NCBI RefSeq assembly: GCF_004010195.1
Contig: NC_057751.1
Coordinates: forward strand, 18,739,543-18,803,542
From: Chiloscyllium plagiosum
Taxonomy: Eukaryota
Direction of reading: 5' to 3'
Length of the DNA stretch: 64,000 nucleotides
Position 1 is the first letter of the stretch. Every line of letters begins with the position of its first letter. The notes below the pieces were generated by a model, which was not told the DNA's origin, made no database searches, and worked only from the letters and a program-made list of their open reading frames with translations. The translations under genes and the position numbers were made by a program. This document shows positions 1-64,000 of this stretch, one piece after another.

Positions 1-460
1 TTTTTAACAACCCTGTCCACCTGGGTGGCAATTTTAAGGGATCTATGTACCTGCACGCCAAGATCCCGCTGTTGCTCCACACTGCCAAGAATCCTGTCTT
101 TAATCCTGTACTCAACTTAAGTTTGACCTTCCAAAATGCATCACCTCGAAATTATCCAGGTTGAACTCCATCTGCCACCTCTCCGCCCATCTCTGCATCC
201 TGTCAATGTCACGCTGCAGCCTACAACAGTCCTCTATACTGTCAATGACACCTCCAACCTTTATGTCGTCTGCAAACTTGATAACCCATTCTTCAATCTC
301 CTTATCCACGTCATTAATAAAAATTACAAAGAATAGAGGCCCAAGAACAGAGCCCTATGGAACACCACTCACCACTGACTTCCAGGCAGGATATTTTCCT
401 TCCATTATCACTCGCTGTCTTCTGTCGACCAGCCAATTCTGTATCCAGAAAGCTAAATCT
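1..460 (-). mobile_element. CR1/HER1 LINE RT fragment
   Basis: WIQNWLVDRRQRV..WKSVVSGVP and KFADDIKVGG..RLQRDIDRMQRWAERWQMEFN. Confidence 0.9.
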
Positions 461-950
461 GATGAGAAGGATATATTTATACAAATCCCCACCAGGTTTT
501 TGCCTACCATGGGTTTGCTCTTCCTCACTCTCTTCCCACTAAGCTTACTTTCAGCCTTCATTTCTCTTCTCTTAAGTTGACTTTCCTTCCTAAGTGCCAA
601 TTTCTGAAGTTCAAACTCCCTCTCTTTCTTCCTTTGGTCTCTCTCTGTCTCTATTTTCTCTCCCTCTTTCTTTCTCTTCTCTCTCTCTTTCTCTCTCTCT
701 CTTTCTCTCTCTCTTTGTTATTGTTCTTCTAAAACGATTCTATCATTTTCTTTTTTGTTCTTCGAGAGTCTTGCGTTCTTTTTCTGATTCCTCTGCTTTT
801 AATCGTAGTTCAAACAATTTCATTTCTTGTCCCCTTTCTTTTTCTTTTGCCTATAACTCTAGCTGTTTCATTCTTAATTGAATTGTAGCTATCTCGAAAG
901 ATTGTGATGGTCTTTCCAGCAGATGTACATGCGGAGCTATAGCGGTAATT
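460..950 (-). mobile_element. Gypsy/Gmr1-like gag N-terminal coiled-coil fragment, including a (TC)n-like tract at about 620-715
   Basis: E/R/K-rich translation followed by QKPGGDLYKYI, which matches the FKYV motif that starts the 14490 fossil. Confidence 0.5.
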
Positions 951-1084
951 ATCTCTCCTTTCCAGACTCATTCCCCTACATTTACCCCTTCATCTAACAC
1001 TACGGGCAATTTAGCATGGCCAATACACCTAACCTGCACCAAATTTCTATTGAGCCTCTTGGAGGAATCTGTTCATTATTGGAA

Positions 1085-1550
1085 AGATTTGGAGAGGGTG
1101 CAGAGTAGATTTACCTGGATGCTGTCTGGACTAGAGAACATATCTGATGAAGAAAGGTTGAGGGACCACGGACTTTCCTTATTGAAACGAAGAAGATTGA
1201 GGAGTGACTTAATAGAAGTGTAGAAGGTTTTCAGAGGCAGGGATAGACTAGATAGGCAAATATTTTATTCCCCATGGCATAAATGTCCATCGCAAGGGGC
1301 AAAATTTAATACAGTTGGAGGAAGGTGCAGTGGAAATGTCAAAGGTAAGTTCTTTAAACAAAGAATGCTGGATGCGTGGAATGCCCTGCATGCAGTCGTA
1401 GTACAGTCAGATACATTAGAGACTTTTCAGCGACTCTTGGATAGGCACATGGATGACAGTACAGTGAACGGTACTTTGGTTAGACCGATTTTAGTGGAGG
1501 ACAAAATGAGGATTGAGGGCCAGAAGTGCCTGTCCTATGTTCTATGTACA
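1085..1550 (+). mobile_element. CR1 LINE 3' fragment
   Basis: ERVQSRFT..., WNALHAVVV and a ctatgttctatg tail. Confidence 0.8.
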
Positions 1551-3957
1551 CACAATTAAACATTTAGTAAGTGTTCCCTCATATTGATTCAGGTATCCAA
1601 ACCGAAGAAGGCTGTAGCACTGGGGAAGTCAAACAACAACATGACTTTTCTTCCCCATCGATGTCATCAACGCCAAATATATCTTGACGCATAGTAATTT
1701 AGGCAACCCAGTTCTTTAATTCGTCTGGTAACTTTTGATGAACGAGTTAAACATTAGATGGCCTGGTACCCTTAAACGAAACCAGACGTTTTCATCAACA
1801 ACTTTTAACCATGAGCAATTATTTCTGATCTCTCGTATAGGAGATGCCTGGAAGTATGTTTCTGACTGTCAGATCGTTGGGTATGTCCCGGTATGTTGGT
1901 TTCAGAGATCACTTTCCTCGAATTGGGGGCAGGTGGAAAATATCTCAGGCAAACAAATTAAAACTGGACTTCCTGGACGTGGAAAAAATGCAAGTACAAT
2001 TTAGAGACAACATATCATTAAAGTCGCCCTACTCCGACCAAATAACGGGTGCTCTGTCATTGAACAGACTTGACTAGTGGTGGTTAAACCTGAGAGTCAC
2101 CATGTCTCAGTTGAGGGGATAATTTGCACAGAAGAGTCCGTCTGGGTAATCTGAGCTGGAGGGAATTAAAGGTAAGCTTTTGACATCATCCCTCAGCACA
2201 AACGAGCCATTCAGCCAACCGAACATACAGATTCCTAATATTGGTAAATGATATCCTAAACTTTGAATGTAGCAGAGTGGAAACAGCACACTGAGCATGG
2301 GTAGTGTGCTTTGGAGTGATAGAGACTTTGTGAAGTGTGTCATTTACCGTTTTTTTAGGGAAACATTACCGAGTTTATTTGTACTTTTAACAGCTACAAA
2401 GATAAATATGATTAAGTGAAAAATTTAAAACTTCTGAACTTTGAGAAGTCATCCATCTTGTGGATAAAGTAAAATTAAACGGCAATTGCATTAAAGACGG
2501 AACACTAACCAAATGATAGGAACGATTTCAACAAACGTTCTTGCAGTTTCTTTGCGTCATCAATTATTTTATGGAGGGTTAAACTCATATTCAAAATTGA
2601 ATTTTCTTGGTTTTTATTTCAGGAGCTTTAAACAGAATGTAGGAACACTGCATCATTTGTGGCACAGAGGTGATCATTCAACCAATGATGTTTTAAAGAA
2701 GGAAGCATGTGTAAGGTATAGACAGGATAGATCGAATGAATCCTTAGAAGAGTATAAAGGAGTATACTTAAGAGGGAAATCAGGAGGGGGAAAATGGGAC
2801 ATGAAATAGCTTTAGCAAATAGAGTTAAGAAGAATTCTAAGGGTTTTTACAAATACATCAAAGATAAAAATTTAAATTGTGAGAGAATAAAGCCCCTCAA
2901 AGATCAGCAAGGCGGCCTTTGCGTGGAGCCGCAGAAAATGCGGGAGATACCGATTTAGCATCGGTATTTACTGTGGAAAAGGATATGGAAGATTTAGAAA
3001 GTAGCGTAATAGATGGTGGCACCTTGCAAAATGTCCACATTACAGAGGAGGAAGTGCTGGATGTCTTGAAACCATAGAGGTGAAGAAATCCCCAGATCCT
3101 GATCAGGTGTACCCTAGAACTCTATGGGCAGCTATAGAAGTGATTGCTGGGCCTCTTTTGAGATATTTGTATCACTGATAGTCACAGGTGAGGTGCCAGA
3201 AGGCTGGAGGTTGGCTAACATGGTGCCACTCTTTAAGAAGGGCGGTAAAGACAAGTCTGGGAATTGTAGAAATGTGAGCTTGACGTCGGTGGTGGGCAAG
3301 TTGTTGGAGGGAATCCTGAGGGATAGGATGTGCATGTATTTGGAAAGGCAATGACTGATTAATTTTAGTCAGCATGGCTTTGTGTGTGGGAATTCATGTC
3401 TTCCAAACTTGATTGAATTCTTTGAGGAAGTAACAAAGAGGATTGATGAGGCCAGAGCGGTAGATATGATCTATATGGACTTGAGTAAGGCGTTCGACAA
3501 GGTTCCCCAAGGCAAGCTGGTTAGCAAGGTTAGATCTCCTGGAATAAAGGGAGAACTAGCCATTTGGCTACATAACTGACTCAAAGGTGGTGGTGGAGGA
3601 TTGTTTTTCAGACTGGAGGCCTGTGACCTCCAGTGGACTGGAGTGCCACAAGGATCGGTGCACTCTACTTTTCGTCAGTTATATAAATGATTTGGATCCG
3701 AGCATAAGAGGTGCAGTTAGTAAGTTTGCAGGTGACACCAAAATTGGAGGTGTAGTGGACAGCGAAGAAGGTTACCTCAGATTGCAACAGGACCTTTACC
3801 ATATGGGCCAATGGACCGAGAATTGGCAGATGGAGTTCAATTCAGATAGGAAACCTTAGCAGGACTTATTCGCTTAATGGTAAGGTCCTAGAGAGTGTTG
3901 CTGAACAAAGAGACCTTGGAGTGCATGTTCATAGCTCCTTGACAGTGGAGTCGCAGG

Positions 3958-4181
3958 TTAGATTAAATTACTTACATTCCCCTCTTCACCTCATACTACA
4001 GGCAATTTAGCATGGCCAATTCACCTACCCTGCACATTTTTGGACTGTGGGAGGAAACTGGAGCACCCCACACAGACACGGGGAGAATGTGCAAACTCCA
4101 CACAGTCAGTCACCTGAACCGGGAACTGAACTGGCGCTGGCGCTGTGAGGCAGCAGTGCTTGCCACTGTGCCACTGTGCCA
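3958..4181 (-). mobile_element. HE1-type V-SINE inserted in CR1
   Basis: Reverse complement of the HE1 head and V-domain (tgtggagtttgcacattctccccgtgtctg). Confidence 0.85.
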
Positions 4182-4601
4182 ATAGGATAGTGAGGAAGGC
4201 GTTTGGAATACTTTCTTTTATTGTTCAGAGTATTGAATACAGCATTTGGGAGGTCATGTTGCCCCAGTACAGGATATTGGCTAGGCCACTGTTGGAATAC
4301 TGCGTGCAAGTCTGGTCTCCTTCCTATCGGAAAGATGTTGTGAAACTTGAAGGAATTCAGAAAAGATTTACAAAGATATTGCCGGGGTTGGAGGATTTGA
4401 GCTATAGGGAGAGGCTGAACAGGCTGGGACTGTTTTCCCTGGAGCGTCGGAGGCTGAGGGTTGACCTTATGGAGGTTGACAAAATTATAAGGGGCATGGA
4501 TAGGGTAAATAGCCAAAGTCTTTTCCCAGCGGTCGGTGAGTCCAGAACTAGAGGGCATGGGTTTAGAGTGAAAAAGGAAAGATATAAAAGGGACGTAAGG
4601 G

Positions 4602-5240
4602 TGTTTTAAAAAATTCTCAAGGTCAGGTTCGTAGGAGAGTAGTCTGACACAGAACAAACGACCAAGAGGCGAGTCTGCTAGAATATGGGCATTTTATTCC
4701 CCGCAGCGTCGCCACAACGGGTCTGGCTTATACTCACTCTACATGTTACCGGAACTGGGAGCCGTCAGTTCTCGTAGAGCGGTTGCCAACAACCCACGCT
4801 CGGCGGTTAAACGTAACCCCGGAGCAGACTCCCGGGTCTGGCTTATACTCACTCTACATGTTACCGGAACTGGGAGCCGTCAGTTCTCGTAGAGCGGTTG
4901 CCAACAACCCACGCTCGGCGGTTAAACGTAACCCCGGTGCAGACTCACCGAACTGGAGACTTTTCCAGGTGATATACTCTTTTCCAGATATAAACATTCA
5001 TGTGAACAGCAGAGCAAGGCTAAAAAACACATTCCATTCTGGTTACATACAGATAAGAAGATTCACACGGGGAGGTGTGTAATAAGATTCACACGGGACT
5101 AAGCAACACCTCCATTCCGGTTAGATTCACACATGTATTGGGACATAATTTTTAACCGTTTCACCACATTCCACTGCTTGGCCCAATACATGTGTTACAT
5201 TATGATTCACACATGTATTGGGACATAATTTTACACCACA
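4602..5240 (-). mobile_element. Solo LTR (ERV- or Gypsy-type), 639 bp, inserted in a CR1 LINE
   Basis: TG...CA termini and a 5-bp TSD AAGGG (4597-4601, 5241-5245); removing it restores the CR1 sequence. AATAAA on the - strand near 4693-4698. Internal 115-bp tandem duplication; CpGs intact. Confidence 0.85.
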
Positions 5241-5774
5241 AAGGGGCAACTTTTTCACAGAGGGTGCTACGTTTATGGAATGAGCTGCCAGAGGAAGTGG
5301 TGGAGGCTGGTACAATTGCGACATTTAAAAGGCATTTGAATGGGTATATGAATAGGAAGGGTTTGGAGGGATATGGGCCGGGTGCTGGCAGTTGGGACTC
5401 GATTGGATTGGAATATCTGGTCGGCATGGATGTGTTGGACTGAAAGGTTCCTTGCTGTACATCTGTAGGACTCTATGTGTCGTTTCTTAGTGGAAGTGAG
5501 TTGGAAGTCTTCTTTTTCCCTTCAAGTGCCCAGGCATTTTGCTTCTGTTTAGATTTTACTTTCATACTGTGAATTACACGTTATTCGAACTTGTAGCTGA
5601 AAGAAAAACAAATGTGTTCATGCCTGTATTACAGCACGGAAAATACACGATATGTTTTTCCAATCCCTGTCAGCAGTTGCTATGACACACTTATTGACGA
5701 CTGCTGACAATGATAGATATAAGGACTTCTTCGATTTTCCACCATTTACCGTCACTTAGCCAATTGTCCTCTAT

Positions 5775-5905
5775 GGAGAAGGTCAGGAATGCAGATCCTG
5801 GAGATCAGAGTCGAAAAGTGCGGTTCTGCCAAAGCATAACAGGTCAGGCAGCATACGTGTAACAGTAGTGTCGATGATTGGGCATAAGCTCTTCATCAGG
5901 AATGC
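5775..5905 (-). mobile_element. Degenerate Penelope-tail/hammerhead copy
   Basis: Aligns by eye to 20511-20640. The CTGATGA core is kept but GAAA is disrupted. Confidence 0.6.
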
Positions 5906-6739
5906 CAATGGGGAAGGGGTCTAGGGTTTAAATAGGAATAGGGTGGCCTAGGATGATCGACATAATTCTTATTTAGGCTGTAAGGGTTATCACATTAACT
6001 ACTCCATGCCTTCTAGTTATTGATCCCCATCTTCATGGAGATGTCTCATCATCTGTATTGCCATAACAATTTTGAACACTTCAACATTATTGCCTTCAGA
6101 CTTTCTCACAAAAACGAATGTTCATGTACCTATCTTCATTTATGAGGCACTCTCGATTGACAGAATCCTAGTAAACCTCCTCTGCATCCACTATGATTCC
6201 AATCAGAACTTGGCAAGCATGCGCTGACCAGAACTTCACACAACACTACTGAAATGGCCAAACCAAATTCGAACATGCCGGACAGGAATCCATCATCAGC
6301 TCTTTGCTTTTGTGATCGGTGCCTCAGCTGTTTGAGGGAAATATATGCATGGAAACAGGAAACCTGGCAAACCAAAGGAAACTCTAATGAAATGTGGTCG
6401 GAAATTATGAACAATTACGACATGAACAATGCAACATTTCTGAATACGAGAAATGGCCTGTCATTATGATGAATAGGGATGGATACTCGTTGAGTTAGAA
6501 TGCTGCCTTAGAATGTTTTCTGTTGTGGACAAAACCAAGGTTATATCAATGAACGATCTTTGACCAGTATATCGAAGCTCCTGAGATTTTGTTTTAAATA
6601 ATCTATCACATCAACTGGCATCACAAGCAGTATCCTTTCATGGGATCATTTAAAAACCTCTGCATTGCAGTGAGCATATTTTATTTATCATTTCTTTTAG
6701 TATAGTAAGTCTGCAAACAATCCAATCAAACCGTGTATC

Positions 6740-7545
6740 ATAGAATATAGAACAGTACAGAACAGTCCAAGACCTTCAGCCCTCGATGTTGTACCAACAT
6801 TTTATCGTACTCTCAGATCAAACTATCTTTCATGTCCTACATTTTACTGTCATCCATTTGCGTGTCCAAGAGTTGCTTGAATGTCACTAAAGTAACTCAT
6901 TGTAGTCCCATTTCTAGCAGTGCATTCCACACAGCCACCACTTGCTGTGTAAAGAACATCTGACATCTCTAAACACCTTAAGGTTATGCCCCCTTGTGAC
7001 AGTGTCTAGTTAAAAAAAAGTCTCTGACTATCCACACTCTATCTATGCCTCTCATCATCTTGCACGCCTCGATAACGTTACCTCTCATACATCTTCGAGC
7101 CAATGAGAAAATCTCTAGCTCCCTCAAGAATTCTTCATCAGATGAGACCTCCAGTCGAAACAGCATCCTGGTAAAACTCCACTGCACTGTCTCTAAAGTT
7201 TCCATATCTCTCCTCTAATAGGGAGACTATAAATGAACACAATATTCCAAGTGTAGTCTTTAAAGAGCTTCAGGGTAACCTTGTGGCACTTCAATTCAAT
7301 CCCCTTGCTAATAAAATCCAACAAATCATGCGCCTTCTTAGCAACCTTAACATCTTGGGTGTCTGTTTTGAGGAATCTATGAACATGGACACAAAGATCT
7401 CTTTGTTCCCCCACGCTGCCAAGAATCCTGTCTTTAACCTAGAAATCTGCATTCAAATTCAACATTGAAAAATCAATCACTTCACAGTTTGCAGGTTGAA
7501 CTCCATCTGCACCTCGCAGCCCAACTCTGAATGCTATCAATGTTG
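6740..7545 (-). mobile_element. CR1 LINE 3' fragment
   Basis: QRDLCVHVHR, LETVQWSFTRM and a tagaatatagaac tail. Confidence 0.8.
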
Positions 7546-10099
7546 CGTTGCAGTCAAGTGTTAAAAGTATCTAAACGATACTGAAAGAGCACTGGCAACA
7601 GGATGTATTTACTGAAGCCGTTGAATGCTAAGCTGCATCCGTCATTGGACAATCCACACTCAGGCCTATGACGTGAAAGGAGACAAATCTGCATGACCAT
7701 AAACAGACAGGTATGATGCCAGAATAATTCTGGATTTACTGAGCTGGGACCAAATGCACATCAGAACATACCTGCATTGGAGCAAACGGGCTGGCGAAGG
7801 GGTAATTCGGGAAAGCTGCACAGGCTCAAGCAAGAGAACATTAAATAAACAAGAGTAAGTAGATGTACTGATCTGAGGACTTAACACAGAGGGTCAGGAA
7901 GGAGAATGCCTGGTGCAAAGAAATTCGTAAAAGTTATGGACTTTGATTTGGGAGCCGAAGGTTGCACCATGAGTTTCATAACGGAATGTCAAACAAAATG
8001 AATTTAACAAAAATGCAGAAGTTTGTTTGAGAACAATGTAGCATCCCTGCAGAATAGGCAAATTTGGCAGTTCCGCCAAAATAAGGATGATGATCATTAT
8101 TCATGCGCATTTACAATTGGTTTGACAAAAACAAAAAAAAGATCCTCGAGAGGGTATGGCTGATGGATGCAGCTTCTGACGAGTACAGTGAGGACCGAGG
8201 GCCGGAATAAGCCTTGCACACTCCTGACGTGTCTGCCCTTCTCCAACGTTAGTCTGATTTATTGTGCACGGAGACTCTCTTCGTACTCTTTTTGCTGGGC
8301 AGTGAAGTACCACAAGCAGAATGCATTCGGTTGGAGCTCTTATTGCTTCATTCACTTTGTTTTCCATGTCAAATAGGTATGTTTGAAGGGGATGATCAGG
8401 AACAGAAACCCAGAAAATGTCCTGCGGCTGGATATTCCTTGAATCTCTTTTGCCTTGTTTAGCTCTTGGCTTCTGGAGTCAACGATGAAGCTTTGCAGTG
8501 CCCAATGCCAGTGTTTCACCAGCTCTGGGAGTCCCCAGGAACTTTGACAAAGTCAACAGGCGAGGATTCTATGAGAACAGTGATGTCAATCTGCTTCGTG
8601 ACTAGATAAAATGGTAAATAAATGTAAAACTGGAGAAAGAATGGTCTTAAAAGTTAAATGAAACGGTTTCTAAATGAATGTGTGCTATATTCTGAAAGGA
8701 AACTTTTGTGGCTTTAATCAACAAATTGAGGGTAAAGCGTATGATTTGATGATCATTACTGAGACATGTCTGTAGGGTGACCAATAGCTGGTTCGGAACA
8801 TCCAGAGAACTCTGCATTTAAGATGTAAAGTTGCACGCTTGAATAAGAGATGGCAGCAGAACGTTCACAAGAGACTATCTTGGGTGAAGCGATTAAAGTC
8901 TTGGCTGAGACTTTTTCTGAAGAAGTATGAGTCAGGTCAATTTTGAGTGAGTGATTTTCAAAGTGACGCAGAGGGGATCGAGCAAAATTCTGCGTCAATT
9001 GCCATTGAAGTTCTCGCAGAAGGAATCAAGTTGTATTTCCGCCACATCATACGACATGCAAACCATATGGTGTCTCGCCATTCAACAGAGATTCTGAAAT
9101 GAACGGACTTGCTGATAATGGTGCCATCTTAAAAATCCGATTGTGCACCCAGAAATCAGCGTGGATCCGCTCTGTATGATTCTAGACATTGGTCCTGCAC
9201 GTGGCAGATGGTGAGAAAGTAGTGACACACTTTTATGGATTATATCAGACGGCCTCAAAATGATTTTAGCAAGTGAACGAGGTCCTATCTTTTTATTATT
9301 AAAGACAAATAAGAAGTGACAGTTCCAGATACTTTTGAACTGTTCAAATTACTCGACATTTAGGAAAACACAATTTACTTAAACACTCTGGTCAAAATAG
9401 AACAAAGGGAAAAGGAGTTTAAAGTAAATTAACTCGACTGGAAAACTTGACTATATAATAAATATTGTAACTAACACTAATTAATTGTTCCAACATAGCA
9501 ACATCCCAAAAACACAAACTTTGTCAAAAAGCATAACTCAGACACAGTTTCACACATGCCATTATCCACTCTGGGAGGAAAGAACAGTAAGAAACTATTT
9601 TGTCACAGTAGTGTTATGAAGGTGAAGAAGCATATTGTATCTTGAAGAGAGTGAAGGATTTGGCAAGCACAGCGAGTGCTACATAATTTAAAAAGTAACA
9701 TTAGATTCTGAACAATTGGCACTGGCTGAGTTGCTATAAGCCAAAAATCAAACTCGAATTCGTCCAATCAGTTTAGTTTATACCGCAAAAATAACAAATC
9801 CAACCAAGTTTGAATTTAGTATTTTGACAATCTTAAAAGCCAATGGTACAATCTGATGCTTTGTGGTTATAAGACCAGTGAAAATTGAACAGTTGGGAAG
9901 AGAACTGCCCAGCCAGCGAGTGGACACTGTCCGAAAAATAACTCGATTAAAAGTAACTTTATCGAACAGTAACTTGTGAAGCAGAATCCACAAGAGGAAG
10001 AAAAGAAGACAGGAATACAGTAAAGAACCGAAAGCTGCCTCGTTTTGAGATATGAAGTTTTGTTTTGTAAAACCTATTCAGGTGTATTATTGGATTAGT

Positions 10100-11510
10100 G
10101 TTATAGAAGGGAAGAAAAAAGATAATTCTTTCAAGAGGTAACAATTAGGTTAGACCAGGGAAACCCAGTGGATTTTATCTACCTATACTTCCAAAAGGCC
10201 TTTGATAAGGTGCCTCAGGGGAGTCTGCTGAGTAAGGTGAGGGAACATAGTGTTCGAGGTGAGATACTGGCATGGATTGACGATTGGCTGTCTGAAAGAA
10301 GGCAGGAGGTGGGATAACAGGTTGTTCACTTTATATATCAATGATCTAGACGAGGGGACTGGCGGCAATCTGGCGACGTTCGCCGATGATACGAAGTTCG
10401 GAGGACAGGCAGGTAGTTCTGAGAAACTGGGGAGGCTACATATATTTTGAGTTTAAGAAAGTGGTCCAATAAATGGCTGATGAAATTGAATGTGAGCAAT
10501 TGTGAGGCCTTTAACTTTGGAAAAAACAACACAGGCTTAGACTATTTTCTAAACAGTGAGAAAATTCATAAAGCCAAAGCACAAAGGGATCTCGGAGTGT
10601 TAGTACAGGATTCTCCAAAGTTTGACTTGCAGGTTGAGTCACGGGTTAAGAAAGCAATTATAATATTGACATTTTTCTCTGGAGGGTTGCAATATAAACA
10701 CAATGATGTGTTACTGAGTCTTTACAAAGCTCTGGTAAGGCCCCATTTAGAATACTCGGCCCAGTAGGTACCCACACATCAGGAAGGACATAATGGCACT
10801 GGCGTGTCTAGTGGAGATTCACATAGATGATCCCTGAAATGGTCAGCCTAACGTACGATGAACGGCCGAGGATCATGGGATGGTATTCATTAGAGTTTAG
10901 AGGATTGAGGGGAGATCTATTAGAAACGTAAAAAATAATGTATGGCTTAGAAAGGGTGAACACTGGGAAACTGTTTCCATCAGGCTGGGATACTTGGATG
11001 CGTGGACACTGCCTTAGAATGAGTGGGTGTCAATTTAGAATGGAAATAAGGAAACACTTCCTCAGCTAGAGAGAAGTGGGCGTTTGGAATTCATTGCCAT
11101 GCAACGCAGTGGAGGCTGGGAAGTTAAATGTATTCAACGGGGTGGTTGGTATAGGACAGATGTTAGGGGTAGGTTCTTTACTCAGCGAGTCGTGAGTTCG
11201 TGGAATGCCCTGCCAGTAGCAGTGGTGGACTCTCTCTCTTTATGGGCATTTAAGCGGGCATTGGATAGGTATATGGAGGATAGTGGGCTAGTGTAGGTTA
11301 GGTGGGCTTGGATCGGCGCAACATCGAGGGCCGAAGGGCTGTATTCTTCTATGTTCTATGTTCTAACACAAAGATTGATAAATTCTTAATCTCGCAAGGA
11401 ATTAAGCAATATGGGGAGAGTGCAGATAAGTAGCGTTGCAATGCCATCAGCCATGATTGAGTGGCAGAGTGGACTGGATGTGCCGAATGGCCTTGGTTCA
11501 ACTCCTAGTT
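10100..11510 (+). mobile_element. CR1 LINE RT to 3' fragment, with a younger CR1 3' end nested at about 11138-11365
   Basis: FQKAFDKVP, YINDLDEG..FADDTKFGG and LYKALVRPHLEY. The nested copy ends ttctatgttctatgttct. Confidence 0.85.
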
Positions 11511-12559
11511 CTGTGGTTTTATTGTCTTACGTGTTAGAGGAAGAAGTTGTAAATACTTGTTAGTTAAATACTTTGTTAATCTTCAAAAATAAAGTTTTTA
11601 ATTTTTTCTTTAAAGAGTTCTCCGCCACTCGAATTTTCACAGATTACTGCACAGGATCAAGCATTTCTGTGTTGCTGGTTTTCAACTCGCTGAGGGGTCT
11701 ACCCCATAACATAACAGCAGCAGTGAGGAGACATTCATTGAAGTTTCCAAGTCTGTTGAGACCACAGATTCCTTCCGCTGCTACTGAAAGAAAAACAAAA
11801 TAAATAAATCCTAATGTGTGAGACGTGGCCACAAATATTCAGGCTATTTAAATGGGACCAAGACCTCCCAGCATCGTCATACCTTTAAAAGAACAGTCAA
11901 TACACAAAGATGGTTGCATTTGTAAAACTACTTTGCTTACTCTATCCAGGCACTACAATATGTTTACAGTGCATTGACGCTAAGCCTGCTAACATTCACT
12001 AGATCAATCTGTTTCAGTCTTTTCTTGATCCCTGTCATCGAACTTCCCCGTCTTTTTTCACCAAAGGCACGAAAATGCTTTGGTCATTGCACGTTCGCTC
12101 ATCCTGGTACATGTATAATTTTCAATTTGAACTGCTGCAATAATAATCACCATGTAGCAGTCTGCAATTTTTGTATTTAAGCTTCTCCAAAAACGTTCAG
12201 AGTATATGATCAGTATATACAATTGAATCGGACAGATTACAGGCAATATAAGTGTTGAAAGGTTTCAACACCAACACCGTGCTCAATGCTTCCATTGGAA
12301 ACATGTAATATCTCCAATGATGATCATTCAACTTTCTTGAAAAAACACCCAGTAGATCTTTGTACTTTCTTCATCGAAAAATCTGTGTCTGGAAAGCACA
12401 GCAGTTCAGGCAGCATACAAGGAGTCGTAGAATCTTGTTTCCCCTGCCTTCTATTTTCCAAACAAATTCGCCATATTCTGTTTTCAGGTCCTCATCACTT
12501 TCCCAACTTAAAAATTTGGTACTGAAGTGTACCGAAATTTCTGTCAGTTCGACACCACT

Positions 12560-13100
12560 TAAGAATCTGGTAGACTCGATGTGAGACATCCCTGACATTG
12601 GCACCCAGGAGGCAACATAATACATTTTGAGTCTCATTCGCGGCCACAGAATCTCCTGTGTGTTCTTCTTATGATTGAATCTCTTATCACTATCGTTCTG
12701 CTCTTCTCCCCCTATCCGCTTCCCGTTTCAGTCACAAAGCCAGACTCCGAGCCAGAAACCTGGCCGTTGTGGCTTTCCTCTGGTAGGTTATCCTCCCCAA
12801 ACATATTCAAAACAGCAGACATATGATTGAAGGTAATGGCACGGTTTGTCTGCTCGCTTTTCTTCTCCTGATGGTCACCCAGCTATCTATATCCTGTAAC
12901 TGAGGTGTGACTACCTCCCTTGACCTCTTCTCTATCATTCCCTCAGCCTCCCGAAATATGTCAATTTCATCTGGCTGCAGCTCTTGTTCCCAAATGCGGC
13001 CTGTGAGGAATTGGAATTGGATGCACTTCTCCCAGGCGAAGTAGCGGGGACACCCGTGGTGAACCTTACCTCCCACATCCTGCAAGAGGAGCATAAGGCA
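12560..13100 (-). mobile_element. CR1 ORF1 (esterase-type) fragment
   Basis: KCIQFQFLTGRI, SWVTIRRRK and CLLGANVRDVS remnants. Confidence 0.6.
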
Positions 13101-13109
13101 GGAACGTTC

Positions 13110-14490
13110 TAGGATACATACAAATTCTTCAGTGTATGCTTTTTTGGATATGACTGCTGTAGTTTTTCATCTTTCTGTTGCAATTCAGTTAATTTCCACT
13201 TCTCAGTTCTTTCTCTCCACAACTATTTGATACAACATGATCTCTAATAATTCCACTTCAACCTCCTTATCTTCATTCTTTGTTTTATTTCCCTGCTTCA
13301 GCCAGTGGCTTTCAGATCTTGATCACACACAGTCAGGAAAAAGGAAATCCAGGGTATACTTCTTATAACACCTCAGTTGCCTGATTTTCTACTCACTTTT
13401 CAACAACAGTAGGCTTTATTCCTACCTGTGATCCAACTATATCGTGACCGAGGATAACTTGGATTCTTGGAATCGAGAATTGCCATATTATTCCTAAAAT
13501 CACTTGACTGCTTTCACACGACTTGCTTCCCTATTTTATACAATTGACCATTTTTCATCTCATCATGAATTCCACTTCATTTCGGGCAAATGTCCTTCTG
13601 AATATGCTTCTCCCAATTTCTCACCAACAAAGATCGACTTGTTACCATATCTCTTAAAATTTTAATTTCTTTGCCTTCTCCTCCTGGCATATTAGAGTAA
13701 ACTGTACCCTCACAATTAAAGTTTTAAAGAGATCTGCGATTTTCTTATCCAACAATCCATGATCAGGTTAAACGTTCAGGTGCAGATGTTTTTCGCTTCC
13801 ACTGTACTTTCTTTTGCAACTTCGACAGTATCATGTTTGCTCACATCCATCTTCGCAGTGCTTTCTCTGAAGCCCTATGACTTCTTGTGGCCTATCTGGT
13901 AGCAATGAAACCATTTGCGTTTTTTTTTAATTCTCTTTCCCCCTTCATAGCTTTTCTTTCAGCCATGTGGCAAACTCTTCGTGCAGACTTCAATGAGATC
14001 TCCTTTTCCTTTACCACCCGAGGATTTCTCTTTTCCCCAATTTCCATCTCTCAGAAACTCGTCCAAAGTAACCATCTTTCGAAGAACGTCAAGTGTTTGA
14101 TTTGCATTTAAATGATCTTATCCAAACATCAAAAATACTTTGGTTGATCCTTCAAACTATAATACATTTGGCAAATACTTCTCCTTTGTGTTCTTAAAAA
14201 TTGGCTTAATCGTCTCATGCGAGCTCATATACACTTAAGATAGCATTTCTCAACTCTTTCTACTGCCCAGATATTACGTTGAGAGTGTTGCCATTACATT
14301 ACTAGCTCGGTTTATCAACTTTGTGTGCAACAACAATATCCACATGGTCAAAGGCTCAATGGTCACATAGTCAATTGCTCAATTGAAATGACAAAATTAT
14401 TCCGAGACTTTGTCTCAAATGAAATGAAAAAAAAGCTCCTAATCCTTCTCGTTGAAACTAGGCAGTGCTTGCACATATTTAAACAGAAAG
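13110..14490 (-). mobile_element. Gmr1-like Gypsy LTR-retrotransposon fossil (gag, Zn knuckle, aspartic protease)
   Basis: The - strand carries, in order, FKYVQALPSFNEKD..FFISFE, ELRNAILSVYEL, KWFHCYQIGHKK (decayed CCHC) and GKEIKILRDMVTSRS (decayed LRDTG). Many stops and frameshifts. Confidence 0.7.
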
Positions 14491-16805
14491 ACAAAAGTGA
14501 GGACTGCAAACTCAGGAGATTAGAACGAAGAACAAAGAATAAAGAAAATTTACAGCCCAGGAACAGGCCCTTCAGCCATCCAAACCTGATCCGATCCAAA
14601 TCCACTGCCCTAACCTATCGCCCAATACCTAAGCATCTGTATCCCTCTGCTCCTCAACTATTCATGCAACTGTTCAGACGCACCTTAAATAAATCTACCG
14701 TGCCTGCCTCTCCTACTTCTGCTGGCAACGCGTTCCAGGCACCGACCACCCTCTGTGTAAAGCTGTTGCAGTGTACACACACGTTAAACTTTTCCCCTCT
14801 CACCTTGAACCCGTGACCTCTCGTTTCTGAATCCCTGACCCTGGGAAAAAGCTTATCTCTATCAACCCTGTCTGTACCGATTTTGTAAACCTCAATCAGG
14901 TCCCCCCCTCCCATCTCCTTTTTTGCTAACGAAAACAATCCTAATCAACTCAACCGCTCTTCATAGCGAGCACTTTCCATACCAGGTAATATCCTTGTAA
15001 ACCTTCTCTGCACCCTCTCCAAAGCATCCACATCCTTTTGGTAATGTGCCGACCAGAACTGTATACAGTATTTTGAATGCGGCCGAACCAAAATCCTGTA
15101 CAATTTTAACATGACCTGCCAGCTCTGATACTCAATACGCCGTCCGATGAAGGCAGGCATACCATATGCCTTCTACACAGCTCTATCCACCTGTGGAGCC
15201 ACCTTCGGAGTACAATGGACGTGAACTCCCAGATCTCTCTGCTCACAACTTTTCCCAAGGCTCTTCCGTTTACAGCATCGTTCACTCTAGAATTAAACGT
15301 CCTAAAATAGGACATAGAACATAGAACATTACTGCGCAGTAGAGACCCTTCGGCCCTCAATGATGCGCCGATCTGTCATACCAATCTGAAAGCCATCTAA
15401 CCTACACTATTCCATGTACGTCCATATCCTTGTCCAATGGCGACTTAAATGTACTTAAAGTTGGCGAATCTACTACCATTGCAGGCAAAGCATTCCATAC
15501 TGTTGCTACTCTCTGAGTAAAGAACTTACCTCCGATACCTGCTCTGTATCTATCACAAATGCATCCCCTCATATTTCCCTGGATTGAACTCCATCTGCCA
15601 CGTCTCCGCCAAACTCTCCCTTCTATCTATATCCTTTTGTACTCTTTGATAGTCCCCATGCTTTCTGCTACTCCACTGATCTTCCTGTCATCTGTAAACT
15701 TACTGATCAAACCAACAATGCTCTCTTCCGGATCACTTATGTCTATTAGAAACAACAGCAGACCCAGCACTGATCCGTGTAGAACAACGCTGGTCACCTT
15801 TCTCCACTTCGAGAATCTCCTTTCAACTACTACTCTCTGTCTCCTGTTGCTCAACCAGTTCTTTATCCACTTAGCTAGAACACCCTGCATACCACGTGAC
15901 TTGACTTTCTCCATTACTTTACCAGTGCGAACCTTATCAAACGCCTTACTGAATTCAATGTATATGACATCCCACTTCCCTCATCTATCAACTTGGTCAC
16001 TTCCTCAAAGAACTCTATTAAGTTGGCGATCTACCCCGCACAAAACCATGTTGCCTATCACTGATAAGCCCATTCATTTCCAAGTATAGATAGATATTAT
16101 CTCTTCAGTACCTTCTCCAGCAACTTTCCCACTGCTGACGTCACGCTCACCGGTCTGTAGTTACCTAGAATATTCCTACTAACTTTCTTGTGCAGTGGGA
16201 CACATGAACAACCTTCCAGACATCCGACACCTCACCTGTGTTTAAGGATTCTACAAAGATAGCTGGTGGGCCCCAGATATTTCCTCTCTCGCTCTATCTC
16301 AGCAACTTGGGATAAATCCCTTCTGGTGCTGGGGATTTGTCCATCTTAGTATCCTCTCGGCTACCCAACAAATCTTCCCTCCTTATGTCAACCTGATCCA
16401 GAATAAACAAACTTCTACCTCTAATCTCAACATTTATCACCTCCTGTTTCTCAGTGAACACTGATGCCAAGTAATCGTTGAGAATCTCACCAATTTCTCA
16501 GTTTTGTCACACAACCTTCCTTCCTAATCCTTTAATGGACCAACCTTTTCTGGGGGAACCTTCTTGCTTCTTATATAAGAATAAAATGTCTTGGGATTCT
16601 CCCTAATTCTGCTCGCCAAAGCTATTTCTGGACCCCTTTTAGCCCATTTGATTCCTCTTTTAAGAATGATCCTAATCTCCCGATATTCCTACAAGGTCCA
16701 TTCTGTTTTTAAGGAGAAAGTGAGGTCTGCAGATGCTGGAGATCAAAGTTGAAACTTTATTGCTGGAACAGCACAGCAGGTCAGGCAGCATCCAGGGAAC
16801 AGGAG

Positions 16806-16841
16806 ATTCGACGTTTCGGGTACAGGCCCTTCTTCAGGAAT
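16806..16841 (-). ncRNA. Minimal type I hammerhead ribozyme motif
   Basis: Reverse complement reads attc-CTGAAGA-aGGGcctgtaCCC-GAAA-cg-TC-gaat. Confidence 0.75.
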
Positions 16842-16843
16842 GA

Positions 16844-17802
16844 NNNNNNNNNNNNNNNNNNNNNNNNNNNNNNNNNNNNNNNNNNNNNNNNNNNNNNNNN
16901 NNNNNNNNNNNNNNNNNNNNNNNNNNNNNNNNNNNNNNNNNNNNNNNNNNNNNNNNNNNNNNNNNNNNNNNNNNNNNNNNNNNNNNNNNNNNNNNNNNNN
17001 NNNNNNNNNNNNNNNNNNNNNNNNNNNNNNNNNNNNNNNNNNNNNNNNNNNNNNNNNNNNNNNNNNNNNNNNNNNNNNNNNNNNNNNNNNNNNNNNNNNN
17101 NNNNNNNNNNNNNNNNNNNNNNNNNNNNNNNNNNNNNNNNNNNNNNNNNNNNNNNNNNNNNNNNNNNNNNNNNNNNNNNNNNNNNNNNNNNNNNNNNNNN
17201 NNNNNNNNNNNNNNNNNNNNNNNNNNNNNNNNNNNNNNNNNNNNNNNNNNNNNNNNNNNNNNNNNNNNNNNNNNNNNNNNNNNNNNNNNNNNNNNNNNNN
17301 NNNNNNNNNNNNNNNNNNNNNNNNNNNNNNNNNNNNNNNNNNNNNNNNNNNNNNNNNNNNNNNNNNNNNNNNNNNNNNNNNNNNNNNNNNNNNNNNNNNN
17401 NNNNNNNNNNNNNNNNNNNNNNNNNNNNNNNNNNNNNNNNNNNNNNNNNNNNNNNNNNNNNNNNNNNNNNNNNNNNNNNNNNNNNNNNNNNNNNNNNNNN
17501 NNNNNNNNNNNNNNNNNNNNNNNNNNNNNNNNNNNNNNNNNNNNNNNNNNNNNNNNNNNNNNNNNNNNNNNNNNNNNNNNNNNNNNNNNNNNNNNNNNNN
17601 NNNNNNNNNNNNNNNNNNNNNNNNNNNNNNNNNNNNNNNNNNNNNNNNNNNNNNNNNNNNNNNNNNNNNNNNNNNNNNNNNNNNNNNNNNNNNNNNNNNN
17701 NNNNNNNNNNNNNNNNNNNNNNNNNNNNNNNNNNNNNNNNNNNNNNNNNNNNNNNNNNNNNNNNNNNNNNNNNNNNNNNNNNNNNNNNNNNNNNNNNNNN
17801 NN
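16844..17802. other. Assembly gap (959 N)
   Basis: Run of N. Confidence 1.
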
Positions 17803-17895
17803 CTTGACCTCTTTCCACCTATCTGATTTCCAACGCCCCTCCTCCAAGTCCCTCCTCCCTACCTTTTATCTTCTCCTGCTGAACACTCTCTGCTC

Positions 17896-17931
17896 ATTCC
17901 TGAAGAAGGGCCTGTGCCCGAAACGTCGAAT
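17896..17931 (+). ncRNA. Minimal type I hammerhead ribozyme motif
   Basis: attc-CTGAAGA-aGGGcctgtgCCC-GAAA-cg-TC-gaat: stem I, core, stem II and a 1-bp stem III forming an ACGT palindrome. Predicted cleavage after 17927. Confidence 0.75.
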
Positions 17932-18716
17932 CTCCTGTTCCCTGGATGCTGCCTGACCTGCTGTGATGTTCCAGCAATAAAGTTCCATTCTGTTTTTAGT
18001 TGCCTGGACTTTATGTGCGCTTTCCTTTTCCTTTTGGCTAGTCGAACGATTTCTCCTATCATCCATGGTTCACGAATCTTGCCTTTCCTATCTCTCGTTT
18101 TCAAAGGGACATGCCCATCCTGCACTGTCTCCAACTTATCTTAGAAAGCCTCCCACATACCAAATGTGGACAATCCCTATTTCATGCCAAATTTTGATGT
18201 AATTGGCATTGGCCCAATTTAGTATTCGTCCCCTATCTGGAATATCTGTCTACGAGTATTGTAAAACTTACAGAATTGTGGTCACTATTCCCAAAGAAAT
18301 CCCCCAATGCAACTTTTACAACCTGACCAGGCTCATCCTCCAACACCAGTTTCAATATGGCCACTTCCCTTGTAGGACTAGTGACTTACTGCTGTAGAAA
18401 ACTCTCATGGATGCTGTTTACAAACTTTGCCCCATCCAGAGATCTGACACTAAGTGTATCCCAGTCAATGTTGGTAAAAATAAAATCTCCCATCATCACC
18501 ACCCTGTTGCCTCTACATCTTTCATAATCTGATGTCCTATTGGATCTTCTACCTCACGCTACAGCCCCACCAATGTAAATTCACCCTTCTTATTTCTCAG
18601 CTCCACCCATAATGATTCATTGCTCAAGTCCTCCATATTGTCATCCTTTAGGACAGCCGTGACCAGCAGTACAACTCCTCCCCACCCACCCCCCCCCCCC
18701 ACACCATTTTATTTCC

Positions 18717-19012
18717 CAGTGGTTAGCACTGCTGCCTCACAGCGCCAGAGACCCGGGTTCAATTCCCGCCTCAGGCGACTGACTGTGTGGAGTTTGCACA
18801 TTCTCCCCGTGTCTGCGTGGGTTTCCTCCGGGTGCTCCGGTTTCCTCCCACAGTCGAAAGATGTGCAGGTCAGGTGAATTGGCCATGCTAAATTGCCCGT
18901 AGCCTTAGGTAAGGGGTACGTGTAAGGGTATGGGTGGGTTGCGCTTTGGCGGGGCGATGTGGACTTGTTGGCCTGTTTCCACACTGTAAGTAATCTAATC
19001 TAATGTAATCTA
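18717..19012 (+). mobile_element. HE1 V-SINE, young and slightly 5' truncated
   Basis: tRNA-like A/B boxes (tggttagcactgc, gggttcaattccc), V-domain and (taatc)n tail. Confidence 0.9.
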
Positions 19013-19339
19013 ATTAGTTTAAACCTCCCCAATAGCAGTAGCGAAAACTTCCACAAGACCATTAGTGCAAGTCTGGTTCAAGTGTAGACAGTCCAATTTG
19101 TAATACTTCCACTTTCACCAGAACCGTTCCCAATGTCGCATAAATCTGAACCACTCCCTCCTACACCGTCCCTCAAGCCATGTGTTCATCCTTCCTATCT
19201 ATTTAAATGTATGGGGATTTGAAGCGTGGGAAAATATGGAGTCCTTTTCAGTTCCTCTTCAGCCTTTCCATCCCAGCACAGATTACCAACAATAAGTGCA
19301 AAAGGGGAAACCAGCTGTTTTCCTGGTGAAAAGCTATTC

Positions 19340-19485
19340 GAATGGTGTCCATCTTTGTCTGTATGTATGGGATCTAGTGATAGTAGGTGGTGTCTTTTCG
19401 TGGCCAGTTGGTGTTCATGGATCTTGGTGGCAAGTTTCCTGCTAGTTTGTCCGATGTAGTGTTTTTATAGTTCTTGTGTGATATC
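19340..19485 (-). mobile_element. Penelope GIY-YIG endonuclease fragment
   Basis: The - strand encodes HYIGQTSRKLATKIHEHQLATKRHHLLSLDPIHTDKDGHH. Confidence 0.7.
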
Positions 19486-20510
19486 CATTAGATACCACCC
19501 GCGAAACTAAGGCTATCTACAAAATATCATGTTTTTTTTTTCTGTGGTTTTACAGTGTTTAGGTCACTTGGCTTCAGTTTACACTCATTTTCTTGTTTAA
19601 TACTTTAACCATCAGAAGGCGTGCACTTGCTAACAGAATTCACATGGGTCTCAGAGTTCAAAGGAATGAGAGACTTAGAAACTCAGAAATGGAAAAGTGG
19701 AAGAAATCCAAAATTTTGTTGTTCACTGCATCAGTCAGTTTTGAGTTACTATGGTTGACTCATGTCCTGCACTCATGTGCAAAATTGGCACATCCTAATC
19801 ATTACCGAGGGAATCGTCCAAATCATGCTTATTTGTAACTGAACCTGGAGTTTTCTTAAAGTATTTGAAAGCTCTTTGAAAATCCATGCATTTCTGCAGG
19901 GAAACAAATTAAATTCAGAAAAAAGGCGAAGGAGCTTGCAAAAACTCCCTAGATGTATATTCTGAGTTGTCCTTTAACAAAAAAGAGGTTGAACAAGAAA
20001 ATTCTAGTCGTGCAAAATATTGTTAATTCTCAAATTCATAACATTCTATTCCAGAAATTATTTTTCCTCGGCTGTGAAAAAAGGTATTTTTTTGTATCTT
20101 TTACATTTTTCTGGTTGGCTAATATATAGTTGAAGTGCCTATCGTCTTCTCTTCTCATTTTTTTCCCTTGAGTAACGATAGTCCATCAAATGTAGCTTGC
20201 TTGAATTTAAGGAATACAAGGTGAAATGATACATTATAGCCCTATTGTCAGGTCGTTCGGCATGAGAGGAATTCAGAATGTCTGCTGGTGTTGAACTGGT
20301 TTACAATCTTAATACATTTGGTCAGAAATCAATCCATCGATCACGTTTGCACTCCCAATTTCGAACATTGTCCTGAAAGTAGGAGGAGATGTCTCGAATG
20401 AACAAGATTCCTCATTAGTAAATAGAATGAGGATCATGTAAAGTGACGTGTGCTCAATTGGAGGAGATAATCCATTCTCGTTTGTTCAATCTGACACCTG
20501 AGTTATTTTG

Positions 20511-20640
20511 GAGGAAGTGAGGACTGAAGATGCTGGAGATCAGAGCTGAAAAATGTGTTGCTGGAAAAGCGCAGCAGGTTAGGCAGCATCCAAGGAGCAG
20601 GAGAATCGACGTTTCGGGCATAAGCCCTTCTTCAGGAATC
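20511..20640 (-). mobile_element. 130-bp Penelope-tail insertion consisting of a hammerhead motif plus 3' tail
   Basis: 10-bp TSD AGTTATTTTG (20501-20510, 20641-20650). The - strand starts gattc-CTGAAGA-aGGGCttatGCCC-GAAA-cgTC-gattc. Confidence 0.75.
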
Positions 20641-23600
20641 AGTTATTTTGCCTGCAACGGAATCTTACAGCTAAGAATTTATACTCATCATGCAGCAGAG
20701 ATGATATTTGAAATGGATAAACACATGCAGCTGTCTCTGTTATGAGATGTGCTAAACTTCAACAATGCAGGCATTTGTATTCAATTCGTTTGAAATGTTT
20801 CTCAGTGTTTGCACAGCCTAGAATCAATGTATTATAGAATCATACACAAGAGGATATTTAGCACACTATGCACTAATAAAAGAAAACTGCTCTCATTTTG
20901 CATTTGTCCCACTTCGCAGAATTTGGCCACCACCCTTGAATGTTATGACATTTGAAGTACTCAGCCACGAACATTTTAAAGGTTGAGAGGTTTACCCACC
21001 TCAAACAATCGATGGGAATTCGATGAAACCCAAGGTTATACTCAATATATTTTCTAATCACGCTGCTTAGAGTTGCCATTAAACTAATCTGGACTACATG
21101 GGATTTTAAAATAGATCTCCTAGTTAGAGATGGAGAACTACCATTACACCAAAAGACAATGCCTCGTTTGGAAATTTATTCAATGAGGGAAATACAGTGA
21201 GATATAAAAAATTTCAAATTTGACACAATTGAAAGTTAAGAAGAAACAAGAGAAACTGTGAAGTTTGTTATGCCCGTTATTGCTTGTTGGATAGAAATAT
21301 AGTACGTACCAACTATTTGTTTCGTGTTTTATGAAAATCGTTAAGAATTTGGAGAATTTTGGATGGTTTTAAGGCGAGTACATGCTACAATGTGTCGACA
21401 CACGTGGCAGGATTACCCGTCTTTGAGACAATTGGAGACTGTACTTTACGACAAAAATTTGATTACTCTCAAAAGTCCTGATGCACTATGGAACAAAATT
21501 ACCCAAGAACTTTAAATTTCTCACAGACAATTATCTACATCATGACCGATTCAAAGAATGTCCCAATTATCAGTCAATGGTACAGACTTTTGAGTATAGT
21601 CAATTACGTAAACACTCGGCCTAACAAAGGTGAGAGAGCGTGGAACCACTCTTCATTTGGAATAACTAAGGACGTGTCCTCATCACTAGTCATTGACACT
21701 AATATTTCACCCACATTGATGCACAAACTGATCTCGCTGTCCTCTCCTCCGAGTGTACGCCTGGTAAGCTCGCAAAATAGACCACATGATGGCTCGGCAC
21801 ATGAAAAAGCTCACACTGTCACCCAATGTACATGTGATTTTTATTTTGTGTGTGTCATTCACTTAGTATTCCACATCATCACCAACCTGGCACCTTGCAC
21901 CTTTAAATGCCAACTACATAATGCACTAATCCAAACAGTACCCTTCTCCAAACCCCACTTAAATTATCTTAGTTATTTCAAAGTCTCTTAAACGTGGAAA
22001 ACCACAATGAAAGTTGTAGCATTTCCAAGGACATGGTTTTAAAAGGTTCATCCTGACAGACCCCGCAAAGTTTGTAGGCATGCATATTGTGATTCAGAAG
22101 GGACGTGCTTTTCGCATAATTTGCTGTACGTTAGATGGGTAATAGGCATTCTGATCCATATTGGAATATTGGAAGCAAGCATTTACGTATTATCTCTCCA
22201 GATCTTGAAAGAACTGAAATATTCAGATTTAAAATAGATACCAAGAGAGAATCTATTTGCTTATTGTAGGTTGTTGGATGTCGCTGTAATTGGCACTTGT
22301 CCTTTGACTCGACATTCTATTGTACCGATTTGGACAATCTTCAATTAGTAGACCTAAAATAATAAACAAAATGTCAAATTTATCAGTATTTTAATAATCA
22401 TTTCAGAGTGAGAACAACAACTACAAAAATGCTTTAAAGCGAATCATTAAAACGTTTTCGAGACAGGCCGACCAAGAATCACAAACTGATAGCACAAATT
22501 GAAACTGTAAAGTGAGTGATATTAAACCATATCAAAACCTCACAACGAGTAATGAATCAATGATTCTATGACGTTTTATGCCTTTATGGGAAAAAAGAAG
22601 ACTGATGATTGGTGATTTACAAAAAGCGATTCTAACTGAATATTTATGTGGTAGAATTGAAATGTGTGATTTCCTAACAGAGATAAATGAAACTTGAACA
22701 CATAAATTAAATCTTAAACATCGAGTGATAAAGCCAATCAAAGGGACACAGTGATATTTTTTCAGTAGTAAACAGATTGTGGAAAATAATATTTTGGTAA
22801 AAGAAAAGCCAGTAAGACGTTTCCAATTGGAAAGAAAATATAGAAAAAATGAGAAGCAATGAAGTATACAATGTATATGAAAAACAAATGCATGAACATG
22901 GGTGGGTGGATTATGTAATCAATGTAAAAAGGACCTGAGACGCTGCAGACAGAGAAACTGATAGAGCTTCGACGGGTTGATGAGAAGAAAAATGTATGTG
23001 AGTGGCCACACATAAATGCATGTGCAAGGTATAATCAGATATTATTAGACCTGACTGATGTGGGATTTCTGGTCTTTTGGAGACTCAGTGCTGAGGAAGT
23101 GCTACGCTGCATAGTCAGACACGCAAAACCGAACAAGAACTGCAGTTATTCAACAGTAATGAGGGAGTGCTACAACCAGAAAGCCAGGATTGAGATAGTG
23201 CTAATATGAATCAGGCAGAACTTTGGGAGTGTCGCAGTCAGATAGGCATAACGAGGGAACATGGCAGTTGAATAGCCAGCACATTGAGTGTGTAGCCATC
23301 AGAGAAGTAACGCGGACGCCTTGCATTCAGATAGCCAGTACTGAGGGAGCACATCAGTCAGAAAGGCGGTCCCTCGTTCTCTGTACTCTTTCCATATTTC
23401 TGTCATCCTCTCTTTCTTTCACACAACATTCACTTCCTTTTGTTTTTCAGAAGCAGATTCCCAGACTCAATGTTTCAGACTTCTTTTGTTTATTTGGAAA
23501 CAATGATTCACTCTACCTTTCTTTTTCTTCATGTACTTTCTCATCTTCTTCGCCACAACATTACCCCTGCTGCAAATGCGACTTGCTCTAGGAAATGTTC

Positions 23601-24254
23601 CCTGTTCAACAGCAAAAATACGATGATTATATTTGGAACGGGGCACTCAAATCGAATCGTTAAATCATACTAAGTATATAGTATCTTAACGGTTCCTACA
23701 CCTGCAGTGAATGCTGCCAATAAGATTCCGTGTTGAGAGTCAATTTATCTTCCACAATTAGATTTTGAGCTCCGACCTGCGACAATCTTTCCAATCTATC
23801 CCAGTATTGTCTTGTTTTTACATACCTCTTGTCAAAAAGAATGATTGGGAGTTTTGCGGCAGAGCAGAAGCTTTTTGTATGGAATGTATTGACAGTCATC
23901 ATGCTCCTGCAATGCATTCCACCTTCATCCTCCTTACCCTGCTTTTTTTGGGAAGAGGGTCTTGGGGATGGGATTGATTCTTAGCCTACGGAACTGAGCT
24001 CAGCATTTTCAGGGTTACATTTAAAGTTTTCGTTCACAGACCTGTTCATTTCCAACCTCGTTAATTCACACTGAATATTCAAAGGAAAACTGTTGCCTCC
24101 CTTTCCCATTCAGAAACGTAAATATATTTTACCGCTATCCATATTTGTCATTTTTGAATGATTTGCAAAGGTACTTGGTGAGTTTGCCATAGTAAATCGA
24201 TAATGAAAGTACTCCCTCCCCCAACTTCTTATATCCATGCAATAGCCCCAAATG

Positions 24255-24610
24255 TGTAAATTCTGTAAATCGTGTGAATTATTAATATCATTAATTGCCG
24301 GTTATTTCGACTGTAACTTGAAGCATTTTCATCAGGGAGGAATTGTAAACTCTACATGATCGTGTGAATGAATCGTACAGTTACATGATGATTATTTACA
24401 CTGTATATTGTAAAGCTTTCATCTGTACCAATTAGTTAACTCTGAACCAGAGCGTTAATGCACAGTGCCGTGAAATGCTGATTATTTGCACTGTACACTG
24501 AGGGGTTTTCATCAGCATGAATTTGTTAACTCTGGAGCATAGTGCGATTGAATCGTACCGTGAAATGCTGGTTTTGTACACTGTAAATTGGAGAGTTTTC
24601 GTCTGCAAGA
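24255..24610. repeat. Degenerate 90-bp tandem repeat (about 4 units) overlapping the stop codon of the left gene
   Basis: A motif like (g/a)ttattt..actgta recurs at 24301, 24391, 24481 and 24571, an exact 90-nt period. Confidence 0.8.
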
Positions 24611-24666
24611 ACTTCCTCTTCCAAAACATAGAAGAAGCCACAAGGCGCGCACAGTTTCATTAGATC
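24526..24666 (-). CDS. Saposin-like gene, left copy, probable terminal exon 5 (SapB end plus tail)
   Basis: Acceptor ...gttttgaattccaccag, phase 0. Encodes DLMKLCAPCGFFYVLEEEVLADENSPIYSVQNQHFTVRFNRTMLQS-stop, resembling the D-P-x-x-I-C end of SapB. An internal donor (ACG|gtacga near 24558) cannot be excluded. Confidence 0.65.
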   Translation of the reverse strand, partial: DLMKLCAPCGFFYVLEEEVLADENSPIYSVQNQHFTVRFNRTMLQS

Positions 24667-25269
24667 CTGGTGGAATTCAAAACATGAGAGGAATTCGTGT
24701 GTGATATAGTTTGTCATCAACACCTCCTCCCACATTTTAATGATGCTTGCCTTGAAATGTTACAGTATTTACCTTTAACAATACACAGCAACCCGTGTAA
24801 AACAATTCTTCCGCACTTCAGTCCATAATTTTCAAAGGTTCGCAAAAAGTGACATAGACATTTAGTTGTAATCAATAGTAACGCTTGCTTAGTACAGAAA
24901 CCCAGTCTAATTTTGCACATAATCTGGGGCCAAACCTGAGGAAATTTGGAGAATTTTGTGTACTTTAAAAGAGAATTGTGCCAACTCTGGAACGAAGACT
25001 GAGATTTGATTTCCAGAAAGTTACCACAGTTTGAGGCCTCGTCCTGAATTAATTTTGAAGAAGTAAAAATGGGTATTCGGGCATGGGATTGACAAAGAAT
25101 GCAGAGTCGAGAAAAATACTAACTTTGTGCTGAACATAGACATGGCACTGGAGATGGCAAAAAAAAATCCTGTCTTCCGGATCTTTACATACCCAGTTTG
25201 ATTCAGGGGAGGGTGGCATAAACTGGAGATAGCGTTTTTTTTTGTCGAGCACACGTTTGTATATTGGCC

Positions 25270-25900
25270 TGAATAAAGAAGTGGCTGATGGAGAAAAAAA
25301 AGCGAGTGGTGTTAAGCGTTTCCTTTTCAGGTTAGTGACCCGGGACCAGGGATATGCCACACAATATATGTTGATGACTTAGAGGAAGGAAGTGAATGCG
25401 CTGCAGTCAAATTTGCAAAAGACAAACAGATGGAAGTACAGACTGTGGGAGAGAAATACACAGTTTACTGAGAGACTTTAATACTTTAAATAAATGGACA
25501 AAAATTGGGCCATAAAGTATAATGTTGAGCAATGTAAAGTTTTGTTTTTCATTTTGGAAGGGGGAGCAAAGAGTATTATTTCAATGGAGAAAGACTACAA
25601 AAAAGCTGCAAAACAAAAGATATTGGCAGGACTCAGGGGAGAGTCTAAAACCAGCGAGAACTGTGTCAAAATAAAGGGTTGCCAATTCAAGACTGAGCAG
25701 AGGAGGATTTTTTTTCTAGTATTCAGATTCTAGCCATGGAAAGGTATGGTTGGGAAGGGAGGGGGCAGGGCAGAATGCATGTCTATATTTAAGGCTGAGA
25801 TTGATACGTTCTTGATCATTTGGAGAATCAAGGAGTTACAGGTAGAAACGCATAGGGAAGAGGACAGGTAGACTGACGCATCAGCAATGATCATTTTAAA
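25270..25900 (+). mobile_element. Old CR1 fragment (mirror about 63000-63650)
   Basis: IYVDDLEEGSECAAVKFAKD remnant. Confidence 0.65.
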
Positions 25901-26188
25901 TAACAAAGTCAAAACCACCTTCTTGTCTGTCGTGGTCAGACTGACGAGAAAACCTCTCAGCTATTACTGTTGGTCTTTCTCTGCACTTTCTCTGGGGCTG
26001 TAACACTATTTTCCACAATCTGATCAATTACTTTGATGTACCATGTCAGGTATGATTTGTCTGCATAACACACAAAACATTACTTTCCACAGTGTCTCTG
26101 TAAATGTGACAATAATTAAATCAAATCAAATCAAATATTCGAAAGGCATTTGAGGGGATAATCATTGAGAGGACTGTGATCTACTTAC

Positions 26189-26311
26189 CCGATCACTCTC
26201 AAATGCACGATAGATTAAGGTCATTTCAAACTGAACCCTATTCAGACATGTATGATGAGCGTTGCCACTTGTGTTTTCACATAGCTTTGTCCCTGCGTTC
26301 CTATTTTCTTT
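26189..26311 (-). CDS. Saposin-like gene, left copy, exon 4 (SapB middle, Cys3-Cys4)
   Basis: Acceptor gtcctcttttctgtacag and donor CGG|gtaagt; 123 nt, phase 0 to 0. Encodes KENRNAGTKLCENTSGNAHHTCLNRVQFEMTLIYRAFESDR, with C-x10-C spacing as in granulysin. Confidence 0.85.
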
Positions 26312-26459
26312 CTGTACAGAAAAGAGGACAGCACGTCCATATGATGCACATTTAATACTATACGTAAGTGTACATGGCGCAGTATTGTAAAAAAAAATCA
26401 GAAGTCTCATGGCACCAGTTTATAGTCCAGTACGTTTATTTGAAATCAGAAACTTTCAC

Positions 26460-27390
26460 AGTGTCATAAGTCCTACTGCACAGAGACAGGCCATTTGGCC
26501 CAAACTGATACCTGCTGACAAAATACCCATCAACAGTGATCACACTTTACAGTATTTGACCCATATGCTTCTAATCTTTCCTATCTATGTATTTGTTCAA
26601 ATGCCTTTTAAATGTCATTAATGTACCAGCCCCAATCACTTTCACGGGCAGCTCATTCCATATACACCACATCTTCTGATTGCTCCTCAGGTTCCCTTTT
26701 ATGTTTTCCCCTCTAACATTGAGCTGATGCTGCCTACACTGTGGGTAAAAGACTGATTGCATTTACCTCTTCCATGCCATGATCTTTTGCACTTCCATAA
26801 GATCCCCTCTCAGTATCCTGTGCTCTGAAGACAAAGGTCCTAGCTTGTCCAATCTCTCCAAATAATGCATACCTTGGGGACAGGCAACATCCCTTTAAAT
26901 TTAGTTTGCACTCTTTCCTATTTAATGACATCCTTCATATAACAAGATGAACAAAACTGAACACAATACTCCAAGTACAGCCTCACTACCGTCCTGTGTA
27001 ACTAACATATCTTCATAAAATCTATACTCAAGATCCTGACTAATGATGCTCAGAAAGGCAAAAGCCTGCTTAACTGCCCTGTCTTTGTGACTGCACTTTC
27101 AGAGAACGTGAACCTGAACTCTAAGGTCTCGCTGATCGACTGCTCCTATTCATCCCTGACAAATCACCATGCAGATCCTAGCTTGATTTGACTTTCCAAA
27201 ATGTAAGAATTCACATTTATCTAAATTAAACGCCATTTGCCATTTCTGGGTTCATTTCGCCAGCTGATAAAGGTCCTGCTGCAATTTCTTATCACCTTCC
27301 TCACTGCCTGTGATACCTCCTATTTTAGTGTGTTCTGTAAATGGACTAATCATGCCTTGTAACTTGTCATTCAAATCTTTGATATTGATT
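26460..27390 (-). mobile_element. Old CR1 fragment (mirror about 61510-62440)
   Basis: WNELPVKVIGAG and decayed RT motifs. Confidence 0.75.
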
Positions 27391-27408
27391 GCACATTATG
27401 TGGAGGGG

Positions 27409-27490
27409 GGCAGGCAGACACAGAAATTACAGGCGCGTAGATAATTACAGGCAGGCAGACACAGAAATTACAGGCGCGTAGATAATTACA
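27409..27490. repeat. Perfect 41-bp tandem duplication, left-arm specific
   Basis: ggcaggcagacacagaaattacaggcgcgtagataattaca occurs twice. There is a single copy at about 61452-61492. Confidence 0.9.
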
Positions 27491-27739
27491 GGACAATTCC
27501 AAGTAATCAAGAGTGACAAAACATAGCACTAGTTGTGTCGGTGGGCCATCGGCAGGCTAAATAAAAATTCATTGTAGGAGATTAACAGCATCAGACCGTG
27601 TGAGTCAAGTATCAACAGCTGAACGCCAAGTGAAGGGATGACCTGTGATCCAATTAATTGACGTAGACAAATAATTACACCAAGACAAAAATAAGGTTGT
27701 ATTGCAGACAATCCAAATGGCTGGAACAACATGGTAAGT

Positions 27740-29890
27740 ATATCAGTCACATGACGAGGGTCGAACCAAAGTAACAATTAATCCAAAACTATACAAACTG
27801 ATTAAGGTAGAGAGACCATAACAAGTTATCCAGGTGGTTGTGTCAAAATGGAACCATAAAGGAGATTTTTCAAATACAGATCAGTGCATTGGAGTTACAT
27901 GTAGCGTGACATGAACCAAGATCGTGGTTGAGGCTATCTTTCTGGTATGTAAGTTGGCTATCAGTTTATGCTTGGTGAGGCAGTATCTGTTAGCTATAAT
28001 CAAATTGACCCTAAAACCCTTCAAGTCAGACCTCTCAACAGTACGTCTCTTCGCCGCTTTGAAACCAAACAACAACTACTGCACAATCTTGTTAAAGGAG
28101 CAGCGACATCACGGCACCCATGGACCAGTCGAACCAGAAACATTCCTTGTCACCATGAATACTTTGACTCTCGACACAAGGAACCCCTACAACGACAGCA
28201 TTGCCTAACAGCCTCAGAATTCAACACCCACAACTGCCAAATTTCCAAACCGCAACCTCCAATCATCCACTTCATCTTCAACAGCAATTACATCACCTTT
28301 GACAATCAGCTCTTCATTCAGACAAACAAAATAGCTATGCACAATACATGTTCACCCCAATATGCCATATTTTCATGCACAAATGTGAACAAGAATGATT
28401 TGCTGCAGAGGAGTTCTGACCAACGCTGTGCACCAAATACATCAACGACATTTTCATTGTTTGAACTCATGGAAAGGAATCGTTGAAATGACAATACAAT
28501 GATATCATCAAGTTTCATCCCACCATCAGATTTAACAATTGTAGAATCTCATTTTTGAACATATGCATCTCTATCACAAGTACTTTGGGCGGCACGGTGG
28601 CACAGTGGTTAGCACTGCTGCCTCGCAGCGCCAGAGACCCGGGTTCAATTCCCGCCTCAGGCGACTGACTGTGTGGAGTTTGCACATTCTCCCCGTGTCT
28701 GCGTTGGTTTCCTTCGGGTGCTCCGGTTTCCTCCCACACTCCAAAGATGTGCAAGTCAGGTGAATTGGCCATGCTAAATTGCCCGTAGTGTTAGGTAAAG
28801 GGGTAAATGTAGGGGTATGGGTGGGTTACGCTTCGGCGGGTCGGTGTGGACTTGTTGGGCCGAAGGGCCTGTTTCCACACTGTAAGTAATCTAATCTAAT
28901 CTACTTCACATTACCACAAGCCCACAGAAAACCACGCAATGCTGCATTTCAATTGCTTCCATCCTAAGAATTTTAAAGAAGCCATTCTCTGCGGACAAGA
29001 TCTGCATGCACACAGGATCTGTTCAGATGAGGAGGAACCTTAAAATGGCACATGATACCCAACTCATCGATCGCCAGTCCTATGTGCCACAGAAAGAAAC
29101 TGTGATGACCTTCTCAAGAGGCAGACACAAGATATGAACGATAGAACACCTTGCATTGTCCAGTACTTCACCTGAGCGGAGAAGCTATGCCAGTTTCTTC
29201 ACAACCTTCAATATGTTAATGATGATGACAAACATCTCACGAAGACCATCCCTACGCCTCGACTTCTCGCCTTCAAACAATATCCACACCTTAATGCGAT
29301 CGTGGTTCACAGGAAACGACCCAGCCCTCAGCCAAAAGCGACCTCACGATCATGCCACATTGCAGACATGTCAGATCATCGACCATATTTGGGAACACCA
29401 TCCACAATCACATGGCAGGCGCGCAGGTAATTCGGCCAATATTGTCTATCTCACATCCGCGAGCAAGGATGCCATAAGACATGGTACATTACTGAGACGC
29501 TGCGACAACAGATCAATTGACACAACACAATTGACATGCAGAAGTATTCCCTCCAGTCAGAGAACACTTCAACGGTCAAGGCAACTTCAGCCTCTAATCT
29601 TCAGGTTTGCGCCCTCCAAGTTGGCCTTCAAGTTACAGAATAATGCAGAATTGTCAAGCCAAAACTGATAGATACGTTCTCTCCCCATAAAGATGGCCTC
29701 AACCATGTTCTTGGTTTCATGTCCCAACACATGTCAACCTACCCAAAATACCATTCTGTACTTGTTACGTCTCCCTTGCTGTTCTGTTTTGACACCACCG
29801 CCTTAATACCTTTTGACGACTTCTCTACCTGAATTAGTTTACAGTTTTTGATTACTTGACACTTTGATTCGACCCTGGTCATGGGACTTT
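27740..29890 (+). mobile_element. Decayed Penelope-like retroelement (RT plus GIY-YIG) with inverted terminal copy, in intron 3 of the left gene
   Basis: Remnants QLFIQTNKIAM..SPQYAIF, KYINDIFIV*THGKE, KFHPTIR, NSANIVYL and WYITET. About 27740-27967 is an inverted copy of about 29662-29890. Confidence 0.75.
28587..28901 (+). mobile_element. HE1 V-SINE, full length, inserted in the Penelope fossil
   Basis: gggcggcacggtggcacagtggttagc...(taatc)n, with probable TSD TACTT. Confidence 0.92.
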
Positions 29891-29939
29891 TATATTTATC
29901 ATGTTATTCAACCGATTTGGTTTGTTTCCAAGGTCCTAC

Positions 29940-30105
29940 AGCCCCACAGCAGGTCGTGGAACAGGCGAATCGACGATTCGATGAAGGACTTATGCCCAAA
30001 ATGTTGATTCACCTGTTACTCGGATTCTGCCTTGAAGGGCTGTGCTTTTCCAGCACTGCACACTTGACTCTGATATCCAGCATTTGCAGTGCTCACTTTG
30101 TCTTA
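29940..30105 (+). mobile_element. Degenerate Penelope-tail copy (mirrored at about 60890-61080)
   Basis: gatgaaggacttatgcccaaaatgttgattc...gctgtgcttttccagcac...ccagcatttgcagtgctcactt matches the same family with a decayed ribozyme core. Confidence 0.6.
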
Positions 30106-31049
30106 ATTATATATCCGACTCATTTAATTGGATCACACGTCATGACTTCACTTGCCATTCAGTTGTTGAAACTTCTCTTCTGCCGTCTGATGCTTTTGAT
30201 CAACTGTAATTACTTGTTATTCAATCTGTCGATGTTCCATTCACACCATTTGTGCTATGTTTTGACACTGTATTTATCTTGAAATTATCTCTCCGCCTAC
30301 AAATTCTGTGCCCAAATGCTTTCCTCCTCTCCAACTGACAAAGGACCAGTGCTCCAAAAGCTCATGACTTCTAATACATCTGCTGGATGATAACATGGTG
30401 CCGTGTGAATTCTGGTTATGTCCACTCAAATCTCGCACTGGGACCCCCACATCATATTTTAACAGAACCGGGCAACACAGAACAACCTGAACAAAACACC
30501 CATCCGAGAAAGAGCTTGTGACTTCACTACTGGACAGCATGGCTTTCATTCAGTCTGTACATGCTCAGTCTTTGTTTCAATTATTTTGCAAATGCTGAAG
30601 CACCGAGTGTTGTATCTGTTTTCCTCGCGGCTCGACATAATTTTAGGAGTTTACGTGGGGGAGTGGTGGGTGCGGCAAGGGGAGTCGTGTTTTACTGCAG
30701 GCCATAAGCTCTTGTGATGTTTACCTGCATTGTGTGTAGTGCTCATTCACTGCCTATCAATGATTTTGTTTTATCATGCACGAGGGACCTCTTCATGATC
30801 ACGAGGGGAGATGTTTCGATTTCTTTTTATATTTCAAGATCAAAGCATAAAAGGCTTTCGCGTTGTAAGGGGACCACTGGTGATGGTTTAACCATCCAGG
30901 TCACTACGCCTCAGGCAATGGGAGAGTTTGAAAAGGAGATGATATCTCCATGAGGGAATTGAATTTTCACTGTGGGTGTGACTATGCTTCGCAAGCCAGC
31001 CAACTATTTCTTTCCATTCTGATACCCATGTAAGTATTACAATTCATAC

Positions 31050-31124
31050 CATGGTTTCTGGTTTCGTGAGTAGCTTTTTCTTTTCTGCCATCATTTCCTT
31101 AGGGCAATGTAAGTTAGGTATTGT
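31050..31124 (-). CDS. Saposin-like gene, left copy, exon 3 (start of SapB domain)
   Basis: Acceptor ttgttctgtttttcag and donor ATG|gtatga; 75 nt, phase 0 to 0. Encodes TIPNLHCPKEMMAEKKKLLTKPETM. Confidence 0.8.
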
Positions 31125-31568
31125 CTGAAAAACAGAACAATTTATTGCCAAGATAATTGTTGATGCAGCCTTTTCTTTCTGTGTGTGAATCTTCATGATG
31201 AGATTGCAAATTATAGACCATACACCCTCAAGTTTGCCTTCCAGCTTAAATCGCTCAGAGTATCTCGCTGTTCTCAAAGTTACTCCATTCTCCAATACTT
31301 TCCCACTCTGCCTTTCCATCCATTCCATCTGCAGTTTCATCAACTCTTTCTGATGTCCCCCATCACCGATTTCAAACCCCTCACTCTCTGATTACCCCAC
31401 TCCGTTATTGATAGCAATACTGGATCATCAGCAGACGTATAAATATTTATCCAGACGATTCAGCAACAGTTATGCATCAAAAATGCTTCGAACATGAAGT
31501 GGATAATACACAACAAGGCATGTTATATTGTCCTGATGTGGCAAAAATATTGCATTGAGACCACTTAC

Positions 31569-31696
31569 CCAGCTTTGAGCCTCACTGCAGATGATATTCC
31601 TGCATTGCGTCACCTGATGACACGAAAGGACTTGCTGCAGATTTCTGCAAGTGACATTGGAAGGCTCAGAACAGGTTTCCTGCTTCGATTCGCGAA
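31569..31696 (-). CDS. Saposin-like gene, left copy, exon 2 (saposin A-type domain)
   Basis: Polypyrimidine acceptor ...tttaacgtctctcag and donor TGG|gtaagt; 128 nt, phase 1 to 0. Encodes (V)RESKQETCSEPSNVTCRNLQQVLSCHQVTQCRNIICSEAQSW, whose C-x7-C-x8-C-x5-C spacing matches the SapA domain of prosaposin and SP-B. Confidence 0.85.
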
Positions 31697-33009
31697 CTGA
31701 GAGACGTTAAAAAAAAACAAGGAAACAGAGTTTCAGTGCTTCAAACTCAAGATGTTGACTCATCCCTTTCTCCAAAACGTCTTCAAAAGTTTTAACCCGC
31801 TCCAAATGATAATAGACAGCTGCAACCTATTGGCATTCCTTCCTTCAACAGTTCCAGCATCCATGTTAATGGACACTAAATCAGTATTGCGTGGGGGGCA
31901 CAAACATTATTGCCTTTGTCAATATCATGATAATAACATCATCTTGTTATTATTGGCAACATATGACTCACATTTGAATAAATTCGATTGTTGGGCTATT
32001 TGGATTAACATGTCTGATATTTCTCCTCCAGGAGAACACAATCGGCACAAGGTGAATATGTGGACGCCCAGTGCTGGGCAGATTTGGTCTGCAAAAGCTT
32101 CAGAAACACTGTTTGGACAACTATAAACCCTTAATGTTGTTAAGACGACGCTCATAAGAACATGGCGCTTAAAAAAGAACTTGCAAAGCCACAAGGTTTA
32201 GAGAAGATCTTGGACAGAGATGCTTCGCACTGCAGTTGGGGAAAGTGCAAACAGGCGCCTGAGTTGGATTCTAGCGCATGATCAGAATGAATGAGAAAGC
32301 AGACTCGAAGCGGCTGCATAGATGGATCCTATTTTCTCAGATTCAGCGTTGGAAAGTGAACTCTAATTGGAAGAACCACTTCCATGGCTAGTGTCCAGGC
32401 TTATGATGACTGACAGTTAACTTGCAGGTTTAATGCCAATTCTGAACCGGACAGGTTGGTACTGTCTGGTCAAAACGTAGAAATAACAAAGTGATTATTG
32501 AATAGCTACAGAAATCACACATATGCATATTGTTCTCTGTCTGGGGAATGCTGAATCGATTTGTGCAGCTTCCATGTAAAATGTCAGGCTTAAAACTCAC
32601 AGTGTGCCCCTCGTAATGCTGACTCATTTTTATTTGCTGTTGACTTCTATGTCAGACCCTTAGCACCGATGTACCATGTCCTTTCCCGGGACAGCCCAGC
32701 ACTGACAATTATTTCAGACTAGAGCAAGCCAGATAATTGGGTAACGGGTACGTGAGGGAAGCAGCACGTGGGAAGAGGTGTCATCGGGAGTTAATGACTT
32801 GATCACATGACAGTGGTGCAAAAATACCTTGCAAAATAGAACAAACAATTTGCCAAGATATGGCAAAATGCAGCTCTGGATCAATCAAATCTGACATGGA
32901 TATCTGAAACTCAACAAAGGTAATAAGAATTGCCTGGTTAAAATGGTATACATAACAGAAATCCAATAGCTGCCACACGAACAGTCTGTGGTTGGGTACA
33001 TTTAAGGTG

Positions 33010-33310
33010 AGTCAGTGGTTGGCACTTGTGCCCCATAATACCAGTGCCACTCGTTCTATTCCAGCGTTGGGCGACTGTCTGTTTGGGGTTTGCACATTCT
33101 CCCCATGGCTGCGTGGATTTCCTATGACTGCTTTGGTTTCCTCTCCAACCCAAAGTTATGAAGGTTCGATCGATTGGCCAGGCTAAATGTCCCACAGTTT
33201 CGAGGGATATGCAGGCTGTGTGGGTTAGCCATGGGTGGATCAGACAGAACTGCTCCTCAGAGACCTCACTGGGCCGAATGACCTGCCCCCACACAGTAGG
33301 AATTCTATGA
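33010..33310 (+). mobile_element. Old HE1-like SINE shared by both arms (mirror about 57625-57925)
   Basis: Degenerate V-domain gtttgcacattctccccatggctgcgtggatttcc. Confidence 0.7.
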
Positions 33311-34092
33311 AAACATAACTTTGTCAGTACTTTGGAAACTAATTATTCCTTCCTGTTATCCTGCATTATTTAAGACATTAACGACATGCTTTGCGGATAT
33401 TTAATGCGCATTTATTGTGATTATACGTCTGGGTGTGTCCACTTACGAACCAGAAATGCAGGAGGTTTGTTATCACATGTCGGCATCGTCAACTCAATGG
33501 GTGAGTCTCGCGTCGAGAGACCTGTCTCATATGTAAAATGCTTGCTCTGCTTTCTCTCTGCAGATACTACCAGAGTTTCCACAGCAGTTTCTTTTGGCAC
33601 GAATCAGTGATTACAAACTAAACAGATTGAGGCCATTCTAATCAGGTCTACATTTTCAGTTCACAGAACTTCCCGCCCTATCTCTCCAGAAACCACTTTT
33701 ACCACATGCCTATCCCATGTAACCAAATCATACCTTGACACTAAACTTCACATCATTGTGCGGTGGACGGCTCAAACTGGCAACAGTGGCGTTTCGAGAT
33801 TGCAGTGCTAACACTAAGCCGCAGGGCCACCCAGGTTTCAAACTTCCACAACCTGCAGAATTTTGTGTTGTGTTCAACAGAGGATTCAGCTGTGTATTAG
33901 CCACGCCAGTCGCATTATAATTCACTCTCTGTGGGCGAGCACTATCTTTAATGCTCTTGGGTTAAATCGATGATTTGTTCTCAAGACCGAATTGTTTTCT
34001 TTCCCCATCAAGACCACACATTTTTTTTTCAGATTGTGAGCTCCATGACAATCTCGCAACAGATACATTAAAGAAAAACATTAGCTCCAGAT

Positions 34093-34365
34093 TGGCACGG
34101 TGGCTCAGAAGTTGGCGCTGCTGCCTCACCGCGTCAGGGTCCTCAGTTTAGTTCTAAGCCTTGGGTGACTGTCTGTGTAGAGTTTGCTCATTCTGTCCCT
34201 ACTGCATGTGTTGTTCTTTTTTGCGGGATTTCCAGTGTGCAGATCTGGTGAATTGGACGTGCTAAAGTGCCCATAGTATCAGGTGCATTGGTCTGGGTGG
34301 GTTACTCTTTGGAGGGTTTATGTTGGGTCAAAGGGACTGTTTACACACTATATGGAATCTAATCT
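34093..34365 (+). mobile_element. Old HE1-like SINE shared by both arms (mirror about 56475-56847)
   Basis: ggcacggtggctcag head and degenerate V-domain. Confidence 0.7.
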
Positions 34366-35080
34366 TTAAACGTAATCAAAATGTAATGGTGCATTCCAAG
34401 AAAACTAAGAGGCAAAAAAAAGAGAGCAATGTATGTCCATATGTTTATCAACACAGAGTGAGAGACATGGTCTCCGTTCACCTTGGGATAGGGAACCATG
34501 AAAAGTCTGGCATTCCAAACAAAGCCCGTGATGTCAGAGGATGGAGATTTCAGTCCAGAGCTCACAGCCTGGGAAGGGTCATTGCTTTCAGAAGTGAAAA
34601 TTATTGCACAAGGAGAAGAAGGGAATGGGTTTTATTTTGCGTTCACATAGCATTGAGAGCTCGGTTTCGGATCACATTGACTGAGTGCCTGGTCTCTGCT
34701 GTTGATCTGCTTGTCATGTTCTGATTGGGTGAAGGACTGTTCACCTTGGATTTGATTGGCAATTCTGGAGACTGGGGGTCCCACATCGTCGAATCGCTGA
34801 AGGGACATTGGACAGATACAAGAATATTGACAGACCTCTAGTCTCACAGTTATTACAGAAACCATACAACAAACACCCGTGTCACGAAGCAGGAAAAAAC
34901 TTCGATTACACACTGACCATTAACACAGCAATGCGTTTCCATCAGCTTCAAATCAGTGTGAAGTGATTAAATGTTGATTGACAGTGGTAACCCCGCGCCC
35001 TGACCCCGCCCAAAGCCCACCACCACGCTGCAAATGTACAAAAGAGAAAGGAGAGTGGTAAAAAGAGGTTAGTATCATAC

Positions 35081-35123
35081 CCAAGGAGAAGCAGAAAAGG
35101 ACAAGGAACACAAAGTGAATCAT
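35081..35123 (-). CDS. Saposin-like gene, left copy, exon 1 (signal peptide MIHFVFLVLFCFSL + 1 nt)
   Basis: ATG at 35123-35121 opens a hydrophobic 14-aa run that ends at a phase-1 donor G|gtatga (35080-35075). TATATAA lies about 40 nt upstream. The exon is conserved in the other arm. Confidence 0.85.
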
Positions 35124-35163
35124 CGCTGCTTTCTGACGATCTGAAAGACACTGACTCGAACTG

Positions 35164-35239
35164 TTATATAGCAAGCGAATGATTTCATGGTCCAATGACA
35201 GCATATCGAGGACAACAAAACAGGAACGATGCACCCAAT
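35164..35239 (-). promoter_or_regulatory. Core promoter of left saposin-like gene (TATA plus two CCAAT boxes)
   Basis: TATATAA on the - strand at 35170-35164; CCAAT at 35192-35196 and 35235-35239. All three motifs are kept in the paralogue. Confidence 0.65.
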
Positions 35240-36869
35240 AGGAGCCATGTCTTGTGTTGATCAGAGCAGTCCCTTACTCCAACAGACTTATATATTCTGC
35301 TCTGTCATTTTTAAAGTTAGTATCACATTTCAGTCCCGGCTTGGGGACTTAATCAGAAAAGTCAAGACGAAGTCATTGAGTTGGCATGTGGTCTTTTGCA
35401 GCCATTGACGAGATATGATGTTTTCTTTCTTACAGAGAATTGTGACTATTTTCGCCTTCTAACCTTCGTCCTGCTTTGCAATTCAGGCTGAATTTTGGGA
35501 ACCAGCTTAATCTGTGCCTTGCTACAGGAAAGACCAGCCCTTAGTCTTGCTGAAAGGAATCCGATACTGTCAAAGCAACCATCTTTCAGAAAGAGTATAT
35601 ATCCAGGGGCTGTCGAGAAAAGGGGCTCACTTTGTGATAGACAATGGGCCAATATTGACCCTCAATCGACCTCAGCAAGAAGTGGAAACCATCTGGCCAT
35701 TGTCGTCAAAATGTACATAATACATACGCACCACCATCACAACTCATTCAACACTTCGTTACAAATCAGCCGTCCAAACCGTTTAGGAAGTCAAGGTCAA
35801 ATGATTTCTATAAGTTCCAAGCATCACGTAACTCTCAATTGGGATCATCATACTTCTGCTTCACTATCCCCAGGTTAAAAACCTGGAAATGTGTCCCTAT
35901 CTCACATGGAAAGCAGTAGTTTAAGAAGATGGCTCGCCATCACTTTCTGAGGGGGATAGTTAGGAAACACGGCAATAAATTTGATCCCCATCTTCAAATG
36001 GTGACCACATTCAATCATGGCAATTCACAATAGAAAGGGAGGCAATTGGCTTGGTTTATCTGGAGCCTTAAGATGAAAAGGTCATTGGGAATAAATCTCA
36101 TTTAACAAGGGCACAATTACATTTCCTGGGGCCCAATGTGGAACGTAATTGCACAAAAGGGAAAGACCAATAGAATGTTCTGAGCAGTCACATGCTCAGA
36201 TTGTACTCTAATTCGCATCATTATGTATGTGATTTGGGTCTCCATATCTGAGGAAGAATGTTCTGGCGATCGAGGGAGTACAGCGAACGTTTCTAAGACT
36301 GATTCGAAGGACTGACATATGGAGAGAGATTAGAATTGTTAGGACTATATTCACTTGAGAAGAATCGGAGTTATCTTAGATAAACACATCAAATTCTCAC
36401 AGGAGAAGACAGCGTAAATCCAGGAAGGATGTTCCCGATGACTCACTCAATCCTGAAACAGAGTGTCACCACTTAAGTAAAAAGGGTATGGTTGAGATGG
36501 GGAGAAATGCCTTTACCCAGAGAGTAGAGAGCCTGTGGAACTTTCTGCCGGAGAGATCAGTTGGGGACAACTCATTGAATATTTATAAGAGGGAGTCGGA
36601 TATAATGTTTGGTGCTGAAGGGATAAAAGGAGAAAGGGAGAAATAGCTTGTGAATTTGATGATCAGCCACGTCCATAGGTAAAGACGGGACAGGCTCAAG
36701 GACTGAAAGCCCTATGCCTGATCCTTTTTCCGCACTTTCTCTGAGGCAAAGACAGTTACTGAAGGCGAGGTGCATGTTGCTTCAATGAACACTCAGGGCG
36801 TTACATCTCAATGGGGAAATTGCACCCCATGGAATTAAAGGTCAATGATATCTTGGAGGTATGTCATTA

Positions 36870-37192
36870 AGGCAGCACGGTGGCAAGGGGCAGCACGGTG
36901 GTTCAGTGGTTAGCACTGCTGCCTCACAACTCCAGGAACCTGGGTTCGATTCCAAACTCGGGCAGACTATCTGCGTGCAGTTTGCACATTCTCCCCGTGT
37001 CTGCCTGGGTTTCCTCGAGGGACTCCGATTTCGTTCCACAATCCAATGATTTGCAGGCCAGGTGAATTGGCCAGGCTCATTTGCCCATTGTGGTAGATGC
37101 ATTAAGCAGGGGTATAGACACTCTTTAGTGTTTCATTGTAGGCATATTGGGCCAAAGACCCTTTTTCTCTATGTAGGGAATCTAATCTAATC
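36870..37192 (+). mobile_element. Old HE1-like SINE shared by both arms (mirror about 54860-55220)
   Basis: Duplicated ggcagcacggtgg head, V-domain and aatctaatctaatc tail. Confidence 0.75.
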
Positions 37193-40100
37193 ACAAAACT
37201 GTTGAAATGCAGAGATCAGGGAGGGCGGATGAACGGTTGGAGTTGGGCTGGAAAGCAGTCTCTCTCGTGGTGTTCTGTTGAGGCTGTGGTTACGTTGTTG
37301 ATGTAACGTCTATGACAGGTGCAGAGGAAAGTGGAAATGGAGCTACATTTCATCAGGAGCTACATCATAACGACGTTAAATTAGGCAAATGGAAAAAAGG
37401 TCACGTTTAATCATCGTTTCAAGTAAGTCTCTATGCACAGTTTGGGGAAAGAAGTGTTCTGATTTCGTGTCGAGATTTCGTTCGGAATTCATCCTTGCCT
37501 TCACTATTCTCCGCAGAGAAGAATTCTAGGGTTTCGACGGATAACAACACAGTGCCAGCTTTCCATCAAACTCATTCACAAAGTGGGCCAATCTCTAACT
37601 TCGAAATGCGGCGACCACCAGCTCAGAATGACACCCTGTACTCTTTTCTCTCTTATCAAATGCAATTTCGGAGGCTGGTGAGACTCGATAGGGTGCAGAA
37701 ATCTGAAACACGCAGAGAAAATCTACAAGTAACTCTGTGGAGTGAGAAAGAGAGAAAAAACAAGTTAACATTTCAATTTGGTGTGAACGTCAATGTGACT
37801 GTAGGTGAGCGAACGTTGCATCAGGTCTTGATTTACAAGTCCTGGAGGGCAACTAGGCAGTGGCAGCCTCACACACTGTGCCCAATAAAATACTTGTGAA
37901 TGGCGCCATTCAGCAGGTCACTCCCGGATATGAAGCGAGGAGAGGACTAATTCCTGGCAGTCACTGTTCTGTGCATCCAGAACTGCATCTGAATGTGTTA
38001 GGAAAGCTGGTAGATTGAAGCGCACGCTGTGTACTCATTAGATATCGCAGTATTCACTGCTTGCTTCTATCATCTCCAGCCAGGACGTGCTGATGCCAGC
38101 CATGTCCGGCTCCAGATTTTCACAGGAACATCGTAGATTCCATTCGAGAAATGCAACCCCTGTTTCCAGCCTATATCTTCTCCCCATCCCTCATCTAGAC
38201 AGGAGCTCGCTGTTTGTAAATGAACATAGATCTAGTGTTATGAATCCAAAACCAATTTGAATGAATACAGCGAGTAGTTCACTTTGAAAAAGTGCCCACT
38301 TTCAGCTTCGAATATCAATGCAAAACATTTTCATCTCTAATATGGGTGAGGTTTTCGTCGGACTTGAACCAAAAATAAAACTACTCTTAAGGATAAGCTA
38401 TGGGCACAGACAGGCTGAACCGCTAAGAAGGATAATACAAAAATATATGAGTCAGTTAGCTGAGGTTGTAGTTGATAATACCAATGCAATGCCAAGGGTA
38501 TGGCTCAATTCTTTCACTGGAAGACCAACTTCCTCAATTTCTCCTAGTTCTGAGACATCTTGTTGTTTTCATTGGAGCTAAGACGGGTCCAGATGATGAT
38601 CTGTAAGGTATTGACAGAAATTTCCCAGGGCACTCTGAACACGTTCTGATTTCTGGGCATCTAAGACATTGCAATTGAGATGCCATTACAAAAGAGAGGA
38701 GGCTAACTATAACGAAGAATCTATAGACCTCCAAACCGCTGGAGATCTTAATATGGGGCAAAATGAATTTACACCGCAAGAAAATAAGGTAATACGAGAT
38801 AATCAACATAGCTTTGTCAAGGAACATTTATGCTGATTAATTTCATGCATTTCTTTGAGGAGTTGACATAGGCAGTGGATGAGGGTCGCACTGTCACTGT
38901 TGTATATTAGACTTTGAGACAGCTTTTGAAACAGTGCCAAAAGTTTCTCTGAAAGTAGACAGGAGAAGTCAAACATTGTTAGGCTTATATTATTCTTGGA
39001 TTTATGAATGCAGATATCGAACTTAAAAACAATGAAGAGGGCCGACTCTTCTATAAATCATTCGTGAGGCCACATTTGGAATATTGTGTTGAATGCAGGG
39101 CAACTCATTTAAGGAAGCATATCAAAACACAGGAGGTTTACTCGAATTATGTCGGGAATGAGAGATTGTGGATCTCAGGCAATATTGAAAAAAATAAGCT
39201 TGTCGTCCTTGAAGCAGAGACGATTAAAAAGTGACGTCATTGAGATATTCAATATTATGACCAATTTTGACAGGCTAAAGAAAGATATTCTGCTTCTACT
39301 ACATGGTATGTCAGTACTTAGAATGTCAGCTAGCACAGAGAGGAGGAGAAATATAATTACTTATAGAGATGCTCCAATTTGGAATGTACTGCCCGGGAGT
39401 GCGGCGAGAATCAAAGTACGGTACATCTACTGGGACCCTCCACATCCATCGCCCGTGTGACCTCCTGAAACAATTCCTTTAGGCGAAGGAAAAGTGATGT
39501 CCCTTTCACGAAACTATGGCGACTCTGCCCCTCTGCCTTTGAACTCATGTGAGCGACCTGTTCTAATGTCTTTAGTCAAAGTTCATAACTAAATATGAAC
39601 TTTTGATAGCTGTGGCTTGTAGCTTTTAGTTTGCTGTCTCACTCCCATTTGAATTTGCGGTTCCCCCGTTCCGTTTGCAAGGAGAGCTCGATATATACCT
39701 GAAAGGGATGAATTTAGAGGGGTTTGGAGAAAAAAGAACTCAGGAGTTTGGACCTTGCTGGGTAGGTCTTTCCAGAACCGGTACAGACAAAAAGGTTGAA
39801 GGGTCTCCTTCTACAACGTTAAATTCTATGATAATGTGGAATTTAGACGATTGGTAGGAAACAGCTGTTCCCCTTAGTTGAATTGTTTTGAGAAATGTGG
39901 TATCAGCTTAAAGTGAAAGGTCAATGTTTTGGGGGGATTTGCAGGAAATGCGTTTTCACCCAGATGTTGTTGAGGATGTGGAATACACTATCTGGAAGGG
40001 TAGTTGTGAGGCTCATTTTTAGAGAATAATTATGTGACCAATTGAAAGGGTCTAACATTCAACGCTTTGGGCCCAGTGCAGGAAAGTGGGACCAATGCAG

Positions 40101-40629
40101 ACTTAGACCAGTTTTGGCGTTACCAATTGGTCTCTTTTACACTGTATTATCAGTTCAAATATTGGCATCAATGAGATGATAAACATACGACAGAACTGTT
40201 TGCAATGAGAAGATTTGCACACATGAGTGCAAATATACGTTCCCAATTATATATTACCAAAAAGCGGGGACTGTTGATGCTCTGGTTTGTGGTGGAGTGC
40301 AGGGGGATGTGTCAGAATACACACTGTAAAAAAGAGCAAGCATTGGACTTACAACACCAAGCTATTTATGTGGCAGGCACCAGAACTAGTCTGTGACTGA
40401 CCAAAATGGTTCTACTATCAGTCAATAGAATCACACCTTTGCTGGCAGCTATGAATGCTGGGGACAATACAACTCACATGGGGGAGAAGGCTCCACGAAA
40501 TATTGCTATCCTCAAAGATGTACATAAATGCAAATGAAAGATTTGCAATCAGATCAACCACGATATGTGCTTAATCAACAATGATGGCTAAATGGGAGCA
40601 TCGCAGATTGCTCACCATCAATCAACTTC

Positions 40630-40841
40630 CAGTATTCCTATCATACCCGCAGGTGATACGTTCCAGGACCTAACATGCAAGCCTGAAACCGTGGATGGGA
40701 GGGAAACCATTACTTTCAAGAGGAAATGTCTCTTACAAGCAGCATTCTGGCCCTTGATTCCTTATAATATGTTTGGGATATGGTAATCCTCAGGTAACTG
40801 AAACTACAGGAACCGATTCTGTGGACGCGGGGATTGCCCTG
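40630..40841 (-). mobile_element. Tigger/pogo-type (MER44-like) MITE; mirror about 51745-51945
   Basis: CAG...CTG termini followed by TA. The terminal sequences (tccacggattcgtttcctgtggtttcagttacctgcgg and tttcaggc...tggaacgtatcacctgcgggtatga) resemble MER44/Tigger7 ends from memory. Confidence 0.5.
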
Positions 40842-41289
40842 TAAGTGATGCCATCCTGGGGCCTTCAAGAAAGAGAGAGTTGATGCTTTGCTTCAAATTT
40901 TTCAATACTTTCTCACTTCAGACCCAGGTCCTGCATATGGGGGAAACAACAAATAATTTCCTCAAAAGGGAGTCCGATGGAAAATAGAAAACTACAGGCC
41001 ACATGTGTCAATGGGAGTTGTTGGGAATTATGACTAAAGCTGTTATAACACTGCATTTGCATGAGCTCATGGTCATCATGGCAGAGTCGCCATGGTTTTG
41101 AAACGGGGCGCAACTTTTATCTAATTTTGTAGAGTGCATTGAGGAGATCGCAGGGACAGTGGACGAAGGCACTTGACATGTTGAGAATTATTTTTGCTGA
41201 AACGAAGGCTCATGTGTGAAGAACAGACCAATTGAAAGGGAAAGGAGGTTAGTGTGGAAAGAAGAAGTATGTGTCTGAAATATGTGTCG

Positions 41290-42960
41290 TAGAGTCATAG
41301 GGTCATACAGCACAGAGGCTGGCCGTTTGTCTCAACGTGGGCCATGCCTACCCATCTCATCTAACAGCATTTCCCTGCACTTGGCCCATACCTTTCTCAT
41401 CCCTTCCTATCCAAGTATTTCTCGACATATATTTTACATGTTGTTAATGTGCCTGCTTCAACCACTTCCTCTGGTGGCTCATTCCACATGTACGTTGTAA
41501 TTCGATTTTTCAAAGCTAAAGAACAAAGAACAAGAACAAAGAACAAAAATATCACAGCACAGGAACAAAACCTTAGGTCCTCCAGGTCTGTGCCAATCCA
41601 TATTTTCTATTTTTGAAAGATCTGAATCCCTTTGCTCCCTGTCCATCCATGTATCTGCTAGACATTTGGGCGGCACGGTGGCACAGTGGATAGCCAGAGA
41701 CCCGGGTTCAATTCCCACCTCAGGCTGTGTGGAGTTTGCACATTCTCCCCGTGTCTGCGTGGGTTTCCTCCGGGTGCTCCGGTTTCCTCCCACAATCCAA
41801 AAATGTGCAGGTTAGGGTGAATTGGCCATGCTAAATTGCCTGTAGTGAAGGGGTAAATGTAGGGTGATGGGTCTGGGTGGGTTGCGCTTCAGTGGGTTGG
41901 TGTGGACTCGTTGGGCTGAAGGGCCTGTTTCCACACTGTAAGCAATCTAGTAAATACCGCCATCATACCCGCCCCTACCACCTCCACTGGCAACACATTT
42001 CAGGCACCCAGCACACTCTACGTGAAGCACTTTCAACACGTATCTCTCCTAAACTTTCCACCTCTCACATTGAAATCGTGACTGCTCTTAATTCAGACCC
42101 CCACTCTGGGATAAAGTATTTTGCTGTCCACACCTATCGTGATATTGTAGGCCTTCATCAGGTTCCCCCTCAACGTCCTTCTTTCCAATGAAAATAATCC
42201 TAATCTCAAAATTTCATCAGAGCTAACACCTTCCATATTAGGCAACATCCTGGTGAACCACCTCTGCACCCTCTCCAATGCATTCACATCATTTTAGTAA
42301 TGTGGCGACAAAAAGTGCACGCAGTGGCACAAACAAACTCTTACACAACTGCCAATCCTTGTACACAATACCCGGTCGACTGAAGGAAAGCATGCTGTAA
42401 GTCTCCTTGACCACTCTACTGACCTGCGTTGCCACCTCCAGGGAACAAATCACGCAGATATCTCTGTACATAAATTTTCCCCAGGTCTATTCCATTTCCT
42501 GCATCTTTCACTCTGGAATTGCATCTTGCAAAATGCATCACCTGCCATTTCTCTGCCCAACTCTCCAATCTATCGATATTCTGCTGTATTCTCTGACAGT
42601 TCCCTTCACTATCTGCTGCTTCACCAATCTTAGTGGCATCTGAAAACTTGGTAACGAGGCAATCTATACCTTCTTCCAAATCATTTATGTATATCACGAA
42701 TAACAGTGTTCCCCTGTGGAACGTCACTGGTCACAGGTCTCCATTTTGAGAAGTTCCCTTCACTAATACTCTCTGTCCCCTGTTGCACAACCAGTTCTCT
42801 GTCCATATAGATCGAACACCCTGGACTCCATGCGTCTTCACCTTCTTACATATCTTATCATGGGGAAACTTCTCAAACACGTTACTGAAATCCATGTTTT
42901 TGACCTCTACATCTATTCCCTCGTGTCTTTGTCACCTCTTCAAAGAATTCTATTTGTTTT
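41290..42960 (-). mobile_element. CR1 RT to 3' fragment (mirror about 49045-50510)
   Basis: LFVIYINDLEEG..KFSDATKIG and ALERVQRWFTRMLP. Confidence 0.85.
41668..41950 (+). mobile_element. HE1 V-SINE, left-arm specific
   Basis: Same family. The mirror site near 50135 is empty. Confidence 0.88.
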
Positions 42961-42964
42961 TTTA

Positions 42965-45226
42965 ATCATGAAATTCTATGTAGGAAGCCACTTGAGCTTG
43001 TAGAATATAAGAACATTTTGCTTTGAAATCAGAATCAGCGATAACCTGATAAACTCTTTGGGTGTCATGCAGAACAGGCACTGTCCCATCGACTTTCCTG
43101 AATATTTCTTGCCCCAACAAATGTGGGGGCACAGTGGTATAGCGTCTGGAGGGAGTTTTCAAGATTGATTCTGGACCCCAGGATGCCCCATGGCTTCAGG
43201 GTAAATATCAGCATGAAGAGGTCCTGCTGCTCTAATGCTCAATTTCTCTCGGCTGATGAACGAGTGGTCCTTCACATTGAACAGCACTTGCTGGAAGCTC
43301 TGAGGTTGAAAAGAGTGCAAAAAGTACTCTGGAATGGGGGAGGGGGGGGGGGGGTTTCAATATCTACCATCATGAATGGCTCGGCAGCAGCACTACTGAT
43401 CGAGCGGTTTGGGCCATAAAGAAAATACCTTCGAGGTCTATAGCAGGTGGTGAGAGAACGAACAAGGGAGAGAAATGTACTTGACATCATCATTACCAAC
43501 CTGCCCGCTACAGATGTTTCTGCCCATGACAGTAATAGAAATAGTATGAAATACAAAGTCCTTGTGGAGAAAAAAGCTTGACTTCTCATTGTGAATAACC
43601 TCCATCGTGTTGTGTGGCGTACTAAATCAACCAACCCGATTCGCTGGAGTGTGAAGGAATGCGTGCCAGGAGCATCCAGGCATAACTGAAAATGAGGCAT
43701 GAACCTGGTGTTGCTACCACACAGCACTGATTGCATGCCAAACGGGGTAAACAGCAAGTGATAGACAGAGGTAAGCTATCTCACAACGAACAGATCAAAT
43801 CTAAGTTCTGCAGTTCTGTCGCATCCAGTCGTGAGTGGTTATGCACAATGAAATAACTCACTGGAGGGCAAGGTTCTACAGATATCAGCATCCTCAATGA
43901 TTGTAATAACCAAGCATATCAGAGCGAAACATAAGGCTGAAGCATTCACAGCAATTTTCAGCCAGAAATTCTGAGTGAATCATCCCCCTCTGCCACCTCC
44001 AGATTTCCTCAGCATTGCAGATACTGGTCTTCAGCCAATGCGATTGGTGATATCAACAAATGGGTGGCGACAGCAGGTGCTGAAAATGCTCTGCGACATG
44101 ACCAGATTCTGGCAATAGGACTGAGGACCTGTGCTCCAGAACATGCTGTTTCCCAAGCTTCAATGTAGTTACAAAATTGGCATTTTGCCAATAAACTGAA
44201 AAATCGCTCAGGTATGTCCTGTATGCAAAAAGAAGGGCAAATCCAACCCAGTCAATTACTGCACCACCAGTCAGCTCTCGATAACGAACAGACAGATGGA
44301 AGGTGTCATCAATAGAGGCACAGGAAGCATCTGCTCAGCAATAACGTGCTGAGTGATGAGCGGATTGAACCAGAAGAGGGCCACTGACTTCATGACCTCT
44401 CTACAGCGTTGGTACAAACATGAATAATAGAATTGAATTCCAGAGTAAAGTTAGTGTGACACGATAACCAATAGACAGATGGAAGTTGTCATCAATAGAG
44501 GCACAGGAAGCATCTGCTCAGCAATAACATGCTGAGTGATGAGCGGATTGAACCAAAAGAGGGCCACTGACTTCATGACCTCTCTACAGCCTTGGTACAA
44601 ACATGAATAATAGAACTGAATTCCAGAGTAAAGTTAGTGTGACAGCCCTTAACATCAAGGCCGCCTTGAACTGAGTGTAGCATCGAAGAGCACTCGCAAA
44701 ACTGGAATCACTAGTCATTTGGGGTAAGCACTGAGGTGTTTGGATTCATATCTGGCTCGAACGAAGATGGTCATTGTATTTGGAGGTCAGTTGTGTCAGC
44801 TCAAAAGCATCCCTTCAGGAGTTCCTCAGGATAGCTTACCAACCATCTTCAGCTGTTTTATGAATGACCTTCCCTTCACGATAAGGTCAGAACTGAGAAT
44901 GTTCCCTGATGATTGTGCAAAGTTCACAATCATTCTTTACTCTTTAGATACTAAAGCAGTCTACGTTCAAATGCAACAGGATCTGGACAATATCTAGGCT
45001 TGGGCTGACAAGTGACAAGTAACATTCACATCACACAATGACCATCTCCCATTAGAGACAACCTAACTTCTGCCATCTTAACATCGATGATTTTACCATC
45101 AACAAATTATCAACTTTTAACAAACTAGGGCTTCGATTCTTCAGAAGCTCAACTGGACTCACTTCGCAAATACATTGCCTACAAGTTCTCGTCAGAGGCT
45201 GGGAATACTGGGGTGATGAAGGAGGG
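42965..45226 (+). mobile_element. Second CR1/L2-group LINE family (endonuclease to RT), decayed; mirror copy at about 46700-49040 on the - strand
   Basis: TRERNVLDIIITNLP, KIAQVCPVCKKKGKSNPVNY and GVPQDSLPTIFSCFMNDLP..RMFPDDC. Confidence 0.75.
44279..44644. repeat. 183-bp tandem duplication, left-arm specific
   Basis: Units start at 44279 and 44462. There is a single copy at about 47532-47714. Confidence 0.9.
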
Positions 45227-45726
45227 NNNNNNNNNNNNNNNNNNNNNNNNNNNNNNNNNNNNNNNNNNNNNNNNNNNNNNNNNNNNNNNNNNNNNNNNNN
45301 NNNNNNNNNNNNNNNNNNNNNNNNNNNNNNNNNNNNNNNNNNNNNNNNNNNNNNNNNNNNNNNNNNNNNNNNNNNNNNNNNNNNNNNNNNNNNNNNNNNN
45401 NNNNNNNNNNNNNNNNNNNNNNNNNNNNNNNNNNNNNNNNNNNNNNNNNNNNNNNNNNNNNNNNNNNNNNNNNNNNNNNNNNNNNNNNNNNNNNNNNNNN
45501 NNNNNNNNNNNNNNNNNNNNNNNNNNNNNNNNNNNNNNNNNNNNNNNNNNNNNNNNNNNNNNNNNNNNNNNNNNNNNNNNNNNNNNNNNNNNNNNNNNNN
45601 NNNNNNNNNNNNNNNNNNNNNNNNNNNNNNNNNNNNNNNNNNNNNNNNNNNNNNNNNNNNNNNNNNNNNNNNNNNNNNNNNNNNNNNNNNNNNNNNNNNN
45701 NNNNNNNNNNNNNNNNNNNNNNNNNN
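45227..45726. other. Assembly gap (exactly 500 N, likely an unsized scaffold join)
   Basis: Run of N of round length between the two duplication arms. Confidence 1.
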
Positions 45727-48700
45727 TTTTTGATAACATTCCTCGCCATCAACGAAAGCTCCTAAGATTATATCATCCATACGCTTACTTGTCATGCCTG
45801 ATCACTCACATGCAGATCATTTATATAAATAGCAAATAGAAGCTGGCCATGGCTAAGCGACATCAAAAACAGCAGTCACTCCTATTCACTTTCTGGACAC
45901 GAGATCACATTCTAATTTTCTGCCAATTTCACGCTGCACACTTTCATTGACTTCAAAGAGGTAAAATAAACAATAATCAAAACAGCGGATTTCAGAAATA
46001 ACAATAATGGGCAGGAGACCTATTTGGCAGGAGACCTCCTTAATCCATGGGTTCTGAGGTCTGCATCCACATTCATGAGGATGATTCACTGCAACGATAG
46101 TTGACTTTGTCTTGTCTCAGTAATGCCTCTGCAATTCCAGCACTTGCTGCTGCACCTTATTATTTGCATGGACGTGGGATGACGGTCTGATCTCTTTATT
46201 GCATGTAGTGCCAATCACGTAGGGGCAGCTTTGCCCTGCATGATTTGGAAATTCCTGATTGTTGTTACATCTGCCCAGTCGAAGGCAAGTGGGGACTGAG
46301 CTACCGTATTCCCGATTTGTGTATTTTCCATTGTGGACCGGCTTTAGGGAGTGAATACTCGCTTCAAGATTTTCACCCTCTGAGCGTATCTTGTAACCTT
46401 CTCCATGTAATGGTAACAACATTGTCTCTTATTGGAAATGGTCGCAGCCAGGCATAAATGTGGCATGCGTGTTACTTGCCCTTTGGCAGATCTTGTTGCA
46501 TTTGAACATGGTGTGATTCAGGAGTTGAAAAAGTTGTTAATTACTGTCTACTCTTCGACTAACGTCCCCAACTTTGAACATAAGACTAAGGCAAGGTCAT
46601 TGATGAAGCAGTTGGGACCTAGGACACAAACCTGATGAACTCTAACAGAAATGTTCTGAAGCTGAGATGACTAATATGCAATACACACAACCGTTCATAT
46701 GCCACTTGTCCTTCCAGATGGAGGTGTTGACGGGTTTGCATGGTGCTGTCGAAGTAACCTTAGTGAATTTTTGCAATACATTTTGTAAGTGATACTTACT
46801 GCTGCTACTGAACATTGGTGGTGCAATGAGCGAAACTCTGTCAATGAGGGGCCAATAAAGTGGGTTACTTTGTCTTGGAAGATGTCAACTACTTTAATGT
46901 TATTGTAGATAATAGTATCAAGGGCAAATGCGAAATGTTTCATCACAATCCTGGCTTGAGCCTTGTGAACTGGCGAGCTCTAGTAGGCAGTGAGTTTGCA
47001 AGGTGAGTCCAGCTGAGCTTCTGATGAATCAAAAGCCCAAGTTTGTTAATAGTTGTCGATTTGTTGCTGGTAATATCATCCAATATCAAGGGGGCAGTAG
47101 TTAGGTTGTCTCTCATGGGAGATGGTCATTGCCTGATATTTGTGTGATGTGAATGTCACTTGTCACTTGTCAGCCCAAGGCTGAATATTGTCCAGATCCT
47201 GTTGTATTTGAACGTGAACTGCTTTAGTATCTGAAGAGTAACGAACGGTTGGGAAATTTGTACAATCATCAGGGAACATTCTCAGTTCTGACCTTATCGT
47301 GGTCATTCGTGAAACAGCTGAAAATGGTTGGGTTAAATAAACTATCCTGAGGAACTTCAGAAGAGATGCCTTCGAGCTGACACAACTGGCCTCCAACGAA
47401 AATGACCATCTTCGTTCGAGACAGATATGAATCCAAACACCTCAGTGCTTACCCCAAATGACTAGTGATTCCAGTTTTGCGAGTGCTCTTCGATGCTACA
47501 CTCAGTTCAAAGCGGCCTTGATGTTAAGGGCTGTCACACTGACTTTACTCTGGAATTCAATTCTATTATTCATGTTTGTATCAAGGCTGTAAAGAGGTCA
47601 GGAAGTCAGTAGCCCTCTTTTGGTTCAATCCGCTCATCACTCAGCATGTTATTGCTGAGCAGATGCTTCCTGTGCCTCTATTGATGACAACTTCCATCTG
47701 TCTATTGGTTATCGAGAGCTGACTGGTGGTGCAGTAATTGACTGGGTTGAATTTGCCCTTCTTTTTGCATACAGGACATATCTGAACGATTTTTCAGTTA
47801 ATTGGCGAAATGCTTATTTTGTAACTGCATTGAAGGTACTTAGCTTGGGATACAGCATGTTCTGGAGCACAAGTCTTCAGTCCTATTGCTGGAATCTGGT
47901 CATGTCGCAGAGCATTTTCAGTACTTGCTGTCGCCACCCATTTGTTAATATCACCAATCGAATTGGCTGAAGACCAGTATCTGCAATGCTGAGGAAATCT
48001 GGAGGTGGCGGAGGGTGATCATTCACTCAGAATATCTGTCCGAAAATTGCTGTGAATGCTTCAGCCTTATGTTTTGCTCTGATATGCTTGGTTATTACAA
48101 TCATTGCGGATGGTGATATCTGTAGAACTTTGCCCTCCAGTGAGTTAGTTCATTGTGCATAACCACTCACGACTGGATGTGGCAGAACTGCAGAACTTTG
48201 ATTTGATCTGTTCGTTGTGAGATAGCGTGCATCTGTCTATCACTTGCTGCTTACCCCGTTTGGCATGCAATCAGTGCTGTGTGGTAGCAACACCAGGTTC
48301 ATGCCTCATTTTCAGTTATGCCTGGATGCTCCCGGCACGCATTCCTTCACACTCCAGCGAATCAGGTTGCTTGATTTAGCATGCCACACAACACGATGGA
48401 GATTATTCTCAATGAGAAGTCAGCCTTTGTCTCCACAAGGACTTTGTGTTTCCTACTATTGCTATTACTGTCATGGGCAGAAACATCTGTAGCCGGCAGA
48501 TTGGTAATGATGATGTCAAGTACGTTTCTCTCCCTTGTTCGTTCTCTCACCACCTGCCATAGACCTCGAAGGTATTTTCTTTATGGTCCAAACCGCTCGA
48601 TCAGTAGTGCTGCTGCCGAGCCATTCATGATGGTAGATATTGAAACCACCCCATCCAGAGTACTTTTTGCACACTTTTCAACCTCAGAGCTTCCAGCAAG

Positions 48701-51370
48701 TGCTGTTCAATACGAAGGACCACTCGTTCATCAGCCGACAGAAATTGGACATTATAGCAGGAGGACCTCTCCATGCCGATATTTACCCTGAAGCCATGGG
48801 ACATCCTGGGGTCCAGAATCAATCTTGAAGACTCCCTCCAGACGCTATACCACTGTTCTCCCACATCTGCCTGGGCTGTCCTTCTGTTGGGACAGGACAT
48901 ACCCAGGGAAGACGATGTGACATTGCCTGTTCAGCATGACTCCCAAAGAGTATATCAGGTTATCGCTGATTCTGATTTCACAACAAATTGTTCTTTTATT
49001 CTACTAGCTCAAGTGCCTTGCTGCATAGAATTTCATGATTAAAACAAAGCAAATAGAATTCTTTGAAGAGGTGACAAAGTTGATTGATGAGGGAAGGGAT
49101 GTAGAGGTCAAAAACATGGATTTCGGTAAGATAATTGAGAAGTTTCCCCATGATACGCTATTTAAGAAGGTGAAGTCGTATGGAGTCCAGGGTGTTTCAT
49201 CTAGATGGACAAAAAAATTGGTTTTGCAACTGGAGACAGAGAGTAGTAGTGAAGGAAGCTTTTCAAAATGGAGACCTGTGACCAGTGATGCCCCACAGGG
49301 ATGCATGCTGGGAACACTGTTGTTTGTGATATAAAAAAGAATGATTTGGAGGAAAGTGTAGATTAACTCGTTACCAAGTTTGCAGATGATACTAAGGTCG
49401 GTGAAGCACCAGATAGTGAAGGAAACTATCAGAGAATACAGCAGAATATCGATGGATTAGAGAGTGGATAGAGAAATTACTGCTCAAGTTCAATCCGGAC
49501 AAATGCCAGGTAATGCATTTTGAAAGATGCAATTCCATCGTGAAAGATACAGGAAATGGAATTGTCCTGGGGAAAATTGATGTACAGAGATATCTGCGTG
49601 ATTTGTCCATTGTTCCCTGAATGTGGCAACTCAGGTCACTAGAATGGTCAAAAAGGGATACAGCATGCTTTCCTTAATCAGAGCGGGTATTGTGTTCAAG
49701 GATTGGCAGGTCATGTTATTGTTGTGTAAGAGTTTGGTCCTTCCACTTTTGGAATACTGCGTACAGTTTTTGTCATCACATTACCAAAAGGATGTGAATA
49801 CATTGGAAAAGGTGTAGAGAAGTTTCACCAAGACGCTGCCTAATACAGAGGGTGTTAGCTCTGATGAACTTTTGAGATTAGGATTAATTTCATTGGAAAT
49901 AAGGAGGTTGAGGAGGCATCTGATTAAGGCCTAGAATATCACGATAGTTGTAGACAGGGTGGATAGCAAGAAACTTTATCCCAGAGTGCGGAGCTCAATT
50001 AAGAGCAGTCACAATTTCAAACTGAGGTGGAAAGGTTAGGAGAGATATGTGTGGAAAGTGCTTCGTGCAGAGTGTGGTGGCTTCCTGGAATGTGTTGCCA
50101 GTGGAGGTGGTGGGGGCGGGTACTTAGGTGGCATTTATAGCAGATAGGAAGGAAGCAAAGGGATCATTCAAAAATAGGTGGGAAATTTATAGAGAAAATA
50201 TGGATTGGCACAGACCTGGAGGACCGAAGGGTTTGTTCCTGTGCTGTGATATTTTTGTTCTTTGTTCTTTGTCTTTGAACGACAGCACAATCGAATTCCA
50301 ACACACGTGTGAAATGAACCACCAGAGGAAGTGGATGAAGCAGGTGCATTAACAACATGTAAAAGACATATCGAGAAATGCTTGGATGGGAAAGGATTTG
50401 AAGGGCCTGGGTCAAGTGAAGGGAAATGTTGTTAGATTAGATGGGAAATTTGGTAGGCATGGACCACGTTAGGACAAACGTCCTGCATACGTTTGTATGA
50501 CCGTATTACTCTACGATACATATTTCAGAGAAAATAAGAGCAAAGACTTTGTAGTTTAATAACTTGATCTTGATGTGTTTGTTCCATTTGGCGACAGACT
50601 GTCTGGGAATGGGAGAATCATAAACTGACTGCTGTCCATTTAAGTTAGGAGAAAATAACCCTTCAAACCACTAAGCCTAGCAAATCGGTTATGGAATTGG
50701 GACTGACAAATAATTCAATACAGGTTACAATTTCAAGCATGAGCCTTCTGCACCTTAGAACTGGGCAAACTCTCACCATCAAAATAATTTGCTTTTTTTT
50801 AACATGTGTCCTGCCAAAATGGACTATTTACGCATTTCATCTCATTTTCCCCAACTTTATCTTTTATGTTGACCAAGGCAAATACTGTCTCTGTGCCCTT
50901 GGATCATCTCCATGACCTGCTTCCCTTCCTGTCGTCAGCACATTTGTCATCTTGACTTTCTATTCTTTCAGGTCAGACTTTTAAGATGTAATTGACAACT
51001 GAGCTCTCATGCACTGAAGCACATCAATTCGTGAATCACTCTTGAAAACGACCCGTTTGATCCAACTCTCTTCGTGTTTCCACACTAACCTCCTTTCCCT
51101 GCCAACTGGTTCCTTTTTTCACACATGAGCCTTCATTTCAACAAAACTAATTATCAACGTGACATCAAGTGCCTTCTAAAAATCAATGTATAGTGCAAAT
51201 GCTCTGTTATGACGGCTTTATTCATAGTTCCCAATAATGCTCTTTGACACTTGTGGCCTGTAGTTTTCTGTTTTCCGTTGAACTCTCTTTTGAATAAATT
51301 ATTTGTTGTTTCCCCCATATGTTGGACCTGGGTCTGAAGTTACAAAATGTTGGAAAATTTGAAGCAATAT

Positions 51371-51684
51371 GGGCGGCACGGTGGCACGTGGTTAGCACTG
51401 CTGCCTCACAGCGCCAGAGACCCGGGTTCAATTCCTGCCTCAGGTGACTCTCTGTGTGGATTTTGCACATTCTCCCCTTGTCTGCGTGGGTTTCCTCCGG
51501 GTTTTCCTGTTTCCTCCCACAGTTAAATAAAAATGTGCAGGCTAGGTGAATTGGCCTGGCAAAATTGCCCGTAGTGTTAGGTGAAAGTATAAATGTAGGG
51601 GAATGGGTCTGGGTTGGCTGCGCTTCAGCGGGTCGGTGTGGTCTTAGTTGGGCTGAAGGGCCTGTTTCCAAGCTGTAAGTAATC
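51371..51684 (+). mobile_element. HE1 V-SINE, right-arm specific
   Basis: Same family. The mirror site near 40890 is empty. Confidence 0.88.
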
Positions 51685-53120
51685 AAAGCATCAACTGTCT
51701 CTTTCTTGAAGGCCCCAGGATGATAATGTTTGGCATCAATTATGTGGCGAGTCCACGGATTCGTTTCCTGTGGTTTCAGTTACCTGCGGATTCCCATATC
51801 CAAAACATATTAGAGGGTATCAAGGGCCAGCAGACTGCTTGGAAGATATATTTCCTATTGAAAGTTTCCCTCCCATCCACAATTTCAGGCTTGCGAGTTA
51901 GGTCCTGGAAAGTATCGCCCGCGGGTATGATGCCCCCAACCTGCAATACTCCAATTTAGCCATCATTATTGAATAAGCACTAATCGTGGTTGAGCTGATT
52001 GCAAATCTTTCATTTGTATTTATGTATATCTTTGAGGATAACAATATTTTGTGGAGCCTTCTCTCCCATGTGAGTTGGATTGTCCCCGGCATTCATAGCT
52101 GCCAGTAAAGACATGATTCTATTGATTGATGCTAGAACCATTTCGATCAGTCACAGACTAGTTCTGGTGCCCGCCACATAAATAGCTCGGCGTTGTAAGT
52201 CCAATGCTTGCTCTTTTTCACAGTGTGTCTCCTGACATATCCCCCTTCACTCCTTCACAAACCAGAGCATAAACAGACCCCGCTTGACGGTAATAGTTTA
52301 ATTGAGAACGTATATTTGCAGTCATGTGTGTAAACCTTCTCATTGCAAACAGTTCTGTAGTAGGTTTATCATCTCATTGACGCCAATATTTGAGCTGATA
52401 ATACAATCGTACAGTATAAAAGAGACCATTTGGCAACGCCAAAACTGGTCTAAATTTGCATTGGTCCCACTTTCCTGCACTGTCCCAAAGCGTTGAATGT
52501 TATACCATTTCAATTGGTCACATAATTGCTCTCTAAAATTAAGCCACACAACTACTCCAGATAATGTAGTCCACCCAACAACATCTGGGTGAAAATACAT
52601 TTCCTGCAAATCCCTCCAAAACATTGACCTTTCACTTTAAACTGATACTACGTTTCTCAAAACAATTCAACTAAGGGGAACAGCTGTTTCCTACCAATCG
52701 TCTATATTCCACGTTATCATAGAATTGAACGTTGTAGAAGGAGACCTTTCAACCTTTTCGTCTGTACCGGTTCTGAAAAGACCAACCCAGCGAGGTACAA
52801 ACTCCTGTGTTCTTTTTTCCCCAAATCCCTCTAAATTCATCCCTTTCAGGTATATATCGAGCTCTCCTTTCAAACAGAATGGGGGAACAGCAACTAATGT
52901 ATTCAAAAGAGAGTGAGACATCAAACTAAAAACTGCAAGCCCCATCTACCAAAGGGGATTATTGGGAACTTTGACTAAAGACGTTATAACAGGTCGCTCA
53001 CATGAGTTCAAAGGCAGCAGGGCAGAGTCGCCATGGTTTCGTGATAGGGACATCACTTTTCCTTCACCTAAAGGAATTAGTTCAGGAGGTCACACGGGCA
53101 ATGGATGAAGAGGGTCCCCA

Positions 53121-53460
53121 CACGGATGAAAACAAACCCACCATTTCGACTGGGACAACACATCTATCCTGGGACAGGCTAAGCAAAGTCATGCCAGAGA
53201 GCTCCTAGAGGCCTGGCACTCCAACCACAACGCCATAAACAAACACATAGATCTAGATGCCATCTATCAACCCCTCAGAAAACGAACAGGAAATTATACC
53301 ATCACAAACCCTAGGAACCCTATCCAGGAGAAAGATATAAATAGAAAGCAGGCGACAACAGCTTCGCTTCACTTGGAGGTCGCCACTGATGATGTTACCT
53401 AGCCAGGTAATGAAATGTCTGGATATCAAACCTACAGCTCAGCGAGCAAACATCACCCTA
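53121..53460 (+). mobile_element. Penelope-like element 3' fragment (GIY-YIG C-terminus plus hammerhead), right-arm specific
   Basis: Encodes HHFDWDNTSILGQAKQSHARELLEAWHSNHNAINKHIDLDAIYQPLR. Motif cca-CTGATGA-tgttacct agcc aggtaat-GAAA-tgTC-tgg at 53383-53422. Absent from the left arm. Confidence 0.75.
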
Positions 53461-55565
53461 AACAACAGGAATATCTCAGAGTTAGGAGAAATTGAGGAAG
53501 TTAGCCTTCTGGTGAAAGAATTTAGCCAAAGCCTTCACATCACATGGCATTGCAAATGGCAATACCTCAGCGAACTGACTCCTATATTTTTTGTATTAAC
53601 CTTCTTAGTTTCTTAATAGCGTTTCAACCTGCCTGTGCCGACAGATTATCCTTAAGAGTAGTTTTATTTTTGGTTTAAGTCCGACGAAATCCTCACCCAT
53701 ATTAGAGATGAAAATGTTTTGCATTGACATTAGAAACTCAAAGTGGGCACTTCTTCAAAGTGAACTACTCGCTGTATTAATTCAAATTGGTTTTTGATTC
53801 ATAACACTAGATGTATGTTCATTTACAAACAGCGTGCTCCTGTCCAGACGAGGGATGGGGAGAAGATATAGGCTGGAACGAGGGGTTGCATTTCTCGAAT
53901 GGAACTTACGATGTTCCCATGAAAATCTGGAGCCGGACCGGGCTGGCACCAGCATGTCCTGGCTGGAGACGAAAAATGCAAGCAGTGAATACTGCGATAC
54001 CTAATGAGTACACAGCGTGCGCTTCAATCTACCAGCTTTCCTCACACATTCAGATGCAGTTCTGGATGCACGGAACAGTGACTGCCAGGAACTAGTCCTC
54101 TACTCGCTTCATATCCGGAAGTGACCTGCTGAATGGCGCCATTCACAAGTATTTTATTGGGCACAGTGTGTGAGGCTGCCACTGCCTAGTTGCCCTCCAG
54201 GACTTGTAAATCAAGACCTGATGCAACGTTCGCTCACCTACAGTCACATTGACGTTCACACCAAATTGAAATGTTAACTTGTTTTTTCTCTCTTTCTCAC
54301 TCCACAGAGTTACTCGAAGATTTTCTCTGTGTGTTTCAGATTTCTGCACCATATCGAGTCTCACCAGCCTCGAAAAATTGCATTTGATAAGAGAGAAAAA
54401 AGTACAGGGTGTCATTCTGAGGAGGTGGACGCCGCATATTGAAGGTCGAGAATGGCCTACTTTGTGAATGAGTTTGATGGAAAGCTGGCACTGTTTTTGT
54501 TGTCCATCGAAACCCTAGAATTCTTTTCTGCAGAGAATAGTGGAGGCAAGGAGGAATTCCAAACGAAATATCGAAACGAAATCAGAACACTTCTTTCCCC
54601 AAACTATGCACTGAGACCGACTTGAAACGATGATTAAATGTGACCTTTTTTCCATTTGCCTTCCGTCCCACATAATTTAACGTCGATTTGATGTAGCTGC
54701 TGTTGAATTGGTAACATTTACACTTTCCTCTGCACCTGTCATAGACGTTATTCAACAACGTAACCACAGCCCCAACAGAACACCACGCGAGAGACTGCTT
54801 TCCAGCCCAACTCCAACCGTTCATCCGCCCTCCCTGATCTCTGTATTTCAACACTTTTGTGATTAGATAAGATTGTCTACAGTATGGAAACAGGCTCTTT
54901 GGCCCAACATGTCTACACCGAAACACCAAAGAGTAACCCACTCATACCCATGCTTGATGCACATACCAGAATGGGCAAATGAGCCTGGCCAATTCTCCTG
55001 ACCTCCAAATCATTGGGTTGTGGGACGAAATCGGAGTAGCTAGAGGTAACCCAGGCAGACACGAGGAGAATGTGCAAACTCCACGCAAACAGTCGCCGAG
55101 GTTAGAATCAAACCCAGGTTCCTGCCGTTGTGAGGCAGCAGTGCTAATCACTGAACCACCGCGCTGCCCCTAGCCACCGTGCTGCGACTGTCACCTTACT
55201 GCCCCTTGCCACCGTGCTGCCTTAATGACAAACCCCAAGACATAATTGACCTTTAATTCCATGGCGTGCAATTTCCCCATTGAGATGTAACGCCCTGAGA
55301 GTTCATTGAAGCTTCCAGATAAAACAATCAATGGCCTCCTTTTCTATTATGAATTGCAAAGATTGAATATGGTCACCATTTGAAGATGGGGATCAAATTT
55401 ATTGCCCCGTTCCCTAACTATCCCTGTCAGAAAGTAATTGTGAGCCACTTTCTTAAACTACTGCGTTCTGTGTGAGATAGGGACACACACGTGGTGCTGT
55501 AAGTGACACATTTCCAGGTCAGTTGGAGTAAGGGACTGCTCTGATCGACACAAGGCACGGCTCCT

Positions 55566-55641
55566 ATTGGGTGCATCATTCCAGTTTTGTTGTCCTCGAT
55601 ATGCTGTCATTGGACCATGGAATCTTTTGCTTGCTATATAA
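55566..55641 (+). promoter_or_regulatory. Core promoter of right saposin-like gene (two inverted CCAAT boxes plus TATA)
   Basis: ATTGG at 55566-55570 and 55609-55613; TATATAA at 55635-55641, 40 nt before the ATG. Confidence 0.65.
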
Positions 55642-55681
55642 CAGTGCCAGTCAGTGACCTTCAGATCGTCAGAACGCAGCG

Positions 55682-55724
55682 ATGATTCTCTTTGTGTTCC
55701 TTGCCCTTTTCTGCTTCTCCTTGG
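55682..55724 (+). CDS. Saposin-like gene, right copy, exon 1 (signal peptide MILFVFLALFCFSL + 1 nt)
   Basis: ATG at 55682, hydrophobic run, phase-1 donor G|gtatga at 55725. TATATAA at 55635-55641. Confidence 0.85.
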
Positions 55725-56520
55725 GTATGATACTAACCTCTTTGGAAAACTTTTTTTTTCTCTTTCGTACATTCGCAGCGTGGTGGTAGGCTTTGGGTGG
55801 GTTCAGGGCGCGGGGGTTACCAGAGAACTCACTGTCAATCAAGGACAGTGTTTAATCACTGTTTAATCACTTCACACTGATTTGAAGCTGATGGAAACGC
55901 ATTGCTGTGTTACTGATCAGTGTGTAATTGAAGGTTTTCCTACTTCGTGACACGGGTGTTTGTTGTATGGTTTCTGTAATAACTGTGAGACTAGAAGACT
56001 GTCAATATTCTTGTATCAATGTATTCCCCTTCGGCAATTCCACGATGTGGGACCCCCAGTCTCCAGAATTGCCGATCAAACCCTCGGTGAACAGTCCTTC
56101 ACCCAATCAGAACATGATAAGCAAATCAACAGCAGAGACCAGGCACACAGTCAATGTGATCCGAAACCGAGCTCTCAATGTTATGTGAATCCAAAATAAA
56201 GCCCATTCCCTTTTTCTCCTTGTGCAATAATTTTCACTTCTGAAAGCAATGACCTTTCCCAGGCTGTAAGCTCTGGACTGAAATCTCTGTCCTCTGACAT
56301 CACGGGCTTTGTTTGGAATGCCAGACTTTGCATGTTTTCCTATCCCAAGGTGAACAGAGACAATGTCTCTCACTCCGTGTTGATAAATATATGGACATAC
56401 ATTGCTCTTTTTTTTTTGTCTCTTAGTTCTCCTGGAAAGCACCATAACGTTTTCATTACGTTAAGGTTTTTTAAGATTAGATTCCCTATAGTGTGGAAAC
56501 AGGCACTTTGATCCAACATG

Positions 56521-56594
56521 GTCAAAACAATGACTGCAGATGCTGGAAACCAGATTCTGGATTAGTTGTGCTGGAAGAGCACAGCAGTTTTGAG
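56521..56594 (-). mobile_element. 74-bp Penelope-tail insertion inside an old SINE, right-arm specific
   Basis: 8-bp TSD CCAACATG (56513-56520, 56595-56602). Contains actgcagatgctgga...gctggaagagcacagcag. Absent at the mirror site near 34320. Confidence 0.65.
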
Positions 56595-59232
56595 CCAACA
56601 TGTCCACACCAACCCTCCAAAGAGTAACCCACCCAGACCAATGCATCTTACACTATTTGCAATTTAGCACGTCCAATTAACTTGATCTGCACATTTGTTA
56701 CTGTGTGAGGAAACCCGGTAAAACAAAATCACATACAGATACGGACAGAATGAGCAAACTCTTCGTAGACAGTCTACCAAGGCTGGAATTGAACTCAGGA
56801 CCCTGATGCAGTGAGGCAGCAGCGCCAACCTCTGAGCCACCGTGCCAATCTGGAGCTACTTTTTTTTCTTTAATGTATCTGTTGCGAGATTGTCGTGCAG
56901 CTCACAACCTGTGTGGTCTTGATTGGGAAAGAAAATAGTTCAGTCTTGAGAGTAAATCATCGATTAAGCCCGGAAGCATTAAAGATGGTGCTCGCCCACA
57001 GAGAGTGAATCATGATTATAATGCGACTGGCGTGGCTAATACACAGCTGAATCTTTTGCTGAACACAACACAAAATTCTACAGGTGGTGGAAGTTTGAAA
57101 CCTGGGTGGCCCAGTGGCTTAGTGTTAGCACTGCAATCTCGAAACGGCGCTGTTGCAAGTTTGAGCCGTCCACCACACAAAGATGTGCAGTTTAGTGTTA
57201 AGGTATGATTTGGTTACAGGGATAGTCATGTGGTAAAAGTGGCTTCTGAAGAGATAGTGTGGGAAGTTCTGTGAATTGAAAATGCAGACTTGATTGGTAG
57301 AATGGCCTCAATCATCTATAGCTTAGAATCGCTGGTTCGTGCCAAAAGAAAATGCTGTGGAAACTTTGGTAATATCTGAAGGGAGAAAGCAGAGCAAGCA
57401 TTTTGGATATGAGACCGGTCCCTCGACACGAAACTCACCCATTGAGTTGACGATGCCGACATGTGATAACAAACCTCCTGCATTTCTGGTTCGTAAGTGG
57501 ATACACCCAGACGTATAATCACAATAAACGTGCATTAAATATCCGCAAAGCATGTCTTTAATAACTTATGCAGGATAAAAGGAACGAATAATTAGTTTCC
57601 AAAGTACTGACAAAAGTTATGTTTTCATAGAATTTCTACTGTGTGGGGGCAGGTCATTCGGCCCAGTGAGGTCTCTGAGGAGCAGTTCTGTCTGATCCAC
57701 CCATGGCTAATCCACACAGCCTGCATATCCCTTGAAACTTTGGGAAATTTAGCCTGGCCAATCGACCGAAACCTACATAACTTTGGGTTGGGGAGGAAAC
57801 CAAAGCAGTCATAGGAAATCCACGCAGCCATGGGGAGAATGTGAAAACTCCATACAGACAGTCGCCCAACGCTGGAATAGAACGCCTGTCACTGGTGTTA
57901 TGGGGCACAAGTGCCAACCACTGACTCACCTTAAATGTACCCAACCACAGACTGTTCGTGTGGCACCTATTGGATTTCTGTTATGTATGCCATTTTAATC
58001 AGGCAAGTCTTACCAACTTTGCTGAGTTTCAGATATCCATGTCAGATTTGATTGACCCAGAGCTGCATTTTGCCACATCTTGGCAAATTGTTTGTTCCAT
58101 TCTGCAAGGTATTTTTGCACCATTGTCATGTGATCAAGTCTTTAACTCCGGACGCGACCTCTTTCCCACGTGCTGCTTCCCTCACCTACTCGTTACGCAA
58201 TTATCTGGCTTGCTTTAGTCAGAAATAATTGTCAGTGCTGGGCTCTCCTGGGAAAGGACATGGCACATCGATGCTAAGGGTCTGACATGGAAGTCAAGAA
58301 AAAACGTTGAGACTGCATCGCGAGAGACCCACTGTGAATTTTAAGTCAGGCATGTTACATGGAAGCTGCACAAATTAATTCAGCATTTCCGAGACAGAGA
58401 ACAATATGCATATGTGTGATTTCTGTAGCGATTCCATAATCACTTTGTTATTTCAACGCTTTGACCAGACAGTACCAACCTGTTCGGTTTAGAATTGACA
58501 TTAAACCTGCAAGTTAACTGTCAGTCATCATAAGCCTGTGCACTCGCCATGGAAGTTCTCACAATTAGAGTTCACATTACAGCGCAGAAACTGAGAAAAT
58601 AGGATCCATCTATGCGGCCGCATCGAGTCTGCTTTCTCATTCATTCTGATCATTGGCTAGAATCCAAATCAGGTGCCTGTTTGCACTTTCCCCAACTGCA
58701 GCGCTGAACATCTCTGTCCAAGATCTTCTCTAAACCTTGTGGCTTTGCGAGTTCTTTTTAAGCGCCATGTTCTTATGAGTGGCTTCTTAACAACATTAAG
58801 GGTTCATTGTTGTCCAAACAGTCTTTCGGAAGCATTTTGAGGACTAAATCTGCCCAGTATTGGGCGTCCACATATCTACCTTCTGCCGACGGTGTTCCCC
58901 TGCAGGACAAATGACAGACATGTTAATCCAACAATCGAATTTATTCAAACATGACAGTCACATGTTGCCAATAATAGCAAGATGATGTTATTATTATGAT
59001 GTTTACAAATGCAATTATGTGGAGTCTCCACACAATACTGATTTAATGTCCATTAACTTGGGTGCTGGAACTGTTGAAGGAAGGAATGTTAATAAATTGC
59101 GGCTGTCTATTATCATTTAGAGCGGGTTAAAATTGTGTAAAGTTTGAAGACGTTGTGGAGAAAAGGATGAGTCAACGTCTTGAGGTTGGAGCACCGAAAC
59201 TCTGCTTCCTTGTTTTTTTTAACGTTTCTCAG

Positions 59233-59360
59233 TTCTCGAATCGAAGCGGTCAACCTGTCCTGAGCCTTCCAATGTCACTTGCAGAAATCTGCAGCTAGTC
59301 CTTTCGTGTAAACAAGTGAGGAAATGCAGGAATATCATCTGCAGTGAGGATCAAAGCTGG
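59233..59360 (+). CDS. Saposin-like gene, right copy, exon 2 (SapA domain)
   Basis: Acceptor ...tttaacgtttctcag and donor TGG|gtaagt; 128 nt. Encodes (V)LESKRSTCPEPSNVTCRNLQLVLSCKQVRKCRNIICSEDQSW; the other two frames contain stops. Confidence 0.85.
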
Positions 59361-59826
59361 GTAAGTGGTCTCAATGCAATATTTTTGCCACATCAGGACA
59401 AGATAACATGCTTCCTTGAAGTAGATCCACTTCATGTTGGAAGCATTTTTGATGCATAACTGATGCTGAGTCGTCTGGTTAAATATCTATACGTTTGCCG
59501 ACGATCCGGTCTTGATCTCAATAACGAGAGTGAGGGGTGAAATCGGTGATGCGGCGGGGGGAGGGGGGGGCATCAGAGAGAGTTGGTGAAACTGCAGATG
59601 GAGTCATAGGAATGGATGGAAAGGCAGAGTGGGAAAGTATTGGAGAATGGAGTAACTTTGAGAACAGTGAGATAATCTGAGCGATCTAAGCTGGAAGGCA
59701 AACTTGAGGGTTTATGGCTGAAGTGAAACACAGTTTATAATTTGCAATCTCATCATGAAGATTCACACACAACGAGAAAATGCTGCATCAACAATTATCT
59801 TGGCAATAATTTGTTCTGTTTTTCAG

Positions 59827-59901
59827 AAAACACCCAACTTATTTTGCCCTCAGGAAATGACAGCGGAAAAGGAAAAACTACGCTCGAAACCAGAAACCAT
59901 G
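59827..59901 (+). CDS. Saposin-like gene, right copy, exon 3
   Basis: Acceptor ttgttctgtttttcag and donor ATG|gtatga; 75 nt. Encodes KTPNLFCPQEMTAEKEKLRSKPETM. Confidence 0.8.
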
Positions 59902-62594
59902 GTATGAATTGTAATACTTACATGGGGTTCAGAATGGAGAGAAATAGCTGGCTTGCGAAGCATAGTCACACCCACAGTGAAAGTTCAATTCCCTCATAGA
60001 GAATATTATCTCCTTTTCAAACTCTCCCCTTGCCTGATGCGTAGTGACCTGGCTGATTAAACCATTAAACCAGTGGACCCCTTACAACGCAAAAGCAGCG
60101 CTGTAGCTTATCATGCTTTGATCTTGAAATATATAAAGAAATCGAAACATGATCATGAAGAGGTCCCTTGTGCACGATAAAATAAAATCATAGACAGGCA
60201 GTGACCAATGCCTGAATGAGCACTACACGCAATGCAGGTAAACTTCGCAACAGCTTATGTCCTGCAGTAAAAGACGGCGCCCCTTTCCGCCGCCCCGCCT
60301 CCCCCACCCCCACCCCAGCCTCACGCCAAACGCGTAAACTCCTAACATTTATATCCAGACATTAGGAAAACAGATACAACACTCGGTGCTTCAGCATTTG
60401 CCAAATAATCGAAACAAAAACTGATCATTTCCAGACTGAATGAAAGCCATGCTGCCCAGTAGTGAAGTCACAAGCTCTTTCTCGGATGGTTGTTTTGTTC
60501 AGGTTGTTCTGTGTTGCCCGGTTCTATTTAAAATATGATGTGGGGGTCCCAGTGCGAGATTTGAGTGGACATAACCAGAATTCACACGGCACCATGTTAT
60601 CATCCAGCAGATGTATTTGAAGCCATAAGCTTTTGGAGCACTGGTCCTTCGTCAGTTGGAGAGGAGGAAAGCATTGGGGCACAGAATTTGTAGGCAGAGA
60701 GATAATTGCAAGATAAATGGAGTGTCAAAACATAGCACAAACGGTGTGAATGGAACATCGACAGATTGAATAACAAGTAATTACAGTTGATCAAAAGCTT
60801 CAGACGGTAGAAGAGAAGTTTCAACAACTGAATGGCAAGTGAAGTGATAATGTGTGATCCAATTAATTGAGTCGGATATATAATTAACACAAAGTGAGCA
60901 CTGCAAATGCTGGATATCAGAGTCAAGTGTGCAGTGCTGGAAAAGCACAGCCCTTCAGACAGCATCCGAGTAACAAGTGAATCAACATTTTGGGCATAAT
61001 TCCTTCATCGAATCGGCGATTCGCCTGTTCCACGAATGCTGCCTCACCTGCTGTAGTTCTGGAGGACCACACTCTCAACACAGAAAGTTAACTACACGAA
61101 GTCAATAATAACGTTGCCTGGGAAATAATCAAATCGCTTGAATAATATGATAAATATAAAAGTCCCATGACGAGGGTCGAATCAAAGTGGCAAGTAATCC
61201 AAAACTGTAAACTAATTAAGGTAGAGAAGTCGTCAAAAGGTATTAAGGTGGTGGTGTCAAAATAGAACAGCAAGGGAGATTCAATTAATTGGATCACAGG
61301 TCATCGCTTCACTTGGCGTTCAGCTGTTGATACTTGACTCACACGGTCTGATGCTTTTTACCTTCTGCAATGATTTTTTATTCAGCTTGCCGATGGTCCA
61401 CTGACACAACTAGTGCTATGTTTTGTCACTCTTGATTACTTGATATTGTCCTGCAATTATCTACGCGCCTGTAATTTCTGTGTCTGCCTGCTCCCCTCCA
61501 CGTAATGTGCAATCAATATCAAAGATTTGAATGACAAGTTACAAGGCATGATTAGTCCATTTACAGAACACACTAAAATAGGAGGTATCATCGGCAGTGA
61601 GGAAGGTGATAAGAAATTGCAGCAGGACCTTGATCAGCTGGGGAAATGAGCCCAGAAATGGCAAATGGCGTTTACTTTAGATAAATGTGAATTCTTACAT
61701 TTTCAAAGTCAAATCAAGCTCGGAGTTGCATGGTGATTTGTCAGTGATTAAGGGGTCCAGCGGATCAGCGAGACCTTGGGGTTCAGGTTCACGTTCTCTA
61801 AAAGTGTAGTCACATGTTGACAGGGCAGTGAAGTAGGCTTTTGCCATTCTGGGCATCGTCAGTCAGGACCTTGAGTATAGAAGTTATGAAGATATGTTAG
61901 TTATATAGAACGGTAGTGAAGCTGTACTTGGAGTATTGTGTTCAGTTTTCTTCATCTTGTTATATGAAGGATGTTATTAACCAGGAAAGAGTGCAAACGG
62001 GATTTACAGGGATGTTGCCTGTACCGAAGGTCTGCGTTATTGGGAGAGATTGGACAAGCTAGGACCATTGTCTTCAGCGCAAAGGATACTGAGAGCGGAT
62101 CTTTCAGAAGTGTAAAAGATCATGAGAGGCATGGATAGGGTAAATGCAATCAGTCTTTTACCCACGCTGTAGGCAGCATAAGCTCAACGTTAGAGGGGAA
62201 AATATAAAAGGGAATCTGAGAGGCAATCAGAAGGTGTGGTGTATATGGAATGAGCTGCCCGTGAAAGTGATTGGGGCTGTACATTAATGACATTTAAAAA
62301 GCATTTGAACAAATACATATATAGGAAAGATTAGAAGCATATGAGTCAAGTCCTGTAAAGTGCGATTACTGTTGATGGATATTTCGTCAGCACGGATCAA
62401 TTTGGACCAAATGGCCTGTCTCTGTGCAGTAGGACATATGACGCTGTGAAAGTTTCTGATTTCAAATAAACGTACTGGACTATAAACTGCTGCCATGAGA
62501 CATCTAATCACTTTTTTACAATATTGCACCATGTACACTTTTGTATAGTATTAAATGTGCATCATATGGACGTGCTGTCCTCTTTTCTGTACAG

Positions 62595-62717
62595 AAACAA
62601 AATAGGAACGCAGGGACAAAGCTATGTGAAAACACAAGTGGCAACGCACGCCATTTTTGTCTGAACAGGGTTCAGTTTGAAATGACCTTAATCTATCGTG
62701 CATTTGAGAATGGTGGG
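62595..62717 (+). CDS. Saposin-like gene, right copy, exon 4 (gene continues beyond the window)
   Basis: Acceptor gtcctcttttctgtacag and donor GGG|gtaagt; 123 nt. Encodes KQNRNAGTKLCENTSGNARHFCLNRVQFEMTLIYRAFENGG. Confidence 0.85.
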
Positions 62718-64000
62718 GTAAGTAGATCACAGTCCTCTCAATGATTATCGCCTCAAATGCCTTGAGAATATATGATTTGATTTAATTATTGTCACGTGTA
62801 CAGAGACACGGTGAAAAGTAATGTTTTGTGTGTTATGCAGACAAATCACACCTGGCATAAGTACATCAAAGTAATTGATCAGATTGTGGAAAATAGTGTT
62901 ACAGCCCCAGAGAAAGCGCAGAGAAAGACCAACAGTAATAGTTGAGAAGCTTTCTCGTCAGTCTGACCACGACACGCAAGAAGGTGGTTTTGAATTTGTT
63001 ATTTAAAATGATCATTGCTGATGTGACAGTCCACCCGTCCTCTTCCCTATGCGTTTTTACCTGTAACTACGTGATTCTCCAAATGATCAAGAACGTCTCA
63101 GCCTTAAATATATGCATGCATTCTGCCCTGCCCCTCCTTTCCCAACCATACCTTTCAGTGGCAAGAATCTAAACCTCATCTGTTCAGTCTTCGATTGGCA
63201 ATACTTTATTTTGACGCTGGTTTTCGACTGCCCCCTGAGTCCTGCCAATATCTTTTGTTTTGCAGCTTTTTTGCAGTCTTTATCCATTGAAATAATACTC
63301 TTTATTCCCCCTTCCAAAATGAAAAAAAAAAACTTTTCATTGTCCAAAATTATACTTCATGGCCCAATTTTTGTCCATTTATTTAAAGTATTAAAGTCTC
63401 TCAGCAAACTATGTATTTCTCTCCCACAGAGTGTACTTCCATCTATTTTGTTTTCTGCAAATTTGACTGCAGCGCATTCACTTCCTTCCTCCAAGTCATC
63501 AACATATATTGTAAACGTTCATGCCCCAGCACTGATCCGTGTGGCATATCCCTGGTCCCGGGTCTCTAACCTGAAAAGCACTAACCCTTAACAGCACTCG
63601 CTCTTTCCTCTCCATCAGCCACTTCTTTATTCAGGCCAATATACAAACTTCAACAACATGGGCTCGACAAAAACAATACTACCTCCAGTTTATGCCACCT
63701 CCCCCGAATCAAACTGGGTCTGCAAAGATCCAGAAGACAGGATATTTTTGCCATCTCCAGTGCCATGTCCATGTTCAGCACAAAATTGGTATTTTTCTCG
63801 ACTCTGCATTCTTTGTCAATCCCATGCCCGAATACACATTTCTACTTCTTTTAAACCAATTCATAACGAGCTCCCAAACTGTGGTAACGTTCTGGAAATC
63901 AAGTCTCAGTCTTCGTTCTGGAATTGTCACAATTCTCTTTTAAAGTACACAAAATTCTCCAAATTTCCTGAGGTTTGGCTCCAAATTATGAGCAAAACTT

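Follow-up and report, generated by a model that had tools for sequence, protein, structure and literature searches.

NK-lysin and granulysin are small secreted proteins with one saposin-like domain, encoded by genes of five to six exons and without a SapA module. In mammals the granulysin gene (GNLY) adjoins SFTPB, and in human the ST3GAL5/IMMT block flanks GNLY. We know of no described vertebrate saposin gene that combines a SapA module, one SapB domain and a cationic tail. According to passages of PMC4933373, which cites Yang et al. 2010, the saposin module from proSP-B's N-terminal propeptide (SP-BN) was isolated from lavage fluid and, as a released module, has a host-defence role.

In the 64,000-nt stretch of DNA analysed here (the window), a minus-strand gene model, copy A, comprises five exons (e1–e5) of 43, 128, 75, 123 and 141 nt with intron phases 1, 0, 0, 0, which splice into a 169-aa open reading frame (ORF); e5 (24526–24666) includes the TAA stop codon. 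The four introns are all GT-AG, with donors G/GTATGA or G/GTAAGT and pyrimidine tracts at the acceptors. These exons, sizes, phases and ORF had been proposed from the sequence in the original prediction, all of whose peptides map to the minus strand at the claimed span, and the TATA/CCAAT promoter that it placed upstream was also located, with TATATA 47 nt upstream of the ATG and two inverted CCAAT boxes. The number of Cys in the mature protein is even, both in the 169-aa form (10) and in a six-exon form discussed below (12). A tRNA scan and an Rfam scan of the window found none, and 20 long ORFs of the window had no Pfam match. The features of copy A are as follows.

35124–35300, minus strand: promoter, with TATATA at 35170–35165 and inverted CCAAT boxes (ATTGG) at 35239–35235 and 35196–35192
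35081–35123, minus strand: exon 1 (43 nt), ATG and signal peptide, ending in phase 1; SFTPB-like exon 1 has the same length and phase
31569–31696, minus strand: exon 2 (128 nt), SapA-like module with C-x7-C-x8-C-x5-C and a fifth Cys
31050–31124, minus strand: exon 3 (75 nt), which opens the SapB-like domain and keeps only one of the two N-terminal Cys
26189–26311, minus strand: exon 4 (123 nt), the central part of the SapB-like domain, with C-x10-C
24559–24666, minus strand: exon 5 as far as the ancestral donor (108 nt), with the last part of the SapB-like domain and the acidic linker
24526–24558, minus strand: last 10 codons and TAA of the originally predicted exon 5, a read-through into ancestral intron 5 that would be used only if the donor is skipped
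23467–23601, minus strand: exon-6-like, with 30 codons (23601–23512) homologous to SFTPB-like exon 6, then 14 codons and TGA at 23469–23467

The locus had been described as a single gene, and a duplication was missed. A second gene copy, copy B, lies at 55.7–64.4 kb inside an inverted duplication of at least 27 kb, the two copies forming a mirror-image pair. The arms are 90.8% identical over 12457 aligned pairs in the gene region, and exons 2 and 4, searched against this genome, matched only the two copies in the window.

18120–45195, no strand: arm A of the inverted duplication, facing an arm B that extends from 46970 to at least 74000, with an N gap at the centre (45227–45726)
55682–55724, plus strand: copy B exon 1
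59233–59360, plus strand: copy B exon 2
59827–59901, plus strand: copy B exon 3
62595–62717, plus strand: copy B exon 4
64226–64366, plus strand: copy B exon 5, outside the window
65283–65417, plus strand: copy B exon-6-like, outside the window

Copy B is 87–91% identical to copy A in DNA, and retains the ORF, the ATG, 8 of 8 splice dinucleotides and 11 of 11 Cys, with no indel in 510 nt. Since this independent second copy is intact in all these respects, the five-exon model goes beyond chance. As argued below, we think it rather probable from the sequence that a shortened, unannotated paralogue of the SFTPB-like gene is present here in two mirror-image copies, with a predicted six-exon transcript and a putative membrane-active product.

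The genome's own SFTPB-like gene is found at C42:16.84–16.86 Mb and on contig C99481; C42 is also the contig of the candidate, 1.9 Mb apart. GGCX is on this contig as well, the parent gene and GGCX lying 1.9–2.0 Mb away. The shark SFTPB-like proteins used as references were those of Hemiscyllium ocellatum (P0014, 354 aa) and the whale shark Rhincodon typus (P0016, 360 aa). The anticipated likeness to SFTPB exons 1–5 holds, exon sizes in candidate and parent being near or equal (43/43, 128/134, 75/75, 123/126, 108/129 and, for exon 6, 90/90 nt) and the phases identical; the parent exon 4 falls in an assembly gap here, and its size (126 nt) was judged from P0014 residues 85–126. Promoter and exon 1 align with the SFTPB-like sequence of C99481 at 72.4% identity over 214 nt (E 5e-26), including ~170 nt upstream of the ATG, and a three-way alignment shows conservation of the two ATTGG boxes. 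The sequences flanking donors and acceptors are also conserved between candidate and parent; at the exon-2 donor the first 12 intron bases are identical to those of the SFTPB-like gene. Within the signal peptide, a 10-residue run is identical to P0016.

The spliced copy A protein aligns with P0016 collinearly from residue 1 (blastp, 27% identity over 153 aa, 39.7 bits, E 1.9e-7 in a 16-protein database; phmmer, E 4.5e-9), and weaker collinear matches, for example to P0003 (E 8e-6) and P0013 (E 9e-6), were obtained in the 16-protein database. The collinear region is the first ~155 aa of the shark SFTPB-like proteins, that is, signal peptide, SapA and first SapB. The mature part of copy A gives a Smith–Waterman score of 61 with P0016 (shuffle mean 33.3 ± 5.3) and 70 with P0014, neither reached in 2000 shuffles; the mature part of copy B is weaker, its scores being reached by 4 and 21 of 2000 shuffles. 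Judged by this collinear alignment, the match in exon sizes and phases and the DNA identity of promoter and exon 1, the gene is a member of the saposin family by descent, in line with the original prediction. Outside the exons, promoter and splice flanks, only interspersed-repeat similarity was seen between the parent locus and the candidate, consistent with an old duplication in which selection preserved the exons. Retained from the parent are the promoter, the exons for signal peptide and SapA, all three exons encoding the first SapB, and exon 6; what follows is missing.

A SapA plus a single SapB domain had been predicted, and this holds by Cys spacing and homology, whereas the canonical residues, the full SapB Cys pattern and the Pfam matches are absent. 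In exon 2 the SapA spacing C-x7-C-x8-C-x5-C lies directly before the SapB-like domain and aligns gap-free with the SapA exons of PSAP and the SFTPB-like gene of the same genome. The other SapA hallmarks (G, W before the second Cys, A, H and terminal W) are not present: besides the four Cys only one V column is invariant, and both copies have a Cys in place of the terminal W. With a local SapA HMM, copy A scores 8.3 bits (aa 21–48) and copy B 5.8 bits; in a six-frame scan with this HMM the two exon-2 copies rank second and third of 3056 pieces, with E values (0.34 and 0.36) at noise level. The SapB-like domain fits the pattern C-x2/3-C...C-x~10-C...C-x5-C at four positions (spacings 28, 10 and 24), the first Cys being absent and the last at +3 rather than +6. 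A local SapB HMM, derived from 51 domains, aligns with aa 66–133 of copy A at model positions 8–75 of 79 (10.0 bits, domain E 1.1e-4 at Z=2) and gives 4.6 bits for copy B. Homology to bona fide SapB domains is indicated by the collinear alignment (0 of 2000 shuffles, copy A) and the identical intron positions.

The Pfam check suggested for the prediction gave no profile match, either for single exons or in genome scans of the window. Exons scanned singly had no match to SapA, SapB_1 or SapB_2 at E ≤ 10; PF05184 and PF03489 both straddle introns at the candidate, and Pfam was run exon by exon. Genome scans with these two profiles found PSAP and the SFTPB-like gene and nothing in the window, and a scan with PF02199 found 21 places, none of them in the window, where exon 2 holds the entire SapA-like module. 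The PSAP exon of this genome is a 98% match to Chiloscyllium plagiosum prosaposin, which bears out the cartilaginous-fish origin given in the original prediction.

Relatives were sought in several collections. A word-indexed search with exons 4 and 5 of 5.8 billion clusters, which include NCBI proteins of related sharks, returned no protein at E ≤ 1, and no orthologue was found in the protein collections searched. Neither exon 2 nor exon 4 matched a PDB entry by phmmer at E ≤ 10; in a control search, a genuine SFTPB-like exon from this genome matched 20 saposin-family PDB chains, granulysin among them. An Atlas search with exon 2 gave no usable match. HMMER with a two-copy exon-2 profile against 1.84 billion representatives gave two matches, which were rejected as spurious (non-saposin-like repeat proteins, with 11 and 4 short partial matches summed). 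Among the literature matches listed, none dealt with NK-lysin or SP-B saposins of sharks.

The 3' end of the five-exon model probably has to be revised. The exon-5 donor (ACG/GTACGATT) has AGG/GTAGGATT as its aligned counterpart at exon 5 of the SFTPB-like gene, is present in both copies and is off consensus at −2 and +4. The 33 nt at the end of the originally predicted exon 5 lie beyond this donor, within a 90-nt tandem repeat (24366–24607, 2.7 copies, 71% matches), and the last 10 residues are probably intron read-through past the conserved ancestral donor. A homologue of SFTPB exon 6, which corresponds to the start of mature SP-B (helix 1 of the second SapB), is found 0.96 kb downstream of exon 5, with an acceptor (ctgttgaacag/G) nearly the same as the parent's; the copy B counterpart has a weak tblastn match to P0014 residues 175–203 (E 0.85). 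The sole AATAAA or ATTAAA within 23400–24700 is an AATAAA at 23494–23489, ending just 20 nt before the exon-6 stop codon. Each copy has an open six-exon ORF of 203 aa, whose 44-aa tail carries a net charge of +15 (copy A) or +11 (copy B). On these sequence features, the gene probably includes a sixth exon, homologous to the first part of the second SapB, although the off-consensus exon-5 donor and the short distance from the AATAAA to the stop codon speak against it. Further SapB exons were sought in the window ± 10 kb by tblastn with 16 saposin proteins and with the SapB HMM, and gave only noise besides the exon-6-like piece; the claim of a single complete SapB domain was upheld on this scale.

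Several explanations of the locus were weighed. The exons could be a chance ORF from fortuitous GT-AG sites, as their lack of family-profile matches when taken singly might suggest; the intact second copy, the collinearity, exon sizes and phases shared with the SFTPB-like gene, and the DNA homology of promoter and exon 1 make this highly improbable. It is a more serious, still unlikely, alternative that a partial SFTPB-like duplication left two dead, unprocessed relics, which look like genes only because the time since function was lost has been too short for disabling mutations. Between the copies, exons have diverged as much as introns (exon identity 463/510, or 90.8%, against a background of 90.8%), dN/dS is 0.73, and the 30 amino-acid differences observed match the neutral expectation of 33 ± 5. 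Likewise consistent with a relic are the loss of canonical SapA and SapB residues, the end of the gene after exon 6, and the lack of any protein with exon 4 or exon 5 in the 5.8-billion-cluster collection. In contrast, retention in both copies of the ORF, the ATG, 11 Cys and 8 splice dinucleotides without an indel is improbable under neutrality: in a simulation with the intronic substitution spectrum, ORF, Cys and splice sites were all retained with P = 0.002, and random intronic segment sets are indel-free with a frequency of 0.023. Moreover, despite deep divergence from the parent (~25% amino-acid identity), the frame and phases have been preserved, as have the exon lengths and promoter boxes.

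The original prediction placed the 169-aa protein, ending at the TAA at 24526–24528, between SP-B/prosaposin and NK-lysin/granulysin. Read as an ancestral intermediate, a shark proto-NK-lysin, it would account for the retention of this ORF and its TAA in both copies, for one SapB-like domain after a SapA-like module, and for the fact that it shares a chromosome-scale contig with the SFTPB-like gene. However, this stop codon lies within the homologue of parent intron 5, past the conserved donor, and no AATAAA or ATTAAA occurs from it to 23494. The signal peptide and promoter are near those of modern shark SFTPB-like genes, which fits a duplication within elasmobranchs and not an ancient intermediate. 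Nor did the proposed synteny with the SFTPB–GNLY locus emerge: the SFTPB-like gene is 1.9 Mb away and not adjacent, and the ST3GAL5/IMMT block is on contig C1, not C42. We therefore consider this explanation improbable.

For the shortened SFTPB-like paralogue that we favour, the most likely mRNA would have six exons, splicing from 24559 to 23601 and polyadenylated after the AATAAA at 23494, and skipping of the exon-5 donor would yield the 169-aa protein as an alternative form. In the predicted 203-aa secreted protein, a SapA-like module would be followed by one divergent saposin-like domain, then by an acidic linker and a strongly cationic tail of 44 residues. Drawing on the analogy of SP-BN and further small saposin-like proteins, we hypothesize that it acts on lipid membranes by binding or perturbing them, with host defence as its probable role, and that its Cys and splice framework is conserved while its surface evolves fast. 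Counting against the favoured explanation are the lack of single-exon matches in Pfam, PDB and the Atlas, the weaker alignment of copy B, the lost or displaced SapA and SapB residues, and exons no better conserved between the copies than introns. A bolder and doubtful extension is that elasmobranchs independently built a granulysin-like effector from a shortened SFTPB duplicate: a stand-alone SapA plus SapB 'SP-BN' whose +11 to +15 tail, derived from SP-B helix 1, would act as a membrane-active antimicrobial peptide, the palindromic pair diversifying under pathogen pressure with the Cys framework held. Were this true, the locus would show in a living case how saposin effectors with one domain, NK-lysin for instance, originate beside SFTPB.

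The SFTPB lineage is present in lungless cartilaginous fish, and appears to have produced a short derivative there. If expressed, the gene would be a natural model of the path from multi-domain saposin precursors to small effectors, and its product a candidate shark antimicrobial protein. Fast-evolving small secreted genes of this kind can escape annotation, and exon-by-exon profile searches are blind to them.

Compared with known systems, the candidate is nearest to the shark SFTPB-like genes, with which it shares the promoter boxes, the 43-nt signal-peptide exon, the SapA Cys spacing, near or equal sizes and phases of exons 1–6, and the contig. It differs in having ~25% amino-acid identity past the signal peptide, in the loss of the first SapB Cys and the shift of the last, and in an extra Cys that replaces the SapA tryptophan. 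The rest of the second SapB and the whole third SapB are absent, the exon-6 part is now a +15 tail, and the gene is duplicated as a palindrome; with only the first 30 codons of the second SapB, it lacks the three SapB domains, including mature SP-B, of an SFTPB orthologue. SP-BN is the homologous segment (SapA and first SapB), cut from a three-domain precursor, whereas the candidate module would be a stand-alone gene product. NK-lysin and granulysin resemble the predicted product in being small secreted proteins with one saposin-like domain and a gene of five to six exons; they lack the SapA module, and their gene adjoins SFTPB in mammals, in contrast to the SapA-like module of the candidate and its distance of 1.9 Mb from the SFTPB-like gene. 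Prosaposin (PSAP; P0001–P0011) likewise has a SapA module directly before a SapB, but contains four SapB and two SapA domains and is encoded on contig C38, not C42; in signal peptide, promoter and exon sizes the candidate is nearer to the SFTPB-like gene than to PSAP.

The five peptides of the original prediction all mapped to the minus strand of the window, and splicing of the corresponding exons of the candidate gene (copy A, 24526-35123) gave the expected 169-residue open reading frame (ORF). Every intron has GT-AG borders, as had been claimed, with donors of the form G/GTATGA or G/GTAAGT (the slash marking the exon border) and pyrimidine-rich acceptor tracts. The proposed TATA/CCAAT promoter was likewise found, with TATATA 47 nt upstream of the ATG and two inverted CCAAT boxes 73 and 116 nt upstream. 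The gene appears to be unannotated. Of the sequencing datasets listed as containing this stretch, none is recorded as RNA. The exons of copy A located by peptide mapping are:

35081-35123, minus strand, exon 1
31569-31696, minus strand, exon 2
31050-31124, minus strand, exon 3
26189-26311, minus strand, exon 4
24526-24666, minus strand, exon 5 in the predicted five-exon form

A whole-genome search with exon 2 returned a 92% identical match on the opposite strand of the window, where all the exons of copy A recur as a second gene (copy B):

55682-55724, plus strand, exon 1
59233-59360, plus strand, exon 2
59827-59901, plus strand, exon 3
62595-62717, plus strand, exon 4
64226-64366, plus strand, exon 5, just beyond the window end

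The two genes are arranged head-to-head inside an inverted duplication, the arms of which extend from 18120 or earlier to 45195 and from 46970 to at least 74000 (continuing past the window in locus L003), with an N gap at the centre of the palindrome (45227-45726). The arms are at least 27 kb each and ~87-91% identical, and reach at least 6 kb past the 3' end of the gene and ~10 kb upstream of it. No third copy was found in a genome-wide search of the 3.56-Gb assembly. Between 21821 and 22320 the arms are 96.5-98% identical against a background of 91%, which gene conversion or a conserved element could explain; an ORF overlapping this stretch (21482-21991, plus strand) had no Pfam match. An assembly gap of 959 bases occupies 16844-17802.

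Single exons of the candidate were invisible to the profile and sequence searches run: they gave no Pfam SapA or SapB match at E ≤ 10, no match in the PDB and, for a single exon, none in the Atlas. Genome scans with PF02199, PF03489 and PF05184 found no match in the window and recovered the shark's own saposin genes elsewhere. Neither exon 4 nor exon 5 was found in any protein of a 5.8-billion-cluster collection. An exon-2 profile run against 1.84 billion representatives matched only two proteins, both repeat proteins and regarded as spurious. The repeat protein P0018 (259 residues) has four C-x7-C copies, behind each of which come a basic residue and a Leu-rich stretch; this repeat looks like the opening half of exon 2, probably by chance.

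A search with the SapA exons of two of the genome's own saposin genes yielded 16 proteins (2 of them nameless), the named ones all being prosaposin or SFTPB-like (surfactant-protein-B-like). They include prosaposin of Chiloscyllium plagiosum (98% identity to the query), which assigns the genome to the bamboo sharks, and the SFTPB-like proteins of Hemiscyllium ocellatum (P0014) and Rhincodon typus (P0016). When the spliced candidate was compared against this set, residues 1 to ~148 of copy A proved collinear with residues 7-157 of P0016 (blastp 39.7 bits, E = 1.9e-7; phmmer E = 4.5e-9 in the 16-protein database), as did copy B (blastp 40.4 bits). The alignment contains 10 identical consecutive signal-peptide residues, keeps four SapA and three SapB cysteines in register, and extends into the linker. 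Without its signal peptide, copy A scored 61 against P0016 and 70 against P0014, compared with 33 ± 5 for shuffled sequences, none of 2000 shuffles attaining either score; copy B was weaker, its scores being attained by 4 (P0016) and 21 (P0014) of 2000. Custom HMMs built from 27 SapA and 51 SapB domains excised from the 16 proteins matched copy A at residues 21-48 (SapA, 8.3 bits) and, near full-length, at 66-133 (SapB, 10.0 bits), with lower scores in copy B; matches from such targeted comparisons with a very small database would be lost in a global search. The saposin fold is putative. The first SapB cysteine is absent, the last is displaced, and an extra cysteine takes the place of the SapA tryptophan. 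Of the prediction of a saposin protein, family membership by descent thus stands, through the collinear alignment and shared gene structure, and the expected Pfam SapA and SapB matches do not.

Gene structure is the stronger argument for SFTPB-like descent. The SFTPB-like gene of the same genome (hereafter the parent) lies 1.9 Mb away on the same contig as the window (C42: 16.84-16.86 Mb, minus strand). It is fragmented by the assembly (G000:C42:16838300-16878299 and C99481; L011-L020): C42 carries exon 3 and everything from exon 5 on, exon 4 is lost to a run of Ns, and exons 1-2 ended up on a 29-kb contig, C99481, that is unplaced. Upstream of the parent exons, C99481 also has a SapA exon of C-terminal type that belongs to a different saposin gene. 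Exon phases are identical throughout, and exon sizes compare as follows:

Exon sizes in the parent and the candidate
Exon 1: parent 43 nt, candidate 43 nt
Exon 2: parent 134 nt, candidate 128 nt
Exon 3: parent 75 nt, candidate 75 nt
Exon 4: parent 126 nt (from P0014), candidate 123 nt
Exon 5: parent 129 nt, candidate 108 nt
Exon 6: parent 90 nt, candidate 90 nt

Over the 214 nt of promoter and exon 1 the identity is 72.4% (E = 5e-26), both ATTGG boxes included, and intron 2 opens with 12 bases that are the same in both genes. Among the matches listed, the only other similarity between the loci is in interspersed repeats, a pattern consistent with an old duplication, after which selection would have retained the exons and the promoter. 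A ~300-bp interspersed repeat occurs in many copies in the window (18717-19007, 28578-28903, 41693-41949, 51362-51687 and 54861-55172), in the SFTPB-like locus and on C99481, with up to 95.6% identity, and appears to be a young SINE-like element; no tRNA was found in the window with ARAGORN.

The 3' end requires revision. Within the predicted exon 5, ACG/GTACGATT (24559 being the last exon base) aligns with the parent exon-5 donor AGG/GTAGGATT, so the last ten codons and TAA of the five-exon form lie past the ancestral donor and are homologous to parent intron 5. They sit within a tandem repeat of a 90-nt unit (24366-24607; 2.7 copies, 71% matches by TRF), which begins in exon 5, duplicates the old donor region and is found in both gene copies. 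Some 0.96 kb downstream is a further candidate exon, first detected as a weak tblastn match in copy B (E = 0.85):

23601-23512, minus strand, exon-6-like stretch of 30 codons, with an acceptor near-identical to that of parent exon 6

The 30 codons share homology with exon 6 of the parent, where the second SapB and mature SP-B both begin. The frame continues for 14 codons to a TGA at 23469-23467, and the AATAAA at 23494-23489 is the sole AATAAA or ATTAAA within 23400-24700. The resulting 203-residue six-exon ORF has no interruption in either copy. It ends in a 44-residue tail that carries a net charge of +15 (copy A) or +11 (copy B) and lifts the mature pI from 7.1 to 9.3. Donor homology, the near-identical acceptor, the sole AATAAA and the ORF open in both copies together make the six-exon form the probable one, in preference to read-through. 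Apart from this piece, no additional SapB exon was found to 10 kb either side of the window; as predicted, the gene does not run on into complete further SapB exons in that range.

Copy B retains the ORF, the ATG, 8 of 8 splice dinucleotides and 11 of 11 cysteines. Over 510 nt the copies differ by no indels, 47 nucleotides and 30 amino acids (30 non-synonymous and 9 synonymous differences at codon level; dN = 0.092, dS = 0.126, dN/dS = 0.73). No exon conservation above the intron level was found between them, exon identity being 90.8% (463/510) and that over 12457 aligned intronic and flanking pairs also 90.8%. In a neutral simulation built on the intronic substitution spectrum, the ORF and ATG were kept with P = 0.10, all cysteines with P = 0.075 and the splice dinucleotides with P = 0.22; the joint probability was 0.002. 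The gap-free fraction among random five-segment sets matched to the exon lengths was 0.023. Amino-acid changes are at the neutral level (30 observed, 33 ± 5 expected), so the cysteine and splice framework appears to have been held between the copies as other positions drift or diversify.

Judged by descent, the product would begin with a signal peptide and a SapA-like module; the equivalent of the N-terminal saposin module of proSP-B would come next, with an acidic linker and then a cationic tail after it. The saposin module of this proSP-B propeptide has been recovered from lavage fluid and is stated to act in host defence (PMC4933373, citing Yang et al. 2010). We hypothesize that the candidate is most likely a secreted host-defence protein with a lipid-binding or membrane-perturbing action. 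A held framework with neutral-rate change elsewhere fits such a role, and also fits a recent loss of function.

The genomic neighbourhood bears on a relation to NK-lysin. A GGCX-type HTTM domain (G000:C42:16713300-16714631) lies ~125 kb from the SFTPB-like gene, and human GGCX is likewise near SFTPB. Mitofilin/IMMT and a sialyltransferase occur together on contig C1 (23.95-24.50 Mb); in human 2p11.2 the SFTPB neighbourhood includes the ST3GAL5/IMMT side, and this neighbourhood appears to be split over two shark contigs. As to synteny with the SFTPB-GNLY locus, the candidate lies 1.9 Mb from the SFTPB-like gene, and the ST3GAL5/IMMT side is on another contig; identity as an NK-lysin is conjectural. 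None of the papers listed in the literature searches dealt with NK-lysin or SP-B saposins in sharks. SFTPB has three SapB domains, of which the candidate lacks two, and orthology to SFTPB is ruled out because of this; judged from its sequence, the candidate is a saposin-family member descended from an SFTPB-like gene.
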